Source of the DNA: a virus
Lineage: Duplodnaviria > Caudoviricetes
DNA length: 64,000 bases
Reading direction: 5' to 3' (one strand)
IMG/VR virus record: IMGVR_UViG_3300033066_001283
Coordinates: 64,001 to 128,000 of that record
Part shown: positions 1 through 64,000 of the stretch, piece by piece
Position numbering within the stretch: the stretch's first letter is position 1
How the letters are laid out: each line of letters starts with the position of its first letter
Notes under the pieces: model-generated
Told to the model about the DNA's origin: nothing
Databases searched by the model: none
What the model saw: the letters and a program-made list of their open reading frames with translations, nothing else
Position numbers and translations under genes: made by a program

Positions 1-463
1 CCACATGCCCATCACTTAGAATAAAGCCAAGTAGTTCAGCCCATATTTCATTTATTGTAATTATAGGTAACGAAGAGGCTAAGGTTTTATCAGACACCTT
101 ACTATCTTTTCTAGTACAAGTCCAGAAGTATGGTACTTTAACATACGGAAGTTTATTTGAATGCTCAAATTGAGCTAGTTGAAGTTGATCACCAACTTGA
201 AAATCCTTAGCATATTTCCAACCATTACCTCCGTCCTTTAATCTATGAGTTAAACTTACTTCAGTCTCAAACCCCCTCTTAGTGGTAATCTTAAGCGTAT
301 CTTGAACTCCTGCTGAATAGAAATGAGTTGCAGATTTTACTCCATCTTGTGTATGAACATCCAACTTCAAAGGATAGAACATATCAGCTTCTCTTCCTTT
401 ATGGAGATCTTCAATTTTAAAGATGCCTTTAGGAGTGTAAACCTTTGTACTTCCTACAACACA
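1..463 (-). mobile_element. Intein (N-terminal part) in the glycosyltransferase
   Basis: Block A CVVGSTKVYTPKG follows FNLAK; block B-like EVSLTHRL; WKYAKDFQVGD; LAGLIDADG block C-like LLGFILSDG at the window edge. Confidence 0.85.
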
Positions 464-1348
464 TTTTGCTAGGTTAAATTGGCAGCTTAAAATTGGTGCT
501 AATCCTATATCCCAAGCATGTAAACAAGTTGGGTGATCCATAAAATGCTTAGCCTCAATATGCTCAATCCTATCTTCAGGAATATCATAATGATTCTTAA
601 ACCATTCAAACATTTGATAAGAAGAGTTAAATACAAAAAGCATATTAGGATTCTTCTCAAGAAGAGTCTTTATTGAAGATCCAATTAGTTTAAGGTCAGG
701 AACGTGGGTCATACCACCACCCCAGCCAACTACAATCTTATCCTTCCAACGTTCTGGCCTAACAAATTCTTTCTTAGTAAAGATTGGATAACCATTATCC
801 CACTGAACATCTACTCCCCAATCTCTAAAGCTAAAATCAATATAGTTATCTAAAACTGATACATTTCTATTCCACTGGTAGTACCACTTAGCAATTTCTG
901 GAGTTGTAGTAGTAAATCCATGACAAGCTTCAATAACCTTAGGAAGCATCTTTAATTCTGGTGATCCAGGATGATAAGATACATATGCTGGTGATTCTGG
1001 AAGAACTGAATGAAGATCGTCGTCCAGCTCAAACACTAGCAATTTACCTTCCCATGCAACATGTCTGATAGTTTCATATACTTCTTTAGAGTGCTGCCTA
1101 GGAACAATAATTACATCGTGTTTAAAGAAATCATCCATTGAATGGAATGACGAATAGTGTACATCAGCACCATGCATCTTCAACATATGCAGAGGATTAA
1201 TAACTCTATAGTGGCCACAAGCAGAGGTATCCGCTACAAGACCTAATACTTTTAATCCTTTAAATCTATCACTAACTACTATATCTGGGTGGCCAGCTCT
1301 TTTAGGTGCTAAAAGAGTTTGCTTCTCTCTCTCAATTACTTCATTCAT
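1..1348 (-). CDS. Glycosyltransferase (GT-B/GT4-like) with an intein; 3' end lies outside the window
   Basis: Not in the ORF track; translated by hand from ATG at 1348: MNEVIEREK...DTSACGHYRVINPL...VFELDDDL...IVVGWGGGMTHVPDL...WDIGLAPILSCQFNLAK|CVVGSTKV. The GxYR..P, ExDD, GW.G...H..DL and DIGLAP...FN..K motifs are typical of phage GT4-like enzymes. The frame is open to base 1. Confidence 0.8.
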   Translation of the reverse strand, partial: MNEVIEREKQTLLAPKRAGHPDIVVSDRFKGLKVLGLVADTSACGHYRVINPLHMLKMHGADVHYSSFHSMDDFFKHDVIIVPRQHSKEVYETIRHVAWEGKLLVFELDDDLHSVLPESPAYVSYHPGSPELKMLPKVIEACHGFTTTTPEIAKWYYQWNRNVSVLDNYIDFSFRDWGVDVQWDNGYPIFTKKEFVRPERWKDKIVVGWGGGMTHVPDLKLIGSSIKTLLEKNPNMLFVFNSSYQMFEWFKNHYDIPEDRIEHIEAKHFMDHPTCLHAWDIGLAPILSCQFNLAKCVVGSTKVYTPKGIFKIEDLHKGREADMFYPLKLDVHTQDGVKSATHFYSAGVQDTLKITTKRGFETEVSLTHRLKDGGNGWKYAKDFQVGDQLQLAQFEHSNKLPYVKVPYFWTCTRKDSKVSDKTLASSLPIITINEIWAELLGFILSDGHV

Positions 1349-1366
1349 AGCACTATAATTGTAGAA

Positions 1367-1780
1367 TTAACTGGGAATTATTTCCGCCCTGGAATATACT
1401 AATCCTTTTCTCATATCAAGCCTAGATTGAATCTGTACAGTTTTAGCTAAATCTTCCACTGATGAAAACTCAACTAATATTAATACTTCATTTTCTGATA
1501 ATGATATAGCAGTGACGTCAGGAAAGAATAGTAAGTCATCAAATGTTAATGCTTCTAACACTCTAGATTCTATTGCACTATGAACTAAGTCTTCATTAGG
1601 TGCACCAATAAAGTCTTCTAAACTACAGCCAATTCCAGGAGATAATATCCAGTCTCCCTTAGTAGTCTTCAGTCTAAATATAACTTCTTGTGCAATTTGT
1701 TCGTCACCAGAGACTAATAGAAAATCTCCGTTATCTCCTACTTGAACATCTCCTGAATCATTTGTAAGAATGTCTATCAT
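1367..1780 (-). CDS. Baseplate wedge subunit, gp25/GpW-like
   Basis: GDFLLVSGDEQIAQEVIFRLKTTKGDW...PGIGCSLEDFIG matches the gp25-like pattern; it lies at the end of the baseplate cluster. Confidence 0.7.
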   Translation of the reverse strand: MIDILTNDSGDVQVGDNGDFLLVSGDEQIAQEVIFRLKTTKGDWILSPGIGCSLEDFIGAPNEDLVHSAIESRVLEALTFDDLLFFPDVTAISLSENEVLILVEFSSVEDLAKTVQIQSRLDMRKGLVYSRAEIIPS

Positions 1781-2304
1781 TTTGCTACTCCTTGTATAGC
1801 TTTAGAAATAAAATCACCTAATGATGTTGTATAATCTGGAAGCATCTGAGAGATAAGTTCATCCTCAAAGATTTTAGTTCTCTCTATCATACTTTCTAAA
1901 GACACAGTATTAATTACACGATTATTAACTACTACTGATTTATCAGTAAGTAAATACACTTTGCTAAGATCTCCCTTAGGAGATAAAACTTCTTTACCTG
2001 AAAAGACTTTAGTGTTGAAGGTTTTACCTAGGATCTTAAAATTCTCGATATGCTTTGAATTCAAATAAATATTATCAGCAGCTACTACATAGTCTTTACC
2101 AAGATTGTATATATCACCATTAGTACTCAGAAGTACTCTAGCCTTTGCTGCATACAAATCTAATTGTCCTTGGTCTCTACAAACAATTCCAATGGGACCA
2201 TTAGGATGTTTAATTCCTATTTCCCTTGCTGAGTAGTTAAAGGCAATGTGCTTTAAATACTTATCACTAACAGCTTGTGTAAATTGTTGAATAAGACCTT
2301 TCAT
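1777..2304 (-). CDS. Hypothetical baseplate-associated protein
   Basis: 175-aa ORF translationally coupled within the baseplate cluster. Confidence 0.45.
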   Translation of the reverse strand: MKGLIQQFTQAVSDKYLKHIAFNYSAREIGIKHPNGPIGIVCRDQGQLDLYAAKARVLLSTNGDIYNLGKDYVVAADNIYLNSKHIENFKILGKTFNTKVFSGKEVLSPKGDLSKVYLLTDKSVVVNNRVINTVSLESMIERTKIFEDELISQMLPDYTTSLGDFISKAIQGVAK

Positions 2305-3116
2305 TAGAATTTAATAGTTCCACCAGCAATACCGGGAACAGAGATTGACGGCGGCGTTAACTTGACATTAGTATATTTCTGGAATACGCTAGTAAGACTT
2401 ATAGCTTCAGGAGACTTAGAAGCATTAATTGGTTGACCAGTATTAATATCTATCCCTGCTATTAAATCATATAACTGTGCTATAAATTTATAAACACCTA
2501 ACTGTTGATTGCTAATAACATGTGTTCCAGTTCTAATCATTTTACCATAGTATGATCTACCTGATTCACTAGATGTAAATTCTTTACCTGTAGCTGGATC
2601 TATACCTGGTACTTTAACTGGAGAAGCATCAGTGCCAGTAGGAGAGTTATCAGCAGTATCTTGTGGAGTTTGGCTTACATTATGAATGGGATTTATTTGT
2701 CGTCTATGCATATCATAGACTATAGGGTTAGGATTATTAGCTCCATTATGAATCATTTGAGCTTCGTTAATAGCAGTATCAGCATCATCAGCAGCTAGAC
2801 TCTTAGTTTTACCTGTTTCATCACCATATTGAGAAGTAGCATTAGGATTAATATATGCCTGTGTTTCCTTAGACGCCCCAGGCTGCTTTACAACAATAGC
2901 AATACCAGTCTTGATAGTATCTCCATGATCATTTAAAGTATTCTGTGCTTGAGCAAGAGTAATATTGTTTATAGCGTAATAATAAGGATTATCATATAGT
3001 TGATGAGAAATAACTGATAGAGCATTAATAGCTACTCCAGTAGATGAACTCCTATAGAAATCTTGAGATTCATTAGCTCGTTGATCAATTTTCTGCCTAA
3101 ATATACTTGGTAACAT
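2304..3116 (-). CDS. Hypothetical baseplate/tail-tip protein
   Basis: 270-aa ORF coupled by overlapping stop/start codons; function inferred from synteny only. Confidence 0.4.
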   Translation of the reverse strand: MLPSIFRQKIDQRANESQDFYRSSSTGVAINALSVISHQLYDNPYYYAINNITLAQAQNTLNDHGDTIKTGIAIVVKQPGASKETQAYINPNATSQYGDETGKTKSLAADDADTAINEAQMIHNGANNPNPIVYDMHRRQINPIHNVSQTPQDTADNSPTGTDASPVKVPGIDPATGKEFTSSESGRSYYGKMIRTGTHVISNQQLGVYKFIAQLYDLIAGIDINTGQPINASKSPEAISLTSVFQKYTNVKLTPPSISVPGIAGGTIKF

Positions 3117-3751
3117 TATCTACCTACCTTTGTAGCCCAATGAACATACACTATATCATATTTAGATACGTGTCTCGTCTTATTAAACACACCTTGAACC
3201 CAAGACTTTCCTGGTTCAGTAGTATTTCCTTCGATTGTATAAATTGTATCTCCTGGTCCAACTCCAGTTACGATTCCAGTATGTGAAATAGGAGACTTAA
3301 TAGTGAAGATATCTCCAACTCTAGGAGTTCCATCAGCTATTTGATTTCTAATTCCCCACGCTCTCATTTCACTAGTAGAGCCAGTTCTAGGTAAAGGATT
3401 GGGAATTCCTTCTTGCTTACAAGCCTGTCCTACAGCCCAATATGCAAATGCAACACACCATGCTTCACCAGAACTTAAGCCAACAGTTTTCTGAAATTCA
3501 GCTATAGCGGCACCTGAGTTATTTCCTATTTCTAGGGTTCCTACTTTAGATTGTGCAAATTGAAGTACTGAAGAGATTAATGAACTAACTTGAACATTAG
3601 AATTGGGAGAATACACTGAGTTAGTAGTATTAACACCTGTACCAACTACAGCAGAGTTAATAATCTTAGAGAATGGATCTCCCAAAGATAGATTATCTCT
3701 AACTTGATCTAACTTAATACTCAATCTTTCTTTAAGCTTTTCCATATCCAT
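3116..3751 (-). CDS. CHAP-domain peptidoglycan amidase/peptidase, probably virion-associated
   Basis: CHAP motifs AWCVAF (catalytic Cys), HTGIV (His) and TIEGNT. Confidence 0.85.
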   Translation of the reverse strand: MDMEKLKERLSIKLDQVRDNLSLGDPFSKIINSAVVGTGVNTTNSVYSPNSNVQVSSLISSVLQFAQSKVGTLEIGNNSGAAIAEFQKTVGLSSGEAWCVAFAYWAVGQACKQEGIPNPLPRTGSTSEMRAWGIRNQIADGTPRVGDIFTIKSPISHTGIVTGVGPGDTIYTIEGNTTEPGKSWVQGVFNKTRHVSKYDIVYVHWATKVGR

Positions 3752-4440
3752 TATACTAACCCACAGAATATTTTCAAATGGCTAAGTCTATTCATCCAAC
3801 CATTATGATTGGCAGGCCAACCACCACTCTTTACTGATCCTGGAATAGACTGCAAATACTTTATCTGTAATTCTATTGCTTGCTTCGCAACCTCCAATGG
3901 ATTAGTAGTGTTTTTATTATCTCTAATAAATGATATGACAGAACGATTAGTACCGAGGTAGTGAATGTCTAGGAAAATAGCATCTAATGGAACTGGGTAT
4001 GAGGGGCATCCATATTTAAGCCAGTAATTCTTATATACTATTTCACTAGCTTCAGCAGAAGTAATATTCTTAACTGACTGTTGTGGTAAGCCTTTAGATT
4101 TTCTATAAGGATCATAGTCTAGGACTTGTTCAACTCCATACCTACTAGCAGAGTTTCCTCCACCAGCATTATATTCACTACCTTCAACACCATCCTGAAT
4201 CAAGTACTGAAACACTTCCTGAAATCTTCCTGATGAATTAGATGCAGAACCAGCTGCAAATTGAGATGTTATAACTCCTTTCTTATTTGGCACAATATTT
4301 ACTCCTGCAACCATAGGACTAGATACTCCAGTGACTCCTGTATAAGGAAACTTATTACCTAATCCCAAATTATTTCTAGTTTGGTTTAGTTTACTGTTTA
4401 ATATTTTAATGAGATCGTTGGATTCCGGCATTAGTTTCAT
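3751..4440 (-). CDS. GH108-like lysozyme, probably virion-associated
   Basis: EGSEY...SRYGV...VKNITSAEASEIVYKNYW...GWMNRL follows the GH108 pattern EGGY...T.YGI...Y...YW...GW.NR. Confidence 0.7.
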   Translation of the reverse strand: MKLMPESNDLIKILNSKLNQTRNNLGLGNKFPYTGVTGVSSPMVAGVNIVPNKKGVITSQFAAGSASNSSGRFQEVFQYLIQDGVEGSEYNAGGGNSASRYGVEQVLDYDPYRKSKGLPQQSVKNITSAEASEIVYKNYWLKYGCPSYPVPLDAIFLDIHYLGTNRSVISFIRDNKNTTNPLEVAKQAIELQIKYLQSIPGSVKSGGWPANHNGWMNRLSHLKIFCGLV

Positions 4441-7400
4441 TATCCTCTTCTAAAGATTTCATATAAGCTCTGTCAGCAGGATGCTCTACAAACTCTGGAG
4501 GCTTAACTCCTAAGAATGAAGCAATTGTAGCACTTGCAAATGGAATCCATCCTGCACCAGCTGACGGATCAAGATAGTTATGTATAAGTTTATCAGCCCA
4601 AGAAGGAGTATCTCCTACAACTGCACCTTGATGACCTCTAATACCAGCAGTAAAGGGCAATCTACCTGCTCTTAGTGGATAAATTATACCCACTTTTCTA
4701 GCTGCCAACCTAGCATTAAATCCTTCTATCAGGGCATTACCAATAATCAATTTAGTTGCGTCTATAGCAAAACTAATAATTGCTTGTGGTCCAGCATACC
4801 CAACCAATCTTCCACCAGCATAAAGATCTTTACCAATCTCCCAACTATCAGTTGCTAACTTCTTAAGATCTGTAGTAACTTTTTCTAATGCTCTAGCTCT
4901 AGCAGCAGCCTTATCTATTCCTTCTCCTTCTTTAGCCATAGCTCTAACTTCTTCTTGCCATTTATATATTTTTTTAATTCCTCCTACAACAGAGCTTTCA
5001 CTAACTGCTGCGTCCTCTGCAGTTGTAATTACTTGACCTGCAGCCTTTAATGGGAATGTTAAAAGTGAGAAGGATTCCTCCACGATTTGTAAGGGAGTTT
5101 GAGCATTACCTATTCTGTTAACCATTGCTAGCTCAGCACCAGAATCTTTAAGAATCTGAAGAGCTGTTCTAACATTTGTTCCCGAACTTATGAGAAATTC
5201 CCCTTCTTTGGCATCTCTAACAGCAATATCACTAGTTCTGATAATACCAATATTTCTAGACATTTCTGCTTCTTTAGCTGCATTTCCTACGATATTTTTT
5301 ATTCCATCATTAGATAGATTAGTTTGAATCCATTTTGAAGCTTCAGCAATTTCATCGGCTGAATATGGATTAGCAGTTACTATACCACCTTGGTTAAGAG
5401 TAATAAAGAGAGACTTTTCAGATGCCTCATATTTATTAATAGCTTCTAAAGCTTCCGCTTCAGAATTAAATAGTGTTCTAAATACACCTCGTTTGGCTTG
5501 AGCTTTATATTCATCAACCTTAATTTTAAGGCGTTCGTCAGCTTTAATAATATCAAAAAGAACTTGATCTTCAACGTTAGCAGCTTTCACAGTAGGACTA
5601 ATGCCAATTCCTGTATTTATATCAGCAACAGCTTTAATTTCTGTTGCTCTATCAATTTCTATAGACTTCTGACGAAGCTCATCTATTTGCTTAGTTATCT
5701 TTACTCTATCTTCAGCTTTAAGCTTACTTTTATCTTTATCAGTAAGAACCTTTAATTTCTTTTCAAGTGCTTCTTTGGAAGCTTTCTTATACTCTACTAA
5801 GTATTGATCCTTAATATTAGTATTCTTAGCCTTATGCAGAAGAGCATCATATTGATTAGTGTTACCAATTTTCTTAAATTGAGCTTTCCTATTAAGCTTT
5901 CCTTTAATTTGACCAACGGTTGATGCCCACATTATACGCATTGCCATATAATGCATTAGTCTAGTACCAAAGGTAGATAGGCTGATAACATGGCTTTTGC
6001 CAACTAAGCTATTTGCAGGAAGAACTACAGCATCTGGAGATACCATAGTAATGAATCCAGTTTGTGCATCCATTCGATGAATCACTTCTTTTACTAGTAC
6101 TGGACCCCTTAAATCGTAAATATGATCTGAGAATTCAATTAAATCTCGAGGCTTAATAGATGCACATCCTAACATTGTAAACCAGCCTTGGTACATCTCT
6201 TTAACTGAGTCTAGTAGTGCATTAATTACACCATTATTAATCGCAGGTGTTGTTGGTGAAGCACTAAAATACTCTTGAGCCTCTTTTGCCAATAAGCCGC
6301 CTACAACAGGAAGATAGCTAATACCTTTAGCTAAAGTATTTGCAATACCCTCCCAACCAGCCTGTGTTTGAGTTAGGTTAATCCCAGTATCTACTAGCAT
6401 AGTCTTTCTATCAGATTGTGTAATATCACAATCTAAAGAATAAGTAATAGTTTTAACTGCAGCTTCTTTAGTTCCAAATCCTGACCAAGAATGTAATCCA
6501 ATAGCATCTGTAGCCATATTAGATGAATCAGCAATAATATTAACATCTAGCAAGTTGATAGCTGAGCTTGCAATATACATCTGCATATATGGCTTGTATT
6601 TTAGATGGGTAACTAATTCATTAACATCTCTTACAAAGTCTATTTTATCAAAATCAGGTAAAACTAATTCTTTACCGTCAACCTTTGTAGTAGCTGTAGC
6701 TTCAGTTACAGCCCCATTAGAAAGCACATTCGTGCCTCCATAGGAAACTTCTCCCTGAAGGGTTAAACTTTTGCTTCTACTATCATATTTTAATATTTGG
6801 CCATGCTTAAGTTGCAAATTAAATATAGTAGTAAGACTAGCTAACTGTCTAGCATTTCGACTTAATGACCCACCACCAAATGCGTCTATACTATTAGTAT
6901 AATCGGCTATTTCATTACTAGTAACTCTTACAAGGTTAACATATAAATATTCTTTACCCTTCTGTGCATTCTCAATATTAGAATATATTCTGGGGAGTAA
7001 AGCTGCTATTGTATCAATCTCACTACCTAATGCTTTAATTGCCTCTTGATTAGTAGGAGGGTTAGCATCAGAGAAGGGCATACCAGTTAGCGTAGAGAAA
7101 GGAATAAAAGGAATATAGCCTTTAGACACTGGTGTTCCATTAGGACCGTCATTACTATTGGGAGTTTTTACATTAGTATCTAGTTTTAGGTTCTCTGCTG
7201 GAACTGATAAAATGGATTCATCATAGGTATAGTGATATGGGTACCACCATTTACCAAAGAATAGAGTTGATCTTGTACAGAAGGGCTCTGGTGAGGCTAC
7301 AAACTCGTGTGTAGCTCTTCTACAAACTTCTATAACTTTCCATGGGGAAGGCTCATGGACGTCTACAGAGAAGAGATTACGGTCATTGTTATAGGTAGTT

Positions 7401-10400
7401 AACCCTAGAACAAAGTTAAACATTTCAAATGCAGGTAACCCTTGTTCAAGTTTTGAAGGTGCAGATGAGTATATATTTATCTGCATCTCAGCAGGGTGAT
7501 GTAAAAAGTTTTGACCGTAGTATACTTCACCAAAGTGCGCTATTCCTGAAGAGAAATCTCTGAAGTTTCCACCAAATATATTAGTTACAATATTTGGACC
7601 AAGAATTGATTCTACAACAATTGAAGAAGGATCCTTTCCAGCTCCTCCAAAAGCTCCATCAGAGTAAGCATATGAACCATTAGCTTGTGTAAGTTTTGTG
7701 GTAGCTTGCTTCTCTAGTTCAGCTCCATCACCCACAGCAGTTACAGTCAGGTAACCCTCTTGTACTGGAGCTTCAACTACTTGCCCATTAAATACAACAG
7801 GCAATGCACTCGCATCACACCCATATCCCATTCTTACATGTAGTCTTGCACCTGTAGTTAAAACTAATTGCTTTAGTTGATTTTCTCTCCAAATTTTAAT
7901 AACTTCTTGCGGAACATCTTTAACAATTACTTCACTAAACAGATGCCGAACAACATTAACTAAAGCACCATCAGAAATTTCTTTACCAGTTCTTTCATTC
8001 TTTCTTACAAAAAGATCCTGTTGCATAGCTTCCTGCTGGGCATAGGAAGTTAAGTAGTAGAACATATTACTGAAAGTTACTGAACAGGTGCTTGCAGCTT
8101 GATGTCTAGATTTAAATACATCGATAGAAGCAATACCAGTTCTTGTGTAGAAATGATCCCACAATCTTTTATTACCTGCATTCCAATACCAACCTTCGTT
8201 AATAATTAATACTGAAAATGATGGGAATGCTCCAACCAGTCTTCCAAATGGAGAGTACTTCTGCATATCTAGAAGTGCTCCACCAATCGCAACTTCAGTA
8301 GAAGGATCTAGTGCAGATTTAAGCTTCTTAGTTTGAGAAATTAATATCCTAAGTGCCTCTTTAGGATCCTGATCATTATTTAATCCAGCAGCTGCAGCAT
8401 CAGCGTAAATAGGATAAGCTTTAGCTGTATCAGTATAGATCTTACCTCTTTTTTTAGATGGGAAGAAAGAAGTATCAAAATATTTAGGCTTATCTTCCAA
8501 GGCATAATCATCTGTAAATAAAACTAGTGGGCTCAATCCAAAGAAGTATGGGTCCTTTGCTTCAAAATCTACATAAGCTCCATAGACTCTGCAGAGATTG
8601 ATATATGTTGAATAGAAAACATCAACATATACTCCAGCTCTATCGTACGTATTAAGAATTTCCGCAATAATATTAGCGCCTTTATCAGACAGGTCATAAT
8701 CTTTTATTTTATTCTTAATGTCCTCAATAATACTAGACTTAATCTCATTTTCATCTCTATAGGTACTACAGTTTGGATCAAACCACATCATAGTAGCCAT
8801 TAAGACAATTGATGGAATATTATTAAAGTAGCTTTGATAAGCCTTATATCTTTCACAGAATTTATCTAGAATTAACTCCTTAGCTGGTTGACCGCCTTTC
8901 TGAAGAACATCTTTATCAGTATCGTCATCAATAAGAATATTGGAAGCAAAATCTCCAAACGCTTCTGTATTATTGGGCTTATTAATTCTATACTGTCCAT
9001 AATTATCTCGAGCTAAAAATACTGCTCTTAGAATATGAGGATCAATATTAAACTCTTTACCCTTTCTATTAAAGAGCTTATAATCCTCATCAACACCATT
9101 TCCAGACTGGAACCAACGATTATTTATAGCATTATAATAGACCCAAGAACTACGCTTTGCTACCCCTGCATCTATATCTGGAATAGGATTGAAATTTTCA
9201 TTAGACTGGAAGGAAGAAAGAACAGCTTTTTCTATATCACTAACATCTATTTTTGCTATTTCAGACATCTCAACTTTACGAGTGCCACCATCAGTAGTCA
9301 ATCCAGAGAATTCTTTATTAGCGACCGCATACTCTCTACCTATACCTAAAAATCTATCAGTATTAGGAATACTAATTGGAGCAGATGCAGATAATTTGGC
9401 AAATGCAGATCTCCATGCATAACTAAAGTATCTTGTAGTAGTTATATTTGATTTAGGACTTTGACTATTTGGATCCTGGAGATTAGCATTAGGTCCTTTA
9501 GCTAATTCCTTATCAGCTTCTTTCGCAATTATAATAGATTCAGATTTCTTAGCAGCATCAGATTGAAGATCAACCCACCATGATCCTTCTACTGCTCTAT
9601 CATCTAATGGTTGAGTAACATTAGTCTTAATAACTTCTTTTACATTGGGAACAAGTAACTTATCACCATTCTTATCTGCATTAAACATTCTGGTGTTATA
9701 AGTATTTTCAGGATCAATATGATTCTTATTAACTGCTAGATACTCTGGCATCTCTACTGAAGAAATACCATATTCAGGAGAATATTCAGTATAGAAATCA
9801 GTTTTATCTGTTTTACCTGAAGCTTCACCTACGTTATTAAACTTACCAAATTGATCTGTAGCAACAATATGAAAGGCATGCTGGAAGCTATCTTTAGCTC
9901 CATAATAGCAGTAGAAATCTGGATCAACTCTAGCTCCTGGAAGTGCTTGAGAGTAGGCTGAAGGTGCATCATCCCAAGTAGCAATTAAGTTATAATCTCT
10001 TTCTATAAACTCTCGACAATGCTCAAATATTACTTGCTCTTCTGGAGTAAGTTTTAGAGTTAATGCTTCTATACCCGTTACAGTAGCCCACTTATTTTTC
10101 TTATATTCAGTAGCGATCATTCTAAGGGTATTAACCCAGAAATAAAGCTCATTCTTAGTGGGAAGCTGCATATCAGGATAAACTTCCTGCTCTGCTAAGG
10201 CACCTTGAAGAGAAAACCATTCTAATCCTTTCTGAAGAATAGGATTCCAGTTAGGGTCAGAATTAAATCCGTATTCAGCTACACGATTCATTGAGTTAAA
10301 TGTTGTAGGTAGAAATTGGACTCTTTCAGCTTTCTTTAAAGCAACATCATAGTCAATAAGATTAAAAGAGAAATTCCATACATTGGGCTGCTGGTCTGTA

Positions 10401-12538
10401 GATTGAAATTCTAAAGCTACAGGCATAACAAAATCTACACCCAATAGGTTAAAGATTTCATTATTGATCAACATTAATGGTGAGCCCTTATCACCAGCAT
10501 GCGTACTTTCTTTACCTATAGTTGAGAACTTATTGAGAACTTTAGAAATTGCTCTTTCATCAAACTCTTCCTTTAAAGCTTCTAGCTTTTGTTTTGCTTC
10601 TTTACCAAAGCATTTCCCTTCAATTATAAAGTTAGCAGAGATTCCACCCATATACTGATGAATAGGAAGAGGATCATATCTATTATTAAACATAGCCAGA
10701 TTATGACCTCTGCCACCAGATATTCTTTCTACCACTATCTCATCATTAACAGTATCTGCTCCTGAGATGTTAAACAGAATTGATCTTTCAATATCATTAA
10801 TAAAACTCTCACGCAATAGTTCTGCTACATCAACATGGGATATTCCCTGTCTTTTATCAATCTTGCTAATAGCATTAGTAACATCATTTAAAAGTGTTGA
10901 ATCTTTACCATCAGTTCTAAAAACTATACCAAAATAATCCTGTGGATTCTTGGCCATATTGTCAATTTTAGGTTTAACAACATTGATCCATTCTGTGTAC
11001 CCAAGTGGTTGATCTATAGTTCCACCTAAATCACCAGAGCCAGGGGGAGTACCATTAGTAATATTATACTCTCTTAAGACTGCAGTTTGAATTTGTTCAT
11101 ATAGACTTCTAGGATCAGTGGCATTAACTTCAACTATGTTGTCTGGATCAGACTCAATAGATGCTCTCTGAATAGCTGTTGGGAATGTTTCTGAGATAAA
11201 TGAGGAGGTAACGTGTGCTGAGTTAGGTAAGAAATTACCATTCTCATCTGCATATGTCATTCCAATAAACTTAGACCATTGGACTAAACCAATATAGATT
11301 CCAGGAGACTTAATTGACCCTGTGTATTTAACCCCTCTTGCATCTTCAGTTGCAATGCCAGTAAACTGAGAGAATAGAGCTGGATCTTGAATTTTTAAAA
11401 CATAGTATTTAGTACCAAGTTTAGTATCCTTGGTCCAATCGATCTTCTTAACATTAGGAGAAGTAACGCCATTATCCGTATTTTTTAACAGGCTTTGAAG
11501 TGAAGTTAAGGTATTAAGATCAATATAGCTTCCCTTCGTATCAGCCTTATTAATAATTGTATCAATAGAATTAGCAAATCCTGGACTGGAAAAGCTAAAT
11601 GACATCTTCCCATCAAATATTGAGTTAGGAGAATACCTACTAGTATTTCTAGTTTTACACCAAAGTTTAAACAATGGCCAACATATCATATCATCCATTT
11701 TCCATCGATGAATATTCTTTTTATCATCGTGGTATGGTGGGGTATAATACTCGTAGTTAAATGGATCAAACGCAATATCAACTATGATGGTATTAGGAAA
11801 ACCATCTAATGTGGAAATAGCAAAGTTCTTAACAGCAATAGCCTTACATGGAATATCTCCTCTTTCATCCGGCTTCCCAAAGGGACCACCATCAACAGTC
11901 AAGAATGGAGTTAAGCTTATTTGTTCGAGGATTTCTTGAACAGAAGCGATCTCAGCTGGGCCATTAGCCGTAAAACTAATATTAAAAGTCTCATAGGATC
12001 TCCCTGTTCCCATTTTCAGTGTACCAACCTGCCGCATAGCAGGGGTTTCCGATAAAGAGGTTCTCCTCATCTGTTTGATGAAGTTTACATTATTTTTGAA
12101 TATCGCATACCCTATCCTAATTTCATCATCAGCAAGGGGTCTATTTGCAATTGGAGTAAAGAATGGTAAAGTAATCTTCTTATACTCTGAGTGTCCTGTA
12201 TCCGTGTCACTAAGCTTTGAGATATCTGAGAATGCTAAAATCTTAGTAACTTCTCCTGATTCATTAAAAGTTAATCTAAATTTTCTTCCGTCTGAGAAAG
12301 ACACATTTCTGGAGTCCATCTTAGACATACCATTTAACTTATAGTTTTCAGTATCAGTTAAGCCAATTTCTTTACTCCAACTTTGTGGAGAATAGCTAGT
12401 ACTAATTCTATATACACTATTGACCGCAGATACTCTAGCCCCATCAACAACATATCCAGAAATGATTGCTTGTTCTACTGAATTTTGAATACGCCATTCA
12501 ATCTTATTTAATACTATCTGAACATCTTGGTTAATCAT
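4406..12538 (-). CDS. Very large baseplate hub / tail-tip protein (2710 aa)
   Basis: The segments RLHVRMGYG...VVFNGQVVE...LTVTAVGDG and MYQGWFTMLGCASIKPRDLIEFSD...VKEVIHRMD resemble gp27/late-control-D hub folds. It lies upstream of the lysins and wedge gene. Confidence 0.6.
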   Translation of the reverse strand: MINQDVQIVLNKIEWRIQNSVEQAIISGYVVDGARVSAVNSVYRISTSYSPQSWSKEIGLTDTENYKLNGMSKMDSRNVSFSDGRKFRLTFNESGEVTKILAFSDISKLSDTDTGHSEYKKITLPFFTPIANRPLADDEIRIGYAIFKNNVNFIKQMRRTSLSETPAMRQVGTLKMGTGRSYETFNISFTANGPAEIASVQEILEQISLTPFLTVDGGPFGKPDERGDIPCKAIAVKNFAISTLDGFPNTIIVDIAFDPFNYEYYTPPYHDDKKNIHRWKMDDMICWPLFKLWCKTRNTSRYSPNSIFDGKMSFSFSSPGFANSIDTIINKADTKGSYIDLNTLTSLQSLLKNTDNGVTSPNVKKIDWTKDTKLGTKYYVLKIQDPALFSQFTGIATEDARGVKYTGSIKSPGIYIGLVQWSKFIGMTYADENGNFLPNSAHVTSSFISETFPTAIQRASIESDPDNIVEVNATDPRSLYEQIQTAVLREYNITNGTPPGSGDLGGTIDQPLGYTEWINVVKPKIDNMAKNPQDYFGIVFRTDGKDSTLLNDVTNAISKIDKRQGISHVDVAELLRESFINDIERSILFNISGADTVNDEIVVERISGGRGHNLAMFNNRYDPLPIHQYMGGISANFIIEGKCFGKEAKQKLEALKEEFDERAISKVLNKFSTIGKESTHAGDKGSPLMLINNEIFNLLGVDFVMPVALEFQSTDQQPNVWNFSFNLIDYDVALKKAERVQFLPTTFNSMNRVAEYGFNSDPNWNPILQKGLEWFSLQGALAEQEVYPDMQLPTKNELYFWVNTLRMIATEYKKNKWATVTGIEALTLKLTPEEQVIFEHCREFIERDYNLIATWDDAPSAYSQALPGARVDPDFYCYYGAKDSFQHAFHIVATDQFGKFNNVGEASGKTDKTDFYTEYSPEYGISSVEMPEYLAVNKNHIDPENTYNTRMFNADKNGDKLLVPNVKEVIKTNVTQPLDDRAVEGSWWVDLQSDAAKKSESIIIAKEADKELAKGPNANLQDPNSQSPKSNITTTRYFSYAWRSAFAKLSASAPISIPNTDRFLGIGREYAVANKEFSGLTTDGGTRKVEMSEIAKIDVSDIEKAVLSSFQSNENFNPIPDIDAGVAKRSSWVYYNAINNRWFQSGNGVDEDYKLFNRKGKEFNIDPHILRAVFLARDNYGQYRINKPNNTEAFGDFASNILIDDDTDKDVLQKGGQPAKELILDKFCERYKAYQSYFNNIPSIVLMATMMWFDPNCSTYRDENEIKSSIIEDIKNKIKDYDLSDKGANIIAEILNTYDRAGVYVDVFYSTYINLCRVYGAYVDFEAKDPYFFGLSPLVLFTDDYALEDKPKYFDTSFFPSKKRGKIYTDTAKAYPIYADAAAAGLNNDQDPKEALRILISQTKKLKSALDPSTEVAIGGALLDMQKYSPFGRLVGAFPSFSVLIINEGWYWNAGNKRLWDHFYTRTGIASIDVFKSRHQAASTCSVTFSNMFYYLTSYAQQEAMQQDLFVRKNERTGKEISDGALVNVVRHLFSEVIVKDVPQEVIKIWRENQLKQLVLTTGARLHVRMGYGCDASALPVVFNGQVVEAPVQEGYLTVTAVGDGAELEKQATTKLTQANGSYAYSDGAFGGAGKDPSSIVVESILGPNIVTNIFGGNFRDFSSGIAHFGEVYYGQNFLHHPAEMQINIYSSAPSKLEQGLPAFEMFNFVLGLTTYNNDRNLFSVDVHEPSPWKVIEVCRRATHEFVASPEPFCTRSTLFFGKWWYPYHYTYDESILSVPAENLKLDTNVKTPNSNDGPNGTPVSKGYIPFIPFSTLTGMPFSDANPPTNQEAIKALGSEIDTIAALLPRIYSNIENAQKGKEYLYVNLVRVTSNEIADYTNSIDAFGGGSLSRNARQLASLTTIFNLQLKHGQILKYDSRSKSLTLQGEVSYGGTNVLSNGAVTEATATTKVDGKELVLPDFDKIDFVRDVNELVTHLKYKPYMQMYIASSAINLLDVNIIADSSNMATDAIGLHSWSGFGTKEAAVKTITYSLDCDITQSDRKTMLVDTGINLTQTQAGWEGIANTLAKGISYLPVVGGLLAKEAQEYFSASPTTPAINNGVINALLDSVKEMYQGWFTMLGCASIKPRDLIEFSDHIYDLRGPVLVKEVIHRMDAQTGFITMVSPDAVVLPANSLVGKSHVISLSTFGTRLMHYMAMRIMWASTVGQIKGKLNRKAQFKKIGNTNQYDALLHKAKNTNIKDQYLVEYKKASKEALEKKLKVLTDKDKSKLKAEDRVKITKQIDELRQKSIEIDRATEIKAVADINTGIGISPTVKAANVEDQVLFDIIKADERLKIKVDEYKAQAKRGVFRTLFNSEAEALEAINKYEASEKSLFITLNQGGIVTANPYSADEIAEASKWIQTNLSNDGIKNIVGNAAKEAEMSRNIGIIRTSDIAVRDAKEGEFLISSGTNVRTALQILKDSGAELAMVNRIGNAQTPLQIVEESFSLLTFPLKAAGQVITTAEDAAVSESSVVGGIKKIYKWQEEVRAMAKEGEGIDKAAARARALEKVTTDLKKLATDSWEIGKDLYAGGRLVGYAGPQAIISFAIDATKLIIGNALIEGFNARLAARKVGIIYPLRAGRLPFTAGIRGHQGAVVGDTPSWADKLIHNYLDPSAGAGWIPFASATIASFLGVKPPEFVEHPADRAYMKSLEEDNETNAGIQRSH

Positions 12539-13260
12539 AATTTAAAGTGTCGGGGGTGATTGTAGTGGGTGTTAAGAGAACCTGTAAAAGTAAGATCAAG
12601 ATTCTTATTTCCTAGTACTAATGGAGAGTGATTATTACCCTTACCACTCTTTCCAGCATCATTATCTAAAGTAGAGGACATTCCAGCTGGATGTAAATAT
12701 GCTTTCCTTCTATGAGCTTTATCCATAACACGCTTAATAGTATTATGAATAATAGGAACAGACATAGCTCCTACTAGTAGACCAAACGTTTTAGGTGATA
12801 ATAATCTTGCAACATTGGGATTATTCTTTCTAAGTTTGGTAACTGTATCTTTCATCTTTAAAAGTTCAGTAGAAAGAGTTTTGCTTGCTAAATGCCTTTC
12901 TAGGCTCTCTAATCCTAGTCCCCCTAGATTCTCTGCCCCCTTAGCTATAATGCTTGCTCCTGCGGCAACTAGGGCAGCGGAAGACACTATTCTACCACTG
13001 CTCATAGACCTTGAACCTTTCTTAGTATCCATAGCTGCGCCTAACGCAAAATAGCCAGCGAATAAAGGAGCAGGAGTATTTAGAAATACGTGTGAGGCAA
13101 TAGTAACTCCACCAAATAATGCCATAGCAGAGTTGTAATCTTTATTGTGGCTGTAGAATGGATGTTTTCTTACATGGGTTCTATGAATCTTTGGAGCAGC
13201 AATCTTTGATACAGTTCCTGCGGCTAGAAATCCTAGCCCTGCCATCATCAATCCTTCCAT
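12535..13260 (-). CDS. Gly/Ala-rich hydrophobic protein, possible internal (ejection) virion protein
   Basis: 241 aa with several hydrophobic segments; coupled to both neighbours. Confidence 0.4.
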   Translation of the reverse strand: MEGLMMAGLGFLAAGTVSKIAAPKIHRTHVRKHPFYSHNKDYNSAMALFGGVTIASHVFLNTPAPLFAGYFALGAAMDTKKGSRSMSSGRIVSSAALVAAGASIIAKGAENLGGLGLESLERHLASKTLSTELLKMKDTVTKLRKNNPNVARLLSPKTFGLLVGAMSVPIIHNTIKRVMDKAHRRKAYLHPAGMSSTLDNDAGKSGKGNNHSPLVLGNKNLDLTFTGSLNTHYNHPRHFKL

Positions 13261-16200
13261 TATATACCCTTCCTCATTATATCTCTGGCAGTAGTTCTAT
13301 GATCCCTATTTCTGTTATCTTCAATATAAGTATAATTATTTCTTATATCAAACTCAGAATCAAACATATTATAGACATTTCTGACTAGCTCTTCTTGATG
13401 CCTCTTAGACTCTACAAATCCTTCGAAGGTAATGTCTATTCTGAATGGATCAGTACTTCCATTCCACACAGCCATCTTATCAGGATCTCCTGGGATCTCA
13501 CTATTCTTAATAATAGGATCTATACCTGTTTTTCTACTTGTTTTCCCTTGAGAGAAATCAGGCTTTGGATTAATTCCTGCTGATAAAGCTATTGCAGCAG
13601 AAAGTGCCATTAAAGGTTTTGCAAACTTAGCAGACCCTAATGGAGCTTCTATTCTACTTTGAGAGATCATGGTAGCTTGAAGCTTCTTTCCAATATCTTC
13701 CTGTATAGTTTTAGTAGTAAGATTAACTGCTGTAGTTACTTGTTTAACATTCTCACCTTTGGGAATTCCAGCTTGATGCATTGCTGCTTCCACAGTTTGC
13801 CTTGCCGCTTCTTCTATATGCAAATGCTGCTCAATTCCAGTAAACAATTCTAATCCAGTAGCACCATTATCCCTATTCTGCTGTATATGATTTCTAACAT
13901 TTTCCCAAATATCTCCAATCTTAGCTTCTAGATTATTCTCAAATCTACGCCTATTAGCCATAATACCTTGTTCACTCTCATTAGCAAACGCAGCATCATT
14001 TAACACTATAGAAGAATATTCAATTGCCTGAATTTTCTGAGCGTAGTTACTAATCTCCTCTTCACTTCTCTTTCCAAAGATATGATCTAGGGCTCCAGGA
14101 GCTCCATTTCTAGCAGCATTAAAATACTGTTTAATTCTTTTATTACCTGTTCCAGCAATTCTATTATTTATAGATTCATTTTGACCACTATGAACTGCTT
14201 CAGCTACTAAACTCTCCATTCCTTCAGAAGTAGAAATTTTCTGTTGAAGCTGTCTAATAGTTTTAATATGTGGATTATCTGTATAATCCCAACCCATATC
14301 AGCAATAGCATCTTTCCAAGCTTTTAAGTTACTTCCAAATCCTCTCTCACCTGCTAGTGTGGTTGAAGCTTCATGTAATTTATCAGCTTCCTCTTCACTT
14401 AATCCAAAGAATCTATAGTCTACCTTATTATTCTCGGCAATAACTTTATTAGTTAATTCTCGTACACCATCAAGAAGAGCTTTAGGACCTAATTGAACTG
14501 AAGTATTTAATCCTCCTGATGTAACTCCTAACCCTTCAACAGCCTTACCAGCTAATCCAAGTGTAATTCTAGGTACAGTTGTAATTTCTTTCTCAAATCC
14601 ACCATCTTTCAACCTCTGCATTAATCTTGAGAAGCCATCGAAGTAACCTAGAACACTAGATATTTCATTCTCAGGATCACTACTAACCTTAGCTAACATT
14701 TCTCCATATTTACTACCCAAGAACTGACCATATTCACTTGATGTTAAAGCCTTGTGAGCTTGTGTTCCAGGGATAGCATCTGCTAATTTATATGTGAGTA
14801 ACTTATGCTGAGGACCCTCTTCTATACCTTTTGAAAGTAAGAAATCTGATGCAAATCTCTCTATAGCATCCTGTCTCTCTAATGGATGAGTAGGAAGTGG
14901 ATGTGAAGCAAGTTTTCTTTGGTATTCAGGAAGTAATGCTTGAGCTTTTCTATCTGCATGAAAATTAAAGACAGTATGTGGACCAAATTCATTAATCATT
15001 TCACGATCCCACTCACCTGTAGGATCTTGGAAAGTCTTATTAAAAGGATTTAAACCACGAAGCTTTCTTGCTCCAACATCTTGGTTAATTTCATTATATC
15101 TTTCTATTAAATCATCAGTCCATGGAGTAGCACCATTAGTAAGCTTCGCTCCTAAGTGTGAAGCTGATAAACCACTTAGATTAATATAATTACCAGTGCC
15201 TTTTAACCCTCCATCTAGTTTCATTTCTTCTAACAATGCTGAGAAATGGGATCCATGGGTGTAAACACCATGATTTTTAATGATCATTCCGTAGGTTCTA
15301 GAGATTGGATTCTCATCTAAGTAGACCATAGATTGCACGTCTTTCAGTTCATCAACATTTTCTAAGAACCGTGATTTCATCTTAGCTAATAGTTCATGTG
15401 CTTGTTGAACGTCATATTTAGCCTCATGTTGATGTCGCAATTGACTTAATGGAGTATTTAATTCATCTAAAGCTAAAGTTTCTTGTCTGAGATTTCCTAG
15501 TCTATGCCCTGCTAATTGTGGAATTATTTCAATGTTAAATAATCGATTATGGTAGATATCTGTTAATTCATGTCTTAGAAGAGCAATTCTATCTCTATGA
15601 TCAATAAGACCATCATCCATAATATCTAATTGTTGTAACATAGTTTCAAGGTCAAAATTACCTTTGGTACCAATTACTTCAAACCCACTCATATGATGAA
15701 TAAGTTCTTCAAACTTGTTAAGATAAGCCTCATTGAATCTAACTCTTTTCTGTCCAACATGGTCAAATATTTGGTTATCAGCAGTAGCTAAGTTTGCTTG
15801 ATGAATAAAAGGTAATCCATTAGCAGAAATAGTTTCAAGGTCCAAAATAGCTGAAGATTCAGGATTACTATAATACTTTTTCGCTAGAGCTAATTGATGA
15901 TCTAGTGGTAGATCTAGATCTGAACCAAACACAAATGGTGTATCTTTAACTGATTTAAAAGCAATACTAGTACTTAATCTAGCTTCTTCAAACACTTCAG
16001 CAGGGAATGAAGGCTTATGCCAATTTCCTGTATGAATAACTGAAGCTTGTTCAAGAGCTTTATTTTTATTCAAAATCTCTGCTTTAGTTCCTAAAGTTTT
16101 AATATTAATTTCATTACCATCTACAGAATGAGCAAAAATCTGTACACCTTCTGGAGCTTGATTTAAAATATCTGATAGACTTTTACTAGATATCTCATTC

Positions 16201-17681
16201 TTATTAGGACCTCTGAATCTAAAGTATGACTCATCATTTTGATCAAACTGGGTCGGTACAAATTCCCTTCGCCTAATCTCATAATTGGAACCACTAAGGT
16301 CAACCTCTTTTAATAGATCTCTCTTATTTTCTTGATGGAACTGAAAAGCTGAATCTAAATCAACAACTTTATCGTCAAATACTATATTATTGAAAGTTTC
16401 TGCAGGTATAAAGAGTCTCCTATCCTGATGAGTTTTAAGTATCCTCTCCATTAACCCTTTATTGACAGTAGACACTTCACCTTTATATCTAACTTTCTTC
16501 CCTCTCAATAGATCCATTAGATATTCTGGATTTGCAGCCACCAAACTATCTGTTTCAGCAATCCTATTAAATGGCTTAGCATTTCTATAAAATAGGTTAG
16601 AGAATCTTACTGATGAAGATCTATTATATGTTGTATTAGCAATTTGGCCATACGCTCCCATTCTCCTGGAAACAATATTATCTCTCACTCTAATAAGAAG
16701 GTCATGAATTCCATGCTTCTCAGTAGTTTCAGAAAGAGTATGATTTAAGAGTCTATTACCGCCTCTGGTACTTTTACCTTTCTTCACCCTAGCTTGAAGT
16801 CTTATAGCCGCTTCTCTTGCAGACTTACCTAAATGTGTTGCATGTGGCCCAAGAGCTTCCATATAAGCCTGGGCAGTTCTAGCAGTTGGATCAGTACTAA
16901 CTCCAGGATGATACTCTCCTAAATTCCCACCGAAGAAGGATTTGAAGAGTGATTTCATAGGACTCCATTCACCAGTAACTGTTTTATTACTAGGCATGTG
17001 AGCTTTTGTATGATCAAATAATCCTACAGATCTTGCTTTAACTAGCCCTTGGAATGCTCCACCATCAGTAAGTAACGCTTCAATAAAAGTCTGTGGTGCT
17101 CTGGAATGAGGAACTTTAGAATTTCTAAGTCTTTCTGAGGAATAAGCCTTGATAAATTCTTCAACATACTCAGGAGTTATTTCTTTAGATACATTTTCAA
17201 GAAGCAGTGCTCTAAGATATCCTGGGTCTGCTCTTTCATAACTAGTAAGATCAAACCCCATTACTAGTTCTCTAGCTAAGTCAACTAGCTCTTTACTAAC
17301 TCTAGCACTTCTATCAGGATCGATAGAACCAATCATATGAAAAAGATCTTGGAGAGGTTGTTGTTCTTCTATCCCAATAATAGCTTCAACATTTTCTGGT
17401 GGAATACATCGCTTCGTATCCTCTTCAGCTATTTTCATAGCCTGTTCTGGTGTATTACCACTAGGGTTAGTTCTTAGCGTTGTGAAGATTTCTTCAAAAT
17501 GTGAAGTTGAAGTAACATTAACTGTGGTTAAGTTCTTGTTATGAAGGTAGATTAGGTATAATAATGCTGCACCAGTTTCAGTAGTCGCAACTGAGGACTG
17601 AATCACATAATCAGTTTTAGTCTTCTTATCCCTAATTAATGTGCCGGGTTCATAATTGGGAGTCCCTAATCCTTTTGCCAT
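13260..17681 (-). CDS. Large virion-region protein (1473 aa) with a DEDDh 3'-5' exonuclease-like domain
   Basis: ExoI AILDLET (~15831-15851), ExoII KGNFDLET, ExoIII HEAKYD (15411-15428). Confidence 0.6.
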   Translation of the reverse strand: MAKGLGTPNYEPGTLIRDKKTKTDYVIQSSVATTETGAALLYLIYLHNKNLTTVNVTSTSHFEEIFTTLRTNPSGNTPEQAMKIAEEDTKRCIPPENVEAIIGIEEQQPLQDLFHMIGSIDPDRSARVSKELVDLARELVMGFDLTSYERADPGYLRALLLENVSKEITPEYVEEFIKAYSSERLRNSKVPHSRAPQTFIEALLTDGGAFQGLVKARSVGLFDHTKAHMPSNKTVTGEWSPMKSLFKSFFGGNLGEYHPGVSTDPTARTAQAYMEALGPHATHLGKSAREAAIRLQARVKKGKSTRGGNRLLNHTLSETTEKHGIHDLLIRVRDNIVSRRMGAYGQIANTTYNRSSSVRFSNLFYRNAKPFNRIAETDSLVAANPEYLMDLLRGKKVRYKGEVSTVNKGLMERILKTHQDRRLFIPAETFNNIVFDDKVVDLDSAFQFHQENKRDLLKEVDLSGSNYEIRRREFVPTQFDQNDESYFRFRGPNKNEISSKSLSDILNQAPEGVQIFAHSVDGNEINIKTLGTKAEILNKNKALEQASVIHTGNWHKPSFPAEVFEEARLSTSIAFKSVKDTPFVFGSDLDLPLDHQLALAKKYYSNPESSAILDLETISANGLPFIHQANLATADNQIFDHVGQKRVRFNEAYLNKFEELIHHMSGFEVIGTKGNFDLETMLQQLDIMDDGLIDHRDRIALLRHELTDIYHNRLFNIEIIPQLAGHRLGNLRQETLALDELNTPLSQLRHQHEAKYDVQQAHELLAKMKSRFLENVDELKDVQSMVYLDENPISRTYGMIIKNHGVYTHGSHFSALLEEMKLDGGLKGTGNYINLSGLSASHLGAKLTNGATPWTDDLIERYNEINQDVGARKLRGLNPFNKTFQDPTGEWDREMINEFGPHTVFNFHADRKAQALLPEYQRKLASHPLPTHPLERQDAIERFASDFLLSKGIEEGPQHKLLTYKLADAIPGTQAHKALTSSEYGQFLGSKYGEMLAKVSSDPENEISSVLGYFDGFSRLMQRLKDGGFEKEITTVPRITLGLAGKAVEGLGVTSGGLNTSVQLGPKALLDGVRELTNKVIAENNKVDYRFFGLSEEEADKLHEASTTLAGERGFGSNLKAWKDAIADMGWDYTDNPHIKTIRQLQQKISTSEGMESLVAEAVHSGQNESINNRIAGTGNKRIKQYFNAARNGAPGALDHIFGKRSEEEISNYAQKIQAIEYSSIVLNDAAFANESEQGIMANRRRFENNLEAKIGDIWENVRNHIQQNRDNGATGLELFTGIEQHLHIEEAARQTVEAAMHQAGIPKGENVKQVTTAVNLTTKTIQEDIGKKLQATMISQSRIEAPLGSAKFAKPLMALSAAIALSAGINPKPDFSQGKTSRKTGIDPIIKNSEIPGDPDKMAVWNGSTDPFRIDITFEGFVESKRHQEELVRNVYNMFDSEFDIRNNYTYIEDNRNRDHRTTARDIMRKGI

Positions 17682-17685
17682 TAAT

Positions 17686-17718
17686 AAAAATAGAGCAGGA
17701 GGGTTAGTCCTGCTCTAT
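17686..17718 (-). terminator. Intrinsic terminator
   Basis: 11-bp stem ATAGAGCAGGA/TCCTGCTCTAT with a 7-nt loop, followed by a T-run on the minus strand. Confidence 0.7.
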
Positions 17719-17729
17719 CAAAGGAGTAG

Positions 17730-17984
17730 TTATTCTTCTATTGATCTAGAGTGCCGAGCTAGATCAGCTTCCTTTAAAGTTTGAATCCTAGCCTTCTTCT
17801 TGCCCTTCTTATTAGTGTATCCACCATTAGTTCTAGCAATGTATAAAAGCCTCAATCTATTTAGTTCTCTGCTTTCTTTCTTAAACTTCTCTTCATCAAT
17901 CTCACCCTTAGAAAGTAAGTCTTCTAAAGCAGCAATCTCTTTAGTTATATCTGGTGATCCATTATTAATTTTACCGTAATTCAT
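17730..17984 (-). CDS. Small basic hypothetical protein (SHOCT-like helix pair)
   Basis: Start reassigned to ATG 17984 behind SD AGGAGG; contains EIAALEDLLSKGEIDEEKFKK. Confidence 0.5.
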   Translation of the reverse strand: MNYGKINNGSPDITKEIAALEDLLSKGEIDEEKFKKESRELNRLRLLYIARTNGGYTNKKGKKKARIQTLKEADLARHSRSIEE

Positions 17985-18298
17985 TATTGTCCTCCTAGAC
18001 AGGAACATCCTGTACAATTACACGTCTCATCACATTTGCAGCTATCCTCTTCTTCCCATACTTCAATCTCTGAAGGATCTTTTTCTGATAAGAGAATATA
18101 GCCTGTTCCATTTACACGCTTATTTAAGGCTCTATAAGCATACTGTTTTAGTTGTAGAAATTCAGCTAGCTCTTTATTTGAGCTTAAGTCAAGATCTTCT
18201 CCTTCAATATGCTCATGAATATGAAACTTATCTTCACTCTTCTCAACAGTTACTACAACTGTCTGATTCTTATAGCTAAACTTAATTCCGTATCTCAT
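17984..18298 (-). CDS. Hypothetical protein with a Cys-rich C-terminus
   Basis: 104 aa ending CKCDETCNCTGCSCLGGQ. Confidence 0.55.
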   Translation of the reverse strand: MRYGIKFSYKNQTVVVTVEKSEDKFHIHEHIEGEDLDLSSNKELAEFLQLKQYAYRALNKRVNGTGYILLSEKDPSEIEVWEEEDSCKCDETCNCTGCSCLGGQ

Positions 18299-18470
18299 CT
18301 ACTTGCTCCTCAATAATCTCTCGTATCTTGGCAATATCTTCATCTGATAAGGGAAGTTCAGATTCAACATTAATTGTTTTCTTAATCTTCTTGGTCGCTT
18401 CTTTAATTGCCTTCATCACTCGCTTAGGATTCATACCCTTAACATCTATCTCTATAACTACTTCATCCAT
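18282..18470 (-). CDS. Small hypothetical protein
   Basis: 62 aa, coupled to the stop of the phosphoesterase gene. Confidence 0.5.
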   Translation of the reverse strand: MDEVVIEIDVKGMNPKRVMKAIKEATKKIKKTINVESELPLSDEDIAKIREIIEEQVDEIRN

Positions 18471-19558
18471 TATCTTATTCCTATTAGTTCTGTCTTGCTA
18501 AGATTGGTAAGCCCATCTTCAACATACAACGCTACATATCCTACTGTAGGTGGTCTATATCTACCATGACCCTCAATTTGATATTCCATCACTTTACACA
18601 TACATCCTGTATTCAGTAATAGTCTACCTTTAGGTGTGTATTCCATACTGAGGAAATGAGAATGGGCTTGTGTAATAACGTTAACATCATCTTCAAAGTT
18701 GAGAATATGATCCCACTGATTAATCCATCCTTCTAACTTTCTAACAGCATCTTGACCACAGAAGTTATTGAAGTGCCCAAATAAGCAGTCATTTAAGATT
18801 CCACAATAGTCCATCTCTATATTCTCATCTACGATAAGATTATTGGAGTCTGGTATGGCGACACTGATAACTTCAACATTCTTGAACTTAGAAGCAAGAA
18901 GATCAATTGGATCAACTATCAGTGGTAGTATTTCAGGCATAATATCCTGAAGTTTCTTAGTTACTCTATGATCATGATTACCTTTAATCATGTAAATCTT
19001 ATCAAATTTATTAGCAAGCTTCTCGAGATGTGTAAGTGCAATAGCAAGCTCTTCAGAAACTCTATATCTATCTGAAGTTTTTCTGAATCTACTAGCTGCA
19101 TACATATCTAAGAAGTCTCCCACAATTACTAAAGTACTTGCTGGATCTTCTAGCAATTTAGCAAATGCTTTCTCATTTACAAATGGGAAATGAAAATCTC
19201 CTGCAACTGCAATTCGATTCTTATCATTCTTAGTCTTAAATGGTGTTGATTTAGGAAGCTTACCTAAAATCTTATCCAATGATTCTGACGCTTTCTCTAC
19301 AAAACTAGAATATGAGTTAGATTGATGCTTATCATTAACAGTAACATCTGAATTCCTATAGTCTTTCCATAGACTTGCCAATGCTCTTCCTGCATCTAAT
19401 TCTGTAGAGAAGACATTAGTTTTAACAAGTCTAGCTTTAATATGATCTACTGCCTTCTTAGCTTGTTTACTAAGATAGTAATCTGAGGCGGCAGCTACAG
19501 GAATATCTCTCTCCTCAGCTAATTCAATAAGTTTATTCGGTATAATTATCTCTTTCAT
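18470..19558 (-). CDS. Calcineurin-like metallophosphoesterase
   Basis: All metal-binding motifs present: GDFHFP, GDFLD, GNHD, FGH, AHSH. Confidence 0.85.
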   Translation of the reverse strand: MKEIIIPNKLIELAEERDIPVAAASDYYLSKQAKKAVDHIKARLVKTNVFSTELDAGRALASLWKDYRNSDVTVNDKHQSNSYSSFVEKASESLDKILGKLPKSTPFKTKNDKNRIAVAGDFHFPFVNEKAFAKLLEDPASTLVIVGDFLDMYAASRFRKTSDRYRVSEELAIALTHLEKLANKFDKIYMIKGNHDHRVTKKLQDIMPEILPLIVDPIDLLASKFKNVEVISVAIPDSNNLIVDENIEMDYCGILNDCLFGHFNNFCGQDAVRKLEGWINQWDHILNFEDDVNVITQAHSHFLSMEYTPKGRLLLNTGCMCKVMEYQIEGHGRYRPPTVGYVALYVEDGLTNLSKTELIGIR

Positions 19559-19561
19559 TAT

Positions 19562-22500
19562 TTAACTACTCCATGCATCCTTCTTCATCTCGGCTATGAG
19601 TTGATCAGTTTGGTCTTCAAACAGGTGCATATTAACATTAACTACATTCGTATCCGATGCTTTTATATCATATTTTACTCTTAAATTTTTACCTGCTAAG
19701 GCTGTGATTGCTTCCAATCTTCCACCAATCAAGAATCCAGTACCCCGATCCATTCTAGGTATCATAACATTCTTAGTGTGGTCTCTAGCTCTCTCAGTTC
19801 TTGCCCTAGAAGGTCTATCAATCTTCTGTCCTTCCATCTCAGCAGCACGATCCTCAATATCATCTAATTCTACAGATGGATCCCAACCTTGCCAGAATGG
19901 TCCTGGTAAGAAATGTTTCTGGAAGTATTTAGACATTCTAGGTCTTATTGGTAAGTCTCTTTCATCTACTCCAATAAACTTACCGAGTGTTCTTTTCTCG
20001 GGATTAGAAAGTAGACTATAGAATCTCTCTTTCTCTCTTCTAGAACCATTTAGAATAACACTTCTAGCCAATTGCTTATGTCTATCTGGGATTGCTGATA
20101 GAGCTTCATCTAGTGAACCTGAATCTGGATCAAAAGCATACATAGTTCCCATAGCTTTCTTCTCAGCATTTAAAGCCAAGATTGCCCATGGACCTAAGCC
20201 TACAGTTGTTCTCTTTTCAGCATCTTCTAGCTGATCAATATCTACTCCCTCAAGTCTTTTAGCTTTCTTCTTCGCTGCATTTGCAATAGTTGAGAATTTA
20301 ACGAACTTGATTAGATCCCAATATTCATCATGCATTCTTCTCTTCTTAACTCTAGAAGGAACCCATTCATCATGATGAACAAGATCATAGAATGATTTTA
20401 AGGTTGCTAAACTACCACCAGCAACTGCTCCAGCTATTCCAGCCCACTTCTTATACTCTTTACTACCGGTTATAAACATACCAGCAATAGCAGCACCCAT
20501 TAGTGCGCCTTCAAATGGGTTCTTAGAGGCAATAGCAGATAGAGTTGGTCCACCAAATGTATCCCACATATGTGCCCAAGAGGTCTCGTCGGACCCGAAC
20601 GCTTCTGAGCGTTCTAATTGCTCCGTTGCAGTTCTCACTCTTAGAAATTTATTAGAGTTATGAATAGTATATTGTAAGGTAGAAAATGTATGATTATCTT
20701 CAACTTCAATATCAACCACTTGATTTTCTATTTCAACCTTCTCTATAGATTTTATCTGTAAAAGGCTAAATCCATCTAATACTCTACGTCTCCAACAATT
20801 ATTTCCTTTACCCATTGCGTATTTAAAGTCTTTTTCAATATACTCATCATTACAATTTATAAACTCTTCTAGCTCCTCTGAGTACCCCAAATTAAGAGTA
20901 AGATATTCTCGCTCTCCAACATAGAACGTACTAATATTACTTGGAATTTTCCAAAGGTCAAATAAGCAATCTCGAGTCCAGGTAATTAATTCTTTAGCTT
21001 TTAAAGTAATATCTGTGTATGCATATCTTCGCTTTACTGCGTCTCCTCTAAACAGACCTCTAATAAACTCAGCCCTAAGTTCTTTATTAGCTAAGATTTC
21101 ATCTGGCGCGATTTTGTTTCCCTTAGTTCCAAAGTACTTTTCTACAAAGGTACTAAGAACAATATCTGCAATACCAAAAACAATCCCATTTCCTTTTGTT
21201 TTTGTTTGAACATGAAGCCCAAGTGTATTAGCAATGTTTATTACATCATTATGATAATCTACTTCTTTAATATGAAAGCCTAATTCAATTCCTCTAGGCT
21301 TGTTATCTCTACCGTATTTTAATGACCCCTCAGCAGCATAGTATCCCATTAATCGGGCCAATTCTCTAGTAATTACAATCTTCTGAGTTCTAAGATGTAT
21401 GTTATTTCCTGAATATATCCCTTTATCATTATTCTTAAACTTAGGATCTAGATCTAGTATACTAACTTCGGGGGGTACTATATTAGGTAAATTTCTAGAC
21501 TTATAAACTAGATAATCTCCTAGAGTTAACTTTTCTACATTTCTAAACTCAATACTATCTGGCGGAATACAGTGATTTTCAAGTTTTCGCTTGATTCTTA
21601 CAGTCTTTCTTACAGTTTTATTTGCAGCTAGAACTTGATGATTCCCCGTAATATAAAAAGGAATATTAGATCCGTGAGTCATAATTTTATAGACTTGATT
21701 AGTTGGTTTTCCAATTCTAGTATCAAGCACTTTCTTATACTCTCCAGTGTGTGTTAAAACTTCATCTCCTATTTCAATCTCAGAAGCTTTTTTGATTTTA
21801 AATTTAGTCTGCACAAAAGTATTCTCATCAATGCAGAACATATTATCTCTATGTAATAGATTCTCAGCTATCTTTCCAAAGATAGGCTCACCAAATAATA
21901 CTCTTCCTGATAAGGGATCACGGGCTTCTGAATCACGATCAGCGTAATCTGAGTTAATTAGTCTTGCATTAGCTGATCCAAAGATTGCAGGTAGATTAGC
22001 ATCATTAGTAAGCTCAGGATTCCATTGACCCTCTAGAAGTGTCATCTTATGTTTCTTTCCAACGACAATTCCATACTCCTTCATAATAGTTTCAGGATCT
22101 TTTATAGCAAAAGCTTGATTATCCCATTTAATTCCTGCCATCTTAAAAGTTCCAATATCAGTTGTAACTGATCCATCACCATTAACTCCTAATATCATTG
22201 CTGAGTGGGTTTCTAATTTAGGAGAGTATCTATTAGGGTAAAGATTATAATCTTCTGATAATTTACCTGCTGTTCTTAAGGCTACTTGGAATCTCTGTTT
22301 TTCAAAGCCACCAAATCCTCCTGATTCTTCAGCAAACTGTACAGCATCTCTGAATTCTTGTGATTTAGGTGCAACTCTAGCTAAGATTTCAATTCTAGAA
22401 AGAAGATCATAGGTTTCATATTTAGATACAGTTCCCTGTGCTACAAGCTTATTCATAACAGCTCTTGCTCTATCTACCTTATCCAGTATGTTCTGCCATC

Positions 22501-25500
22501 TGTGGGGATCAAATGGATAATCCTCAATTCTAACCTGAGACATATCATCTCTATTAACAAAAGCTAAGTGTGCCATCTTAAGCCCTGTTATAGCCATGTA
22601 TGCAGTGATCTGATCTATATACTTATCAGGTGTATGACCCCAAGACTTAGCACCTTGAGTTTTAATATCAAATATTTCATTTCCAGTAGGGCCCCTAACT
22701 ATAGCATCAATAGTACCAGAGATATTATGCTCCTTATCAAAGATGGAAACTTCAGCTCCAACTAGGATACCTTGATCTCGAAGCTGCCTCTGGATTTTCA
22801 AGTGAGCTTCAGAGTTTCCAGTATAGAAGACTTTGCCTTTTCTACGTGCGCACCAAGTACTGTTCTTAACTGTTGGACACCAGACAATACCAGTATATTC
22901 TACTTCAGTTTTTCTATTCTCAGAAGGTTTATGAAAGGCATATTTTGACTGAGAATGAAATCCTAGAATACACTCATTGCAAATTCTTTCTTTACCCTTA
23001 TATCTATAGATCCACGGTGATCCCAATCTAAGATTAGTCCTTTTCCCCAGCAAAATACAAGCTAGTTCTATAGCTTCTAACGCTTCTTCTTCTTTTTGTC
23101 CTATTTGATTGGCACATTTGCCATCTGCTTTGATTGAAGTTTCTATGAATATGTTAAGTTGCTCTTCAGTTAGCTTCTTAATAAAGTCTGTTGAGGCTAT
23201 TTTATTTGGAACCACCTTTAATAGCTCTTCAGAGGCTGGAACATTTAATGCGAAAGTGGCAAAATCTGTCTTGGTAGAATATTCTCTCCACATTGGAGGA
23301 TTACTACTATAATTTGAATGCATATTTGAGCTTTCAGGTCCAAATAAATTAGTCAATATTTGCCTTATTTCTAACACATATGGCATATTGACTTTTTTTG
23401 ATTGATGGATAAATACAGCTCTCTTTCCATGTAAAGATCCTTCGGTCCAATACCATGCTACCAATTTCACAAAATCATCAGAATAAGTCCGTACACTAGG
23501 AATTTCACCACATTTTGCTCCTAAAATAATAGCTTGATTTCTTTTTCCTATTTCTTCTGATGTGCTCCATTCCCTAGTTTCACGACTAAACACATTATTG
23601 TTATAATATGTACGTAAAATAGGCCATTTATGATTTTTTGTTGTAAGAGATGAATGCCACTTGCTCTCCAAGGAAACCAGTTTCTCATCTGCAACACTAT
23701 AACTATTAATATGATCTACTGGATGCCATTCACTAAGTCCAGTATCATGATTCAAGGTTAGGATTTTATCCCCCACCTTAAACTCTCCATATTTCTTCCA
23801 TCCATTCTCAGTAAGTATTTCAGTTTCTATATCAACGCATCCAAAATTCACAATGTCTTCTGCACTATCTCCTTCTAATGGTTGCATTGGGTTTAACCAT
23901 TTCTGAATAATCTCTTTCTCAGTTAAGCCAATATTAGATCCACGAACCCTGAGAGGCTCATCATATGGATGTTCACGTTCCCAAGCTTCGCCTGGAAGAT
24001 TATGTTCACCAGCAGGTGTTCTAAGCATTGCGTTACCTGTATTATGTGTTGCAAGCCCAGGTAAACAGAATGAATTATCTCCATCGATAGAAATAGCTAC
24101 TAATGGTTCTTGTTCAACTTCTTCCTTCTCAGTTAATTTACAATAGAAGTATCCATCTTCAAAATACCAATGTCCAGACCATTTATTTTCATTTAGCTTT
24201 TTGCCTAGTTGAGAAGTTCCAGCCTTATCAAATTTTATAAGTTCTGAGAATTTGTATGCTTGTGTGCTATTAAAAGAAATTCCTTCTTTACTAAGACTTC
24301 CTACGATATTATTTGCTAACGCAAATTGCCAAATTTTGTACAATAATTCCATATTGTGGGGTTGCTTGGCAGCTACATGTGGAGTATTTTTGTAAATAGT
24401 ATAACACCCATCTCCATTAAAGAATGTTCTTAATGCGATCTTCCAGTTATCAACTCCACATACTAGTTTTTTCTTATATGGTCCTTGAACCAAAAAGTTC
24501 TTTAAGAAATCAGCAATAATTGCACTAGAGTACACAACTACTTTACCATGACCACAATATTCGTATTGATATATTTTACCTCTAAGTCCCCATAGATTGA
24601 ACATAGCTTGGTCTAACTCTTCAATAAATGAGTTTTCATCCTCGTGAAAACCAAAAACTATGTTTCTTCCTCGCACAGAGCCCTCAGCAACAAAGTACCC
24701 AATAAATATTCCCCATTCTGGAGAATTAATATCAACAAATCTAGATACTTTTTGAAGTTGCGAGTTTTTAGATTGTCTAGCTTTTGCACCCAAACATTTA
24801 TCCCACTCGATTCCTAAGGTTGAGCATACTTCTTTACATTGACCTTTTTCCCAATAGTCAATATCATTAGCCATCATATATTCTACTAATTTATATAATG
24901 CTTCCCTAGTTTTATAGGGATAGATATAGTCTTTTGTAACTGAGAACCTTTCAACATATTTTGATATGTCTACTATACTCTCCTTTTCCACTAATTCCTC
25001 AATTTTAGGAATAGGGTATCCTACAAAGTCCCCAATATTAATATTTTTGATTTCTTTCCAACCAGTAGGTGTCCAAAGAGGATGTTCCTCAGAGAGTTTG
25101 GCTGTAAAGTGTTGTTTACCTGTAGTTTTTATCTTGTAAAGTTTTTCACCAGAGTCCATTTTGCGAAGTACTAATGAAGTTAGTGGGGATAAATTGCCTT
25201 TATGCGTTCTTATGGTATCCCCAATCTTTAAATCTATAGCTTTTTTGAAGCTATTGCCATCTACTTCTACAAGAGTATCATAGGTAATACACTTAAATCT
25301 ATCTGGGAGCCAGCTAGGCATGTCATTAATTAAATTAGATGGTGCATCATATGGCTGCTGACGATAGTTAACAAACCTTCTTAAGAATTCCCCTAATGGT
25401 CCTGTAGCTTCGCCATAATCCCCTGCGAACATTCTTCTAATAATGTTATGATCAGCATTAGGATTTTGTCTAGCAGTAGAATCATATTCTGTTGGGAAGA

Positions 25501-28500
25501 ATGGAACTCTCTGTAGAAGCGTACCATATAGTCCAAACTGTCTTCTAAATATATCTGAGGCACCAGTAATAATATTCTGGAGAGACATGGATCCTTCACT
25601 ATGTCCATGGAAATAGTTAAGTCGTAATGGAAGTCCCCCAGGATGTGCCCCTCCTGGCCCCGTAGAGCCCGCTCCACCGGGGTATCCACCCACTTCCCCA
25701 AATAATACGGGGGTACCTCCTCCAGACGTCTGTATGGGCAAACCATAGCCAAATGTGCCATAGCCTAATTCTCCATATTGACCTTGGCTATTTATTTCTA
25801 AGTAGTTTTCATCTCTAAGATTATTCAGTTCTTTTCTATGTTGAGCATGTTGTACATATGGATTGTGAGGAGAATAACTGAATGAATTATCTACTTCTGT
25901 CCAATGTGATTTCCATCTACGATAGAAGTTAGGTCTAACATATTTAACTTTTCCACCATGGATACTTCCACGCGTTCCAATAACCCAGCCACGACCTGAT
26001 CTAACTTCTTCATCGCCATAGAATAGATAATCTTCATATTCGTCATGTGATCTTGGATGGAAATATTGATCTAATCCTGGTAATAATCCTACTAAATATT
26101 TATTTATTTTAGTAATTCCTAATGCATCCTTAACAGTTGCGCCAGCTAGGTTAGCATTAGCTAAAATATTAGCTCCAATATCATCAACACCAGGCATATC
26201 TGATTGATGAGCTAAATGATTAAGTCCTTGATACGCTGCATAAGCTCCAACCAATGGAGCAACTCTCTTACCATAGAATCCTAATAGTGATCTAGCAGCA
26301 GTAATTCTATCTTGTTGTCCTAATCCTATACCAATGTTATTAGCAATCTCTTGGGGCATTTGCATTAGTATGGTTGTAGCCATACTAAACTGCCCAAGAG
26401 GATGATTAGGATCAACTAATGATTGAATATAGTCTCCTAGGCCAAAACCTTTACCATATTGCTCTCTAAGTACCTTAAGTGGGTTCTCAAAGATTTCACC
26501 TAATGATGGTGTTTCATTAGGTATTGCAAAGTGCATAGGTTGATTAAGAACATTCTCAGACATGTCTTGTGGGAACCAAGCACCTTTACCTCCAATCTTT
26601 TCAAGCAATTTAGCATGTTCAGCAATAGTTGTAACTAGTTTAGCTTTTCTATCTTCATACCCTTTTCCTAAGATGGCCATTGACTCTTCTACTGAATATC
26701 TTAATTCATCAGCAATCTTAGCTTTAACCAATGGGTCATTAGTAAGAGATAATAGTTCTTGTGGATCTACTAATGTTCCTAGAACTGCGTTAAGTTTGTT
26801 AAAGTCTACATACTTTCCATTATATACCTGACCTAGGAAGTTTTTAGTTTGTTCAGTACTTAGACCTAACCTAGCAATTGCTTTCCCAATAACAGTATCA
26901 GAATCTAATGACCCTGCAATTCCATCTTGGATTTGCGCCATTATATGTCTTGAACTAGACTCAGCATTTTCAAGTGTTGTGTATGAAGCTTCTGCTACCC
27001 ACTGAGATAGAAGACCTTCCTGAAGCTTTTGGAACATAGGAGAAATTCCAGTTTTGCCTTCAACTTCCTGTCTTAACTCTCCAAAGAATCCATTCTTAAT
27101 TTTGGATGCTTCAGTAATCTGCTCTGGCTCAGAGGCAAAGGATGTAACTGCTCTCCATAGTTTGGAGTTTAATTGGTGCAGAGGTGAATACCATCTATCT
27201 TGATCAGCTCTTCTAGTTGCTGCTTCTAGAAGAGAGAATGGCTCTCCTGGGAATCCAGCATTATCTGGAATACCTGCTACAGCTTTAGCCAAGTCTTTAG
27301 CATTTCCAGCTCTTTCATATACACTATGAAGAAGTCCTCTATAATCCTTCCAAGGATAGTGAGAACTAGTAGCAATAACATTCTCAACCACATTTACATT
27401 ATCTGCTAGGAAATCTCCAATACTCTCACTCGATCTAGATCTTTCAATCATTATTCGATCTAATGCGAGTAGTCTATCACCAGGAGTTATATTAGTATTT
27501 GTTCTTAGAAGATGAGCTAATTGATCTGGATGAATTTTAGTTACATCTAATGCAGCACTCTTACCGTGTGTTAAAGAGTATAAGGGTGAATACTCTTGAA
27601 TCTTAGGCTTACCAATAAATCCTACTGATGGATCATAATCTAGATCCATCCAATTGGGAGATGTTGCATATGCCATTCTTTGAAGATCATTTAAACTACC
27701 TGATCCTGGTTTCCAGTTTTTTCTATACCCTTCTCCCCACTTATCTAAATAATTCTCAATCTCTAAGGATCTTAAGCCTGCCATTCTTTGTATGGCAGCA
27801 CTATTTCTAGATTTATAGGTTGCAATTTTATGCCCTGTATCAATAATAGATTCTGCCTCAGGATCCATAATAAGCAGGTGTTCACCTAAGGCTACACCAT
27901 GACTTTGAACAGAGTTAATAGAATGTTTAAATGCTTTAGAAAGCTCAGCCTGACCTTGAAGGTTACCTAAGTGAATAACGGCTTTATGCTCTGTTTGAGC
28001 AAACTTAAATAATCTTACTGGAACATTAAACTTGTAAGGAATAAGTGGTAACTGTAAATGGCTAAATCCCTTCTCTAATAAATGTCTAGCTGTATTAGAC
28101 ACGTGTGCAGTGGATATAATTCTTCCATCAGCACCTAAAGAATATCCTGAATGTGTAGAGTGGAAAAGATTTACTAATTCATCAACTATAGGCTCATTCC
28201 ACTTATGAACCTTATTCTTATTTTGAGTTCTAGTTTCAGCGAACAAATCCTGGATATTATGCATAACTTCATTATACATACTTGTATACCCACCTTTATA
28301 CCCCATTGTATTAAGATAGGTATCCATTTTACCCTGTAATTTCTTTGAACGCTTTATTTCTCCCCAGGTTAAAGATCTACCAGGAATATTCTTAGACTTA
28401 ATTAGTGCTCTTTCTCTAGCTTCAACAGTTCTAGTCCAGGCATCTTTCAAAGATTGTGCAACCTTCGTATGATTCTGCTTTAAGAAGTGGTCTACTTCTT

Positions 28501-29098
28501 CTTGAGTTGCATTCTTATCTCTTCCTGCAGTTATAAGATTTCTGAATATTTCCTGTTGCTTTCTTTTAAAATCAGCCTGAAATACAATATCAAGTTTCGC
28601 AGCTTTCTTTTCTAATGCTGATAAATATTCTTGGGGGTTGATATGCTCTACCGCTTGCATATCAACAGCACCAATAATTGGAGAGAATGAAGGAATTAAG
28701 CCTTTTAACTTGGAGACAAATTTCTCATGATCTCCAGCCTCATATCCTTCAATTAAAGGAGCCAGTACATCTCTATAAGCTCTAGCTCTTTTCTGGTGTG
28801 TTAAAGTTGTATAAGCAGAAGAGCGTATTTCTTTAGTTGCAGTTCCAAAAAACTGACTAGCTTCAGATGCTGTCTTTTTAAATACTTCTGAGAATTCTGT
28901 ACCTACAACTCCTAGGAGTGAATTGCCTTTCTCAGTAGCTAAGAACTTACCAAATTGAGCAGTTGCAGCTCCACCTATCATTGGTAAAGCTGCAAACCCT
29001 ATACTTACAATCCCTGCAATTTCAGCTGCAGCCCAGGCTTTATGTGTAAAGGTATGTGGGTCATCCTTAGATGAGTAATACCCTCGATCCCATATCAT
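19562..29098 (-). CDS. Giant tape-measure-position virion protein (3178 aa; 2026 aa after splicing three inteins) with a Cas4/RecB-like PD-(D/E)XK nuclease domain
   Basis: Follows the tail chaperones and contains three inteins. Nuclease motifs: FG/SEAH...AEVSI...SGTIDAIV...IFDIKT...DQITAYM. Confidence 0.65.
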   Translation of the reverse strand: MIWDRGYYSSKDDPHTFTHKAWAAAEIAGIVSIGFAALPMIGGAATAQFGKFLATEKGNSLLGVVGTEFSEVFKKTASEASQFFGTATKEIRSSAYTTLTHQKRARAYRDVLAPLIEGYEAGDHEKFVSKLKGLIPSFSPIIGAVDMQAVEHINPQEYLSALEKKAAKLDIVFQADFKRKQQEIFRNLITAGRDKNATQEEVDHFLKQNHTKVAQSLKDAWTRTVEARERALIKSKNIPGRSLTWGEIKRSKKLQGKMDTYLNTMGYKGGYTSMYNEVMHNIQDLFAETRTQNKNKVHKWNEPIVDELVNLFHSTHSGYSLGADGRIISTAHVSNTARHLLEKGFSHLQLPLIPYKFNVPVRLFKFAQTEHKAVIHLGNLQGQAELSKAFKHSINSVQSHGVALGEHLLIMDPEAESIIDTGHKIATYKSRNSAAIQRMAGLRSLEIENYLDKWGEGYRKNWKPGSGSLNDLQRMAYATSPNWMDLDYDPSVGFIGKPKIQEYSPLYSLTHGKSAALDVTKIHPDQLAHLLRTNTNITPGDRLLALDRIMIERSRSSESIGDFLADNVNVVENVIATSSHYPWKDYRGLLHSVYERAGNAKDLAKAVAGIPDNAGFPGEPFSLLEAATRRADQDRWYSPLHQLNSKLWRAVTSFASEPEQITEASKIKNGFFGELRQEVEGKTGISPMFQKLQEGLLSQWVAEASYTTLENAESSSRHIMAQIQDGIAGSLDSDTVIGKAIARLGLSTEQTKNFLGQVYNGKYVDFNKLNAVLGTLVDPQELLSLTNDPLVKAKIADELRYSVEESMAILGKGYEDRKAKLVTTIAEHAKLLEKIGGKGAWFPQDMSENVLNQPMHFAIPNETPSLGEIFENPLKVLREQYGKGFGLGDYIQSLVDPNHPLGQFSMATTILMQMPQEIANNIGIGLGQQDRITAARSLLGFYGKRVAPLVGAYAAYQGLNHLAHQSDMPGVDDIGANILANANLAGATVKDALGITKINKYLVGLLPGLDQYFHPRSHDEYEDYLFYGDEEVRSGRGWVIGTRGSIHGGKVKYVRPNFYRRWKSHWTEVDNSFSYSPHNPYVQHAQHRKELNNLRDENYLEINSQGQYGELGYGTFGYGLPIQTSGGGTPVLFGEVGGYPGGAGSTGPGGAHPGGLPLRLNYFHGHSEGSMSLQNIITGASDIFRRQFGLYGTLLQRVPFFPTEYDSTARQNPNADHNIIRRMFAGDYGEATGPLGEFLRRFVNYRQQPYDAPSNLINDMPSWLPDRFKCITYDTLVEVDGNSFKKAIDLKIGDTIRTHKGNLSPLTSLVLRKMDSGEKLYKIKTTGKQHFTAKLSEEHPLWTPTGWKEIKNINIGDFVGYPIPKIEELVEKESIVDISKYVERFSVTKDYIYPYKTREALYKLVEYMMANDIDYWEKGQCKEVCSTLGIEWDKCLGAKARQSKNSQLQKVSRFVDINSPEWGIFIGYFVAEGSVRGRNIVFGFHEDENSFIEELDQAMFNLWGLRGKIYQYEYCGHGKVVVYSSAIIADFLKNFLVQGPYKKKLVCGVDNWKIALRTFFNGDGCYTIYKNTPHVAAKQPHNMELLYKIWQFALANNIVGSLSKEGISFNSTQAYKFSELIKFDKAGTSQLGKKLNENKWSGHWYFEDGYFYCKLTEKEEVEQEPLVAISIDGDNSFCLPGLATHNTGNAMLRTPAGEHNLPGEAWEREHPYDEPLRVRGSNIGLTEKEIIQKWLNPMQPLEGDSAEDIVNFGCVDIETEILTENGWKKYGEFKVGDKILTLNHDTGLSEWHPVDHINSYSVADEKLVSLESKWHSSLTTKNHKWPILRTYYNNNVFSRETREWSTSEEIGKRNQAIILGAKCGEIPSVRTYSDDFVKLVAWYWTEGSLHGKRAVFIHQSKKVNMPYVLEIRQILTNLFGPESSNMHSNYSSNPPMWREYSTKTDFATFALNVPASEELLKVVPNKIASTDFIKKLTEEQLNIFIETSIKADGKCANQIGQKEEEALEAIELACILLGKRTNLRLGSPWIYRYKGKERICNECILGFHSQSKYAFHKPSENRKTEVEYTGIVWCPTVKNSTWCARRKGKVFYTGNSEAHLKIQRQLRDQGILVGAEVSIFDKEHNISGTIDAIVRGPTGNEIFDIKTQGAKSWGHTPDKYIDQITAYMAITGLKMAHLAFVNRDDMSQVRIEDYPFDPHRWQNILDKVDRARAVMNKLVAQGTVSKYETYDLLSRIEILARVAPKSQEFRDAVQFAEESGGFGGFEKQRFQVALRTAGKLSEDYNLYPNRYSPKLETHSAMILGVNGDGSVTTDIGTFKMAGIKWDNQAFAIKDPETIMKEYGIVVGKKHKMTLLEGQWNPELTNDANLPAIFGSANARLINSDYADRDSEARDPLSGRVLFGEPIFGKIAENLLHRDNMFCIDENTFVQTKFKIKKASEIEIGDEVLTHTGEYKKVLDTRIGKPTNQVYKIMTHGSNIPFYITGNHQVLAANKTVRKTVRIKRKLENHCIPPDSIEFRNVEKLTLGDYLVYKSRNLPNIVPPEVSILDLDPKFKNNDKGIYSGNNIHLRTQKIVITRELARLMGYYAAEGSLKYGRDNKPRGIELGFHIKEVDYHNDVINIANTLGLHVQTKTKGNGIVFGIADIVLSTFVEKYFGTKGNKIAPDEILANKELRAEFIRGLFRGDAVKRRYAYTDITLKAKELITWTRDCLFDLWKIPSNISTFYVGEREYLTLNLGYSEELEEFINCNDEYIEKDFKYAMGKGNNCWRRRVLDGFSLLQIKSIEKVEIENQVVDIEVEDNHTFSTLQYTIHNSNKFLRVRTATEQLERSEAFGSDETSWAHMWDTFGGPTLSAIASKNPFEGALMGAAIAGMFITGSKEYKKWAGIAGAVAGGSLATLKSFYDLVHHDEWVPSRVKKRRMHDEYWDLIKFVKFSTIANAAKKKAKRLEGVDIDQLEDAEKRTTVGLGPWAILALNAEKKAMGTMYAFDPDSGSLDEALSAIPDRHKQLARSVILNGSRREKERFYSLLSNPEKRTLGKFIGVDERDLPIRPRMSKYFQKHFLPGPFWQGWDPSVELDDIEDRAAEMEGQKIDRPSRARTERARDHTKNVMIPRMDRGTGFLIGGRLEAITALAGKNLRVKYDIKASDTNVVNVNMHLFEDQTDQLIAEMKKDAWSS
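20657..21835 (-). mobile_element. Intein 3 (393 aa, LAGLIDADG)
   Basis: DNMF|CIDENTFV...TGNHQV...LMGYYAAEGS...LFRGD...VVDIEVEDNHTF...TIHN|SNKF. Confidence 0.92.
22814..23839 (-). mobile_element. Intein 2 (342 aa, LAGLIDADG, GN terminus)
   Basis: VNFG|CVDIETEIL...TKNHKW...LVAWYWTEGS...IKADG...VWCPTV...FYTGN|SEAH. Confidence 0.92.
24041..25291 (-). mobile_element. Intein 1 (417 aa, LAGLIDADG)
   Basis: PDRFK|CITYDTLV...SEEHPLW...FIGYFVAEGS...FFNGDG...LATHN|TGN; the +1 residue is Thr. Confidence 0.92.
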
Positions 29099-29661
29099 TT
29101 CTTTCTATAGTCAAATCTTTCCACATCATATCCCTTCACACCAGGTTTCAGTTGATCCCTTGGGAAAGGAATATTAGTAGTTGTACCCACACCTGTTTGT
29201 GGAGTATTCTCCTGTAACTTAAAAGCTTCGCTAATTGGTATTGCATATAGACTCTCAAATTGAAATTTACCTAGTGTAAGATACCTGCAATAATAAAATG
29301 GATCACAATTGTGCAGATGTTCTAAAGTCAATCCTGGAACTAAAGCCACTGCTACTGCTTCTAATGATCCAGTTTCACTTTGAATCCACTCTATTGCATC
29401 ATTATAGATAGAGCCTTCTGCATCAACTCCTGAGATTCGATAAATCTCTTTTAGAAGTTTCTGAACTACACCACAAAGTGCAGTTTCCCAATTCTCTTCA
29501 CCTTGAACACAAGTCTCAAGAATATAGTTCTCAGCTTCATAAGTACTAGCTTTTAGTCCTGCTCTTCTTAACTCTGCAGCTGTTAAACCCCTAAAGACAT
29601 AATCCTTAGGGGTTCGAAGCTTACTATCTAGAAGTACAATCTTATAGTACTTATATTCCAT
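29095..29661 (-). CDS. Tail assembly chaperone-like protein
   Basis: Lies between the tube genes and the giant gene; its N-domain VFRGLT...CV...G...L.KEIYRISG is paralogous to the upstream gene. Confidence 0.55.
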   Translation of the reverse strand: MEYKYYKIVLLDSKLRTPKDYVFRGLTAAELRRAGLKASTYEAENYILETCVQGEENWETALCGVVQKLLKEIYRISGVDAEGSIYNDAIEWIQSETGSLEAVAVALVPGLTLEHLHNCDPFYYCRYLTLGKFQFESLYAIPISEAFKLQENTPQTGVGTTTNIPFPRDQLKPGVKGYDVERFDYRKK

Positions 29662-29663
29662 AG

Positions 29664-30341
29664 TTACAACTCTTCTACTTCTGAAGTGTCATCCCATCCA
29701 CTGATGTCCATTGCTCTCTTAGAGATTGTATCTACTAATCCTGCTGGAATGGAATCCCAATTTACTGGATTTGGCCACATAATAACTGATCTGGCAATTG
29801 CCATTTGGGGATCATTAGACTGTTCAGCTAATTTAAGATCAGTTCTGGTCATAGGTCTAATGGCAAATACCCATCTACCTACTCTTAATCTGAATAAAGC
29901 AAATGCACTCTTAGAAAGGTTCTCTTTCTCTTCAGCAGGAATATCTCCCCAATAATCAAAGTCTTTGAGTGTAATTGTACTATCATCAGGACCTAAAACT
30001 CTACCTAAGACATCAATATTAATAAAGCCTGACTTTTCCTGAATAGATTTAGAGATTTGGGGTATATCTCCTACTCTAAGCAGCATTTTCTCTTCTATAG
30101 TAAGCTTAGGCCATAGAACACAAGAGTCAAAGATCTTCTCATTAATCTGCTCAAGTGGCAAAGGCTTATCTTGCATTGTGGCCTCATCACTAAGCTCTTT
30201 AATAGAATTCATCAGTTCAATTGAGATAGGCCTAAATACAGCCTCATCTTTCTTGTTCTGTGAAACCCATTTAAAAAGCTGCAGCTCTGGGTATTCTTTC
30301 TTTAAATTTTCAATTACGTTTTCGGGTACTAGTCCTTTCAT
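29664..30341 (-). CDS. Tail assembly chaperone-like protein with an internal tandem duplication
   Basis: Two repeats: FRPIS...CVLWP...GDIPQISKSIQEKSGF and IRPMT...VIMWP...GLVDTISKRAMDISGW. Confidence 0.6.
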   Translation of the reverse strand: MKGLVPENVIENLKKEYPELQLFKWVSQNKKDEAVFRPISIELMNSIKELSDEATMQDKPLPLEQINEKIFDSCVLWPKLTIEEKMLLRVGDIPQISKSIQEKSGFINIDVLGRVLGPDDSTITLKDFDYWGDIPAEEKENLSKSAFALFRLRVGRWVFAIRPMTRTDLKLAEQSNDPQMAIARSVIMWPNPVNWDSIPAGLVDTISKRAMDISGWDDTSEVEEL

Positions 30342-30349
30342 TTATTCTC

Positions 30350-31186
30350 CTAGAATGGTGTAAATGTCTTGGCAAAATTATTTAAGTTAACTGTATTAGG
30401 ATTAGCAGTATTTCCTGTAATATCGCTAACCTTAAGTATCTGGATATTTCTAGCCATGAATGAGTAAGTCTCAGCAATAGCTCTTCCATCATCAGTAATA
30501 GATGTTCCACGGCTTTGGAAGTGAACTCCAATCAATTTAATTCCATTAGCAGTAGTAATACCATCTTTAAATCCAGTAGGATCTTCATCAACATTATTAT
30601 CTAAGTAATAGTTAGTCTCAGACTGCCAAACAATCTTTCTACCATTACTGAGTGGGGTACCAAAAACTACTTTAATTTCTAATTCTTGGCCAGGATTTTC
30701 AAACATTCCACGTGTATTGTAGACAGTAGCATCATCCACACTAGAATAGGTATTAAACTGATTAGCACTCTTCTTTGCCTTAAGTGCTTTAATTTCAGCT
30801 TGAGAAATAGCTCCACTAGAATCTGTAGAAATAGTAGATAGATCTAGGCTATATGGAGCAACATCATTTTGAGATGCGTAAGTAGAAAAGGAGGTTTGTA
30901 GTCCCTTACCAATATTACTGAGAAGAGAGAATATGAATCCTTCCCTTTTGAAGTTCAAGCTTAACTCTCCAGAGATTAATCTAGCTCCATGATAAATTCT
31001 ATTAGGTACATAACTTGCATAATTATAGTATGGCCTAAGCTGTTCTAGAATCTGATAATTTAATTGGAGTGCTTCATCTAAGAATATATCATTGATATAG
31101 ATATGGGCATCTAGACCACTCCAATAGGCAGTATCAAATTCATCCACCAGTTTCCAGTTTTCTTGTAAAGCTTCAGTTCTAATCAT
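30350..31186 (-). CDS. Tail tube-like protein (paralogue 3)
   Basis: YWSGLDAHIYIN...GARLISGELSLNF...IKLIGVHF...SITDDG..IAETYSFMAR shares the tube pattern with its neighbours. Confidence 0.65.
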   Translation of the reverse strand: MIRTEALQENWKLVDEFDTAYWSGLDAHIYINDIFLDEALQLNYQILEQLRPYYNYASYVPNRIYHGARLISGELSLNFKREGFIFSLLSNIGKGLQTSFSTYASQNDVAPYSLDLSTISTDSSGAISQAEIKALKAKKSANQFNTYSSVDDATVYNTRGMFENPGQELEIKVVFGTPLSNGRKIVWQSETNYYLDNNVDEDPTGFKDGITTANGIKLIGVHFQSRGTSITDDGRAIAETYSFMARNIQILKVSDITGNTANPNTVNLNNFAKTFTPF

Positions 31187-32157
31187 TATGGGGGTGCCGT
31201 AGTTAGGAATTCAGTTGTAGAGTTATTAGTGCTAGTAGCTGTGGTTGCAGTAGTTGTAGTTGCTGCCGTGGTAGTTGCAGTAGTAGTTACTGTTGTTGTA
31301 GCAGCGGTTGTTGTAGCCGCAGTGGTGGTTGCAGCCGTAGTAGCGGTAGTTGTGGCTGTGGTAGTTGCTGTAGTCGTAGCGGTAGTAGTCGCGGTAGTAG
31401 TTGTAACGAAAGTAGTAGCAACAGTGGTAGTATTAACTTGCCTAATTGTTTCTAATCTCTGATCTACATCATTACCATTTACCGCATCAGTAAAGAAGTT
31501 ACCAAAGGCATCCTTCATCCCACTAAGAAGATTATACTGCTTCTTATATGTTTCACGCATCAGTGTGGTAATTTGTGATGCCATGAATGAGTACATATCT
31601 GTTAGCTGAATATCATTCACTGAGATGTTCTTAGAAGTATCAACAATCTTTACTGATTTGATCAGTATACTTCCTATCTCACTCTTTAATCCACTAAAGA
31701 AAACTACGCTAACATCAAATGGTGGAAGATTATCTGGGGTAATATATTCAGGTGCACCTAATCCAGCCCAAGATGCATAAGCTCTTATTACTTCTGCGAA
31801 TGGATTCTCATCTTGTACAACGAATCCCATAGATCCCGCTGGTAGATAGTGTCCTGTTGTATATCCTTTAATTCCCTTTCTACCTAAGCCTACAACAGGA
31901 TATGTTTCTCTATGTTCAGAGAGGCTTAAAATAGTTAGCCCTGGGAGCGAAACCATTGGAGGTTTTGTCCCAGAGCTAAAAGGCAACATTATTGTAACTG
32001 ATACGTCGGCAAAAGTATATGGGTCAGGAAAATAAGTTTGTTCACCTGGTCGTCCGATCCATTCTATTTTATTTTTAGAAACATTGTCCGCACGAACAAA
32101 GTCTGAATTTAACCAGACCTGGTTACGTGCGGCAAAGTCCGCAGTACTAACCGACAT
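31186..32157 (-). CDS. Tail tube-like protein (paralogue 2) with a Thr-rich C-terminal tail
   Basis: SLSEHRETYPVVGLG...KGYTTG...AGSMGF...DNLPPFDVSV...YSFMA, followed by about 70 aa of TTTA repeats. Confidence 0.7.
   Translation of the reverse strand: MSVSTADFAARNQVWLNSDFVRADNVSKNKIEWIGRPGEQTYFPDPYTFADVSVTIMLPFSSGTKPPMVSLPGLTILSLSEHRETYPVVGLGRKGIKGYTTGHYLPAGSMGFVVQDENPFAEVIRAYASWAGLGAPEYITPDNLPPFDVSVVFFSGLKSEIGSILIKSVKIVDTSKNISVNDIQLTDMYSFMASQITTLMRETYKKQYNLLSGMKDAFGNFFTDAVNGNDVDQRLETIRQVNTTTVATTFVTTTTATTTATTTATTTATTTATTAATTTAATTTAATTTVTTTATTTAATTTTATTATSTNNSTTEFLTTAPP
31229..31431 (-). repeat. Coding low-complexity repeat (TTTA/TTAA)n
   Basis: Degenerate 12-15 nt periodic repeat with mixed Thr codons. 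Confidence 0.85.
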
Positions 32158-32165
32158 AATTCAGA

Positions 32166-33002
32166 TTAATGAACACCAATAGCTACTGCCGCGACATTAG
32201 ATATTGGATTAACAATTTCACGCCATGGGCTTACGTTGAGAGCAACAAAAGCCATACCTACAGAGTTACCAAGATCATTCTGGCTGAAACCAGCTGTTTC
32301 TTGTGTAATACTCAATCCAAAGAGTGCACATGTTGAAGCATGGCCATCCTTAGTTACACCAACTAGAGTAAGATCGAATGGAGGAATCTGATCACTGAAG
32401 TTAAACTTCTGTGCACCAACCAATCGAGCAGTATTCCTCAACTGAGCAGCAAGCTCTTCAGCAAAGGCAGCTTGTGAAAGGCCCTTAATAAGTGAAGAAC
32501 TATTTGTTCTATTCTGAGACTTATCTCCAGAATCTTGAATAATATACTGATTCGCTTGACCCACTCTTCCTGGATTAAGCACAGCTAATGCAGCAGCATC
32601 ACTATTTGTAGTAGCTAAAAATTGAGCAGCAGAATCTGCACTCCAAAGGTCACCAATATACTTGGGTCCCTTATGCTGAAGATCAAAAACTCCCTCTAGA
32701 AGAGCATGCTTAGTATACTGACTGAATACTAATGATCCTACAACAGCTCGCTTACCTTGAACATAGAGCTGTGCATTTCTATCGCCCATAACATAGTTAC
32801 CAACTGTTTCAGTTGAGATTGACCATGTAATAGACTCTAGGTTGCCAACTCGAATGTTATTGATGTAGCAATCAAGGTCACCACCAGTGAAAACAACGTT
32901 GTTATTCTGGTTATTATATTGAGAATCAAGTGCCGGATCATTGACAATCTTAGCTCTCGATGTGTATGCATATCTTGCAAATACGTTATTAGTGTTTGCC
33001 AT
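32166..33002 (-). CDS. Tail tube protein (paralogue 1, probably the major one)
   Basis: FTGGDL...LESITWSISTE...GKRAVVGSLVF...DQIPPFDLTL; directly downstream of the sheath gene with a strong SD (AAGGAG). Confidence 0.75.
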   Translation of the reverse strand: MANTNNVFARYAYTSRAKIVNDPALDSQYNNQNNNVVFTGGDLDCYINNIRVGNLESITWSISTETVGNYVMGDRNAQLYVQGKRAVVGSLVFSQYTKHALLEGVFDLQHKGPKYIGDLWSADSAAQFLATTNSDAAALAVLNPGRVGQANQYIIQDSGDKSQNRTNSSSLIKGLSQAAFAEELAAQLRNTARLVGAQKFNFSDQIPPFDLTLVGVTKDGHASTCALFGLSITQETAGFSQNDLGNSVGMAFVALNVSPWREIVNPISNVAAVAIGVH

Positions 33003-33012
33003 TTATTTCTCC

Positions 33013-34728
33013 TTAAGAACTCTGCCGTACCGCAACGGTCAAGAATATACGTCGTAGAGCTGAAGCAGGAGCAATTTCCATATAGACTCTAGCAATACCA
33101 AGAATGGAGTCAGTACCATCCATTGTTACCCTAAAGTCATATCCAATTCCCTTTCCACCTCGAAGTGCACCAGATTGAGTGTATCCATCAAGAACGTTCT
33201 GAACAGATGTTTCCATTGCTGAAAGAACACCAGCACCAGTTGACTGTCCAAGGAAGTTACTTAGTTCATAGCTAACATCACTGTGAATGTTATTGCAGAG
33301 ATGAACTAATTGATAGTTTCTGAAGTACTCATCTCTACCAGCAGCAGTAACGTCATCGAACACTACCATTGGGCCAAATGGATCTCTTAGATTTCGTGTA
33401 AGGCACACAAATGCACCATTACCAGAGGTATCAGTTATTCCATCATATCCTACACCTTGAACCAGTTTATTGGCATATTTAGCAGGGTAAGCTGTTCCAT
33501 ATGCAGTGATTCCAGCAACTTCTTTATAGATAGGTGCTCTCTCAGGTGCTAGAGTAGTCAACATGGCAGCATAACTTACATGCCAGTTCTCAGAATATCG
33601 TCCTAGCTCAGGATGTGTATAAACAACCTGTGGCCCTGCAACTACTGCTAATCGTGCTCCAAGATCAATAATACCAGCGACTGGATCATTTCTCTTCCAA
33701 CCAGCATTAAGTAATGGACCAGCTTTATTCCAACGTAATGTTGAGTTATATGCTGAAGATCCGTCAGTAGCAAGTAATGCGTTATTAATGTATGTAATTA
33801 AAGACGCCTCTTCCCGAAGGTTAGGTGGTCTTGTACCCATAACACCAAAGCAAGGCCTAACTTCTGCTGATTGTTGATCTAAGAAGTAGATAAAGTCTGA
33901 TGCAATAGTTGTAGTGGTTTTAGCAGTTGCGTTATCAGCTACAACCTGGTCATCAATGTATATTCCAGCTAAGACTGCAACACTAAATTGGAATCTTTGA
34001 CCTAGAATACTATCAAATGTACCAGAGTCGACAGTTGTAAGCATTGTGGCATATCCTGATACACAATCAGCATATGATTCACCTTTAGCTCTTGTACCAT
34101 TAGTTCCACCAGATAACGTACAAGTACCTGAACTAATTGTAGTACAGGCATTAGTTATTACTGATGGATATGTTTCAGGATTAATATAGATCGAGTTGTT
34201 TCTACGATCACCATTAATCTGATTAATCATTTCGCCAATATTCAATGAGGAAGCATAAGTTGTAATGTATGCTCCACCCTTAACAGTTGGCTGGTTCAAA
34301 TGGAAGGTAACTTGGTTACCTGAAGTGGCAAATGTAACAGAAACCGAATTATACAATCTACCTGGGTAGAGTGATCGGATGTCCATTGCGCTTCCAAAAC
34401 TTGAAGCTGAAGTAGCATAAGTACCTGTTGCACGAATACACCAAACATCACCGCAACCTGCTCCAATTGCTTGAACGGCTGCTTGTGAAATTGAGTTACC
34501 TGCATCAAGACCACTCTCAGTGCTTGAGTTTGGATCTAGATAGCTGTTAGTATAAACAGCGGGCCCAAATATACGGGCTAAGTCAGTGGCGCTTGTAATC
34601 TGAACGGGTCTATTCAATGGACCATCAACTGCGGTGCCTATAATAAGCAACCGCTCTGTGGTTGGACCATTAACAATATTCTTAATCTTCCCGCCGATTG
34701 TTGTAAAATACGAGCCTGGAACTGGCAT
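33013..34728 (-). CDS. Tail sheath protein (probably the major one)
   Basis: LLIIGTAVDGPLNRPVQITS..DLARIFG, LSGGTNG, and C-terminal EIAPASALRRIFLTV; strong SD. Confidence 0.85.
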   Translation of the reverse strand: MPVPGSYFTTIGGKIKNIVNGPTTERLLIIGTAVDGPLNRPVQITSATDLARIFGPAVYTNSYLDPNSSTESGLDAGNSISQAAVQAIGAGCGDVWCIRATGTYATSASSFGSAMDIRSLYPGRLYNSVSVTFATSGNQVTFHLNQPTVKGGAYITTYASSLNIGEMINQINGDRRNNSIYINPETYPSVITNACTTISSGTCTLSGGTNGTRAKGESYADCVSGYATMLTTVDSGTFDSILGQRFQFSVAVLAGIYIDDQVVADNATAKTTTTIASDFIYFLDQQSAEVRPCFGVMGTRPPNLREEASLITYINNALLATDGSSAYNSTLRWNKAGPLLNAGWKRNDPVAGIIDLGARLAVVAGPQVVYTHPELGRYSENWHVSYAAMLTTLAPERAPIYKEVAGITAYGTAYPAKYANKLVQGVGYDGITDTSGNGAFVCLTRNLRDPFGPMVVFDDVTAAGRDEYFRNYQLVHLCNNIHSDVSYELSNFLGQSTGAGVLSAMETSVQNVLDGYTQSGALRGGKGIGYDFRVTMDGTDSILGIARVYMEIAPASALRRIFLTVAVRQSS

Positions 34729-34744
34729 TTGTTATTTCTCCTTA

Positions 34745-35593
34745 CTACGATTTAATGATGGTTTGAACGGTGGCAGGACCTGCTAGAATATAATCTACTC
34801 GGAACTGTTCTCCAACGGAGGGACCTACACCATTATCAGTCCACTCTATATAAGCTACGTTGTCGTCATCATATTTGATTTTATAATCAACATCCTTTAC
34901 AGTAGGAGTACTTGTTACTTGTCTAACTATTCTAGTTATATCAACAACACGTTTTCCTACATCTACAGGAACGTACAGTTTCGAGGTTGCGTTTGATCTA
35001 ACAATAATCTTAGAATCTGCTAGAGATCCTAATCTTGCTTCTTGTTCGATCATTCTAAGCTGAGGTACAGCATGAATATACTTGATAGGTACTACTGCTT
35101 CAAATCTTAATGTTCTAACCATCAATTCGTCTTGGTTTTTCCACATAAGAGTAGAATCACCAACTTGTTCTGAGAACACCATTGAGAATCCTAATACTTC
35201 TGATTGAACTACCGAGACAACTTGTAAGATCGCATTTTCTAGATTCCAAGCAATTTCTTCTACTTCCTCTGAAGAGGTACCAAATACAGCAAATTCATAG
35301 ACGACTCTCTGCTGCTGCATATGTTCTTCAAATTGATATCCAGTATCTGAATTACCTACATATCTATAAAAACTAGCTCCTCTTGCTTGTGCTATATTAT
35401 CCTTTCCACCACCTGGAATTCTTCTAAAGATTCTCCAGACAATGGTTGGTTTATTTACAGCTTTCTGAGGATAGGCATTCGAAACTTCAACACCATATTT
35501 AGTTATGAAGTATTCTTCAATCTTGCTCCAAATTTTCTTGGGTATATCATACGGACTAATATTCGATTGTGTATCCAGTTTGTTCGTAGACAT
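34745..35593 (-). CDS. Tail terminator / neck protein
   Basis: NAYP...KPTIVW...YEFAVFG.S.EEVEEIA pattern; lies just upstream of the sheath gene. Confidence 0.5.
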   Translation of the reverse strand: MSTNKLDTQSNISPYDIPKKIWSKIEEYFITKYGVEVSNAYPQKAVNKPTIVWRIFRRIPGGGKDNIAQARGASFYRYVGNSDTGYQFEEHMQQQRVVYEFAVFGTSSEEVEEIAWNLENAILQVVSVVQSEVLGFSMVFSEQVGDSTLMWKNQDELMVRTLRFEAVVPIKYIHAVPQLRMIEQEARLGSLADSKIIVRSNATSKLYVPVDVGKRVVDITRIVRQVTSTPTVKDVDYKIKYDDDNVAYIEWTDNGVGPSVGEQFRVDYILAGPATVQTIIKS

Positions 35594-35613
35594 CCTATCT
35601 ATAGTAGAGGAGC

Positions 35614-37026
35614 TTACTTATTCTTAACTACAAAAGAAATATTAAGAATTTCGTTGCTAACTATACCTTCTATACCCACAAACATATCCTCGCCCTTGAC
35701 TATAACACTTACATTGGTAATCTTAACAAAAGCTATAGTAGATAATATCTGGGTGATATCTCTTTGCATTAAGCTATTAACACCTTGTGGAATCAATTGG
35801 CCAATATATCTAAAGCAATAGGTTCTTGCAAGGCTTATAATCTCAGCTACTTTAGAGTGGTAAATAAAGCTATAATTACTAATATCTCCTAGTGAGTTTA
35901 CTCCTCTATACGTACTTATATCGTTCTTAATATAACGCATTAAAGGTACAAATCCATTAGTTATCAGTAATTCTAGATCTGATTCCTGTAAAGTAGGTGT
36001 GAACGAATCTACTGATAGTGGTAGATTAGTTAGGTTATCATTCAACGATTTAGATATGGCTATAGCAGCAGCTTCAGCACCATATCTAGTAACTTGCTTA
36101 CCTTCAATAGTAGTTGTTACTTCACCAGCAACAAGTACAATCTGGCTACTTCTATAAGGTATTTGTGTAGCCATAGTATCAACCCACGTAGACGCTGGGC
36201 TAGTTACCATTGGTGAATTCAAGAAATATATTCTAGGTTGACCAGTAGGATCAGCAATAAAATCTGCAATTTTAATAATATAATCTGAAGTAGCTTCAGC
36301 TGGTATACACACATGAGTAACTTCTGTCGGAAAGAATCCATAGTTAATTAAATTATCTAACGTAGATGAATTTATTGTTCCATCAGAGCCCCCACTCATG
36401 TACGAACTAAAAGGAGATAAAGTATCAGTAAAAGTCTCCACATAGATTGGAGAAGATCCTAATCTAAACTTACTGTCTAACCAAGCAGGGAAATTATGAA
36501 CATCACCTGTATAACTTAAGGCTGGATAGTTAGGTTCTAAGCCTGATACAGTAAATCCAGATCCTGTGTAACTAATATAAACCTTATTATACTTAACTCC
36601 ACCATACTTAGATTTGAATATCCAGTCTCCTACTACTAAGCTAGCTTTCTCTCCACCTATTCTTACAACATATGGAGCAGTTCCTGTATCAGCTTGGAAC
36701 TTTTTAGCTGAGGCTATTAAATCTGAATAAGCTATATAGGGTGTGTAGGTTAGATCAACTAATTGATTTCCTGAACCTCCTATTGTTCCAAATAATAATG
36801 TTGAGCCTGAAACGATTGGTGAATATAGCCAACTATTAACATAGTTTACCTTATTAGTAGGAGTTTTCCAGGGAGTATATTCTAAAGTTACTGAAGAAGC
36901 TGATGGGGATAAATATTGACGCTGTACATAATTTCCACCATATAGTGCTACATCATCACCTGAAAATAATTTAACTTGATAGCTGGGACCATCAGTTGCT
37001 GTTCCTACCAATAAGACTTTTGCCAT
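35614..37026 (-). CDS. Second tail sheath-like protein
   Basis: VLLVGTATDGP, YVVRIGG, MSGGSDG and C-terminal ISFVV, paralogous to 33013-34728. Confidence 0.7.
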   Translation of the reverse strand: MAKVLLVGTATDGPSYQVKLFSGDDVALYGGNYVQRQYLSPSASSVTLEYTPWKTPTNKVNYVNSWLYSPIVSGSTLLFGTIGGSGNQLVDLTYTPYIAYSDLIASAKKFQADTGTAPYVVRIGGEKASLVVGDWIFKSKYGGVKYNKVYISYTGSGFTVSGLEPNYPALSYTGDVHNFPAWLDSKFRLGSSPIYVETFTDTLSPFSSYMSGGSDGTINSSTLDNLINYGFFPTEVTHVCIPAEATSDYIIKIADFIADPTGQPRIYFLNSPMVTSPASTWVDTMATQIPYRSSQIVLVAGEVTTTIEGKQVTRYGAEAAAIAISKSLNDNLTNLPLSVDSFTPTLQESDLELLITNGFVPLMRYIKNDISTYRGVNSLGDISNYSFIYHSKVAEIISLARTYCFRYIGQLIPQGVNSLMQRDITQILSTIAFVKITNVSVIVKGEDMFVGIEGIVSNEILNISFVVKNK

Positions 37027-37622
37027 TCGCCACCTGATTCTAACACTTTTATATTTGAAACTAGATTTACAGCTTTACTAAACCTATCTGCATTAATTCC
37101 ATACTCTTCTAGCCCACAACCAAAGAAGCTAAGTTCTCGCTCAAAATGATTGTTTATCTGCTTAATTAAGAACACATCAGTAATATTTAGTATTCTAGGT
37201 TTAGTGCTATTACTAATAGATTGTGTAGGTTTATCCCATTCTACTATACAGATTAAATCTTCTAATTGAGGTTTTACCACTCTAGGGAAGAAGACTACAG
37301 CTTTAAAGTACTGAATGAAACCTGGATCCTGTCTAATATCAGATTCCCTTGGCGAAATAGAGGTGCCACCAAAGTCAAATCTACAAGGAACTATTTGTGG
37401 TGTAATTTTAACACCTGTACCCCAGCAGAAAGAATCTACCTTATTTACTGCTAAAGATGATTGACCTTCAGCACTATAATGAGTAGGACATTTAAATCGT
37501 TCATCACGTCTTAAATAAAGAGAAAACTGACAGTTCTCATCTATAAAGTCCCTAGCATGACTACCTATTGGAGAACTATCTTTCCAGTTCCCTTTCTTTA
37601 CACCCCAATCATTCATAGCCAA
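37005..37622 (-). CDS. Head closure / neck protein
   Basis: Synteny between adaptor and sheath; C.C...FCWGTG-like element. Confidence 0.45.
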   Translation of the reverse strand: MAMNDWGVKKGNWKDSSPIGSHARDFIDENCQFSLYLRRDERFKCPTHYSAEGQSSLAVNKVDSFCWGTGVKITPQIVPCRFDFGGTSISPRESDIRQDPGFIQYFKAVVFFPRVVKPQLEDLICIVEWDKPTQSISNSTKPRILNITDVFLIKQINNHFERELSFFGCGLEEYGINADRFSKAVNLVSNIKVLESGGEWQKSYW

Positions 37623-39163
37623 CTATCATCCCTGTGTGATTCAACCCAGTTTACACTTTGATCCCAGTCCCATACAGCAGGACTCCAGTCAGCAGATCTT
37701 GCAGCAGATTTTGGTAGATCTGATGGAATTAGGTAGTTCTCCCATTCCTTTAGATCCTTACCAGCAGTGTCTAATGCTAGTTTCATTGCATCAATGAAAT
37801 CTTTAGATAGGCTATCTGAATAATCTCCTAACTTCCTAGCTCTACCTACATCTCTCAACTGTTCCATTAGAACAGACTGGAGAATCTTATATGTTGCAGC
37901 TGCTTCAACCCATTTTAGTACACCAAAGCTCTTAAGGTTACTTGAATCCCTAACCACCTTCTCAGTAAGTGTATCACCATAGAAAGTATACATAGTTGGG
38001 ATCATAATATAACCATAGAATCTAGCATTAGCTTCTAAGCTTGCTTGGTAAATCCAGAAGTTAATTAAATCATCAGGAATCTGCCCTTCTGCACCTAATA
38101 GTCTTGCTCTAATTGCACGTTTATCCACATAATATGGATCATACATTCCTGAGATATAATAGCTATAGTCTTCATCTAACGCAATTCCATCAGTATTCAG
38201 CATTTCTCCTGAGATACTAAAATCATACCTCATATTCTTTGAGATAGTCTCAGAAGGAGTGAATGTTAATTTCTTACCTGATAAAGACCAAGATCCTGCT
38301 ATATCAGCTTCAATGTAAGAGCTTACATCATCGTTTCTTGGGAGTTGCGCTTTCTTCTTCGCTGTAACATATGAAGTAAAGTCAGAAGCGGGTGTAGAGC
38401 TAAATGTGAAGGAAATAGTCGGAAAAGCTGGTAAGTGTGTGGCTCCATTAGTAAATCCAATTTTTGTTATTCCAAATGTATCTACATCCGCCCAAGTTTG
38501 ATTGGATGTAGGGTGTGCAATTTGAACACTGCCAAAGTAGAATGAGTTAACATCTGAGTAGACTCCAGAAACACTACTGGTGAAGCTTTCAACTCGCCAA
38601 TAATATGTTGTTTCAGAATTGAATGATCCTGCTGGAGTTATAGCACTAGATGTTGTCGTAGAAGTGTAAAGTGGGGAAATAAAATTCCAATTATCATCTA
38701 GTACGACTCTGTAATAGACAGTTCCTGTAGCAGAAGAGCTCCAGGATAACGTTGGAAATACATCTAATATGGATGCATTTGCTGGGCTTAAAAGGGTAAC
38801 AGGGCTTAAACTAACAGAATCAGTATTAAAATCCCATTGATACTTATTAGTGCTCTTTCTACCGTCTGTGGAAGCAACACCATTTCTTACGAAGATTCTA
38901 TACTTCTTGCCTCTAGGAAGATCCTGGGCAGCAATTAAGGTCAATCTTCTAGTGTTAGCTGTGTAACTAACATAACTAGTAGGAATTATAGTACTAGTTA
39001 AATCATCCATTAGTACAACTAGTTGAGCCCTAGTTGCATCATTTGAGAATTGTGCAGTATCTACATCCACTGACCAATCTAGGATGATTGTTGGTCTTAG
39101 ATCTGTAACCGCTGAATCTTTCAAGGTTGGAAAGAAATAAGTGAGTTCTGGAATATACTGCAT
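37613..39163 (-). CDS. Head-tail adaptor-like protein with N-terminal Ig-like (Big_5/FN3-like) domains
   Basis: FPT...V.DLRPTI...LTLIAAQDL..GKKYRI, YYWRVES, LTFTPSETISKNMRY; helical C-domain with RKLGDYSDS; follows the capsid gene. Confidence 0.55.
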   Translation of the reverse strand: MQYIPELTYFFPTLKDSAVTDLRPTIILDWSVDVDTAQFSNDATRAQLVVLMDDLTSTIIPTSYVSYTANTRRLTLIAAQDLPRGKKYRIFVRNGVASTDGRKSTNKYQWDFNTDSVSLSPVTLLSPANASILDVFPTLSWSSSATGTVYYRVVLDDNWNFISPLYTSTTTSSAITPAGSFNSETTYYWRVESFTSSVSGVYSDVNSFYFGSVQIAHPTSNQTWADVDTFGITKIGFTNGATHLPAFPTISFTFSSTPASDFTSYVTAKKKAQLPRNDDVSSYIEADIAGSWSLSGKKLTFTPSETISKNMRYDFSISGEMLNTDGIALDEDYSYYISGMYDPYYVDKRAIRARLLGAEGQIPDDLINFWIYQASLEANARFYGYIMIPTMYTFYGDTLTEKVVRDSSNLKSFGVLKWVEAAATYKILQSVLMEQLRDVGRARKLGDYSDSLSKDFIDAMKLALDTAGKDLKEWENYLIPSDLPKSAARSADWSPAVWDWDQSVNWVESHRDDSWL

Positions 39164-39182
39164 CGGTTATATGAAATAGAGG

Positions 39183-39220
39183 AAGAAAATAGGGTGGACC
39201 CCCGTGAGAAAGGTCCACCC
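39183..39220 (-). terminator. Intrinsic terminator after the major capsid gene
   Basis: Stem GGGTGGACC(TTT)/(GGG)GGTCCACCC followed by TATTTTCTT on the minus strand. Confidence 0.8.
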
Positions 39221-39253
39221 ATGTAGGAGGTAGTACTGTTACTGCTTACCCAA

Positions 39254-40543
39254 TTAGCTGGTAACAGTGCGGATTGTAAACAGTGCTTCCTGGTTAACGT
39301 CCACTCGAATGTTTCGGGCCACACACATACCCTTACCATTATCTTTAGCAGAGATACCAAGATGCTGCTTAGCCTTAAGAGTGGTTGAATCTCTATACCA
39401 GTTATCCATCTGATCCATCTGGATTCCACCACGCTGTGCCATGTACAAAGAGTTATCCTTGTCAATTAGGTAGAGATCGCTAAGAACCTTAGCAGTACCA
39501 AAACCTGAACCTGTCCAAGAAACTAGTGCCTTGTTTTCAGCATAAGGAATTGCATAGTATGGAACATACTGAACACCAAATGGGAAGTTATGACTCTGAT
39601 CAAATTGAGGAGGAGTAGTCCAGACTCCAGCACCAAGCTGTCCACCGTGATAGAACTGAGCTCGAATAATTGGATCCTGTGCGAATACTGGCCACATCAA
39701 TGGATGAGCTAGGAAGTGAGTAGCATTGTATCGGTTGCCCAATAGAACACCAAACATCTTCACCAAGTCATTATAGCTGAAGGTACCATTGGCAATCAAA
39801 GTTCCACCAGAAAGACCCTTACCAGTTGTCTGGTAGGTTGTCTGCTGAGAGTTCTCAAGAGACACTTCTGGTTTGGGGAATGTTCGATCAATATCGTTAT
39901 CGAAGACAACCTGTGCTCGCTGGGTCAAAGCCTGGAAGAGCATTGATTCCTTCTTGAGCTGGATTGCCTGACTCATCAACCGCATATTGAGCTTAAGAAT
40001 CGGCCACATGGACTGATTAATAACCTCTTCAGAAACACCCATCGAGAGACCGATCTTTCTGATGCGGATTGATGTCATGTGCTGTTGGAAGCTGAGGCTC
40101 TGGTTAGGATACTCTTGGTTCTCAGCAACTTCAAACGCTTGAACGCTTGAAACTGTAGGGAACTCAACCAACAGTGGATTGTTGTCAGGTAGATTAACAA
40201 TATCTGCAACACTGTTCTGTAGGAACAAATTCGGCATGCGAGGCTCCTGAAGAACCTCAGAGATGACACGTGGGAAGACGATTGATACGTCAGCTGAAGT
40301 TAAAGCTTCCTTAACAGCAAGCCCTGGATTATCAATTACCTGCTCACCAGCAAATGTTTCACCAGTAAACTGGGAATACACATACTCCTGAGCTTGATTA
40401 ATCTTCTTCTGGATTTCCGCTGGAGTGTACTCACCCTCACCTTCGCCAATCTTTAGACCATTCGCTTCTGCAAATGCTTGGATTGAAGGCTCAAGTTCCT
40501 TCCTCTTCGCTTCCTGCATTAAACTAAAAATATTCTTTTTCAT
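39254..40543 (-). CDS. Major capsid protein (HK97-like fold)
   Basis: FPRVISEVLQE...AFEVAENQEYP...IRKIGLSMGVSEEVI..S.W; downstream of the protease and decoration genes and followed by a strong terminator. Confidence 0.85.
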   Translation of the reverse strand: MKKNIFSLMQEAKRKELEPSIQAFAEANGLKIGEGEGEYTPAEIQKKINQAQEYVYSQFTGETFAGEQVIDNPGLAVKEALTSADVSIVFPRVISEVLQEPRMPNLFLQNSVADIVNLPDNNPLLVEFPTVSSVQAFEVAENQEYPNQSLSFQQHMTSIRIRKIGLSMGVSEEVINQSMWPILKLNMRLMSQAIQLKKESMLFQALTQRAQVVFDNDIDRTFPKPEVSLENSQQTTYQTTGKGLSGGTLIANGTFSYNDLVKMFGVLLGNRYNATHFLAHPLMWPVFAQDPIIRAQFYHGGQLGAGVWTTPPQFDQSHNFPFGVQYVPYYAIPYAENKALVSWTGSGFGTAKVLSDLYLIDKDNSLYMAQRGGIQMDQMDNWYRDSTTLKAKQHLGISAKDNGKGMCVARNIRVDVNQEALFTIRTVTS

Positions 40544-40577
40544 TTTCTATTTCTTTCCTTGTTTTAATTCTTAGCCT

Positions 40578-40600
40578 GTTGGGGGAAGTTATCCCCCAAC
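40578..40600. promoter_or_regulatory. Hairpin upstream of the capsid gene (possible mRNA stabiliser or processing site)
   Basis: GTTGGGGGA-AGTTA-TCCCCCAAC, 9-bp stem, no U-tract on the sense strand. Confidence 0.45.
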
Positions 40601-40607
40601 CTTATTC

Positions 40608-42104
40608 TTAATAAACGAATAGTCTAAGACCTCCAACGACGTCTGAGAGGTTAAGCCAAGAAGGAGTACCGTAAGCTGCTGTAGATGGTGTAAGATTTAC
40701 AGTGTTTCCATAAACATCAGTTGTCGGATAACCAGTTCCGGTTGATCCTGAGTTAATGCTAGATGGAACGTTTCGACCATCAGTTAGACCGATAATTCCA
40801 CCACCCCATAGAACAGCACCATCTCGGGGAGAAGTGATGTAGCTATAGGTAACTCGAACAGTGATTGCTGTACCAGTGATTGGAGTAACGTTAGTACCAA
40901 TCTCGATAATACCAGTTCGTGGGTTAATACTGTGGTATAAACCGTTGAAATACTGGCGAGAATCAAGCATAGTGCTATTTGGCAATGTGTAGTATGCCGA
41001 AGCGTATGCAGTAGTTCCAGAGTCTCCACCATCCTTATCAATAATTCTCGCATTAGTAACTTGAACAGTTACAGGATGGAAAATTGAGATTGGATAGTTA
41101 GCAACTCGGAAGATATTGGTAGTAGATGACTGAACAGTAGCAGTTTCATTAGTAACCGCAGTTACGTTCTGTCTCTGCTGTGCAGGTGGGAAGTTGAGGT
41201 AGTCCTGTGGAGCATACTCAACCCATTTGAGGAAGTCATCTCTATTAAGCATATCTTGAATGCTCTGAATTCGATGAACTTCACCACCAACTTGGTTAGC
41301 ATCTTGACCATACTCATACCAAACTTCAGTAACTGAAGATCCGAAAGTAACATACCACATCGCCCAATCTGAACTATAAACTAAAGTTGTATAGTTGTTA
41401 GACAACCGATCTGGATAGTTACCGTTAGTAAAGGTCTGTCCTGTCTGAACCTGTGTACCACCTGATCCAGAGAACGCAGCTACGATTCGTGGTGTAATAC
41501 CAGGATAAAGAGCAGCAGGAAGCTGAACAGTTGTGGAAGCAGCACCAGTAGCTGTGTAAAGTCTCTTAGCAATCCACTTTACTGGCTTTCCTCGGTGAAG
41601 ATAAGAAGGTACTGAGGTTGAAGTTGTTGAACCGTAATAACCAGTAAGCTTATCACCTGAAACTAATGTACCAAAACCATTATAGGAGTTATTAATACTT
41701 AAAATGTAAGGTACTTCAGCAACAAAGCCCTTTCGGAACTTTACTGTATTACTATCGGTCATGAACTCATTCATTTCCTTGTACATCTGGTTAACAGACA
41801 TACCAGCAGGAGTGAGGTTCCAACCATCGTGTAGGGTAAGAGGTGTGCGGCCTGTATCGTTAATTTCCATACGATATCGGTTGGTACCACGTCCACCACT
41901 AAATCCAATTGAAACAAATCGCCCAGTCGGAATAACAATAGCAGCCGCTGGATCGAATGGATCCACCGCTAGTGTTGGGGCGAAGGGGTCTACTTTGAAT
42001 GCGCCTGGAGGAACTGTACCAACGTTATCAGGGGACACCTCAATATGTGGCGTCCACTTCCTTCCCGGTACAAAGTTGCTTCCAAACATGCTAGAAAATG
42101 CCAT
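40608..42104 (-). CDS. Capsid decoration / minor capsid protein
   Basis: Lies between protease and capsid; IVIPTGRFV...NQVGGEV..I pattern; Thr/Ser-rich beta segments. Confidence 0.6.
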   Translation of the reverse strand: MAFSSMFGSNFVPGRKWTPHIEVSPDNVGTVPPGAFKVDPFAPTLAVDPFDPAAAIVIPTGRFVSIGFSGGRGTNRYRMEINDTGRTPLTLHDGWNLTPAGMSVNQMYKEMNEFMTDSNTVKFRKGFVAEVPYILSINNSYNGFGTLVSGDKLTGYYGSTTSTSVPSYLHRGKPVKWIAKRLYTATGAASTTVQLPAALYPGITPRIVAAFSGSGGTQVQTGQTFTNGNYPDRLSNNYTTLVYSSDWAMWYVTFGSSVTEVWYEYGQDANQVGGEVHRIQSIQDMLNRDDFLKWVEYAPQDYLNFPPAQQRQNVTAVTNETATVQSSTTNIFRVANYPISIFHPVTVQVTNARIIDKDGGDSGTTAYASAYYTLPNSTMLDSRQYFNGLYHSINPRTGIIEIGTNVTPITGTAITVRVTYSYITSPRDGAVLWGGGIIGLTDGRNVPSSINSGSTGTGYPTTDVYGNTVNLTPSTAAYGTPSWLNLSDVVGGLRLFVY

Positions 42105-42105
42105 T

Positions 42106-44169
42106 TTACTTTTTCTCCTTGTTTACGCCTTTTTTGCTGCCGCGTGTTGCAGTATAACTATACCAATCTGTCTTCCCAATCTTTTTCGCACCCTCTGAGG
42201 CAGTTTCCGTAGCGGCAACCGGGTTAGTTATTGTTTCTATGGGTGCAGATTCAACTGGCTCTTCTGTTTTAGTTGGCAAACTCTCAATAAATTTATTAAG
42301 AACTGCTGTTCCAAAAACACTATAAGCTTTCTCAGCTGAGTCAAATGTCTCTTTGTCAATTTTTAGTTTACGTACTAAGCCTGCTAAAGGCACCAAATAC
42401 TTCTTAATTTGAGCCTGTGATTCCTTAAATCTATCTACAAAGTAGGAGATTGGGAGCTCAACAGGTGAAGTATCCTTACACTCTAGTAGAGGAGAATCTG
42501 AAGCCAATGCATTAGCATCTTCCATATACGTTTCTAAAAAGATCTTGAACGTTTCTTTCTGCTCATCAGTAAATGAATATGCTTCAGAAATTGTATCAAT
42601 TGATTCAAGTAGAGCAGATGCATCTTCTTTTGAAGAAACTGTCTCAAAACTCAAATCCATATCTTCTATCACGATTGGGTAGTGAACAAGATTATCATTT
42701 TCTGCTCCTACACCAAATTTCTTAGCCCTACGTTTAATGCATGCTAAAATCTTGTCTTTGTCATCACCTTTGTAACGACCAATTAATCTTAATGCTGCAA
42801 CAGCGTGTGCTTTATCTGCAACAGGGAAAGATCTTCCAGGTCCACAGAAGACTGAATCAGGAAGAGCATCTCTACTCTTTGTTGAGAGCTTTGATTCTCC
42901 TTCCAAATCTTCTATATTGTAGAGCTCTGATAAAAGAACTAAATCATCTGGGTTAGAGATATTCCCTTCGTACGCATTAACTGCTAGATAGGCAGCTTCC
43001 CATGTAAAGTCTTCACACAATTCTACAGCTTTATCCTGTAGAGCTTTGAAGGCTTCTAGATCTTCTACTTGATAATCAAACTCATCATTTAAGAGGGCTT
43101 CAACAATACTTTTAGTTTTCTCGTTGGGTGACTGAGCTTTCAATGTTTCTGATAAAACATCTAGAAAATCCTCATTATCCTTCTTTAATTTCAAGAGCTC
43201 ATCAAGGTTTTTAATATTATCTATCTTCATTGTAACCTCATTTGCACTTTCAGTAACAGAGACTCCTTTAGATTCTCCGCTAACAAACCAATAACTATTC
43301 ACCTGGCAGGAATCAATCATGTAAGATTCATCCACTGCAGCGTAGTCCAAATCTACTGATACCTTCTCCTGTGTTTTTGCATCAAAGAAGCTAAATTCTT
43401 TCTTACCAAGTTTCTTCTCAGCAAGAAGAAGTTTAATTCCCTCTTCACCAACATCAGGATTTACAGTATGAGCATATTCATCTGATGGAATATTTACATA
43501 GCTGCATTCTCTACCAGTAACATCTCCCATAACCCAATATGAGAGTTTGCCTTCATATAGCTGACCTCTCTCATATGGAGGTAATTCTTTTCCTTGCCTC
43601 CGAAGCTCAGCAATATTTTGCCCAGAAATAGATTCTTTTACATTCTCAACATTAGATCCAATGGAAACTGTATGGAAAGCTCTTCCTAAGATTCTGGTAA
43701 TTGCATCTGATTCTGTAACGCCAGCAACCACATACATACTTCCATCTCCTTCTAAGTAACCTGGAATGTAGCTCTTATGTGGAGCATTTCTTGGAGCGTC
43801 AACACCCTCTTTATACTTCCTAAAGCCACTAGCTATAATTCTTCCAATAGGAGGTTCAGCATTTGTAGAACCGAATAGTCCTTGGGAGTCACTAGATCTA
43901 TGTTCAGTTAGAATAGGCTTACCATAAGGTAGAACGAATGAGGAATATCCTGTAGGATTCCCAGTCTTATTTTTACCAATTAAACTTTCCGCTGGGTAAA
44001 AAGTATAATTTCTTGTTAGCCTACCACTATTAATAGCCTTAATTAGTGGGTAGATTGCTCTAACTCCACTTATTTTGAGATCCGAAACCATGGCTTCTGT
44101 AATTGGTTTCGAGAAATCTTCAATTATAGGGTTTTCTACTAAGAGTGTGGCTCTTTCGACAATAAACAT
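42106..44169 (-). CDS. Prohead protease / scaffold fusion
   Basis: KPILTEH (His), PIGRII, HTVSIGS (Ser), ECSYVNIPSD; acidic C-terminal half. Confidence 0.8.
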   Translation of the reverse strand: MFIVERATLLVENPIIEDFSKPITEAMVSDLKISGVRAIYPLIKAINSGRLTRNYTFYPAESLIGKNKTGNPTGYSSFVLPYGKPILTEHRSSDSQGLFGSTNAEPPIGRIIASGFRKYKEGVDAPRNAPHKSYIPGYLEGDGSMYVVAGVTESDAITRILGRAFHTVSIGSNVENVKESISGQNIAELRRQGKELPPYERGQLYEGKLSYWVMGDVTGRECSYVNIPSDEYAHTVNPDVGEEGIKLLLAEKKLGKKEFSFFDAKTQEKVSVDLDYAAVDESYMIDSCQVNSYWFVSGESKGVSVTESANEVTMKIDNIKNLDELLKLKKDNEDFLDVLSETLKAQSPNEKTKSIVEALLNDEFDYQVEDLEAFKALQDKAVELCEDFTWEAAYLAVNAYEGNISNPDDLVLLSELYNIEDLEGESKLSTKSRDALPDSVFCGPGRSFPVADKAHAVAALRLIGRYKGDDKDKILACIKRRAKKFGVGAENDNLVHYPIVIEDMDLSFETVSSKEDASALLESIDTISEAYSFTDEQKETFKIFLETYMEDANALASDSPLLECKDTSPVELPISYFVDRFKESQAQIKKYLVPLAGLVRKLKIDKETFDSAEKAYSVFGTAVLNKFIESLPTKTEEPVESAPIETITNPVAATETASEGAKKIGKTDWYSYTATRGSKKGVNKEKK

Positions 44170-44173
44170 TTAA

Positions 44174-44425
44174 TTACTCCTTTGGATTCGCCTTATCCTC
44201 ATTATCAACTAGAGCAGCCTTCTTTGCAGCTAAGAAGCTGAAGATGTCATTTACTGATCCACCTAATGCTCCATAAACAGCCATACACACTAAAAATAAT
44301 GTGGCATATGCTCCAAAATTAATTACTGAGGTTGCAACTAATCCTGCTATAAATGCAAAGACTGCATTTAATAACACTTTCTTTATATGAATTAAGACGT
44401 TAAAAGTATCCATTTTAAAATCCAA
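44174..44425 (-). CDS. Holin-like two-TM protein
   Basis: 83 aa with two hydrophobic helices and a charged C-terminus. Confidence 0.5.
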   Translation of the reverse strand: MDFKMDTFNVLIHIKKVLLNAVFAFIAGLVATSVINFGAYATLFLVCMAVYGALGGSVNDIFSFLAAKKAALVDNEDKANPKE

Positions 44426-44774
44426 AATATTTCTTAACTAGCTCCCAAGCAATGGTTAACCCAGTTCCAAATGCGGCAACCCATAATAGAAATCTTGATT
44501 TCTGATCCTCTTCAACTTTTTTATCATCTTTAGACTGATGAGTTTCAAGCAGAGCAACCTTATTACCAAGCTCTTCTTCTATCTTGTTCAGTTTAACACA
44601 TGTAGCTTCTAAAGCTTCAAGTGTTTTTTGAGCACTTAGTAAGGTGCTATCAATTCTGGTAACAGCACCTTCAATCTTAATTATTCGTTCAACAAACTGG
44701 TTTAGTTGCGTGTCGTGCTCGTCTAAGAGTCTTAACACCATCTTCTGATACTCTATCCAGGTTCCGTTCTCCAT
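44415..44774 (-). CDS. Coiled-coil protein with a C-terminal TM helix (XhlA/holin-associated type)
   Basis: Start reassigned to ATG 44774 behind AGGAG; heptad-rich body, then FLLWVAAFGTGLTIAW. Confidence 0.5.
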   Translation of the reverse strand: MENGTWIEYQKMVLRLLDEHDTQLNQFVERIIKIEGAVTRIDSTLLSAQKTLEALEATCVKLNKIEEELGNKVALLETHQSKDDKKVEEDQKSRFLLWVAAFGTGLTIAWELVKKYFGF

Positions 44775-44842
44775 TCTCTTGACTCCTTGTGTCAACAGGG
44801 GTTAGGGGAACATTTTCTCTCTCTAAATACTCGAACATCTCT

Positions 44843-46453
44843 TTAATCTTGTCTATTAGTGTCATTTGCACTCTCCATGACAAGAGCTACTATTGCTTCT
44901 TCATCACCTAGTAGCTCTTCAATATTATCCCTATACTCTGAGAGATCAATTCCCATTCTCTGATTGATTAAGAACAAAAAGTCGTCAATATGCTCGTCCG
45001 ATGTGGGAACATATTGGCGAACTTCTTTAGCTGAAGGCTTTGCCTTGATCTGTTGAACTTTACCTTTAGTTTCATGATCCAGCTCTGCCTTCTTTATCTT
45101 ATTCAAATAGAGCTCAGATTCAACAGGTTTCTTCTTTAATTTGCCAAACTGCCGCGCCTCCCCATGGTCCATCATATTCATATTAAATTGCTGGGCGGCA
45201 TGTGTTTGTAGCTTAATTAAAGCATCCTGGTCAATGTCTTCAAATACTAACTTAACTTTATGGGCTGGATTTGTATATGGATCAAATCGACCTTCCCATA
45301 GAATCTCATTTAGTATGAAGAACTCTATCTCTCTTGAGAGCTCTTCTTGACAAAATCTGACTTTGGTCATTAATATTTCCTGACCTGCTTGCGCAGCTCC
45401 AATAGACATACTACCAATACCCATTACGGCTTGGGAGACACCTAAACCAGAGAACGCACGATCAAGGAAATATCTTAAGTAACCTTCAAGTCGGAGAGCT
45501 TGGGACTCTGCACCGACTGCTTTAATTTCTGAATTACCACCAGTAATAATAACACCAGTAGGATCAGCTCTACGATGAAGGACGTACGCCTGATCAATTT
45601 CAGATTGGATTCCTGCTTGTGGAGAAGCAGAACGAAGAATCTTGTGATGGATAATTGGGTTTGCAAACTTCTTAGACATAATCGCAGTAGTTTGCTCCAT
45701 AGTTCTGAGAAGAGCAATATCTTCTAGAGAGGGTAGTGTAAGTCCAACACCCCAGTTACTATCAGCACCTTTCTTATATGCAATTTGTACTACATCTGGG
45801 CCTGATAAGAATACTCTTTCTTTAACTTCACTTGGGGGATTAGGAACTGTAATTAATGCATTTGCTGGGTTTAATTTCTGTGCATTAGGAAGTACTAAAT
45901 CTAGTTTCTTCTCTTGTGTTCCTACAGCAAACTTCCATCCTAGAAATGATCCTTCTGGATCTGCTGCCACATCTAATCTATCAGCACTTATTAGTGAAAA
46001 TCCTGATAAGGAGTAGGGGCGATTAGAGTACAATGGTCGAAATCCTGACTTCTCTAATCCTCCTCTCAACTTAACTACAAAAGCATTTCCAGTTTTAAAA
46101 TATTCAGTAATAAGTCTTGTAAGGAATGTCTTCCAATATTCTCCAGTGTGAAGGCTCATTGTGTTCAATCTATCTTCTAGATATTTAACACACTTAGGAT
46201 CACCTTCAAATGAGAACGCTTTAAAATTCTCAGCATACTTATCTACCGCTTGCCTAATTAAGCCGTCAATATTATAGGCAGAGCCAGATTTCTTTATCAG
46301 ATTTCTTAACTGTAAATCTCTTCTAGTAGAGTATGATAATTCGGGTCTGATTGTTGCTTCGGTAGGAGATACAACTTTGCTAACTACCTCTTCATAGGTA
46401 TTCTTAGAGCTCACAGATGTGAACCCGGTGGCGCTAGCTATTTGGTTGCTCAT
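44843..46453 (-). CDS. Portal protein
   Basis: 536 aa between terminase and protease; YFKTGNAFVVK, WGVG..LPSLEDI..LR..E, PIIHHKI, YF..RAFSGLGVS. Confidence 0.8.
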   Translation of the reverse strand: MSNQIASATGFTSVSSKNTYEEVVSKVVSPTEATIRPELSYSTRRDLQLRNLIKKSGSAYNIDGLIRQAVDKYAENFKAFSFEGDPKCVKYLEDRLNTMSLHTGEYWKTFLTRLITEYFKTGNAFVVKLRGGLEKSGFRPLYSNRPYSLSGFSLISADRLDVAADPEGSFLGWKFAVGTQEKKLDLVLPNAQKLNPANALITVPNPPSEVKERVFLSGPDVVQIAYKKGADSNWGVGLTLPSLEDIALLRTMEQTTAIMSKKFANPIIHHKILRSASPQAGIQSEIDQAYVLHRRADPTGVIITGGNSEIKAVGAESQALRLEGYLRYFLDRAFSGLGVSQAVMGIGSMSIGAAQAGQEILMTKVRFCQEELSREIEFFILNEILWEGRFDPYTNPAHKVKLVFEDIDQDALIKLQTHAAQQFNMNMMDHGEARQFGKLKKKPVESELYLNKIKKAELDHETKGKVQQIKAKPSAKEVRQYVPTSDEHIDDFLFLINQRMGIDLSEYRDNIEELLGDEEAIVALVMESANDTNRQD

Positions 46454-46928
46454 TAATTATCTCCTTAAATCTACTATATAGATCCATATGATTCACAGAA
46501 TGCTCCCACAGAATGAGGAACAACTTGGGGTCCCTAGCCTCACCGTATGTCGTCAATAAAGGAATATTTTCCTTGTACAGAGAAAGTCTGCCTTGCTCTT
46601 TTTCCCATACTTGCCGAGGGACCCCACGCAACTCAGCTGTTTCCCAGCTAGCAGTTTCAATACCACCAACGTAAACAAATAGAGGGTGTTCAGGAAGTAC
46701 AAAGTGAAATAGAGGTAACTCACCATTCTCTAGTTCAAAGTAGTTAATTCTAAACTGTCCCTCTATAATAACCTTATTTAACCAACTAGGATTTAAATCT
46801 GGTAGAGTACTATGAAGAAAATCCCTAACAGATTCTAGCCTAGCAATATGTTCAGTATTGTTATATGATTTAAGTAATCTAGTAGCAAACTTTAATAGTC
46901 TTATTGCTAATCTATGTATAAACTTCAT
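46434..46928 (-). CDS. Hypothetical protein, possibly a degenerate Vsr/DUF559-like nuclease fold
   Basis: LPLFHFVLPEHPLFVYVGG...LILWE resembles L.DF.lP...laIE.dG...IWE but lacks the catalytic D/E. Confidence 0.35.
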   Translation of the reverse strand: MKFIHRLAIRLLKFATRLLKSYNNTEHIARLESVRDFLHSTLPDLNPSWLNKVIIEGQFRINYFELENGELPLFHFVLPEHPLFVYVGGIETASWETAELRGVPRQVWEKEQGRLSLYKENIPLLTTYGEARDPKLFLILWEHSVNHMDLYSRFKEIINEQPNS

Positions 46929-48205
46929 GCATTGCCAGTATTAATATTGTCTTTTATTGTAAGTACTTTCTTAACAAAATCTGCCTTAGGTGGTGAAGGT
47001 TTCGCTAGTTTTTGATTTAAGAATATCTTTAATCCATTTGAAAGTAACTGGAGTGTTTCTTCTTTAAGCTGATTTTCTAATGTTCCACCACTAGACTGAA
47101 GCAAATAATCTATCATATAGATGTATTGCTTAGTCATTGCATTCTTTTTAGTGTTCAATAGTTGAAGTTGTCTATCTTCACCAATCTTCTTAAAGTATCC
47201 TTCTTTGTATACTAAATCTGCTTCACTAGTTTGAAGTGCACTAACTATTGATCTTAATAACTGACTAGAGAATTCTGTGTAATCTTTATTGATATCTACG
47301 TCTCCAGATGAGTTTAGAATACTCTCAAACAGTTCTAGATCTCTCATTGTCTTTGATGAGAAACCACCAACTATTGCATTATTATATGTAGAGAATAGTT
47401 TAGAATATGCTTTAGATAGGTAATTATTAAATACGTTAGATAGAGATACCTTCAATGTTTTAAAGTTATCAGTATTTAAAAGAAGTGAAGATTGAAGCAA
47501 GGTTCTCATTTGTAAAAGAGCTTTATTAACTTGTACTCCACTATCATAGTTATAACTTAGTGATCTATACAAATCACCTGTAAATCGATTAACAAAACTA
47601 TCACTAACCTTCTGTAGTACGTTCTTCTGAATGGAAGATATTTGGGAGTCTAGTATTCCGATATACTGTCTCTCCTTGAATAGTGAATATCTTACTACAG
47701 GATTTGAGGTTTCAAAATCTGAATAAAGATTATTGTCAGCAAGTACTTCTCTCCAAATCGTGTCCAAGTTAAGCTTGGTTAATCCTAATTCTGACTTCAA
47801 ATCATAGAGATCAGAAACTAATGGGGCCCTAGGATCTGGAATTCTAGCATACACTTCTGATTCAATAGCTAATATCAATTTGGGGCTATAAACTACAACA
47901 GGTGTATAATTAGGATCAGCCAGTTTAAATGCGTCAAAGTAGTTAGCTTTAACCATTTCTAGATATGCTGTGAATACTTGATCATCAGATACATGGGAGA
48001 TTTCTTCAATAGCTTTATCAGCATTCTGCATTGCATTATCAGCTAGTGCAGAGATATCTTCTAGAAGAACTGGTAAAGGGGTATCTTGTGAGGTGTCTAA
48101 AGCAGAATAATCTATAGGGGGTATAGATTCAGGTGAAAGATTGCCTTCTTCAGGGTCAACTACTTTCTCAATTTTACGCTGTTCAAAATATTTCCCTAAA
48201 CTCAT
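46925..48205 (-). CDS. Hypothetical helical protein (426 aa)
   Basis: Long ORF between terminase and portal. Confidence 0.5.
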   Translation of the reverse strand: MSLGKYFEQRKIEKVVDPEEGNLSPESIPPIDYSALDTSQDTPLPVLLEDISALADNAMQNADKAIEEISHVSDDQVFTAYLEMVKANYFDAFKLADPNYTPVVVYSPKLILAIESEVYARIPDPRAPLVSDLYDLKSELGLTKLNLDTIWREVLADNNLYSDFETSNPVVRYSLFKERQYIGILDSQISSIQKNVLQKVSDSFVNRFTGDLYRSLSYNYDSGVQVNKALLQMRTLLQSSLLLNTDNFKTLKVSLSNVFNNYLSKAYSKLFSTYNNAIVGGFSSKTMRDLELFESILNSSGDVDINKDYTEFSSQLLRSIVSALQTSEADLVYKEGYFKKIGEDRQLQLLNTKKNAMTKQYIYMIDYLLQSSGGTLENQLKEETLQLLSNGLKIFLNQKLAKPSPPKADFVKKVLTIKDNINTGNA

Positions 48206-50537
48206 CTCTACCTCCTAGTTCTGTTCTATATACACCAGCCCCTGGTATTTCAGTTCTAAAAGTTTCTACTTGATTCCAGAAACCTTCAATTTGTGGTTCA
48301 TTTACCACATTGATCTCATCGGCACTTATTCTATGTAGAAAATTATTCCTAGCTACAAATCTCTTATCTAGTTCATTCTCAAATAAGTACCAAATTCCGT
48401 ACATAGAGAATAGAGCACAGTCAACAATATGTTCACGGTTGGAAGAGAATCTAGTATATTTCTCAGTTCTATGTACAACTCTATAAGTTAATAATTGCTC
48501 TTTCAATTCTTGATCAGAATTGGGGAATAGAACCTTTCCTTCTTGGAACTTCTTCTGAAGCTGGCCAACCAAGAATTCCTTCAGCATCTTCTTCTCTTCC
48601 ATTCCAGTCATAGGATTAAGAACAAGTTCAACTTCATTGAATTGCTTCTTCATAAACATATGAGCAGGGAATCCTCTCTTCTCTCCTTCTATGAATAAAT
48701 ATTCCCACTGGAATTGACCCATTCCGCCATCTGAGATACAAATATCTATCTGGTATTCATATGCTAAATCTAAGGCTAACTGACAAGCATTATGGAATGT
48801 AAAATCTCCTCTTGGTACTTCTTCTCTATATATGAGAACCATTTCACCTGTATTTTGATTATACTGAAAGATGACAATGTTAGTTCCAGCTTGAGCTTTA
48901 TCCCAATCTATACCCATGATCCTAATTAGATCAGTATTAACTAAGTGTGAACCATACTCCCAATCATCTTCAGAAGCTCGTTCAACATCAGCAGCTCTAA
49001 ATACAGCAGTCTCTTCATCACCAAACTTAAGTAAATATTCAGTCTGGAATTGGTAGGCTGGTGTAACTGCTCTAATCTGCTCAATTTCTTCTTCACTGTA
49101 ATCAGGATTAGTATCAATAGGTGCAAATACTTTAGTTTCTGCTACAGGATCAAGTGTGTTTTTAAATATCTTCTCATAGTAGAGACCAGCAGGAATTCGT
49201 ACAGTTCCAACAATATAATTTCTAATTCTTGGAGCACGATATTTATCACCATTCATCATAGGTGAAATAACAGACCATCCATCCTCATTAATCTCTTGAG
49301 CTTCTTCAACAAAGATATAATCAGGTGAAAGACCTCTAATCTTAGGTCCTACAATATAACCTTTAATTTTACTTCCATTAGTGAAAGTTCTAGTAGGTGG
49401 AGTTTTAGTATTACCTACTGCTGATCTGATTGATTGGAGAATAGGATTAGCTCCAATCCAGTTATCTAAAACATCAAACCACTCTGTAAGCTGTGCCTCA
49501 GAGGCACCAAATACTGCAATATCCCTGTTAGGTTCAGTAAGAACATGCCATAAAGCTAATACAGTTAACGCATAACTATTGTGTAAGACTGTGTTTGTAC
49601 CAAGGAAATTATGGTCTTCATGCTCTACTGATAAATCATAAACATCCTGTAGACCAGTATGCCACATCTCAGTTATCAGTTCCCATCTCCTAGGTCCTCT
49701 AACATCTAAGATTTGTGTTTCAATTCCAACTAAATTAAGGAATTGGTTCTGATCAATTACATTGTCTATGAATAAATTGCCATCTTCATCTACTCTTGAT
49801 TCTACACCGAATCTTAGAATTAGATGCTGTAAATCAAATGCTAGTAGTCTGTTCCAGAGTAGAAATCCAACTTCTTTATCTTCTCTAAAGATTCTACCAT
49901 CTTCTACCCATAATTCTCGTATGAAAGATCTTAAGCATTCTCTAGTTAAGCTAAATACCACATCAGGAATGAATTTCCAGTCCATTACTATTGAAACTAA
50001 ATCTCTTGTTTCATCTAGTGTTTTAACATTCTCACCAAAGACTGGAATAGTAGTTGGAGCAAGAATATAATCTCCAACTCTAAGTTCTTCTGCTTTAATC
50101 CACCCTTTCTTAGCTTCAAATACATTATGATCAGTAGAAAGTGAAATATTATTTCCAGTTCCTAATTTAAGCTTTAAACATTTCTTCTTACCTGAATCAA
50201 ACCACTCACAATCAGCCCAAATTAGTTCATTCTTATCGAAATCAAAACATAATGTCTTATTAAAGCTAGATGCTGATGCAATGGGGACTGGTCTTAGGGT
50301 GGTTGGGTGTATAACTAAAGTATCGCCTGCTACACATTTTCCAACACGTCGTGAAGCACAAATATAGGTAAATTTCTTCTTTGTGCTCATAATTTTCTTC
50401 TGAACCCAGTTAGCTTCAAATGGAGCTTTTGTTTGTGGCTCAACCAAGAATGTTTCTGCCCAGGTTACAGGGTTTTGAATGATCTTAGCCAGTTTTCTTC
50501 TTTGCTCTGGCGTAAGTTCACTAAGATCTTCTATCAT
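48183..50537 (-). CDS. terL: Terminase large subunit with an intein (531 aa mature)
   Basis: Walker A ASRRVGK|S split by the intein; Walker B IFVEEAQ; FQTEYL; nuclease motifs GIDWDK and HIVDC. Confidence 0.92.
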   Translation of the reverse strand: MIEDLSELTPEQRRKLAKIIQNPVTWAETFLVEPQTKAPFEANWVQKKIMSTKKKFTYICASRRVGKCVAGDTLVIHPTTLRPVPIASASSFNKTLCFDFDKNELIWADCEWFDSGKKKCLKLKLGTGNNISLSTDHNVFEAKKGWIKAEELRVGDYILAPTTIPVFGENVKTLDETRDLVSIVMDWKFIPDVVFSLTRECLRSFIRELWVEDGRIFREDKEVGFLLWNRLLAFDLQHLILRFGVESRVDEDGNLFIDNVIDQNQFLNLVGIETQILDVRGPRRWELITEMWHTGLQDVYDLSVEHEDHNFLGTNTVLHNSYALTVLALWHVLTEPNRDIAVFGASEAQLTEWFDVLDNWIGANPILQSIRSAVGNTKTPPTRTFTNGSKIKGYIVGPKIRGLSPDYIFVEEAQEINEDGWSVISPMMNGDKYRAPRIRNYIVGTVRIPAGLYYEKIFKNTLDPVAETKVFAPIDTNPDYSEEEIEQIRAVTPAYQFQTEYLLKFGDEETAVFRAADVERASEDDWEYGSHLVNTDLIRIMGIDWDKAQAGTNIVIFQYNQNTGEMVLIYREEVPRGDFTFHNACQLALDLAYEYQIDICISDGGMGQFQWEYLFIEGEKRGFPAHMFMKKQFNEVELVLNPMTGMEEKKMLKEFLVGQLQKKFQEGKVLFPNSDQELKEQLLTYRVVHRTEKYTRFSSNREHIVDCALFSMYGIWYLFENELDKRFVARNNFLHRISADEINVVNEPQIEGFWNQVETFRTEIPGAGVYRTELGGRDEFREIF
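49578..50336 (-). mobile_element. Intein in the TerL Walker A motif (253 aa, truncated homing endonuclease)
   Basis: RVGK|CVAGDTLV...STDHNVF...LWVEDG...VYDLSV...VLHN|SYA. Only one LAGLIDADG block is visible. Confidence 0.92.
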
Positions 50538-50540
50538 ATT

Positions 50541-50987
50541 TTATCTTGCTAAATAGCGTGCTGCGTACATTTGAGCTTCATTTCCAGTTGAAGCGTACGC
50601 ATCTCCAACTCTAGATCTTGCATACTGTAGTGCTGTAAATGCTTGATCCATAGGCAATGTAGAATGTGTAAATGGCACAGCAGCCATAATTCTTTGGTCT
50701 TGGGAGCTTCTATACGCGTGGAGTGTTCCTACCATACCTCTTCTAATTGCAGGTGACATTGCTAACAATCCCGCAGTAGCATTTTGCAGCCAAGGAGCTT
50801 TTATTCCGCTAGCTAAATACCATGTACCTAATTGAAGACCAAGCAAATGCATTTTCTCATGAGGAGATACACCCGGTGTTAGCATAGTAACTGCAGCACC
50901 GAATGCTTGGAACTTTAAAGCACTCGCAATAGTATGACTCTTAGTATTTGTAGCAGCTTTAAAAGCGCGATCAAACCATGAGTTCAT
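50541..50987 (-). CDS. Ala-rich hypothetical protein
   Basis: 148-aa ORF coupled in the operon. Confidence 0.5.
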   Translation of the reverse strand: MNSWFDRAFKAATNTKSHTIASALKFQAFGAAVTMLTPGVSPHEKMHLLGLQLGTWYLASGIKAPWLQNATAGLLAMSPAIRRGMVGTLHAYRSSQDQRIMAAVPFTHSTLPMDQAFTALQYARSRVGDAYASTGNEAQMYAARYLAR

Positions 50988-51683
50988 TTATCCCCTCAAC
51001 CATTTGGCAGCTTTTATAAGTCCACTTCCAAGTTTTCCAAATTCTTTAAGTTTTCCATTATTAATAGCAATTCTCTCAGCATTACGGATTGAAGCTCCCA
51101 TATTACCTATCCTTCTAGCCCCCCATCCAACAGCTTTATTAAAGTGATCATTCATTAACCCTTCTCCCATAGCAAGTTGATAAGAAGTGATACCAGCACC
51201 AACAGCAAACGCACCATTTGCAAGAGCAGAACCTATTCTACCATTCTGAAGAGCTGAGTAAGCATTTCCAGCAGCATTTACACCTATTAGTCCAGATAAA
51301 GCTGCACCACCGTATCTTAGAGAACTATTACCTGCTCCAAATCCGCCTCTTCTTTTAGCTGTATTTGCTGCCCCTGCTACCCCCGCTGCTCGTCTTGCAG
51401 TCCCTGCTGAAGGTGGTTCCCATCTAACTAGATTAATTCCTCTTTCGCCACGAGCACCGTACTCTCTCCAATCTACATACCCTCCAGTAGCCACACCATG
51501 TTTAGCATTAAATTTTGCTCTATTCAAATTTGCTTGTGCGTGAGTGGATACACCAAATGATACTTTGGGAGATATTTGAGAGGGAGGCAATGTCGAATTT
51601 AGAGCTGTTCCAAGAAGAGATCGTCTTCCCGGAGTCCCTATTTCTCGCCCGTATCCTAAACTCCTTTTTCCTAATCTTGCCAT
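50988..51683 (-). CDS. Gly/Ala/Arg-rich basic protein, possible internal virion protein
   Basis: 231 aa, SD GAGGAG, very few acidic residues. Confidence 0.5.
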   Translation of the reverse strand: MARLGKRSLGYGREIGTPGRRSLLGTALNSTLPPSQISPKVSFGVSTHAQANLNRAKFNAKHGVATGGYVDWREYGARGERGINLVRWEPPSAGTARRAAGVAGAANTAKRRGGFGAGNSSLRYGGAALSGLIGVNAAGNAYSALQNGRIGSALANGAFAVGAGITSYQLAMGEGLMNDHFNKAVGWGARRIGNMGASIRNAERIAINNGKLKEFGKLGSGLIKAAKWLRG

Positions 51684-51712
51684 TTATTTCTCCTCATACT
51701 TAAATAGAGTCA

Positions 51713-52873
51713 TTAGAATAGGTGTGGTAAAACCCTTGCAATATCATCACCAGATAGATTTAAATCGGAATTTGATCCTAAAATGGTTGATCCATACCTA
51801 CCACCAGTTCCCATATCATTTCTGTGGTGCATATGTAGACCATCAAAGAACATTGTTGGTGGTGGAGCAGCTGGTGAAATAGCTTCATGAATCATCTGAC
51901 CTGCACCTAAAAGAAGATTACCAGCAATTAACCTTCTAGCTATTCTAGGATTAGGTGCAATTCTTCTAAAATCGTGTTTATCTAATTTCTGAGAGTTAAA
52001 ATGAGGGAACCAGTCATCTAATGGTGTTTTTCCATTACCAAAGAAGCTTTTAGTTAGTAGACCTCTAGATAATCCTTCAACATCCTTCAGTACTTGTGCA
52101 CCAATCCCCACACCAGTCATTGCAGCATGCATTGCCACATTTCCTAAGCCTACAGGTCCACCCATTCTACCTAAAATACGTGCTGGAATAGCTGTTGCTT
52201 TTCTTTCAATCCAACCAGCTGCTGCTAACCCTTTTTTGCCAATGCTATAGGCCTTATACCTTCCAACCATATTCCCATCTCTACTAGACTGGGAAGTTAT
52301 CCATTCTTGGTACCCTTTAGTTTTACGGAGTTCTCTATCTTTCCTCCATTTATACGCAGCTTTAGGGTCTAATAATCGCTCCTCTTCAGCTGTAGTAAGC
52401 CTATTTACCTCTTTTTCCATCTCATCTGGAGAGATGATAGTACCTCCTGACTTAGCAGCTTCTAAATTAGCCTTTTTTGTTCTTCTTACATACGCATGTG
52501 AGTCTCCTGCCATAGCTGCCCTTCTTTCAGCATATTTTGCATATAAAGGATCGTTCCTAATTATTCGTTTTCCATGTCGTATAGGTTCAGTAAGTTTAGT
52601 TGCTGCATAAATACTTCCCCCAAGTATTAAAGCATCTAATCCATATCCTAAGGGCCCTAACGCACCCGCAGCTCCTGCAAGACCGCCAGCAAATTGGTGC
52701 GAGCCAAACCATGCAGCCCCAGCAATCCCTACGCCAATTCCTCCCCAAGCAAGAGCGTTAGCAGTAGTTCCTGTTAATCTATCTTCCCACATTGAAGCAG
52801 TAGAACCAACGGGATTATTAAAGGCACTTTTAATTCTATCAGCTCTATATCTAAGCTCATCCATTATATTCAT
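51713..52873 (-). CDS. Gly/Ala-rich protein with hydrophobic segments, possible internal virion protein
   Basis: 386 aa; glycine-zipper-like segment ALAWGGIGVGIAGAAWFG. Confidence 0.5.
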   Translation of the reverse strand: MNIMDELRYRADRIKSAFNNPVGSTASMWEDRLTGTTANALAWGGIGVGIAGAAWFGSHQFAGGLAGAAGALGPLGYGLDALILGGSIYAATKLTEPIRHGKRIIRNDPLYAKYAERRAAMAGDSHAYVRRTKKANLEAAKSGGTIISPDEMEKEVNRLTTAEEERLLDPKAAYKWRKDRELRKTKGYQEWITSQSSRDGNMVGRYKAYSIGKKGLAAAGWIERKATAIPARILGRMGGPVGLGNVAMHAAMTGVGIGAQVLKDVEGLSRGLLTKSFFGNGKTPLDDWFPHFNSQKLDKHDFRRIAPNPRIARRLIAGNLLLGAGQMIHEAISPAAPPPTMFFDGLHMHHRNDMGTGGRYGSTILGSNSDLNLSGDDIARVLPHLF

Positions 52874-53561
52874 CGGATTCTTCCTCCTCTTCGAAATCTG
52901 CCTCTAAAATCTCGGGTTTTCGGGTGAAAATGTCCTTCAAGAAGCTATTTCCCTTACCAATTACTGAAGCAAGCTGTGCTCTGTCCTTTCTAGACGCCAT
53001 TAATTGGGTCTGAAGTGCTGAAATCTGCTTCTCAAGCTTCTCATTCTCTTTGTAGAGTGGATGAACAGCCTCTTTCCAGTAAACTTGACCAGTTCTCTGG
53101 TTCACAGCCCCTGGTTCCTTAGTCATCATGCCATCTAAGGCTATTTGCCAGTCAATTCTACGCTTAAAAATGTATAATCTGACCAAACTTGTGACGTTAA
53201 GTATGTCTGTAGCTTGATTTGGGTTAATATCAAGCTCCTTAACTAGGCTGGAGAACTGTTTTAGAGCCTCAACTCGGTCAATTCTACAGTCACTACCTAC
53301 TAAACCTAGGATTTCATTGTCATTTAGCTTACTAATCAGTGGGCATTTATCAGCATAAGGGCAATCTTTACCCTTACAGACCATTGGAACGTCCTCTAAG
53401 ATGGGAATTACCTCTCTTAGCTTGGTTGTTTGCTTAAAAACTGGCTCCCATTTAGTGTCAAAAAGCAAGAATTCTGCAAATTCGATAAGCATTTGGTCAA
53501 ATTGCTCATCATTTATGGGTGTTTTAGGGTCAAATTTAACTATCGCTTCGTGCTTTTCCAT
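52857..53561 (-). CDS. Putative terminase small subunit
   Basis: CKGKDCPYADKC cluster; HPL...LEKQ...LMASRKDR resembles TerS C-terminal helices; lies upstream of terL. Confidence 0.4.
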   Translation of the reverse strand: MEKHEAIVKFDPKTPINDEQFDQMLIEFAEFLLFDTKWEPVFKQTTKLREVIPILEDVPMVCKGKDCPYADKCPLISKLNDNEILGLVGSDCRIDRVEALKQFSSLVKELDINPNQATDILNVTSLVRLYIFKRRIDWQIALDGMMTKEPGAVNQRTGQVYWKEAVHPLYKENEKLEKQISALQTQLMASRKDRAQLASVIGKGNSFLKDIFTRKPEILEADFEEEEESDEYNG

Positions 53562-53958
53562 ATTTATAATTAAAAACTTTTAAACTGAGCTGTGGCTGGA
53601 ACAAACTTAGTATTCTTACTGGTGAATCGAGGTTTTCAAGCTCATACACCTTAAAAAATGTCCCTTTTATCGGCCCATAGCAGTTTTTCCACTCTGTATT
53701 TACTACTCTATGGAAAGCACAATCTCTTAAATAGTCAATTTCATAGAGTTTCGATCCTACTGGGGTAAATTCCTTCATGTGCTTACCCGATAAGATCTCT
53801 CTAAAATCGTCATCATCGAACCCCATGATTCGTACGCTCATATCAATTAGCGTATGTTGAGCAACTGGGTGCTCATAGGGGTATATTAAGTTGAATTTAG
53901 GAAATCTTTTTAATGCATCAAAAGATTCCGCTGGTAGGGGCACATCTATAGACTTCAT
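53536..53958 (-). CDS. Hypothetical protein
   Basis: 140 aa, SD GAGGTG. Confidence 0.5.
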   Translation of the reverse strand: MKSIDVPLPAESFDALKRFPKFNLIYPYEHPVAQHTLIDMSVRIMGFDDDDFREILSGKHMKEFTPVGSKLYEIDYLRDCAFHRVVNTEWKNCYGPIKGTFFKVYELENLDSPVRILSLFQPQLSLKVFNYKYGKARSDS

Positions 53959-54003
53959 AAGTACACCTCTATTGTAGGAAAGTCCTACCTAACAAGTAGA
54001 GGT

Positions 54004-57000
54004 CTATTTAGAGACAATAGCCTTAAATACTTCTCCTAACTTAGCAAAAGCCTCTTTTAGAATTGGTGAAAGGTGTGATGCTGACTCTACCCCACCAATC
54101 AATCTTCCTTCTACTGCTGCCATTCTTTCAGCGTAACCAGCTTGGTATCTTTCTAATCCAGCTGCAACTATTTTTCTACCATCAATCTCTTCACCACTAT
54201 CTAGAAAGAGTTTTGCAGGATCCATTCCTGCAGCTACTGCTTCTAATAGTGTTTGACCCACATGTTCTACCAGATTATTGACCATTCCTTCATCTAATCC
54301 TTGTTCTACCCACATTCTAGCCATCGGCCTTAACTGATCAATGATGGCTGTGCCTTGGTATCTTCTAATAACTGATTCTGTCTCTTCAGTAATAGCAGTT
54401 TCAGTAGAAGTTAATGATCTTCCTGCCTGAACATCCATCCAGAGTCTACTTTTATGCTTATAATTAATTCCATCTTTACTAAACTCAAAAAGCTTTTCTT
54501 CACGGTGTGCAACCAACCGATTATAGTTCTCAGCAGAAGAATCTTTCATGTAAGCATTGAAAGCCTGTTTGGCTGATTCTGAAGTGCTTGCAATATCTGC
54601 TAAAACATCCATCAAGCCCTTATCTTTAGCTCCACCAATTCCTTGAAAGATAAGATTTTCACTTGATTCAAATGAGAAAGGTAATCCTTGATCTTTAATT
54701 GCACCATTAGTACTTAACCATTTACCTAATTCTTTAGTGAAAGAGTAATGTTCTCCCTCATACTCTATTCCAGTTTCCGCTTTAGTGGGCATTTGAAGCG
54801 TTCTTCTATGCTTAGCCTCCCAAGATGAGGATACACCAGAAGAGACGCCTAGAAAGCCCTCTGAGGCGTCAAAAACCCTATTTACAGAAGACTCACCATA
54901 GTGTTTATAGATTGAACTGGCCAACTCTGGCTGAAAATCCTCCATATCTGTTAAAACTAATCTCGCTTTGACGAGTGGGCTATTAGTAAGCTGCTTCATA
55001 GTCTTCATAGTAGCACTCTGATTATTGATTGTTAAGTAGTCACCAATAAATGGTTTCTCACCATGAAGGGTGCCTAATAATCCAATTCCAAACCTAAGTC
55101 CTTCCTTATCTAAATTTCGCATCATTAAGGTTCCAACTAGAACTTTATCTAAATCCTTATCACTATTAAGCTCATTAACTGCCCCAAGTGCCAAACTAAT
55201 GTTCTCATCCCCATAAACTCCATAATTTTGCTGAAGATCTAATAATCGGTAATGCCTAAAACGCATAACATTAGTCTCAGGTGTAATAGCTAATCCACCA
55301 TCAATTTGGGCTACAACATCACTAATTCCTATTGCACCTATTGTTCGTTTTACTTCACCCATAGCCTCTCTATATACATAAGCTCTATCAGCATAGTCAG
55401 CCATACCCATAATGTATGCAATGTATTCCCGATCATTAGGATTCGCCTTTAATGTATTTCTTAGTGTGGCTGGATCAGTCCCCATAGCTGTAGCTGCTTT
55501 AATTAAAATATTATTGTGCTCGAAAATGTAACTAGCAGTAATATTTTCACTTTCACCAAACAATCTATTTGACTCAAGACCGATGCCTTTCTTAGTGAAT
55601 AATGAACCAATGATTTCTGGTAGGTACTGTTCCGGTTGATCTTCTACAACTTCCCCAAACTCATTTAACCTTCTTCTAATTGGTAGGTAGATGCCGTGTT
55701 GTATATTTTTAAATTTTGCATTAGTTGCTTTTCCAGTAGGATCTCTGAAAGTAACTAATTTACCTTCTACCCCGTCAATAGTGTGGAGCTCAAGGAAACT
55801 GAAACGCTCATTTATGTTCTTTCTAGTTTTAGTAAACTGTTTGTAGAATTCAAGTGCTCGTGCAGATGCTTCATGAACTGGGGTTCTAACATCTTTAGTA
55901 TCCCCATAACTTCTTTTGAAAAACATCTCTTCTGGGCGGAAAGCTCCAATCAACTTTCTAGCAAGTTGTTCCCTTGGAAGAATAGCTTCGTTAGCAATAA
56001 CAGCTGCCTGTACCTCTAATGGCATTTGCTCAAAATACTTTCGTTGGCTGGTGCTTTTACCAAATACCTCATCTAATGCATAATCATGAGCAACCATAGC
56101 TTGTAGCTGATGGTACATGGGTGATGAAGCTGTTCCTTTCTGGTTAAGACCAAGATTTTCAATAGCCATCGCCACAAGCCCTTTATCACGAAGTGGATCA
56201 AATAAAGCAAATGCCCCAGTTAAAGCATTATCATCCTCCATCAATTGTGCATACTTATCTGGGTTATCTCTTGCTAACCTGGCTAGAAAATCTTTGAAAG
56301 CAATTAAGTTGGTAACATTTACCTGGTTAGTTCCGAGGCCTACTACTGTATCTCTAGCTCCAATCTCCCACATCTTTGTGAAAGCCTTAACCTGGTTCTC
56401 TTTAGTACTGGTAAAATAATATTCCAGATCTTTTGAAATACCTTTAAACACTGGGTGGTTAGGTCCAACCTCTTTTATTCCCCGAAGAATCTTGTGTGGA
56501 TCTTGCTTATCATAGTGTATAACGTAGGTTAAGTTTGGTGAGTGTGCTGGGAACTTGGTAACAAATCCTCCAAGGCTAATATTACCATTACCCACCCTCT
56601 GCTTCATCTCTTCAGTTTTTCGCTGAAGCCATGCGTTAAAATTAGCTTCAAATGTTGTAACAGATACTTGGTCACCATCAAAGTCACGGTAGAGTAGGTA
56701 AGAAGCTTTTGGGTTCATCATAACAACCTCTTGCCCTGTATTCTCATTCACCTGAATCCTAATATGTATCTCAGTTCCAGGTGGAATAGGAAGCTTCTCA
56801 GTATCGGCCCAGCTTCTTCCCCTCAGTTTTGGGTCCATAGGGAGCGTAGGATCCCAAAATAGCTTCATCATTCTAGTGTGAACATTATCAGCACCAAACG
56901 CTTTACTTAAAAAGTGTTTAACTGCAGCAGGACCTTCTATTCTACTTTGATCATTTCCTAGCTTTGTTAAATTCCTTCCAGCTATATTCCTTAACTGGGC

Positions 57001-57213
57001 TAGAATCGCAGTGTTATCATCAGCAGAATTAATTCCCGCCTTCAACTGTCTCCAAGCGAAGTCAAAGCCAGCTGCAAAAATCTCCCGTTGATTCTGAACA
57101 AAGGGTATTGCTTCAAATTCGCCCCTTATCTCATCAGCAGAAAATAATCTCCCTGAAGAATCTTTAAACCATGTATTAGGTTTAAATGTATACCTTCTAG
57201 CAATCCAGCTCAT
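54004..57213 (-). CDS. Putative phage double-psi beta-barrel RNA polymerase (beta'-like catalytic motif)
   Basis: VVMMNPKASYLLYRDFDGDQVSV (DFDGD at aa 177-181, nt 56671-56685) parallels the beta' pattern xxLNPxxxxxYNADFDGDxMxV. Possible beta-like LHGEK at aa 716-720. Confidence 0.65.
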   Translation of the reverse strand: MSWIARRYTFKPNTWFKDSSGRLFSADEIRGEFEAIPFVQNQREIFAAGFDFAWRQLKAGINSADDNTAILAQLRNIAGRNLTKLGNDQSRIEGPAAVKHFLSKAFGADNVHTRMMKLFWDPTLPMDPKLRGRSWADTEKLPIPPGTEIHIRIQVNENTGQEVVMMNPKASYLLYRDFDGDQVSVTTFEANFNAWLQRKTEEMKQRVGNGNISLGGFVTKFPAHSPNLTYVIHYDKQDPHKILRGIKEVGPNHPVFKGISKDLEYYFTSTKENQVKAFTKMWEIGARDTVVGLGTNQVNVTNLIAFKDFLARLARDNPDKYAQLMEDDNALTGAFALFDPLRDKGLVAMAIENLGLNQKGTASSPMYHQLQAMVAHDYALDEVFGKSTSQRKYFEQMPLEVQAAVIANEAILPREQLARKLIGAFRPEEMFFKRSYGDTKDVRTPVHEASARALEFYKQFTKTRKNINERFSFLELHTIDGVEGKLVTFRDPTGKATNAKFKNIQHGIYLPIRRRLNEFGEVVEDQPEQYLPEIIGSLFTKKGIGLESNRLFGESENITASYIFEHNNILIKAATAMGTDPATLRNTLKANPNDREYIAYIMGMADYADRAYVYREAMGEVKRTIGAIGISDVVAQIDGGLAITPETNVMRFRHYRLLDLQQNYGVYGDENISLALGAVNELNSDKDLDKVLVGTLMMRNLDKEGLRFGIGLLGTLHGEKPFIGDYLTINNQSATMKTMKQLTNSPLVKARLVLTDMEDFQPELASSIYKHYGESSVNRVFDASEGFLGVSSGVSSSWEAKHRRTLQMPTKAETGIEYEGEHYSFTKELGKWLSTNGAIKDQGLPFSFESSENLIFQGIGGAKDKGLMDVLADIASTSESAKQAFNAYMKDSSAENYNRLVAHREEKLFEFSKDGINYKHKSRLWMDVQAGRSLTSTETAITEETESVIRRYQGTAIIDQLRPMARMWVEQGLDEGMVNNLVEHVGQTLLEAVAAGMDPAKLFLDSGEEIDGRKIVAAGLERYQAGYAERMAAVEGRLIGGVESASHLSPILKEAFAKLGEVFKAIVSK

Positions 57214-57218
57214 TAGTT

Positions 57219-57249
57219 AAAATAGAGGCAAAACTAATTCAAGTGTCAA
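57219..57249 (-). promoter_or_regulatory. Possible sigma70-type promoter for the RNAP-like gene (leaderless)
   Basis: TTGACA-19 nt-TATTTT-5 nt-ATG, with no SD. Confidence 0.45.
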
Positions 57250-57330
57250 AAATTAGAACACCCTTCCACCCCAATTAATTTCTCTGTTTCAGAAATAGGT
57301 ACTGTCAAAATAATAATTTCCTAAAACTCA

Positions 57331-58448
57331 GAATTAGACCCACCCCCCATTGAATTAATCCTTCTTAATACTCCAACCATAGTAAGTTGGAAACTTACCC
57401 TTCTTCAATTGATACAAGCCATTTCTTGGAATATTAAATTGTTTAGCTAACTGAGAGATATTATTAGTTACATGCTCATTACCGTTGGGATCAATGAATG
57501 TGGGGTGTATTGTCTCTCCATTCTTTATTCTTACAGAGTTTTCAGCATTTATTTTCGCTATTCTTTCACTCTTTTCAGATGAGTAAATCTTTTCTTTTGC
57601 TGCTTTACGAGGTTTAGGTTGCCATATCTTTTCTCTTTCACCTGGAGGTAAAGAATATCCCTTGTAGGTTTTGCGCGTCCCATTAATAACTCTTCTTAGT
57701 CTTTTTTGCTCTAAATTATTCTCTTCACAAAATAAACTTAAATTTCTAACTGTAAAAGTGGTATTCTGAAAACAAAGTTGATACTCTTTTGAGATTGGTT
57801 TATTTTCCCTGTATTCTCTGGAAATATTTTCTTTTTTATATTTCTCTCGACTCTTAATAACCTTATCAGAAATAGTATACCGTCTGCCGTAATCTTTACT
57901 TCTCTCTAAAGATTCTAATCTTTTAGCATTTCGATATTCAATCCTTTCAGAGTCACTCATACTAGATAGCTTCTTGCGTTTTTCTTGCCCTTCCTTAACC
58001 TTAGTACTAAATTCAGTTTCAGAAATTCTAATTTTATAATTAGGTAGTAGTCCTGGCTTTAGTAGTATATTATACATTTTGTCTTTAGTACATAGACTTA
58101 AGTAATATTCTTCTTTTTCGTTCAGCTGCTCAATCGAGCACTCCTCAATAATTCCCGGTTTAAAGTATTCTTTATCTTTATTCCATGCGTTCTGAAGATA
58201 TGCATTAGAGTGTACCCCTTTCAATAAATCACATCTGTGATCTGTAAATCGTCTAGGTATATGTTTAGATTGTCCTATATACATTTTATCATTTAATGTG
58301 TTGTATAGACAATAGATGCCAGAAACATTTGGAACTTCCTTCCATTCGTATAATGAGATATTCATATAAAAGAATGTAGATCATCCCCTAAAAATCAAGG
58401 CATGTCTGAGTTGGTAATAGACGGGGGCATAGTCGGAATTAGACCCAC
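57331..58448 (+). repeat. 13-bp direct repeat GAATTAGACCCAC flanking the GIY-YIG gene
   Basis: Exact copies at 57331-57343 and 58436-58448. Confidence 0.75.
57355..58365 (-). CDS. Free-standing GIY-YIG homing endonuclease
   Basis: SGIYCLYNTLNDKMYIGQS...RF..H...H.N..LQNAW..., LNEKE, YNI; two NUMOD1-like C-terminal HTH units. Confidence 0.88.
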   Translation of the reverse strand: MNISLYEWKEVPNVSGIYCLYNTLNDKMYIGQSKHIPRRFTDHRCDLLKGVHSNAYLQNAWNKDKEYFKPGIIEECSIEQLNEKEEYYLSLCTKDKMYNILLKPGLLPNYKIRISETEFSTKVKEGQEKRKKLSSMSDSERIEYRNAKRLESLERSKDYGRRYTISDKVIKSREKYKKENISREYRENKPISKEYQLCFQNTTFTVRNLSLFCEENNLEQKRLRRVINGTRKTYKGYSLPPGEREKIWQPKPRKAAKEKIYSSEKSERIAKINAENSVRIKNGETIHPTFIDPNGNEHVTNNISQLAKQFNIPRNGLYQLKKGKFPTYYGWSIKKD

Positions 58449-58538
58449 GAGGGTCGTTTTTATGGGCAATCATGCCTATAGGGAATCATCCCAGTGATGC
58501 TGTGCTCAACAGCTTTTACCTTTGTAGGAGGTAATATC

Positions 58539-58877
58539 GTGTTTAAAATGACAGTAGCCACTATGGCAGCGATCATTCTGCGTAGTAAGGACATGGCAAG
58601 TCCTTCCATCGCTCTCCGTTCAGGCGAGCTTGTCCTCATTGATGGAGATATCAATGACGAGAACCTTCTCATCGTGGATGCGGTGGACACCTCGTTCTGG
58701 GAACAGTGGTTGCCCAGTAATATCCCGTTCCGACATACCTTTGGAACGTTCGAGTCTCAAATGAAGCGGTACGTGAGCCGCTTCAATCGAACTGGTGTAA
58801 AGAATGTCCTCATGGCATTGTCGTATCATGAGGTGCAGTTGAAGAGGAGGTATCCAGAAGAACTGTTTAAAGACTGA
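58539..58877 (+). CDS. Early-region hypothetical protein
   Basis: Start reassigned to GTG 58539 behind AGGAGGT. Confidence 0.65.
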   Translation: MFKMTVATMAAIILRSKDMASPSIALRSGELVLIDGDINDENLLIVDAVDTSFWEQWLPSNIPFRHTFGTFESQMKRYVSRFNRTGVKNVLMALSYHEVQLKRRYPEELFKD

Positions 58878-58944
58878 GCCGAAAGCCAGGGATTTCTCCC
58901 TGGTTATACATAGGGTATGCTCCTATGTACTGATGAGGCAGCAC
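58878..58944 (+). ncRNA. Hammerhead ribozyme, type II (copy 1)
   Basis: GCC-GAAA-stem III GCCAGGGA/TTTC/TCCCTGGT-T-A^-stem I TACATAGG/GTATGCT/CCTATGTA-CTGATGA-GGC. Loop I TGCT can pair with the 3' AGCA. Predicted cleavage after A58906. Confidence 0.9.
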
Positions 58945-58981
58945 TCTCACAACGACCTTTACCTTTGTAGGAGGTAATATT

Positions 58982-59296
58982 ATGCTATTGACATTCACCA
59001 TTCCATCTACTGGGCACATACGCTCAGTGGATCTGAGGGACGAGCTTGTGCATGAGTACAAGCTTTCAATCCAAGAGATGAGCAGGTACTTTAGCCCTGC
59101 TCTTGACAGACAGCGGAGGGCAGCACACAATAAGGTGGCTGCTTCTCTTGTCCCCATTCTCAAGGAAGAACTTCCTGAGGAGGATGATGCTTCTCTCACT
59201 CAAGAGGCCCGTAGGATAGTGACGGGTTTTTTAGAAGAATCCCTGACTGGCCGGAGTATGGTCAGGGAGCTCCTGGACTCCGGTTTACTGCGTTAG
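58982..59296 (+). CDS. Early-region hypothetical protein
   Basis: 104 aa, SD AGGAGGT. Confidence 0.7.
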   Translation: MLLTFTIPSTGHIRSVDLRDELVHEYKLSIQEMSRYFSPALDRQRRAAHNKVAASLVPILKEELPEEDDASLTQEARRIVTGFLEESLTGRSMVRELLDSGLLR

Positions 59297-59308
59297 TTTG
59301 AGTATTGC

Positions 59309-59357
59309 GGTGAACAGTGCCTAACTGTATGGTGTGTAAATCACCTATCTGTAGGAG
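59309..59357 (+). ncRNA. Unclassified two-hairpin intergenic motif (copy A)
   Basis: GGTGA-ACAG/TGCCTAA/CTGT-AT-GGTG/TGTAAAT/CACC-TATC-TGTAGGAG. Confidence 0.55.
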
Positions 59358-59368
59358 GTAAGTAAATC

Positions 59369-59635
59369 ATGCGTTCAATGAACAAAGGAAGTTGGGTGTA
59401 TTTACCAACTCTTATCACTCTTTCGATGCTCCAGGAGCAGAAGGACAGACACTACACCTTCCACCCAGAGGTCTTCTTCGAGGACCTCAATCCTGGGTGG
59501 ACTGAGCAGGTTCTCGGGTTCATGGCGAAGAACCCAACGTGCTCGATGAGCATCGATGCACGGTATCATCAGGACAGCTACTCTGATGGGGAAACCCTTA
59601 GAGGAGAAGGCATGGTGTATTGTCAGACTAGATAA
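59369..59635 (+). CDS. Early-region hypothetical protein
   Basis: 88 aa, SD AGGAGGT. Confidence 0.7.
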   Translation: MRSMNKGSWVYLPTLITLSMLQEQKDRHYTFHPEVFFEDLNPGWTEQVLGFMAKNPTCSMSIDARYHQDSYSDGETLRGEGMVYCQTR

Positions 59636-59636
59636 T

Positions 59637-59703
59637 GCCGAAAGCCAGGGATTTCTCCCTGGTTATACATAGGGTATGCTCCTATGTACTGATGAGGCAG
59701 CAC
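59637..59703 (+). ncRNA. Hammerhead ribozyme, type II (copy 2)
   Basis: Part of a 77-bp exact repeat of copy 1 (58878-58954 = 59637-59713). Stem II can extend to TGCC/GGCA. Predicted cleavage after A59665. Confidence 0.9.
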
Positions 59704-59737
59704 TCTCACAACGTTTGTTACCGTAGGAGGTAATATA

Positions 59738-59899
59738 GTGAATAGAAGAACAAAACTCATCATCGTTAGTGCTATCATAGTAGCACTATGCCTGCTGGAT
59801 GCAGCAGGTGTCTGCATCACTGACCCTCGCTTTGAGGCGGGGAAGCAGGATAGGGCTCAAGCAGCCCGCATTCTTGAGGAAGCAAGCACAACACATTGA
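59738..59899 (+). CDS. Small membrane protein (53 aa)
   Basis: Not in the track; GTG behind AGGAGGT; MNRRTKLIIVSAIIVALCLLDAAGVCITDPRFEAGKQDRAQAARILEEASTTH*. Confidence 0.65.
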   Translation: MNRRTKLIIVSAIIVALCLLDAAGVCITDPRFEAGKQDRAQAARILEEASTTH

Positions 59900-59907
59900 T
59901 TGCTTGT

Positions 59908-59956
59908 GGTGAACAGTGCCTAACTGCATGGTGTGTAAATCACCTAATTGTAGGAG
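59908..59956 (+). ncRNA. Unclassified two-hairpin intergenic motif (copy B)
   Basis: Near-identical to copy A; CAG/TGCCTAA/CTG, GGTG/CACC, TGTAGGAG. Confidence 0.55.
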
Positions 59957-59963
59957 TAATAAA

Positions 59964-60407
59964 ATGAAAACATTAGTAGTAGCAGTGTGGGCGTGGCTTT
60001 CGGCCAAGTACCAAGGTCTTGTCTATGGCAGGACTGAGAAGTGTGAGTGGTGCGGGGAGCCGTGCGTTCCCAACGCTCACCATATGTGTGTGCACTGCCT
60101 TGAACAGGAGTTTGGCACTCCTGAAGACTGGCAGGCAGAGTGGGAAGAGGACTCGCTTCGACAGAAGATCGAGGACGTTCTGGATCCTGAAGAGTTGGAG
60201 CATTCTAATACTCAGGATCAAGGAGAGGGATGGGGAGTCCACACCTGCTGCAAGTGTGGTGGAAAGACTCATCCTGATGGTCCTGCATCTGTGTGGGATC
60301 CTTTCACCGATGAGACTTGGTGTGAGGATTGCTGGTATAAGGAGAATCCTCCCAGCGAACAGCTCATAAAGAGTCTGCCGAAGTGTGAGGTAGACTTCGA
60401 AGACTAA
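59964..60407 (+). CDS. Acidic protein with two C4 zinc-finger-like units
   Basis: Start reassigned to ATG 59964 behind AGGAG; CEWC...CVHC and CCKC...CEDC. Confidence 0.7.
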   Translation: MKTLVVAVWAWLSAKYQGLVYGRTEKCEWCGEPCVPNAHHMCVHCLEQEFGTPEDWQAEWEEDSLRQKIEDVLDPEELEHSNTQDQGEGWGVHTCCKCGGKTHPDGPASVWDPFTDETWCEDCWYKENPPSEQLIKSLPKCEVDFED

Positions 60408-60416
60408 TGAGTATAT

Positions 60417-60463
60417 GGTGGACGTGCCTAACGTAGCAGAAGGATTATCTGCATTTGTAGGAG
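60417..60463 (+). ncRNA. Unclassified two-hairpin intergenic motif (copy C, divergent)
   Basis: GGTGG-ACG/TGCCTAA/CGT-A-GCAGA/AGGATTA/TCTGC-ATT-TGTAGGAG; both stems differ from A/B yet still pair. Confidence 0.55.
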
Positions 60464-60473
60464 TAGTAAGAAC

Positions 60474-61832
60474 ATGAAACTGTTAAGTTTAGAACAAGTG
60501 TGGAAGATGCGGACGAAGCATCAGTTGGAGTGGTTGAACTCAATCCCTGACCTGAAGACGAAGAAGTGTCAGCGTGTTGTTGTAAGAGGAAACAAGACGA
60601 TTTCAATCGTCGTGACCATGGGATTCCGAGATTCGGAATCAAAGGTCCGTCTATTCAAGATCGAACACAGATTTAAGATTGATGGTACCTACCTTGGCTC
60701 GTACTTTGAAGGAATAGATCCTTCTGCCTTCACGCGTCAGGTTCTGAGGCTGGTGAGATTATCACTCCCAGGGTTGCACTCAAAAGTGCAACATGGGTAT
60801 GTTATGGATAAACTCTGCCACCCATTCGATCTAGCGGATTTTTCCAAGGAAATTGGTATCAGCGCCTGCCCGTGGGGTGTTAAGACCGTTCTGCTGTGGC
60901 AGGATCTTGGATTCTATACTAGGTATAGTGTCAATGATCTCTACCTTCCAGTTAAACATGGATTGTTACGCAATCTAAAACGAGAAGATCATGGAGGATT
61001 AGAGTACATGATGCGAAAGGGAGGCAAGTATATTCGCTCCCTAGGAAAACAAGGAAGTATTATGGTATGGAGAGCTGTAACAGCAATGGATGCTGCTAGA
61101 ATCTCTCCCGGCCTCCCCTTCCGAGTGGCCACAATGTGGTTAACTGTAGTAAGCCATAGACGGAACGAAGAATCTCTCCCAATATGGGCAAGGTTTATCT
61201 TCCTTCACTGGGAGCAGAACTACAGAGCCATTCTTCGTAGAACGAAGAATGCAGCTGGAGTGCATCGCTCACGAGATATAGATGCAGTGCTCAATGATCT
61301 GTATGATTACTTGGGTGCACATTACGAAGAAGCTCTACCAGATGCTGCATTCGAGGTCTTGTTCCAAAGATCAGAAGCGTGGCATCGCGTGTTAAGAGAG
61401 AATCGGCGTGCTCTTAATGATATAGACTATGGTCCAAATCTTGAGAAGGACACTGCTCTTCCTTGGAATGGATTGGAAGGAACATTCTCTATTGGCGAAT
61501 TCGAGTTTACTCGAATTACAACGTATGGAGATCTCTTGGATGAGGGCGACATTATGCGGCATTGTGTAGCTACATATGTCAGGTATTGTCTAACAGGCAA
61601 TACATCCATTTGGAGTATGAGACTCAAGGTACTAAAGGGCAAGAAATGTATGCGTGTTGCCACACTTGAAGTAGCGCATGCAGGAGTGTCTGAGTTGCGA
61701 CAGGCTCGAACTGCCTGTAATGGCTCACTAAACGACGAACAAAGAGCCGCAACCAGAGCCTTTGTATCCTGGCTTAACAATCAACCACTTAGTGTGGGTG
61801 AGAGACTTAGAGCATTGAATGAGGTAAACTAA
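60474..61832 (+). CDS. PcfJ-like domain protein
   Basis: C-terminal ITTYGDLLDEGDIMRHCVATY...GNTSIWSMR...VATLEV...QAR..CN matches the PcfJ-like pattern. Confidence 0.75.
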   Translation: MKLLSLEQVWKMRTKHQLEWLNSIPDLKTKKCQRVVVRGNKTISIVVTMGFRDSESKVRLFKIEHRFKIDGTYLGSYFEGIDPSAFTRQVLRLVRLSLPGLHSKVQHGYVMDKLCHPFDLADFSKEIGISACPWGVKTVLLWQDLGFYTRYSVNDLYLPVKHGLLRNLKREDHGGLEYMMRKGGKYIRSLGKQGSIMVWRAVTAMDAARISPGLPFRVATMWLTVVSHRRNEESLPIWARFIFLHWEQNYRAILRRTKNAAGVHRSRDIDAVLNDLYDYLGAHYEEALPDAAFEVLFQRSEAWHRVLRENRRALNDIDYGPNLEKDTALPWNGLEGTFSIGEFEFTRITTYGDLLDEGDIMRHCVATYVRYCLTGNTSIWSMRLKVLKGKKCMRVATLEVAHAGVSELRQARTACNGSLNDEQRAATRAFVSWLNNQPLSVGERLRALNEVN

Positions 61833-62161
61833 TGAACAAGAATAAGAAGCTCCAGATGGAGCGGATCATCGCTGAGGTACGAGCAAACAAAGTGCTCGTT
61901 ATTGATGTCAAGGACTTTGAAGCCTATCGAGGTGTTGTCCGCCTTGGTACCCTCAAGGCGAGGGAAGCAAAGAGGGAGTGGAAAGCTCCCAAGTTGATTG
62001 TCAAAGCTCAGACAGCTGATCCTGAAGTTCTCAGGAAGTTGGCTGACAGAGGAGCTAGCAGAATTATCTGCTCAGTTCCCAAGAACAAGAAACGAGAGAT
62101 CATCCAGTCTCTCGTCAAGAACCCTGCACGATGTTGGGTGCAGGTAATGGAGGTAAAATAA
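61832..62161 (+). CDS. Basic hypothetical protein
   Basis: 109 aa, TAATG coupling, SD GAGGT. Confidence 0.65.
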   Translation: MNKNKKLQMERIIAEVRANKVLVIDVKDFEAYRGVVRLGTLKAREAKREWKAPKLIVKAQTADPEVLRKLADRGASRIICSVPKNKKREIIQSLVKNPARCWVQVMEVK

Positions 62162-62427
62162 TGCCACTACTCATTCAAGTGTTCAGGAAGGGGCAGAATG
62201 AGCCCCTTGCCTTGCAGGATGTTGATATGGAGGTGAGAAATCACTTCCAATATCACAAGGACCAAGAGACAAAGTTTATTTGTAGTTGGCCCTCAACTCT
62301 CACATATAGGCTTGCATTCAAGCCTATGGATGAGGTACTATCTGATCTAAGAGCAGACGGATTAGTCACAGTCGCTGAGGTATGTGAGTATATCAGCGAT
62401 AATTATGACATCAGAGTATGGAGGTAA
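62161..62427 (+). CDS. Hypothetical protein
   Basis: Start reassigned to ATG 62161 behind GGAGGT. Confidence 0.65.
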   Translation: MPLLIQVFRKGQNEPLALQDVDMEVRNHFQYHKDQETKFICSWPSTLTYRLAFKPMDEVLSDLRADGLVTVAEVCEYISDNYDIRVWR

Positions 62428-62430
62428 ATC

Positions 62431-62748
62431 ATGTGGAAATTGATCAGGATTGAGCTAGGTAGTCGAAAGACTGTCCTGCTCAAGAAGCAGTTCGCTACTG
62501 AGAGAGATGCTCAGAAGCATGCCAATCGACTCAATGGTATGTATGCCCATCGCTATGGTGATGGGTTCTACCATGTACAACTCCTATCCCCTTCTCAGTG
62601 GAGAGAGCCACAAGTGGTGAAGACCAAGTGGTTCATCGGAGATAAGACAGGGCAGATAATCGCCTCATTTGATCAGGAAGAGAAAGCTACCCAGTTCTTA
62701 GATGATAACTGGGAACAGGACTGGACCAAATGGCAGGGCCCAGCCTAG
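62431..62748 (+). CDS. Hypothetical protein
   Basis: 105 aa, SD GGAGGT. Confidence 0.65.
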   Translation: MWKLIRIELGSRKTVLLKKQFATERDAQKHANRLNGMYAHRYGDGFYHVQLLSPSQWREPQVVKTKWFIGDKTGQIIASFDQEEKATQFLDDNWEQDWTKWQGPA

Positions 62749-62849
62749 CATCACTGTTCTATTCCCCTACTGGATTAGCCTCCGGTAGGGGAACGCCTGC
62801 CGTGGATTGCCGCCTAGGTGGTGATACCAAGTTGTAGGAGATTACAAAT

Positions 62850-63089
62850 ATGAAACAGCCTATCGTAATTACAGCAGAGCGCAAAGCCGAACTGAAGAGG
62901 ATTGTCAAGCGGGCAATCGAGACCGGAGCTACGAGCTTCACCGTGAACAGCCCAGCAGAATGGACGTTCTGCGTGCGTGCTATCCAACACGAGCGGTCTA
63001 AGGGGCAGTACATCCCCAATAAGCAGATCCTTACCCGGACACAGCTCCGGGATGACGCGCTCGAAGACTTCGATTACAATCCAAGCTAG
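62850..63089 (+). CDS. Hypothetical protein
   Basis: 79 aa, SD AGGAG. Confidence 0.65.
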   Translation: MKQPIVITAERKAELKRIVKRAIETGATSFTVNSPAEWTFCVRAIQHERSKGQYIPNKQILTRTQLRDDALEDFDYNPS

Positions 63090-63098
63090 TGCGTGTTC

Positions 63099-63131
63099 GG
63101 GGCCAACCTAACGGTTGGCCCCCCTTTTCTT
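63099..63131 (+). terminator. Intrinsic terminator
   Basis: 10-bp stem GGGGCCAACC-TAAC-GGTTGGCCCC followed by CCTTTTCTT. Confidence 0.8.
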
Positions 63132-63261
63132 GTGGCCTAACAAACCTCCGGTAGACTGCCTGTTTGGTAGTTTTGGGGCTAATTACGCTCTTGTGTGGTG
63201 TTGCCACATTGGGCACGGCCTGAGGTTTGGGGTGTTAGTGCCCCCATTGTAGGAAGGTAAT

Positions 63262-63609
63262 ATGCTGAAAATTATCAAGAATCGACGTGTGCGTACAGCA
63301 CCAGTGACCAAGCCCGTAAAGCTTACCACTACAGACGAGTTTGATGCTCTAATGAGCAGACTTGAGGAGCTTTCTAAGCAACTTGTTATGCCTGCTTCCC
63401 CGAAGAACCTCACTCCTGAAGATATCAGGGAAGGGACTAAGAAGATGATGATCGGAACTCTGTTCATTACAGAGATGGAAGGCAATACGCAGGAAGAGCA
63501 GATTGCCATGTTCATCAGAATTCGCTCTCAGCTAGTTCCGTATGAGCTTGACTGGTTCAGGCTCGGAGCTGAGGCGATCATGGAATACAGACGGCTATGT
63601 TCGGCCTAG
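63262..63609 (+). CDS. Hypothetical protein
   Basis: 115 aa, SD AGGAAGGT. Confidence 0.65.
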   Translation: MLKIIKNRRVRTAPVTKPVKLTTTDEFDALMSRLEELSKQLVMPASPKNLTPEDIREGTKKMMIGTLFITEMEGNTQEEQIAMFIRIRSQLVPYELDWFRLGAEAIMEYRRLCSA

Positions 63610-63794
63610 GACGACCTGTAGACAGACGTGGAGAGTATTCACGTCCACTGACAATCAAAGAATGTGAAGAACTGATGGCATTCTTTGAGTTGGCTCTACA
63701 GCAAACTGGCATGCCACAGTTCTGGTATGCCCTTGCCAAGAAGAAGAGGGATGAGGTTATAGAGGCCTACTCCCACTTAATGGAGGCACAATGA
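63597..63794 (+). CDS. Hypothetical protein
   Basis: 65 aa, overlapping both neighbours in operon fashion. Confidence 0.55.
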   Translation: MFGLGRPVDRRGEYSRPLTIKECEELMAFFELALQQTGMPQFWYALAKKKRDEVIEAYSHLMEAQ

Positions 63795-64000
63795 GTAGTG
63801 CAAGTCTACGAAAGACCATTAAAGAGCAGGGAACTATCTCTGTCTCTGAACTAGCGAAGGCTCAGCTTGAGAAGTTCAACGCTGAGCGAATCGGCTACAT
63901 AAGGGCCGCTAAAGAGGTCCTTAAGAAAGACAGGTATTCTGAGATTTCTCAGAATGTTGAAGTAACAGTCGATGGCGAAGGACTGTTGCTAACTTTGAAG
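63791..64000 (+). CDS. Hypothetical protein (partial, runs off the window)
   Basis: ATGA overlap, SD GGAGG; MSSASLRKTIKEQGTISVSELAK... is open to the end. Confidence 0.6.
   Translation, partial: MSSASLRKTIKEQGTISVSELAKAQLEKFNAERIGYIRAAKEVLKKDRYSEISQNVEVTVDGEGLLLTLK

Follow-up and report, generated by a model that had tools for sequence, protein, structure and literature searches.

The question raised by this locus is whether a large gene at the head of the virion genes of an uncultured phage encodes an RNA polymerase, and how the two halves of such an enzyme would be arranged. The window, a stretch of 64,000 nucleotides from a 150-kb genome with 386 ORFs, contains on the minus strand, at positions 54004–57213, an ORF of 1,069 aa (P0001), whose coordinates had been correctly given in a preliminary description, as the ORF list and the translation confirm. 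Three homologues of 1,060–1,069 aa keep the same gene order. As had also been recognized, P0001 heads the terminase/portal/virion block and adjoins a divergent early region, with a gene for a GIY-YIG endonuclease intervening in this genome. Our reading, to which we assign a probability of about one half, is that P0001 is a highly diverged two-barrel polymerase in which the beta'-like barrel comes first. The ancestor of all cellular RNA polymerases is modelled on single-chain two-barrel enzymes; if the reading is true, a family whose catalytic barrel leads and which lacks a supposedly invariant arginine would imply that either order is possible when the two halves are joined anew, and P0001 would provide a minimal, easily expressed test case for the real roles of the conserved residues.

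The argument starts from the motif DFDGD at aa 177–181 (56671–56685, minus strand). No second DxDGD occurs in the long ORFs of the window, and the genome as a whole has just one more. The preliminary description had proposed, as a check, that the aspartates of DFDGD should persist in homologues, and they are kept in all three, so that the motif is invariant in the four sequences. This putative triad would bind the catalytic Mg2+ in an N-terminal barrel, ahead of the presumed beta-like half of the protein. It lies within a barrel-A-like region (aa 107–243; 56485–56895, minus strand) that holds the most conserved segments of the family and in which strand-like blocks and a short helix precede DFDGD, with an inserted helix and then a KFP..P block coming after it. 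The most conserved window of 25 residues in the four-sequence alignment, aa 159–183, is 88% invariant, compared with 45% overall.

The likeness of aa 163–185, with its NP-x8-DFDGD stretch, to the beta' catalytic loop had been noticed before, and pattern searches of IMG/VR, HMM and hhalign comparisons agree that it exceeds chance and shows the beta' spacing. The distance from NP to the first Asp is that of HP or NP in beta'-type loops; as in bacterial beta' barrel A, a proline precedes the first Asp by nine residues and the triad is followed by hydrophobic residues at +2 and +4, and the string DFDGDQ is identical to that of E. coli beta'. NP-x8-DFDGD was found in at least 105 IMG/VR loci, and at least 78 of those listed also carried an upstream beta'-type [RK]xP[STVA][LW]. 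With an HMM built from 73 viral barrel-A segments having both the loop and the upstream motif, P0001 scored best among the 386 ORFs of the genome (E 3e-4, 14.9 bits, aa 153–189), and hhalign against the same segments gave E 6e-4, scores that rest on only ∼35–55 columns. At the level of sequence, these comparisons support a conserved, beta'-like catalytic loop in P0001 that is statistically similar to viral RNAP barrel-A segments. As a lead only, ESM features of aa 100–215 were nearest to clusters of the RdRP family PF05183 (score 0.83).

P0001 departs from bacterial beta' in the lack of the RxPTLH arginine, the replacement of the NADFDGD asparagine by tyrosine and ∼22 extra residues between the two motifs. 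The stretch FWDPTL (aa 119–124), earlier taken for a counterpart of RxPTLH, does not survive comparison with the homologues P0003 and P0004, in which W120 is replaced by A and P122 by H, and none of the sequences has the arginine. Since W120-D-P122, the sole candidate for RxP, reads A-D-H in those two homologues, neither the Arg nor the Pro of this motif is retained. Both (Rpb1 R446/P448) are among eight residues called invariant in two-barrel RNAPs (PMC2919709). On a more speculative reading, the absence of the two ribose-sensing residues, the RxP arginine and the NADFDGD asparagine, may mean that P0001 also has an unusual substrate or priming chemistry.

The missing RxP arginine also speaks for a rival reading in which P0001 is not a polymerase, DFDGD being a metal- or calcium-binding loop in a late protein that evolves fast and has an unrelated fold, such as an ejected or anti-defence protein, and the beta' likeness a matter of convergence or chance. 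The similarity spans only ∼35–55 residues, and standard resources yielded nothing. P0001 matched no model of Pfam, PHROGs or NCBIfam; PF00623 (beta'), PF00562 (beta) and PF05183 (YonO/eukaryotic RdRP) found nothing in the genome with E values up to 10 allowed; the segment aa 100–200 alone was matched neither by PF00623 nor by PF00562 and gave a single chance Ig-like match among family models; and searches of PDB sequences with P0001 and with its profile returned chance matches only. An AlphaFold2 model of the whole protein on the four-sequence alignment was unusable (mean pLDDT 34.7). About one-tenth of the NP-x8-DFDGD matches listed from IMG/VR were clearly not polymerases, judged by context, and a search of JGI metagenomes with the DNA pattern of the catalytic loop returned only an unrelated calcium-repeat surface protein. 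The cassette-like hypervariability of the gene, described below, is likewise typical of conflict proteins. However, conservation within P0001 peaks at the loop and its flanks, the spacing of the loop and the flanking hydrophobic residues fit barrel A and not repeats of the EF-hand or thrombospondin type (the third Asp is not followed by Gly, and the loop is not repeated), and the best profile match of the protein is the DxDGD region of an RNAP-like protein of the same phage. We thus regard a non-polymerase as unlikely, though as a contender to be taken seriously. An EF-hand reading in particular was rejected, as the loop lacks both the Gly at position 6 and the Glu at position 12 of an EF-hand.

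The RNAP-like protein in question, P0005, is an uncharacterized product of 858 aa encoded in the early region at genome positions 128769–131345, just past the end of the window. It carries DADGD at aa 115, and modelling predicts an RNAP beta-like fold at aa 363–803. Whereas P0001 belongs to the late block and has three homologues, P0005 has 19, at 30–67% identity, and its family also lacks the RxP arginine. In a sensitive local hhalign comparison the top match of the aa 107–243 region of P0001 was P0005 aa 101–154, with a score of 33.1 that none of 92 shuffles reached. Paralogy of the two proteins found no support from BLASTP or default hhalign, which detected nothing, the signal being confined to the sensitive local mode. 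The two families share the succession of blocks RI-x-h-NE, DxDGD, K[FY]P, and in both proteins DxDGD lies near the N-terminus, at a similar distance from a conserved basic block. In the low-confidence model of P0001, only the order of secondary-structure elements resembles P0005 barrel A. Because P0005 has an N-terminal DADGD followed by an RNAP beta-like fold, a barrel-A-first layout is plausible for P0001 as well.

In two-barrel polymerases the second barrel contributes an Asp (Rpb2 D837) together with a pair of basic residues (K979 and K987). The preliminary description had seen a beta-like motif in GLLGTLHGEKPF (aa 711–722; 55048–55083, minus strand). The motif is present in the translation, but this assignment is not supported, as the motif falls in one of the least conserved parts of the alignment (20% invariant) and P0003 and P0004 lack nine of its residues; restricted hhalign pairs it with the P0005 K-loop without reaching significance (score 10.8, E 0.29). 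Outside the N-terminus, conservation is highest in a basic stretch at aa 731–756 (54946–55023, minus strand; 80% invariant), with invariant K737, K740, K749 and R751, a candidate for part of a second barrel. It lies ∼560 aa from the Asp triad, similar to the D115-to-K704 distance in P0005, and received no profile support as a second barrel. Among the candidate sites at aa 520–533, 710–722 and 737–751 none was profile-significant and the first two are not conserved. We infer that the second barrel probably lies within aa 700–760.

No conserved pair of second-barrel basic residues or lysines could be assigned to P0001 from the four-sequence alignment and the profile comparisons, nor does it have conserved equivalents of the P0005 K-loop lysines. 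This would be expected if P0001 were no more than a beta'-like subunit, as the preliminary description had considered, or a relic with an incomplete active site, its beta-like partner being the product of another phage gene or provided by P0005. Split arrangements do occur: jumbo-phage RNAPs are multisubunit (PMC7598289), and within the present phage group, in Acinetobacter phage ME3, an endonuclease-like gene interrupts the polymerase gene inside barrel A. Nevertheless, RNAP beta models match none of the remaining ORFs of the genome, and none of these has an obvious K-loop, 1,069 aa are enough for both halves when compared with the 858 aa of P0005, and the conserved basic block sits where the second barrel is expected, so that dependence on a partner appears improbable.

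YonO of the Bacillus prophage SPbeta and the YonO-like gp99 of phage 0305phi8-36 are single-chain two-barrel RNAPs of the RdRP/QDE-1 clade. P0001 resembles both in consisting of a single chain of ∼0.8–1.2 thousand residues with a DxDGD triad and hardly any other likeness to cellular RNAPs. The phage of the window is distantly related to the Bacillus phage 0305phi8-36 (portal 27.5% identical). In gp99 a basic R-x4-KG comes first and DTDGD follows at aa 573, whereas the P0001 triad stands at aa 177; gp99 also retains the RxP motif, as RSP, while P0001 has no arginine there. The order B then A is found as well in both polymerases of P23-45 (gp96, DFDGD at aa 779; gp64, DYDGD at aa 326), and the beta-like barrel comes first in every characterized single-chain case checked, namely QDE-1, gp99, gp64 and gp96. 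A search of the accessible literature found no published permuted two-barrel RNAP, a result that does not prove the absence of such enzymes. The P0001 profile matched none of gp64, gp96 and gp99, and that of P0005 reached no significance either, with marginal matches of 1.7 bits to gp96 and of negative score to gp99 that coincide with the DxDGD loops or lie close by.

If our reading of P0001 is correct, this phage would encode two barrel-A-first polymerases, the other being P0005. The phages P23-45, phiKZ, AR9 and N4, taken as examples and not drawn from a survey, have two polymerases and each package one of them. By analogy, P0001, as part of the late module, would most likely be made late and packaged in few copies; it could then enter with the DNA and transcribe the first genes, after which early-made P0005 would take over transcription. 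Gp96 of the Thermus phage P23-45, fused to the tape measure, and gp66 of the crAss-like phage phi14:2 belong to the late module and are packaged; both are two-barrel polymerases of very divergent sequence, and the first genes are transcribed by them. In P23-45, gp96 is accompanied by the early-made, non-virion gp64 (PMC10770324), and this scheme is the model that we propose for P0001 and P0005. Unlike gp96, P0001 is not fused to a tail protein, and its virion role is putative. In 0305phi8-36, a relative with virion proteomics, there is no counterpart at the position of P0001; neither this phage nor ME3 has a large gene before the terminase, and the P0001 and P0005 profiles match neither genome.

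The location of the gene also suggests a different use of the enzyme. The gene yonO lies just upstream of the SPbeta late operon, which YonO transcribes whole, as one unit (PMC5467207), a position resembling that of P0001. The latter might thus be a non-virion, late-specific RNAP of the YonO type, expressed from its own upstream element and transcribing the late block downstream, where co-oriented late genes extend for ∼85 kb; the evidence for the polymerase domain would apply equally. An upstream element at 57276–57338 (minus strand), before the P0001 start, is indeed conserved, being almost unchanged in L003 as compared with ∼69% nucleotide identity of the coding sequence, and is unique, no second copy having been found in the genome. 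Scans for sigma-70 promoters and terminators gave background levels only, and Rfam at gathering score found nothing in window positions 53500–64000. Nevertheless, the 45 bases between P0001 and the next late gene contain no predicted terminator (a hairpin there is no better than in shuffles, z −1.15), so that P0001 looks co-transcribed with the genes that it would have to switch on. In addition, the early-region polymerase is already present and could serve middle and late genes, and the two-polymerase phages named above each package one enzyme. Taken together, a late-specific role seems distinctly unlikely. The gene lacks the strong ribosome-binding site common to early genes, which is compatible with a protein made in few copies, though it is no proof.

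The family to which P0001 belongs is small. Searches of protein sets of 5.8 billion and 1.8 billion sequences, IMG/VR, JGI metagenomes and prokaryote genomes left it at four sequences, tblastn of P0001 against 50,697 phage records gave no match, and a TerL-anchored scan of IMG/VR for distant counterparts returned nothing. Synteny provided no counterpart either, as the contigs with P0005 homologues stop 5–7 kb upstream, short of the late block. Our two-polymerase model may be extended to a lineage with two independent order-reversed single-chain polymerases, of which P0001 would be delivered by the virion as an exchangeable, hypervariable cassette in near-identical genomes, perhaps with an unusual substrate or priming chemistry; as a whole, this combination is doubtful. 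The variability itself is plain: the P0001 gene is ∼51% identical and is flanked by neighbours that are 98–100% identical, and is a fast-evolving, cassette-like, hypervariable gene. Such a contrast points to strong diversifying pressure or cassette exchange acting on what would be a transcription enzyme, a pattern of divergence usually linked to tail fibres or anti-defence genes.

The single ORF at window 54004-57213 (minus strand) encodes P0001, a protein of 1,069 aa that is most likely a highly diverged two-barrel polymerase whose catalytic barrel comes first, a reading to which we assign a probability of about one half. All the motifs quoted for this candidate RNA polymerase in the preliminary description, with their coordinates, were found in this ORF: FWDPTL at aa 119-124, the NP-x8-DFDGD-QVSV string that ends the stretch aa 163-185 (DFDGD, aa 177-181), and GLLGTLHGEKPF at aa 711-722, proposed as a beta-like motif. 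DFDGD is the sole DxDGD among the long ORFs of the window, and the full record has one other. This record is an IMG/VR virus contig of 150,263 bases and 38% G+C, with an estimated completeness of 80%. The genes that follow downstream on this strand are one of 140 aa, one resembling a small terminase (Terminase_4 at E 2e-4 and 22.2 bits, a weak match under the Pfam cut-off of 24.7 bits), three unknown genes, an intein-interrupted large terminase, the portal and then the remaining late genes, a block of ~85 kb in all. Upstream, a GIY-YIG homing endonuclease gene precedes the divergent early region; the gene does head the terminase/portal late block beside that region, as had been claimed, with the endonuclease in between in this genome. 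The order is conserved on both contigs with more distant homologues, one of which lacks the endonuclease. Its portal sequence, 27-29% identical to those of Bacillus phage 0305phi8-36 and Acinetobacter phage ME3, marks the phage as distantly related to both. The intein of the large terminase gene (window 48183-50537, minus strand) contains a LAGLIDADG domain; the related phage of contig L002 also has this intein, and the exteins of the two terminases are 93% identical. That phage carries an additional gene at L002:6856-7734 (292 aa, weakly matching ART-PolyVal), flanked by the counterparts of two window genes, of 386 aa and 231 aa; the window phage lacks it.

The beta'-like half of the candidate, NP-x8-DFDGD, goes beyond chance resemblance. 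A scan of IMG/VR for DNA encoding NP-x8-DFDGD matched at least 105 loci; at least 78 of the 105 listed carry upstream the [RK]xP[STVA][LW] motif of the RNAP beta'-type barrel A, the barrel of the catalytic Asp triad, and the remaining listed loci were by eye mostly divergent RNAPs, about a tenth of all those listed being unrelated. An HMM built from 73 such viral segments and searched with all filters off ranked P0001 first among all 386 ORFs of the genome (E 3e-4, 14.9 bits; next ORF E 0.2), the match being limited to aa 153-189, and hhalign of the P0001 family against the same segments gave E 6e-4 over aa 152-185. Language-model features of aa 100-215 had eukaryotic RdRP (PF05183) fragments as nearest named clusters (score 0.83), which we take as a lead only. 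Within the family, invariance reached 88% at aa 159-183, the most invariant window, and 84% at aa 132-156, versus 45% overall. On the strength of these profile matches and the high invariance, the DFDGD loop is judged from sequence to be real, constrained and RNAP-like.

The preliminary description is borne out in part, and so is the polymerase interpretation built on it. The two other motifs advanced for it are not conserved. FWDPTL was offered as the counterpart of RxPTLH, but its W120 is A and its P122 is H in the two distant sequences. None of the members has the RxP arginine, which belongs to the eight residues called invariant across two-barrel RNAPs (PMC2919709), and P0001 has Tyr at the position of the Asn of NADFDGD. 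GLLGTLHGEKPF falls in one of the least conserved stretches (20% invariant), with nine of the motif's residues deleted in two homologues, and a restricted profile comparison aligned this region with the K-loop of P0005, the second DxDGD protein of the phage, at a non-significant E of 0.29. Beyond the N-terminus, conservation is highest at aa 731-756, a block ~560 residues C-terminal to the Asp triad in which four basic residues are invariant; it may form part of a second barrel. No match to P0001 appeared in Pfam, PHROGs, NCBIfam, PDB sequences or 50,697 phage records. Exhaustive protein searches returned three homologues, one 91% and two ~50% identical; scans of IMG/VR, JGI metagenomes and prokaryote genomes yielded no further ones, and the AlphaFold2 model from four sequences was a failed prediction (mean pLDDT 34.7). 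That P0001 is not a polymerase at all appears unlikely, but this reading keeps appreciable weight because the similarity covers only 35-55 residues and the model gives no reliable fold.

P0005 (858 aa; genome 128769-131345, plus strand; L001:7770-10346 in local coordinates) lies in the early region just past the window end. Its 19 homologues in metagenomes, 30-67% identical and without annotation, all retain DADGD (aa 115-119) and a GK-x7-K loop (aa 703-712), whose lysine spacing is presumably that of K1065/K1073 in E. coli beta. The AlphaFold2 model is confident (pLDDT 81.9, pTM 0.82), and its best PDB and BFVD matches in Foldseek were nearly all RNAP second-largest subunits, with weak E values from 0.007, the matches to beta/Rpb2 chains running across aa 363-803. 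These invariant loops, together with the model and its matches, indicate that P0005 is probably, if not very probably, a single-chain two-barrel polymerase of reversed order, with the Asp barrel first. Three independent contigs with P0005 homologues (L005, L006 and L007) all stop 4.8-7.1 kb upstream of that gene, which may point to a physical end of the genome (terminal repeat) between early region and late block, as in 0305phi8-36.

In contrast to P0005, the characterised single-chain enzymes that we checked have the opposite barrel order. In gp99 of 0305phi8-36 an R-x4-KG motif near aa 290 is followed by DTDGD at aa 573; in QDE-1, D709, R738 and K743 precede D1007; and in P23-45 the Asp triads lie at aa 326 (gp64) and aa 779 (gp96), the P23-45 paper describing a connector between barrel B, the beta-like one, and barrel A. 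In phage ME3, the protein that structurally matches P0005 best is ME3_309 (798 aa), which terminates in VRNPS and is followed by the homing-endonuclease-like ME3_308 and by ME3_307, with DVDGD at aa 34 (L123, record 222114-226849; all three annotated as hypothetical proteins). Together, ME3_309 and ME3_307 look like a normal-order two-barrel RNA polymerase split within barrel A by endonuclease insertion.

P0001 and P0005 showed no similarity by BLASTP or default hhalign. In sensitive local mode with whole families, the top alignment paired P0001 aa 152-237 with P0005 aa 101-154 (score 33.1, E 0.009), spanning an RI-x-h-NE strand, the DxDGD loop and a K[FY]P block, and 92 column-shuffled controls all scored lower (mean 20.2, sd 3.6, maximum 31.7). 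This lends modest support to a barrel A common to both proteins. Next in rank came a pairing of P0001 aa 514-574 with the barrel-B zone of P0005. It was collinear and not significant, and its lysines were not conserved; the family comparison thus far lends no support to a shared barrel B.

As a virion polymerase, P0001 would be made with the late genes, packaged, and would then transcribe the first genes, including P0005. No terminator was predicted between P0001 and the next gene. Such a scheme would mirror the gp96/gp64 pair of P23-45 (PMC10770324) and resemble other two-polymerase phages. A second scheme that fits is a YonO-type late polymerase, encoded directly ahead of the operon that it reads, a gene position with a precedent in YonO (PMC5467207). 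We prefer the virion scheme, given that P0005 would already supply a polymerase made early and that the layout suggests co-transcription with the late genes.

The P0001 gene diverges abruptly from its surroundings when the window phage is compared with those of contigs L002 and L003 (window 54004-57213 versus L002:1391-4573 and L003:3734-6916). Protein identity is 98-100% for the next two genes, 97% for the portal and 92% for the terminase, and only 51-52% for P0001; nucleotide identity falls from 95-99% in both flanks to ~66-69% or none within the gene, the 3' edge of the divergence lying ~130 bases short of the stop codon. The gene is either an exchanged cassette or the target of strong diversifying selection, which would explain why few homologues can be found. 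A 63-base element upstream (window 57276-57338, minus strand), unique within the genome, is nearly unchanged in the L003 phage, whose coding sequence is ~69% identical, and may act as a promoter or leader specific to this gene. CCTCT lies ~13-17 bases before the ATG of the gene, which does not have the GTAGGAGGTA ribosome-binding site common to early genes. The 45-base gap after the gene is filled by an inverted repeat (window 53965-54003, minus strand) that folds no more favourably than shuffled sequences do (z -1.15); the AGAGGT ribosome-binding site of the following gene lies under its 3' arm. The early intergenic region, where Rfam gave no family at gathering score, holds two 94-base direct repeats, 93% identical (window 58878-58971 and 59637-59730, plus strand; L001:1879-1972 and 2638-2731), with CTGATGAG and paired stems, and another 53-base repeat pair lies close by.

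Follow-up and report, generated by a model that had tools for sequence, protein, structure and literature searches.

Hammerhead ribozymes in phage genomes

The closest described systems are the clusters of hammerhead ribozymes found in prophages, where one gene, or a short run of genes that vary, is flanked by multiple copies (Perreault et al., 2011; PMC3088659). The authors of that survey proposed that long phage transcripts are thereby processed into shorter mRNAs, and cleavage by clustered phage hammerheads was demonstrated in E. coli as well as in polycistronic fragments while these were being transcribed in vitro (PMC3088659). The purpose of the phage hammerheads was nevertheless described as still unresolved in a later review (Weinberg et al., 2019; PMC6765202). 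The survey accepted a candidate on the basis of the core C3 U4 G5 A6 N7 G8 A9 and G12 A13 A14, an A15.1-U16.1 pair and an H17 that is not G, along with standard pairs at 10.1-11.1, 1.1-2.1 and 15.1-16.1 and no multiple mispairs in the stems (PMC3088659).

In this work we analyze two elements of this kind in a 64,000-nt stretch (henceforth the window) that corresponds to bases 64001-128000 of an IMG/VR virus record of 150,263 bp, the completeness of which is estimated at ~80%. In our assessment these are probably two functional type II hammerheads in the mRNA of a block of small, co-directional genes.

Anatomy of the repeat and its ribozyme

The window contains a 77-nt sequence that occurs twice on the + strand, at 58878-58954 and 59637-59713, as an exact repeat; when the comparison is extended to 94 nt the identity is 93%. 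A BLAST search of the virus record with the repeat recovered these two copies in total. The TGA of a 112-aa ORF (stop end 58877) directly adjoins copy 1 (distance 0 nt), and the TAA of an 88-aa ORF (stop end 59635) is separated from copy 2 by 1 nt. An earlier note on this DNA had reported an exact 77-bp repeat lying 0-1 nt after a stop codon, with which both our repeat search and the ORF list agree. The first base of the repeat is also the first base of stem II of the hammerhead, and in copy 1 the ribozyme together with its pseudoknot tail occupies 58878-58943.

The elements follow each other as GCC-GAAA-hairpin III-UUA-hairpin I-CUGAUGA-GGC, which is the type II permutation, with stems I and III looped and stem II open. 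Stem II is formed by GCC (11.3-11.1) paired with GGC (10.1-10.3), i.e., 3 bp, to which U59636 could supply a fourth pair in copy 2. The core comprises G12 A13 A14 and C3 U4 G5 A6 U7 G8 A9 (in copy 1, GAA+A at 58881-58884 and CUGAUGA at 58930-58936), and all 13 constrained core positions are intact in both copies. Stem III (AGCCAGGGA/UCCCUGGUU, 9 bp, loop UUUC), which in hammerhead numbering reads A15.1-GCCAGGGA, loop UUUC, UCCCUGGU-U16.1, harbors the one non-Watson-Crick stem pair of the hammerhead, a G15.2·U16.2 wobble. Stem I (UACAUAGG/CCUAUGUA, 8 bp) correspondingly reads U1.1-ACAUAGG, loop GUAUGCUC, CCUAUGU-A2.1. The three core-adjacent pairs are standard: G-C at 10.1-11.1, U-A at 1.1-2.1 and A-U at 15.1-16.1. 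The UGCU of loop I (58916-58919) is complementary to the AGCA of the 3' tail (58940-58943), giving a potential 4-bp pseudoknot. The cleavage site is UUA, with U16.1 at 58905 and A17, the H17 residue, at 58906 in copy 1; copy 2 is identical, with its H17 at 59665. Cleavage is accordingly predicted at 58906/58907 and 59665/59666, which would place the new 5' ends at 58907 and 59666, 75 nt (copy 1) and 72 nt (copy 2) upstream of the next start codons.

Most of what the earlier note had proposed is borne out by this reading. The call of a type II hammerhead with GAAA and CUGAUGA cores is one on which the sequence reading, the alignment to the Rfam family RF02276 and the minimum-free-energy fold agree, and the UUA triplet, the complementarity between loop I and the tail, the RNA ends at 58907 and 59666, and the distances of 29-30 nt after one stop and 72-75 nt before the next start were all correctly given. 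Of the stem lengths, 8 bp for stem I and 3-4 bp for stem II stand, but stem III, put at 8 bp in that account, is read here as 9 bp.

Evidence for the hammerhead assignment

At gathering thresholds no Rfam family matched the window. When matches were reported by E-value, both copies aligned with positions 1-66 of the Hammerhead_II model (RF02276), at 27.7 bits for copy 1 and 26.0 bits for copy 2, without any non-canonical pair in either alignment. These are the sole credible Rfam matches in 58800-59800, with copy 1 attaining an E-value of 0.003 for 1 kb; likewise, in a search of the whole genome with RF02276 the two copies were the sole matches (E-values of 1.1e-4 and 2.9e-4). Hence, the Rfam comparison that had been suggested as a check on the motif supports it with full-length alignments, but not with scores that reach the 37-bit gathering threshold. 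Weak matches to the same model at E<=10 were seen in 11 of 14 control genomes. The shortfall in score arises from the atypical stems, cleavage site and tail, i.e., the AU-richer stems, the UUA and the AGCA, and the core is not responsible for it.

We further searched with a type II descriptor that combines a stem II of 3 Watson-Crick pairs with GAAA, a hairpin III that has 5 bp or more and ends in U, an H, a hairpin I that again has 5 bp or more, and CUGANGA. It matched twice in the genome and in none of 300 first-order Markov simulations scanned on both strands, which excludes a chance origin for the motif. Relaxing the stems to 4 bp returned nothing from 100 further simulated genomes, and the pattern CGAAA-N30-60-CTGATGA taken alone is expected 0.19 times per window. 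The minimum-free-energy fold of the isolated 69-nt RNA is the hammerhead three-way junction (-27.6 kcal/mol), and the fold of the 77-nt repeat has a z-score of -3.9 relative to shuffles. Less favorably, in the fold predicted for a long transcript, CUGAUGAG of copy 2 can pair with CUCAUCA at 59766-59772. Judged by the acceptance rules of Perreault et al. (2011), the element has an intact core, standard core-adjacent pairs and no multiple mispairs.

Genomic context of the hammerheads

Most of the window is occupied by the minus-strand structural module of a large myovirus (35-37% G+C), with genes for terminase, portal, major head and tail-sheath proteins; the portal is only ~28% identical to that of the Bacillus phage 0305phi8-36 group. 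The coding strand flips at 58.4 kb and the G+C content climbs to 44-49%, marking the beginning of a + strand block of ~18.5 kb that continues up to genome position ~141 kb. This block consists of small ORFs, and the matches to known families are limited to a PcfJ-like 452-aa protein, a GDSL-family lipase/acylhydrolase and two tRNAs. An Rfam scan at gathering thresholds of the same genome beyond the window recovered two tRNAs and nothing else. Neither a megablast search with 57300-62000 nor a tblastn search with an 858-aa protein produced a match in cultured phages, and no relative of the 112-aa, 104-aa and 452-aa proteins was found in viral contigs.

The first six genes of the block display a regular syntax, in which every gap ends in a common Shine-Dalgarno sequence, TGTAGGAG(G)TAA. 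A leader (58456-58538), ending in the shared Shine-Dalgarno TTTGTAGGAGGTAATA, precedes the 112-aa ORF (58539-58877), the stop of which adjoins the first hammerhead. The hammerhead is followed by the 104-aa ORF (58982-59296), a two-hairpin motif and the 88-aa ORF (59369-59635), which ends 1 nt before the second hammerhead; the 104-aa and 88-aa ORFs thus constitute the first and second genes of a hammerhead-flanked block. Further downstream are a 53-aa ORF with a hydrophobic helix (59738-59899), a two-hairpin motif, a 147-aa ORF, another two-hairpin motif and the 452-aa ORF. All these features are on the + strand. Bases 58456-58534 of the leader are 100% identical in a diverged strain (L127, see below), and a 31-nt stretch of it recurs downstream of hammerhead 1 (repeat family D2). 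The 112-aa and 104-aa ORFs are both called as genes by JGI on an identical contig, and neither has a Pfam or PHROG match; apart from the window's own record, JGI sample 3300020577 was the sole source of the 104-aa protein. The 53-aa ORF lies directly 3' of a hammerhead in all three variants of the locus.

The two-hairpin motif, recognized from alignments as repeat family D3 (copy a at 59305-59357, further copies at 59904-59956 and 60417-60463), fills the gaps that are devoid of a hammerhead. Copy a has no Rfam match at E<=10 and the other copies none at the gathering threshold, and RNAalifold shows no compensatory pair among the three copies.

Both the ORF list and the JGI gene calls on the identical contig place only + strand genes around the hammerheads. 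Two antisense ORFs on the minus strand (58867-59199 and 59623-59820) were considered and rejected as artefacts of the repeat, being missing from those gene calls. No terminator-like site was detected between the genes of the block, and neither hammerhead hairpin is followed by a U-run. Sites resembling sigma-70 promoters or intrinsic terminators are not in excess of shuffles between cistrons, none falls in the gaps, and no sigma-70-like site lies in or beside the hammerhead copies. The layout of the genes and the results for terminators and promoters fit one long transcript. That this transcript is an early one, as gauged from gene content and position alone, is plausible.

Related type II hammerheads in viral contigs

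We then collected relatives with the pattern GCCGAAA-N35-65-CTGATGAGGCAGC, which fixes stem II, the two core strings and AGC. It matched 48 viral contigs, and all matches but two parse as type II hammerheads, 33 of them distinct. A second pattern for GAAAG-type members contributed 19 more relatives, bringing the total to 52. Since a MAFFT alignment did not bring stem III into good enough register to build a covariance model, the relatives were compared directly by a structural parse that covers the stems, the cleavage site and the tail. Their stem I and III sequences are unrelated, with the pairing kept throughout. In nine of 11 sampled loci the hammerhead that brought in the locus scores 37.7-61.6 bits, above the Rfam cut-off, and further hammerheads in the sampled loci reach up to 68.9 bits. 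Arrays of 2-7 hammerheads per locus are common (for instance, seven in L005 and three each in L007 and L040).

Over the 52 relatives, loop I is complementary to the tail of the same RNA by 3.79 bp on average, as against 2.47 +/- 0.21 with permuted tails; in 2000 permutations the mean never rose above 3.12. Comparison of these sequences thus indicates that the predicted pseudoknot covaries across the related type II hammerheads. The UGCU/AGCA pairing of the window is in the same register as that of the relatives. Within its own lineage there is no covariation, with both copies and the copy from a second strain being identical.

The relatives also share a characteristic position between genes. 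When the window copies are included, 32 of 37 distinct contexts have the end of a same-strand ORF at most 20 nt upstream and a start at most 45 nt downstream, and in 24 of those 32 the upstream ORF ends within 5 nt; in a mirror test on the opposite strand the stop/start layout appears in four of 37. This stop/ribozyme/start arrangement identifies the type II hammerheads of these contexts as intercistronic elements of co-directional phage operons. The earlier proposal that the window's hammerheads cut a polycistronic mRNA would fit well in this setting, given the exclusively + strand genes, the shared Shine-Dalgarno and the layout in the relatives.

Where the window departs from its relatives is the cleavage site. 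GUC is found in 31 of the 33 relatives of the first set and C16.2 stands opposite G15.2 in 19/19 GAAAG-type relatives; the combination of G15.2·U16.2 with UUA is seen in 0/52. The UUA is itself a consequence of the wobble, and it satisfies the NUH rule (PMC4191386). The rate of cleavage at such a G·U/UUA site may be lower than that of typical members. Pattern scans of viral contigs and metagenomes yielded no further G·U/UUA variant: the first metagenome scan returned nothing, and of the 17 stretches from the second, nine were parsed, all without hammerhead stems and apparently due to chance.

Proposed processing of the message

Taken together, these observations point to the division of a multi-gene message into shorter mRNAs as the most likely role of the hammerheads. 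In the nascent + strand transcript each 66-nt element would fold with stems I and III as local hairpins, the 3-4-bp stem II shutting the junction and the UGCU of loop I pairing with the AGCA of the tail. Self-cleavage would occur 3' of A58906 and A59665. As the products would then be joined by the 3-4-bp stem II alone, they would be expected to separate promptly, rendering the cut effectively irreversible. The upstream message would extend 29-30 nt beyond its stop, enough for normal termination, and its 3' end would be formed by the 9-bp hairpin of stem III, bearing a 2',3'-cyclic phosphate. The downstream message would carry a 5'-OH immediately adjoining the 8-bp hairpin of stem I, followed by a leader of ~60 nt and then the shared Shine-Dalgarno. 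Neighbouring cistrons would probably thereby gain separate lifetimes, as well as a standard 5' end that is independent of the upstream RNA. At the DNA level, the identical copies could also provide homologous borders for a two-gene cassette that can be exchanged. As the stop adjoins stem II, a terminating ribosome would probably sit over stem II and the 5' strand of stem III, so that folding and cleavage would have to precede the passage of ribosomes or fall between successive passages.

From what is established about bacterial mRNA decay, ends with a 5'-OH hairpin or a cyclic-phosphate hairpin should resist the usual end-dependent pathways, and the 5'-OH hairpin and the 3' cyclic-phosphate hairpin may stabilize the processed messages, as the earlier note had suggested. 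We also considered the possibility that cleavage unmasks the ribosome-binding site, and rejected it: the predicted probability that the Shine-Dalgarno is unpaired is the same before and after the cut (0.26 for copy 1 and 0.62 for copy 2). Since folding predicts no change in Shine-Dalgarno accessibility, a benefit in stability or insulation appears more likely than one in ribosome-binding-site unmasking.

Locus variants, possible cassette exchange and alternative explanations

Exact-protein look-ups recovered three contigs with versions of this locus. The first of these, L126 from JGI sample 3300020577, is identical to the window. The second, L128 from a Logan assembly (SRR8942298), differs from the window by the lack of exactly 759 bp and has a single hammerhead where the two flanks join. 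The missing unit (58955-59713 of the + strand by blastn, or any register within the repeat) contains a leader, the 104-aa gene, a two-hairpin motif, the 88-aa gene and one hammerhead. In the blastn comparison, 1-604 of L128 matches 58374-58980 of the window and 505-2375 matches 59637-61507 at 100%; L128 thus consists of window 58374-58877, the single hammerhead, and then window 59714-61507 at 100%, with the flank upstream of the hammerhead being that of copy 1 and the flank downstream that of copy 2. The 104-aa and 88-aa proteins are recorded from JGI only and from none of the Logan assemblies, including the run of L128, which argues that the shorter form is real; some doubt attaches to it, however, since L128 is a short contig from a k-mer assembly, in which a 77-nt repeat could be mis-traversed.

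The third contig, L127, represents a second, diverged strain in the same JGI sample (3300020577), in which the neighbouring structural gene is 66-97% identical and the GIY-YIG gene is absent. It is without the segment made up of the 112-aa gene, the first hammerhead, the 104-aa gene and the first two-hairpin motif (D3a), the junction falling within the shared Shine-Dalgarno TGTAGGAGGTAA. Copy 2 of the hammerhead is retained unchanged inside a 625-nt segment of 99% identity, as it is, likewise unchanged, in L128. Since the junction of L128 lies in the hammerhead repeat and that of L127 in the shared Shine-Dalgarno, the repeated intergenic elements appear to be the seams of a mosaic. Recombination between the 77-bp direct repeats is enough to account for the 759-bp polymorphism, and a route via an RNA circle is unneeded.

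A more ambitious reading, which we regard as speculative and rather doubtful, is that the hammerhead, the Shine-Dalgarno leader and the two-hairpin motif are portable junctions for swapping small genes within one transcription unit. If this were true, the ribozyme would give each inserted cassette its own insulated message and the exact identity of the copies would supply the homology for both insertion and loss, making the system an RNA-level counterpart of the PeSL elements of T4-type phages.

The possible exchange of cassettes also allows the elements to be viewed chiefly as DNA, namely as true hammerheads by descent that are weakened or inactive and are kept mainly as junctions for homologous cassette recombination, as in the PeSL precedent (PMC2839356, PMC4122927). 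The wobble close to the core and the UUA, a combination unique among the 52 relatives, and the sub-threshold Rfam score would suit a weakened ribozyme, but UUA lies within the NUH rule (PMC4191386) and 13/13 constrained core positions are intact in both copies. The indels point in the same direction, be it the loss of exactly the 759 bp between the copies in L128, in agreement with the missing records of the 104-aa and 88-aa proteins from Logan assemblies, or the loss in L127 with a junction in the shared Shine-Dalgarno. Against this, the k-mer assembly of L128 might have mis-traversed the 77-nt repeat, and a repeat that starts at the first base of stem II is predicted by selection on the RNA and not by recombination homology alone. 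Moreover, the RNA and DNA-junction roles are compatible with each other. We consider this view of the elements as mainly DNA junctions to be unlikely.

As the stretch between the two cuts coincides with the DNA unit that comes and goes, its 759 nt might in addition exist as an excised, possibly circular, RNA, a possibility raised for phage hammerheads earlier (PMC3088659). Ligation of identical flanking ribozymes would indeed regenerate one complete hammerhead. However, the products of a type II ribozyme share just the 3-4-bp stem II, so their ends would not be held for re-ligation; spliced or circular products of clustered phage hammerheads were sought by Perreault et al. and none was found (PMC3088659); and ordinary recombination at the 77-bp repeat explains the DNA polymorphism. 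As the explanation for this locus, an mRNA circle made by excising 58907-59665 and joining its ends through the ribozyme or an RtcB-type ligase is thus very improbable. Finally, that a pair of hairpins serving as a terminator, attenuator or protein-binding site contains GAAA and CUGAUGA by chance is barely credible: the score below the gathering threshold and the weak matches in 11/14 control genomes would allow it, but the full descriptor is matched in 0/300 simulated genomes, the full-length model alignment has an E-value of 1e-4 per genome, the pseudoknot is in the expected register, the gene context matches that of bona fide members and neither hairpin has a U-run after it. Cleavage of a polycistronic message by functional type II hammerheads remains our preferred explanation.

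Comparison with known systems

The motif and the role proposed for it in the earlier note are correct but not new, as this arrangement has been known in phages since 2011. What the locus adds is minor: a sub-threshold G·U/UUA variant, its presence in two identical copies, and a natural variant without the bracketed two-gene block. It nonetheless provides a clean sub-threshold example of a class with a proposed biological role in phages, and it shows that the Rfam cut-off misses AU-richer members. With the stop, the ribozyme and the downstream Shine-Dalgarno tightly spaced, the locus is a convenient test case; this spacing and the use of one Shine-Dalgarno for every cistron make it possible to measure directly how cleavage affects neighbouring genes in their stability and translation. 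In addition, the variants with one or two hammerheads, and with or without the bracketed genes, link ribozyme repeats to the gain and loss of cassettes. Neither the spacing nor the variants alter the current picture of these elements.

Like the type II hammerheads of RF02276 (PMC3088659), the elements described here have a permuted topology and an intergenic location in phage DNA, and they share the invariant core, the short and open stem II, and the 4-bp pseudoknot that loop I forms with the nucleotides directly following stem II. They differ in their AU-richer stems, in having G15.2·U16.2 with UUA in place of the usual C-G with GUC, and in the tail AGCA in place of the consensus AGCCA. As a result of the 27.7-bit score, below the 37-bit cut-off, standard annotation misses the element. 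The resemblance extends to the clusters in prophages of Clostridium scindens, Azorhizobium caulinodans and Agrobacterium tumefaciens (PMC3088659), where same-strand ribozymes bracket a block of small genes, the bracketed genes vary in identity and the proposed role is the processing of long transcripts. In keeping with such clustering, the two copies in the window are 759 nt apart on the coding strand, between + strand ORFs. In contrast to those prophage clusters, the copies here are 100% identical, their host genome is an uncultured ~150-kb myovirus without a close cultured relative, and the bracketed block is present or absent between natural populations.

A parallel at a different level is offered by the PeSL cassettes of T4-type phages, in which repeated intergenic regulatory elements border indels of uncharacterized small genes between close relatives (PMC2839356, PMC4122927), as the elements of the window may also do. 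PeSLs are promoter/terminator stem-loops that act at the level of DNA and transcription, whereas the elements here combine a ribozyme with a shared leader, and a search for sigma-70-like sites detected no promoter in them. An engineered analog is found in the RiboJ-type ribozyme insulators, reportedly described by Lou and colleagues in 2012. In both cases a ribozyme placed 5' of a ribosome-binding site would strip off the variable upstream RNA and leave a 5' end with a defined hairpin. The element in the window differs from RiboJ in being natural, of type II rather than type III, and positioned between cistrons rather than after a promoter, where it would probably act as an insulator of neighbouring messages.

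Shared leaders and intergenic elements of the + strand block

We found that a near-identical Shine-Dalgarno sequence, TTGTAGGAG(G)TAA, precedes every gene of the + strand block of small phage genes, being present at 58456-58538 and in every gap up to 63264. In the first of these leaders, a stretch of 79 nt (58456-58534) is 100% identical in the diverged strain represented by contig L127, while the genes flanking it there are only 66-97% identical. The gaps lacking a hammerhead are occupied by a repeated two-hairpin element, which is found in three copies (59305-59357, 59904-59956 and 60417-60463) with a common layout: GGUG(A/G) is followed by a short hairpin, a second hairpin and then the common Shine-Dalgarno sequence. 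The loop of the first, short hairpin, UGCCUAA, is invariant and the stem of the second varies by copy (GGUG/CACC versus GCAGA/UCUGC). RNAalifold detected no compensatory pairs across the three copies, and a search of Rfam with the 59305-59357 copy recovered no match at E<=10.

According to the structure predicted for the long transcript, the core of hammerhead copy 2 (59637-59713), CUGAUGAG, would be able to pair with CUCAUCA at 59766-59772, within the 53-aa ORF; no equivalent alternative core helix is predicted for copy 1 (58878-58954). A long structured gap at 63087-63264, which is 94% conserved in L127, contains a terminator-like hairpin, GGGGCCAACC...GGTTGGCCCC then CCTTTTCTT, together with further GC-rich hairpins, and is probably where the first transcription unit ends.

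Genomic neighborhood and possible origin of the block

The start of the block is adjoined by a free-standing GIY-YIG homing-endonuclease gene on the - strand (57355-58365), which is absent from L127, where a 478-nt AT-rich spacer takes its place. Downstream of the ribozyme-punctuated genes lies a gene for a PcfJ-like 452-aa protein (60474-61832), a variant of which with 92% identity is encoded on a short Logan contig (P0001). Two large proteins are encoded nearby: one of 1069 aa (54004-57213, - strand), with no PHROG match, and one of 858 aa (769-3345, + strand, of L053, the sequence continuing past the window end), with no match in Pfam or, by tblastn, in cultured phages. If these two are phage RNA polymerases, the promoters of the block cannot be judged by sigma-70 rules.

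The block is a region of about 18.5 kb with 44-49% G+C, in a phage genome of 35-37% G+C. It spans 58400-64000 and continues in L053 to genome position ~141000, its start coincides exactly with the strand switch, and it includes the genes for tRNA-Arg(TCT) (L053 7140-7215) and tRNA-Leu(TAA) (L053 8342-8427). This region may derive from a phage of higher G+C; hammerheads related to the two copies studied here are likewise GC-rich.

Follow-up and report, generated by a model that had tools for sequence, protein, structure and literature searches.

Two identical type II hammerhead motifs were found to bracket a pair of small orphan genes in an operon of an uncultured phage. On the basis of the established chemistry of the hammerhead family and the anatomy of this locus, we infer that the twin hammerheads probably cut the early polycistronic message into linear segments that are capped by hairpins. 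The twin hammerheads belong to a modular spacer system, in which the spacers are repeated and the open reading frames (ORFs) between them are unrelated.

Overall organization of the locus

The sequence analyzed here, referred to as the window, is a stretch of 64,000 nucleotides corresponding to bases 64001-128000 of a 150,263-bp IMG/VR virus record, which was approximately 80% complete by CheckV. The record represents an uncultured phage of approximately 150 kb with RNA-polymerase-like proteins of its own. From approximately 58400, small genes form a plus-strand operon that runs rightwards, divergently from a minus-strand GIY-YIG endonuclease gene (57355-58365); the gene for a 1069-aa polymerase-like protein (54004-57213, minus strand) lies on the divergent side. 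The operon contains the following elements in order: a leader, ORF1, HH1, ORF2, motif A1, ORF3, HH2, ORF4, motif A2, ORF5, motif A3 and a PcfJ-like gene, where HH1 and HH2 are the two hammerheads and A1 to A3 are copies of a motif termed motif A.

ORF1 (58539-58877, plus strand; 112 aa, GTG start) is the first gene of the operon, and its stop codon abuts HH1; the same protein is encoded in the variant contig L050 described below. ORF2 (58982-59296, plus strand) encodes an orphan protein of 104 aa, whose relatives in other metagenome phages showed amino-acid identities of 89% and 62%. Motif A1 (59309-59357, plus strand) lies between ORF2 and ORF3 and consists of two hairpins with the invariant loop UGCCUAA, followed by UGUAGGAG. 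ORF3 (59369-59635, plus strand) encodes an orphan protein of 88 aa, and HH2 starts one base past its stop codon. ORF4 (59738-59899, plus strand; 53 aa), which has a hydrophobic N-terminal stretch, is the first gene 3' of HH2. On the same strand, ORF5 (59964-60407) lies between motifs A2 and A3, and the PcfJ-like gene (60474-61832) lies 3' of motif A3. We also found a pair of plus-strand ribosome-binding-site boxes with the sequence TGTAGGAGGTAA, one ahead of ORF1 (58523-58534) and its partner ahead of ORF3 (59350-59361).

No Pfam or PHROG family was found for the small ORFs of the operon, and the searches with ORF1 were likewise without a match. The small ORFs are mutually unrelated, and the repetition is confined to the spacers. 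A tandem duplication of the two cassettes was considered and rejected, as no similarity was found between ORF2 and ORF4 or between ORF3 and ORF5. A scan of the operon stretch for promoters and terminators gave nothing above shuffled sequences. The operon is presumably transcribed as one RNA, given how its genes are spaced and that no convincing promoter or terminator was found within it.

Structure of the two hammerheads

HH1 (58878-58939) and HH2 (59637-59698) are identical motifs on the plus strand, each corresponding to a complete type II hammerhead of 62 nt with stem II open. The predicted cuts are located at A58906/U58907 and A59665/U59666, respectively. From 5' to 3', each motif is composed of the stem II 3' strand (GCC), GAAA, the stem III hairpin, U-U-A with the cut after A, the stem I hairpin, CUGAUGA and the stem II 5' strand (GGC). 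In the predicted fold, stem III contained 9 bp and stem I contained 8-9 bp in both hammerheads. Stem II (GCC/GGC) contained 3 bp and could reach 4 bp in HH2 (UGCC/GGCA). We inspected the catalytic core for C3-U4-G5-A6-N7-G8-A9, G12-A13-A14, the A15.1-U16.1 pair and an H17 that was not G, and found it to be complete in both copies, with CUGAUGA, GAA, the A15.1-U16.1 pair and A17 as the cleavage nucleotide. The core-adjoining pairs G10.1-C11.1, U1.1-A2.1 and A15.1-U16.1 were present, and stems I and III were closed by loops.

In the majority of type II members, not all, a pseudoknot of at least 4 bp is formed between loop I and the tail 3' of stem II. The 3' tail of HH1 (AGCA, 58940-58943) was able to pair with UGCU of loop I; in this putative UGCU/AGCA pseudoknot, opening of the terminal G-U of stem I would give 4 bp, and 3 bp would form otherwise. 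Its register was that of the other type II members, and the tail match was not above that of shuffled tails (150 of 500).

The Rfam model RF02276 matched both copies over their full length with scores of 27.7 bits (HH1) and 26.0 bits (HH2), against a gathering score of 37. For HH1 and HH2, respectively, the E-values were 0.005 and 0.015 when the search covered a 1.8-kb stretch and 1e-4 and 3e-4 when it covered the 150-kb genome. At the gathering threshold nothing was matched in the whole 64-kb window, and the hammerheads emerged only under an E-value threshold. We aligned HH1 and HH2 with 21 other type II hammerheads from phages and metagenomes; both fit the alignment and the register of stem II and the tail, with every invariant position kept. 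There were, however, differences from the aligned members: the stems were AT-rich, UUA with a G-U at 15.2-16.2 replaced GUC at the cleavage site, and the pseudoknot contained 3-4 bp instead of 4-7 bp. The score below the cut-off is explained by these three features. As all invariant positions were kept, both motifs were accepted as hammerheads, and we consider them genuine members of the family as judged from their sequences. The ribozyme may be slow, because of the UUA site with its G-U and the short pseudoknot; shortening the pseudoknot from 6 to 4 bp caused an approximately 20-fold loss in the study of Perreault et al. (2011, PMC3088659).

In a structural descriptor scan, HH1 and HH2 were the only sites detected across the 64-kb window, and 100 dinucleotide shuffles gave no match. 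No further hammerheads or other ribozymes were found in the window or the 150-kb genome with Rfam, or in the window with the descriptor scan. The ORF1 leader (58420-58506) was examined as a decayed third hammerhead and rejected, its local alignment score being equalled by shuffles in 484 of 1000 cases. A metagenome pattern scan built on stem II, the start of stem III and the tail of this hammerhead returned nine loci, none of which was related to this phage; seven were chance matches in other sequence and two (L044 and L049) were unrelated type II hammerheads. Both hammerheads of the operon are on the coding strand, start 0-1 nt past a stop codon and end approximately 40 nt ahead of the next start codon.

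The direct repeat

The hammerheads are part of a direct repeat (58878-58971 and 59637-59730) with an identity of 93% over 94 nt and a distance of 759 nt from start to start. Within it, a stretch of 77 bp is perfectly repeated (58878-58954 and 59637-59713). The similarity of the left copy extends to 58971-58980, and the base directly 5' of the copies differs (A versus T). The initial annotation had described two predicted cut sites exactly 759 nt apart within identical flanking ribozymes, and the 77-nt identical run bears this out.

It had also been pointed out that the repeat could be an artefact of assembly, in which case the two-copy form would be a chimera of strain variants and the true genome would have a single hammerhead like L050. 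Strain variants do co-occur, since contigs L039 and L040 come from the same metagenome, and a one-copy form is seen in L050. However, the JGI contig L040 (9,824 bp), which is separate from the 150-kb record and was assembled separately, was 100% identical to window positions 53931-63754 over its 9,824 bp and included both copies of the repeat; an artefact is unlikely for this reason. Moreover, a repeat of 77 nt is below typical read length, and the junction of HH1 with the ORF2 leader is unique to the two-copy form, while ORF2 needs a place in the genome. Nor is the repeat a collapsed or duplicated block, because the ORFs between the repeats are unrelated. We therefore regard an assembly artefact as highly improbable.

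Natural variants of the locus

Variants of the locus were retrieved by exact-protein look-ups. One of them, L050 (Logan run SRR8942298, 2,375 bp), consists of window positions 58374-58954 joined to 59637-61507 with 100% identity and an overlap of 77 nt. Its order is ORF1-HH-ORF4, it is shorter by exactly one 759-bp unit, and the crossover lies inside the 77-nt repeat. The DNA unit absent from L050 corresponds to 58907-59665, shifted by up to 77 bp. It is conceivable that L050 is a k-mer-graph collapse across the 77-nt repeat instead of a true variant, or that it is of RNA origin and represents a spliced transcript. Nevertheless, we find it quite likely that L050 is a real one-copy form, because a Logan contig is a contig of a k=31 graph, which would normally break at a 77-nt two-copy repeat. 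A collapse is also made less likely by the fact that ORF3 was not on record in any contig of run SRR8942298. A literature search found no paper that mentions the Logan or JGI run accessions.

The second variant, L039, and contig L040 originate from a single JGI metagenome. In L039 the ORF1 leader is joined directly to ORF3 at the shared TGTAGGAGGTAA box of 12 nt, so that the GIY-YIG gene, ORF1, HH1, ORF2 and A1 are lacking, and ORF3-HH2-ORF4-A2 is kept at 99% identity. The boxes at 58523-58534 and 59350-59361 thus mark the joint of the ORF1-HH1-ORF2-A1 indel. More distant relatives showed further arrangements. L030, at approximately 85% nucleotide identity, is ordered ORF4'-ORF2'-motif A; its short leaders are of the same kind, and ORF4' has no ribozyme on either side. 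L029 has no ribozyme after ORF4'. In both L030 and L029, the spacer from ORF4 to the next gene carries the same CACAAC...GTAGGAGGTAA leader minus the ribozyme of approximately 70 nt. In L029, L030 and L039, different genes are present between the same spacers. In the contigs L031-L038, the homologue of ORF2 shows 62% amino-acid identity. Of these, only L031 was scanned with Rfam, which found no hammerhead; all eight were searched by regular expression, which gave only loose matches that were taken as chance. We found no close relatives in IMG/VR through the PcfJ-like protein, the 1069-aa polymerase-like protein or the motif A pattern, and blastn against GenBank phages gave no match.

L050, a variant otherwise 100% identical, is short of exactly one 759-bp unit; the identical 77-bp repeat thus appears to be a substrate for DNA recombination. 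The initial annotation had suggested that the cassette could loop out through the DNA repeat, and this is backed by a variant whose crossover lies inside the repeat. The other suggestion, a comparison of related phages for the two-ribozyme cassette, did not show it to be retained; L050 and L039 each carry one hammerhead, and L030 and L029 carry none. From these sequences, neither the ribozyme pair nor the pairing of ORF2 with ORF3 appears to be a conserved unit, and the pair seems incidental. The single-ribozyme variants L050 (ORF1-HH-ORF4) and L039 (leader-ORF3-HH-ORF4) therefore suggest that the functional unit would be one ribozyme between two genes. The spacer modules, in turn, appear to be the sites of cassette exchange at the DNA level.

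Comparison with other hammerhead arrays and repeated cassettes

The layout of twin hammerheads bracketing phage genes has been known since 2011, when clusters of hammerheads were described in prophages and phages on either side of a single gene or a short block of genes (Perreault et al. 2011, PMC3088659). Three tandem hammerhead arrangements cleaved in vitro and one in vivo, and the processing of mRNA into gene-length mRNAs was the preferred explanation (PMC3088659). A review from 2019 gave the same mRNA-processing reading and still listed the function as unproven (PMC6765202). Here, two sense-strand intergenic copies bracket ORF2 and ORF3, as in the clustered phage hammerheads.

We compared the locus with these arrays and found that the overall arrangement was generally similar. 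In particular, the type II topology with a putative pseudoknot between loop I and the 3' tail, the intergenic position on the sense strand and the bracketing of two hypothetical phage genes were shared, as was the proposed role in processing a long transcript into gene-length mRNAs. In contrast to the Perreault arrays and RF02276, the stems here were AT-richer, the site was UUA with a G-U at 15.2-16.2, the pseudoknot was limited to 3-4 bp and the score was below the cut-off. Unlike in the Perreault arrays, near-identical natural variants that lack one or the other ribozyme are documented here.

IMG/VR was searched with a loose pattern, which gave 26 loci, and array members in these were then called at the Rfam gathering level. 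One locus (L017) contained seven gathering-level hammerheads plus two pattern matches within approximately 5.3 kb on one strand, and another (L005) contained three on one strand. Pairs on one strand were found in L022 (669 nt apart), L025 (1293 nt apart) and L011 (308 nt apart, 97% identical). The spacings across the IMG/VR hammerhead arrays were 308-1293 nt. HH1 and HH2 are 100% identical, whereas the hammerheads of most arrays examined here were 58-88% identical.

Among described systems, the PeSLs of T4-type phages come closest to this DNA-level exchange. They are regulatory cassettes present in repeated copies; when two of them recombine, orphan genes are lost or gained and DNA mini-circles arise (Arbiol et al. 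2010, PMC2839356; PMC4122927). As with the PeSLs, conserved intergenic modules flank small orphan early genes, and related genomes differ by indels or replacements with endpoints in the modules (in the 77-bp repeat for L050 and in the TGTAGGAGGTAA box for L039). The two systems are not identical. A PeSL is composed of a promoter and a terminator stem-loop, whereas the modules here are the ribozyme, motif A and the extended ribosome-binding-site box. The PeSL mini-circles were detected by inverse PCR, whereas a DNA mini-circle from the present locus would be hypothetical, and the phage is not T4-like as far as tested.

Folding of the 759-nt unit

The double cleavage would release an RNA of 759 nt (58907-59665, plus strand). 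As described in the initial annotation, this piece carries two ORFs (104 and 88 aa) and a copy of motif A, which we located as ORF2, A1 and ORF3; 582 of its 759 nt are ORF, and it is thus approximately 77% coding. The isolated piece had a minimum free energy of -296 kcal/mol compared with -244 +/- 9 in shuffles (z = -5.6), and much of the excess structure was found in local hairpins within the ORFs (z = -5.5 for ORF3 and -3.5 for ORF2). The predicted fold was not rod-like, with a median base-pair span of 21 nt.

Three helices of 6 bp, connecting 58978-59001 with 59612-59637, were predicted at probabilities of 0.89-0.97. The end-to-end pairing of the piece was equalled or exceeded in 6 of 20 shuffles, and it is therefore as expected for any long RNA. 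Stem II (3-4 bp), the only helix that links the two halves of the ribozyme, had a probability of 0.08 in the linear piece. It reached only 0-0.22 even in uncut precursors; this nearest-neighbour probability is uninformative, because stem II depends on tertiary contacts outside the model. In the permuted circle, stems I and III remained local hairpins with a probability of approximately 1.

Proposed mechanism and alternative explanations

In the proposed mechanism, each ribozyme would fold during synthesis of the polycistronic RNA and cut after A58906 and A59665, respectively. The cuts would give three linear RNAs: leader-ORF1, ORF2-motif A-ORF3 (759 nt) and ORF4 onwards. Because the type II topology closes both stem III and stem I, the ends of the products would be capped by hairpins; the upstream products would end in the 9-bp stem III hairpin with a 2',3'-cyclic phosphate, and the downstream products would begin with a 5'-OH and the 8-9-bp stem I hairpin. 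With such ends, each segment should have a stability and translation independent of the others. The 759-nt RNA would most likely be a linear two-gene mRNA.

An alternative explanation is that the hammerhead modules are mainly selfish or structural modules of DNA and RNA that act as recombination sites for cassette shuffling, with little or no RNA cleavage, or with cleavage that does not help the phage. The presence or absence of the ribozyme at the same kind of spacer among relatives (it is lacking in L030 and L029) is consistent with this explanation, and so are the exact 759-bp indel with its endpoints in the repeat, the complete identity of the copies between unrelated flanking genes, the sub-threshold Rfam score and the short pseudoknot. 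However, the catalytic core is intact in both copies and in every variant that carries the module, which would be unexpected for a decaying relic. In addition, the modules always lie in the sense orientation, behind a stop codon and ahead of the next ribosome-binding site, and cleavage has been shown for comparable phage arrays (Perreault et al. 2011). We consider selfish modules without a processing role to be unlikely.

The initial annotation had instead proposed that host RtcB or reverse hammerhead ligation turns the 759-nt piece into an exonuclease-resistant circular two-gene mRNA resembling those of retrozymes and viroid-like RNAs. The idea of a circular mRNA is not new, as Perreault et al. 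(2011, PMC3088659) already considered that clustered phage hammerheads might give rise to circular or spliced products; they sought circular products from comparable arrays and found none, and neither kind of product was detected. Several parts of the proposal hold. The 5'-OH and 2',3'-cyclic phosphate ends are chemically ligatable, as is established for hammerheads, and joining the ends would rebuild one intact hammerhead with the sequence of HH2. The piece is also unusually structured, and the three predicted 6-bp helices would bring its ends within approximately 70 and 30 nt of each other. The circle itself is nevertheless not well matched by the remaining evidence. The pairing of the ends is at chance level, and the ribozyme halves are joined only by the 3-4-bp stem II with its low probability in the linear piece. 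Since stems I and III stay local in the circle and no viroid-like alternative fold masks the ribozyme, the rebuilt ribozyme should cut again and re-open the circle. Furthermore, the pair is not conserved among the variants, and no contig with the order ORF3-HH-ORF2 is on record. The initial annotation had also suggested a search for rtcB; neither RtcB (PF01139) nor an Rnl2- or Rnl1-type ligase (PF09414, PF09511) was found in the approximately 80%-complete phage record, although the Rnl1 search was run without a positive control. Taken together, a circular mRNA that matters for the phage is improbable, although a host ligase might still circularize some of the RNA.

A comparison with systems that do form circles showed similar limits to the resemblance. 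As in retrozymes and viroid-like RNAs (de la Pena et al. 2020, PMC7761336), two hammerheads lie a few hundred nt apart, and the ends could be ligated by a tRNA ligase or an RtcB-type enzyme. However, retrozymes contain type III or type I hammerheads in eukaryotes, whereas those found here are of type II. The retrozyme units are non-coding and rod-like, with the ribozyme masked in the monomeric circle, whereas the present unit is largely coding, not rod-like and unmasked. Retrozymes duplicate the whole unit or a long terminal repeat, whereas only the ribozyme with its leader (approximately 100 nt) and motif A (approximately 60 nt) are repeated here. The retrozyme circles have been seen experimentally, whereas a circle from this locus would be hypothetical. 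In Tornado-type designs, flanking self-cleaving ribozymes make RtcB-ligatable ends, the ribozymes are discarded and a designed stem holds the ends together. Unlike in these designs, the product here would retain the ribozyme halves, and its joint would again form an active ribozyme. Engineered strategies for circular RNA expression have been reviewed (PMC4344496).

It is also conceivable, at long odds, that the 759-bp unit is a mobile gene cassette that moves through a circular intermediate, either a translated RNA circle closed by an RtcB-type enzyme of the host or a DNA mini-circle arising by recombination in the 77-bp repeat. The ribozyme modules would then double as attachment sites that shuffle the early genes of the phage.

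Implications

The purpose of hammerheads between small phage early genes is a question that has stood since 2011, and this locus gives no answer to it. If a circular RNA were found here, it would be the first natural circular mRNA made by ribozymes in a phage, which the present evidence makes unlikely. The locus does, however, offer an unusually clean natural comparison: both ribozymes are present in the window and L040, one is present in L050, the other is missing in L039, and there are none in the distant relatives L030 and L029. L050 and the window differ by the loss or gain of exactly one ribozyme-to-ribozyme unit, and the identical ribozyme copies thus also appear to serve as DNA recombination sites for the gain and loss of gene cassettes.

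Hammerhead-containing and hammerhead-free loci in other phages

The spacers that follow the ORF4 homologue in two more distant relatives, L030 (1917-1947) and L029 (76-110), were found to contain the same type of leader, CACAACC...GTAGGAGGTAAC and related sequences, and the roughly 70-nt hammerhead was absent from both. The hammerhead thus behaves as a discrete module that is gained or lost immediately 3' of the stop codon. Elsewhere in IMG/VR, one strand of the L017 locus (IMGVR_UViG_3300017991_000013) carried an array of type II hammerheads within approximately 5.3 kb (7820-13123), of which at least seven reached gathering level and two more were pattern matches; the spacings were roughly 290-660 nt and the pairwise identities 58-84%. 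In another locus, L008, a type II hammerhead was accompanied by a Twister-P5 ribozyme approximately 1 kb upstream.

Upstream border of the operon

A GIY-YIG homing-endonuclease-like gene lies on the minus strand beside the operon start (window 57355-58365) and is also present in L040, a contig identical to this part of the window, while the co-occurring variant L039 (region 6600-7000) has an AT-rich 270-nt stretch in its place. The indel comprising ORF1, HH1 and ORF2 between the window and L039 adjoins this endonuclease indel, and such an arrangement would fit co-conversion of flanking markers. In the leader upstream of ORF1, we found a terminator-like hairpin, GACCCACGAGGGTC, followed by the T run GTTTTTATGG (58442-58462, plus strand); the T run and the remaining downstream leader (58456-58534) are 100% conserved in L039.

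RNA folding and motif A

Within the early operon (58539-59635), the genes themselves were predicted to form far more stable folds than their dinucleotide shuffles, with z-scores of -5.5 for ORF3 (equal stability in 0 of 200 shuffles), -3.5 for ORF2 and -2.55 for ORF1. The stretch at 60500-61258 gave a z-score of -3.05, and a control from the late region (55000-55758; plus strand folded, gene on the minus strand) gave 0.0.

Spacers without a hammerhead were filled by motif A, both in the window (59309-59357, 59908-59956 and 60417-60463) and in L029 (406-468), L030 (2276-2327) and L039 (7614-7690). The motif consists of two hairpins followed by UGUAGGAG. Hairpin 1 has an invariant UGCCUAA loop on a stem that is ACAG/CUGU in two copies and ACG/CGU in the third, whereas the hairpin 2 stem is either GGUG/CACC or GCAGA/UCUGC. 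The CCUA of the loop is complementary to UAGG of the ribosome-binding site. Motif A had no match in Rfam, and its single-sequence folds were not more stable than shuffles. One copy lies within the 759-nt piece delimited by the predicted hammerhead cuts; if motif A is a processing site, this piece would be cut into further parts.

Follow-up and report, generated by a model that had tools for sequence, protein, structure and literature searches.

The first genes of this large phage are separated by a repeated element of ~50 bases with two hairpins, which raises the question of whether it works as RNA (a ribozyme, a translational switch or a protein-recognised site) or as DNA that is read by a polymerase or bound by a regulator. 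The initial annotation had reported three copies (M1, M2 and M3, Table 1) on the + strand of the window, that is, the whole stretch of 64,000 nt that was analysed, and all of them were re-found, each filling the space that separates a stop codon from the following ribosome-binding site. M1 and M2 share 92% identity across 53 nt; M3 keeps their 5′ half and the final TGTAGGAG and has a different second hairpin. The core 9-mer GTGCCTAAC has 3 occurrences in the entire 150,263-bp contig, all of them inside these copies.

Table 1. Positions of the element, its parts and the neighbouring features in the window
Feature	Coordinates	Strand	Remarks
Terminator-like GC-rich hairpin	58442-58461	+	GACCC/GGGTC, then T run; immediately upstream of P0
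P0	58461-58492	+	Early operon head; matches TRYGG-N7-TGCCTA
Hammerhead type II-like element	58877-58947	+	g1-g2 gap; 27.7 bits, E 0.0066
Second, identical hammerhead type II-like element	59636-59706	+	g3-g4 gap
M1	59305-59357	+	Between g2 (stop 59296) and g3 (ATG 59369)
M1, TRYGG box	59306-59310	+
M1, hairpin 1	59314-59328	+
M1, hairpin 2	59331-59345	+
M1, generic SD context	59350-59357	+
M2	59904-59956	+	Between g4 (stop 59897-59899) and g5 (ATG 59964)
M3	60413-60463	+	Between g5 (stop 60405-60407) and g6 (ATG 60474)
M3, TATGG box		+
M3, hairpin 1	60422-60434	+
M3, hairpin 2	60436-60452	+
M3, SD context	60456-60463	+

The motif had also been placed outside the known ribozyme families. In agreement, cmscan against Rfam 15 matched nothing at the three copies: the whole window gave 0 matches at the gathering score, and positions 58400-60600 at E<=10 returned two hammerhead-like elements (27.7 and 26.0 bits, below the Rfam gathering score of 37) and one chance miRNA hit, none of them overlapping the motif. 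The motif is a repeated, strand-specific, structured element absent from Rfam. The final TGTAGGAG, previously counted as one of its components, has to be taken out: 10 copies are present in the window compared to 2.3 expected, including those after both hammerheads and before g1. This sequence is the generic ribosome-binding context of the phage and not part of the motif.

Hairpin 1, drawn in the initial annotation with an invariant loop TGCCTAA, reads better in M1 as the stem ACAGT/ACTGT closing a 5-nt loop GCCTA. It has 4 pairs in M2, one fewer than in M1, and in M3 it reads ACGT/ACGT, which means that one whole base pair is deleted. Hairpin 2 of M1 and M2 is GGTG/CACC with the loop TGTAAAT, and that of M3 is GCAGA/TCTGC; the alternative pairing GGTGA/TCACC that had been proposed is available only in M1 and M2. 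When the isolated 37-38-nt cores were folded with DNA parameters, exactly both hairpins were predicted (z -2.8), whereas RNA folds including the flanks were no better than shuffles (z about 0). Random 24-mers form hairpins of at least 4 pairs in ~20% of cases and of 5 pairs in ~4.5%, and at such a chance rate hairpin 2 proves little from this genome alone.

A diverged homologue (L091a, at L091:4409-4473) was found in a distant phage whose polymerase is 30% identical. It is ~80% identical to the motif over 40 nt and keeps both hairpins, with the TRYGG box missing at the usual spacing. By eye, 7 substitutions separate it from M1; 4/7 belong to two compensatory pairs, and the stems stay intact in all cases. 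The earlier claim that the stems vary and yet stay paired is thus borne out by L091a and not by M1 and M2, where the difference is a lost pair rather than covariation. Since these four changes in L091a are compensatory and none of the seven is disruptive, the two-hairpin structure is probably real, as judged from four sequences with little statistical power. In the A3 alignment (M1, M2, M3 and L091a) both partners are changed in 2 of the 8 pairs, and 83% of the cells are paired; its covariation score was reached by 36/500 shuffles, with M3 out of register in the MAFFT alignment. A covariance model search of 249 kb of relatives found no further members.

We compared the 5′ half of the motif across the phage and its relatives. 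A pattern built from M1-M3 alone, T[AG][TC]GG-N6-7-TGCCTA, was used to scan both strands of 150 kb and matched exactly 5 sites, namely M1, M2, M3, P0 at the head of the early operon and X (L082:10150), all of them intergenic, on the + strand and upstream of + module genes. In a position-weight-matrix scan the five sites scored 31.6-23.8 and the next best 16.7. The features expected of a generic phage-polymerase promoter (a conserved sequence of ~20 bp that lies only upstream of genes, in sense orientation, with a copy at the operon head) were found in 5/5 sites. Sites P0 and X lack the M-type hairpin 1 and keep the linear boxes: X has no local hairpin, and in P0 the boxes pair as the two arms of one 8-pair hairpin, which is followed by a 4-pair hairpin, both with the loop ATCA. 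The P0 core is 100% conserved in L076, L077, L078 and L081, the DNA upstream of it is unrelated, and P0 marks the 5′ edge of a block conserved among relatives with a polymerase only 49-91% identical. The sequence of the hairpin that precedes P0 is not conserved in the relatives; the arrangement of a hairpin and a T run is.

The same boxes, with the same spacing, precede the first early gene or another gene in four distant relatives whose polymerases are 27-34% identical (L085 head, L086 head, L087:2304 and L090 head). The L090 head matches the 5′ half of M2 at 22/28 positions, including ~15 nt of unpaired sequence 5′ of hairpin 1. Hairpin 2 is absent from the L090, L086 and L087 copies, which directly abut the SD. 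Further covariation of hairpin 1 is seen in the L090 and L086 heads and in L087:2304, and stems of 5-7 pairs enclosing GCC have a chance probability of 0.026-0.002 each. The two boxes base-pair with each other in P0 and in the L085 and L088 heads, so that the shared linear pattern may partly reflect structure. Head elements are usually placed right after terminator-like GC hairpins and T runs, with 15-45 nt left before the start codon, which leaves little other room for a promoter of gene 1. Across the phage family, conservation is limited to the ~20-28-nt 5′ half.

Exact-pattern scans of IMG/VR with the core plus SD or with the 5′ half gave chance matches only, each of which was checked, and two scans of metagenomes, one for the motif and one for the P0 core, found nothing in collections that may leave out records very close to this genome. 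Scanning with the hairpin-2 pattern gave 11 hits in viral genomes, only the one on L091's own contig being genuine, and 55 in prokaryote genomes, all due to chance. A hammerhead-based scan recovered unrelated phages only. Against deposited phages, neither blastn of the early region nor tblastn of the 1069-aa protein described below found a match; a protein-anchored IMG/VR search with g6 gave no relatives, and g2 and g4 had no exact counterpart on record.

The phage encodes two divergent predicted single-chain two-barrel RNA polymerases of 858 and 1069 aa. The 858-aa protein carries the invariant DxDGD motif, and in its structural model (pLDDT 81.5) residues 354-801 align only to beta/Rpb2 subunits, with Z values of 8-9; in the 1069-aa protein a YRDFDGDQ motif is conserved. 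Searching the PDB with both sequences gave no match, the 858-aa protein being identified by fold comparison only, and a profile comparison of the two detected no similarity between them. Pfam and PDB sequence matches revealed no T7-like polymerase among the giant virion-module proteins. As for host-type promoters, a search of positions 58200-63400 for the sigma-70 consensus (-35/-10, 16-18 nt spacing) found no + strand site at P0, M1, M2 or M3 and none ahead of g1, and the number of sigma-70-like sites in this region (7) was that of shuffles (6.9). Other candidate signals were rejected: a sigma-54 promoter (GG-N10-GC) by the spacing of 7-8 nt found here, ECF-type sigma promoters also by spacing, and an extended -10 reading of TGTGTAAAT by a misfit at the key -11 and -7 positions. 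Small ORFs starting at the ATGG box were discarded too, as M1, M2, L085 and L086 yield none or 3-4 codons; such ORFs comprise 11 codons at P0 and 20 at M3, where the ORF ends in an ATGA overlap with g6.

We tentatively favour the reading that the element is a phage-polymerase promoter combined with an mRNA leader, which fits best because the operon-head boxes follow terminator-like hairpins, the phage has polymerases of its own and no sigma-70 promoter was found. A DNA hairpin promoter was among the options first raised for this motif; the promoter part of that idea suits the added evidence best, and the N4 hairpin geometry is not matched. According to our proposal, the element would be a repeated cis-regulatory cassette of the early operon whose 5′ half (a T-rich/TRYGG box, 6-7 nt and a WGCCTA box, the latter usually in or beside a short hairpin) would be a compact promoter used by one of the phage single-chain two-barrel RNA polymerases. 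Transcription would start separately for each of g3, g5 and g6, and likewise for g1 from the related P0, and the new mRNA would have a 5′ leader made up of hairpin 2 and the extended Shine-Dalgarno. Cassettes and the two hammerheads combined would give each of the first six genes its own 5′ end. Being repeated, the cassettes would moreover serve as joints at which recombination shuffles the small early genes, and natural variants do swap genes at them. That a polymerase reads the element on DNA, which of the two it is, and where its RNA starts are steps that we infer.

Two phage systems resemble such a promoter. Thermus phage P23-45 has a virion (gp96) and a non-virion (gp64) two-barrel polymerase, and its pre-early genes are preceded by conserved promoter motifs at high density (PMC10770324). 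Likewise, two divergent two-barrel polymerase genes are present here, and short conserved motifs are repeated at close intervals ahead of the small genes that open the early region, which is also punctuated by conserved non-canonical signals; the non-virion polymerase gene would lie a few kb downstream. However, there is no known sequence similarity to the P23-45 motifs, and the boxes are tied here to covarying hairpins. The early promoters of coliphage N4 are hairpins with conserved and covarying positions; each has a 5-7-pair stem and a 3-nt loop, is centred at -11 and carries conserved loop and stem bases (PMC4496689). Like N4 P1-P3, the element is present in a few copies grouped where the early region begins, with a conserved GC-containing centre and flanking inverted repeats that pair despite variable positions. 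In contrast to N4, the M1-M3 stems have 4-5 pairs with loops of 5-7 nt and the relatives' hairpins 4-7 pairs with loops of 4-8 nt, copy X lacks a local hairpin, and the polymerases recognised here are two-barrel whereas the N4 virion polymerase is T7-like.

Several observations speak against the promoter. Compensatory changes in hairpins are what an RNA element predicts; a double-stranded DNA promoter needs none unless it is read as a hairpin or transcription starts upstream of hairpin 1, and stems of 4-7 pairs with loops of 4-8 nt are unfavourable for extrusion from duplex DNA. L091a has both hairpins but no TRYGG box at the usual spacing, and the boxes self-pair in P0 and in the L085 and L088 heads. 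In addition, L078, L076 and L090 carry AT-rich regions with sigma-70-like hexamers upstream of the head element, where transcription could start and run through it. Finally, equivalent slots are taken alternately by the element and by self-cleaving hammerheads, suggesting that such slots serve RNA processing.

These points lead to a second reading, which we regard as possible if somewhat doubtful: a protein-recognised RNA site in a polycistronic early transcript, whose hairpins bind a phage or host factor for processing, stability or translation. Such a factor might be an endoribonuclease specific for hairpins, a protein with a stabilising or translational operator function, or one that mediates antitermination, and the site would set mRNA ends or control the downstream cistron, a protein doing the job that self-cleavage does at the hammerheads. 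The compensatory, never disruptive differences between M1 and L091a in both stems, the recurrence of hairpin 1 covariation in three relatives, the improbable GCC-enclosing stems, the conserved loop sequences and the way in which the element fills the stop-to-SD gap are all in line with it. The early mRNA of T7 contains RNase III sites ahead of the first gene and between genes, irregular duplexes of ~20 pairs that are cut by the host enzyme. Since such sites also precede the first gene in T7, a copy at the operon head is compatible with processing, and the likeness extends to structured sites that give each cistron its own ends; the two 4-5-pair hairpins with conserved loops found here are, in contrast, too short for RNase III. 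Against the RNA site, terminator-like hairpins and T runs before the heads would stop the upstream transcripts needed for processing, the linear boxes are kept in X and P0 in the absence of an M-type hairpin 1, and conservation between M2 and the L090 head extends to the ~15 unpaired nt that precede hairpin 1. Within their context the stems have low thermodynamic stability, and a candidate binding protein was not found.

It is improbable that the element is a DNA site that does not directly start transcription, either an operator of a phage regulator or a duplicated linker kept as a recombination joint. Inverted repeats are typical of operators, and in the natural variants L078 and L081 genes are swapped or deleted at repeated intergenic elements. 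The PeSL cassettes of T4-type phages (PMC2839356, PMC4122927) offer a precedent for shuffling linkers (PMC4122927): they too are repeated regulatory cassettes between small early ORFs, and the close genomes L078 and L081 likewise differ by insertions, deletions and swaps jointed in repeats. PeSLs differ in consisting of a sigma-70 early promoter and a terminator stem-loop; M1-M3 show neither a sigma-70 consensus nor a U-tract terminator. Moreover, identity of ~80% over 40 nt retained in L091, at a polymerase identity of 30%, argues for direct selection on the sequence. The stem of M1 differs from that of M3 by a whole base pair, which would shift the half-sites of a dimeric operator, and a passive site accounts poorly for the strictly gene-sense orientation and the tight placement before ribosome-binding sites.

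Very unlikely, too, is a translational riboregulator in which CCUA of loop 1 pairs with UAGG of the SD region and hides the ribosome-binding site until it is opened. The two sequences are complementary in M1-M3, and the C to U change in the L091a loop still allows pairing with its CCUAGGAGG through G-U. However, TGTAGGAG/TAGGAGG is generic in the phage and its relatives and also stands at motif-free starts, so the complementarity may be incidental; it amounts to 4 pairs with no compensatory change. UAGG is missing from X (AAGGTG) and from L087 and L088 (AAGGAG), and CCTA and TAGG are adjacent in P0 and in the L085 head and cannot fold back. The pseudoknot put forward by the annotation therefore comes down to a generic TAGGAGG and one G-U-compatible change, with no covariation support.

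A new class of small self-cleaving ribozyme is hardly credible, even though the motif shares its slots with hammerhead-like elements, has conserved loops and covarying stems, matches no known family and recalls the topology of pistol (RF02679; PMC4604425) in its size of ~50 nt, its first loop that could pair 3′ of the second hairpin and its phage-like context near other ribozymes: no Rfam ribozyme model, pistol included, matches even at E<=10, only the 5′ half is conserved family-wide, hairpin 2 is dispensable in relatives and is wholly replaced, loop included, in M3, copy X forms no hairpin locally, a multi-helix junction is lacking, the putative pseudoknot amounts to 4 pairs with a generic SD, and in the scans of viral and prokaryote genome collections, which recovered only L091, the motif is confined to one small phage group. 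It is equally little to be expected that a new self-cleaving RNA class, or a signal for a new hairpin-specific phage RNase, replaces hammerheads in cutting the early transcript into single-gene mRNAs. A phage-specific transcription start or an RNA site recognised by a protein describes the element better than a new ribozyme does.

The phage group is uncultured and undescribed, with no close relative among deposited phage genomes. If the element is a promoter, it would provide the first recognition sequence for this lineage of two-barrel polymerases and an example of hairpin-associated promoters outside the T7-like N4 enzyme, and it might serve as an orthogonal transcription system. If it is an RNA site, a single short operon would rely on both hammerheads and this element, two different devices, to provide every gene with a separate mRNA end, and would be an unusually clear natural experiment on the reasons for early transcript processing in phages. 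Either way, the cassettes mark exchange joints of small early genes among related phages.

The window derives from a linear IMG/VR viral contig of 150,263 bp (bases 64001-128000; completeness estimate about 80%). Minus-strand genes make up about 110 kb (GC about 0.36) and include those for the portal and for proteins of 1473, 2710 and 3178 aa; a plus-strand module with a GC of 0.44-0.48 adjoins them at window position 58366. The portal shares only 24-29% identity with its counterparts in jumbo phages of Bacillus, Moorella and Acinetobacter, and the early region gave no nucleotide match among deposited phages. The plus-strand module opens with small, closely spaced genes in the order P0 region, g1, hammerhead-like element, g2, M1, g3, identical hammerhead-like element, g4, M2, g5, M3 and g6, where g1-g6 are the first early genes, M1-M3 the three motif copies and P0 a related element at the operon head. 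A GIY-YIG/HNH homing endonuclease gene, missing in relatives L076 and L078, lies between a polymerase gene and the operon. The 3178-aa protein carries LAGLIDADG and intein-splicing or Hint signatures, in the relative L077 a 784-aa protein gave an intein match, and the tRNA-rich part of the plus-strand module in L086 contains a group I intron whose score of 53.4 bits exceeds the gathering score. Several tRNA genes are present in L082 (the phage's own contig beyond the window), L084, L086 and L087.

Locations of the elements, genes and rearranged segments
Feature	Location	Strand
M1 (before g3)	window 59305-59357	+
M2 (before g5)	window 59904-59956	+
M3 (before g6)	window 60413-60463	+
P0	window 58461-58492	+
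X, further-downstream copy of the 5′ half	L082:10150	+
Whole-element homologue	L091:4409-4473	
g1 leader hairpin chain	window 58461-58513	
CCTCCGGTAG sites	window 62779-62788, 63145-63154; L085:3330, 3345; L086:5441, 5780; L087:2973, 3407, 4775; L090:7938	+
AGTTGA-n-ATGG, intergenic examples	L085:3403, 7415, 7476, 8549, 10004, 14267, 16417	
CTAC-YCCT-type box, hairpin and T run	window 17682-17729, 39164-39253, 53959-54003 (read in the direction of the minus-strand genes)	
858-aa polymerase gene	L082:769-3345 (genome 128769-131345)	
1069-aa polymerase gene	window 54004-57213	-
Homing endonuclease gene	window 57355-58365	
3178-aa protein gene	window 19562-29098	-
784-aa protein gene	L077:8835-11189	
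Group I intron	L086:14029-14200	
Segment lacking g2-M1-g3	L081:505-600 (vs window 58878-59713)	
Reordered early segment	L078:1-3740 (vs window 58460-63260)	- (L078)

The three copies of a two-hairpin motif described in the initial annotation proved to be real. Across the whole contig their 9-nt core is confined to these three places, M1-M3, always on the plus strand. Hairpin 1 is best read as five pairs closing a GCCTA pentaloop, with exactly one pair fewer in M3; M1 and M2 have the same hairpin 2, in place of which M3 carries an unrelated hairpin of five pairs with a different 7-nt loop. In isolation and under DNA parameters, the 37-38-nt cores of M1 and M3 folded into precisely these two hairpins (z about -2.8). 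RNA parameters gave two hairpins for M3 and, in a slightly shifted register, for the homologue in the distant relative L091, and an alternative long-range pairing for M1; with natural flanks, RNA fold energies equalled those of shuffles. Since about 20% of random 24-mers can form a hairpin of at least four pairs, this genome alone makes only a weak case for hairpin 2. Rfam 15 returned no match at the gathering score in the whole window and nothing overlapping the motif even at E≤10; the flanking hammerheads, with 27.7 and 26.0 bits, fell short of their gathering score (37). The sequence TGTAGGAG, formerly assigned to the motif, does not belong to it; it is over-represented across the window (10 copies, 2.3 expected), and is also found 3′ of both hammerheads and 5′ of g1. 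Minus-strand matches of its reverse complement are partly explained by a box of CTAC-YCCT type that several minus-strand (late) genes have in common on their 5′ side, with a GC hairpin and T run after it; this is a possible late promoter or terminator motif.

A pattern derived from M1-M3 alone, T[AG][TC]GG-N6-7-TGCCTA, matched five sites in the 150-kb genome against about 0.6 expected by our own estimate. All five (M1, M2, M3, P0 and X) lie between genes on the plus strand, each with a gene downstream. Conservation of the operon begins with P0; four relatives share the P0 core unaltered, and their DNA 5′ of it is unrelated. The same boxes at the same spacing lie directly 5′ of the first early gene in L085, L086 and L090 and before a gene in L087; the L090 head agrees with the M2 5′ half at 22 of 28 positions and then leads directly to the ribosome-binding site, hairpin 2 being absent. 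In M1-M3, L090, L086 and L087 a local hairpin, different in stem sequence each time, carries GCC in its loop (chance probabilities 0.026, 0.007 and 0.002 for 5, 6 and 7 pairs); in P0 and in the L085 and L088 heads box pairs with box, and X is without a local hairpin. A GC-rich hairpin with T run, unrelated in sequence, precedes the head elements of our phage, L076, L085 and L088, and less clearly those of L077 and L078. The family-wide conserved unit is a 20-28-nt two-box sequence just 5′ of ribosome-binding sites, including those at operon heads.

Further sequence features were noted. Several hairpins follow one another in the g1 leader: one of 8 pairs and one of 4, each with an ATCA loop, and then an attenuator-like GCTGT/ACAGC with T run just 5′ of the Shine-Dalgarno. 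A second intergenic 10-mer, CCTCCGGTAG, is family-conserved and always on the plus strand (two copies in the window, 0.04 expected). The motif AGTTGA-n-ATGG occurs at least 13 times before genes in L085, more weakly in L086 and without enrichment in this genome; it is a candidate second promoter class, sharing ATGG with the element studied here.

Distant relatives were reached via the 858-aa protein. In L091, whose polymerase is 30% identical, a homologue of the whole element is likewise flanked by a stop codon and a ribosome-binding site. Seven positions across both hairpins distinguish it from M1. Four of them make up one compensatory exchange in each stem, with A:T becoming T:A in hairpin 1 and G:C becoming T:A in hairpin 2; the remaining three fall in loop 1 or the linker, all stems are intact and the hairpin 2 loop TGTAAAT is the same. 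Pair counting registered both double changes. The two-hairpin structure is likely real on this comparison with one independent full-length homologue, short of statistical establishment because 36 of 500 shuffles reached the score with four sequences, M3 being out of register. A covariance model built from the motif sequences found no members beyond its input in 249 kb of related DNA.

The phage is predicted to encode two single-chain two-barrel RNA polymerases. In the 858-aa family a DxDGD motif (residues 115-119) is invariant, and the only structures with which residues 354-801 of the model (pLDDT 81.5) align are second-largest subunits of multisubunit RNA polymerases, both cellular and viral (Foldseek E about 0.01; VIA Z 8-9); DxDGD is N-terminal to the beta-like part, reversing the usual order of YonO-like enzymes. 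The 1069-aa protein, encoded beside the operon head, has YRDFDGDQ at residue 177, conserved among homologues. No sigma-70-like promoter was found upstream of g1. A two-box unit before ribosome-binding sites, including heads behind terminator-like hairpins, in phages with their own polymerases is a promoter signature, and we tentatively read the element as a phage-specific promoter. One or other of the polymerases would then read it, and hairpin 2 and the Shine-Dalgarno would form the mRNA leader. The pre-early region of P23-45 has a similarly dense arrangement (PMC10770324), and N4 promoters show a likewise covarying inverted-repeat association (PMC4496689), although the geometry here is different.

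An RNA-level site bound by protein, the main rival, is somewhat less probable: it best accounts for the compensatory changes in both stems and for the alternation with hammerheads, whereas the terminator-like hairpins upstream of head elements, the conserved unpaired sequence 5′ of hairpin 1 and the hairpin-less X weaken it. A role solely as operator or linker is unlikely. Nothing specific supports a pseudoknot riboregulator, which is very improbable, or a new ribozyme, the least probable reading.

Close relatives, found via the 1069-aa protein and g5, are nearly identical in early DNA and add no covariation, yet they reveal rearrangements. L081 (Logan SRR8942298) lacks exactly the 759-nt g2-M1-g3 unit between the identical hammerhead repeats, most simply explained by recombination between these 77-nt repeats. 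In L078 the operon begins at g3, M2 precedes a different gene and homology stops right after TGTAGGAG; g3, the hammerhead, g4 and M2 are near-identical in nucleotides, in changed cassette order, despite a 1069-aa polymerase only 49% identical to that of this phage. In combination with the step in GC at 58366, from 0.36 to 0.47, these findings suggest exchange of the early module between lineages. The repeated cassettes evidently double as recombination joints, in the manner of the PeSL cassettes of T4-type phages (PMC2839356, PMC4122927).
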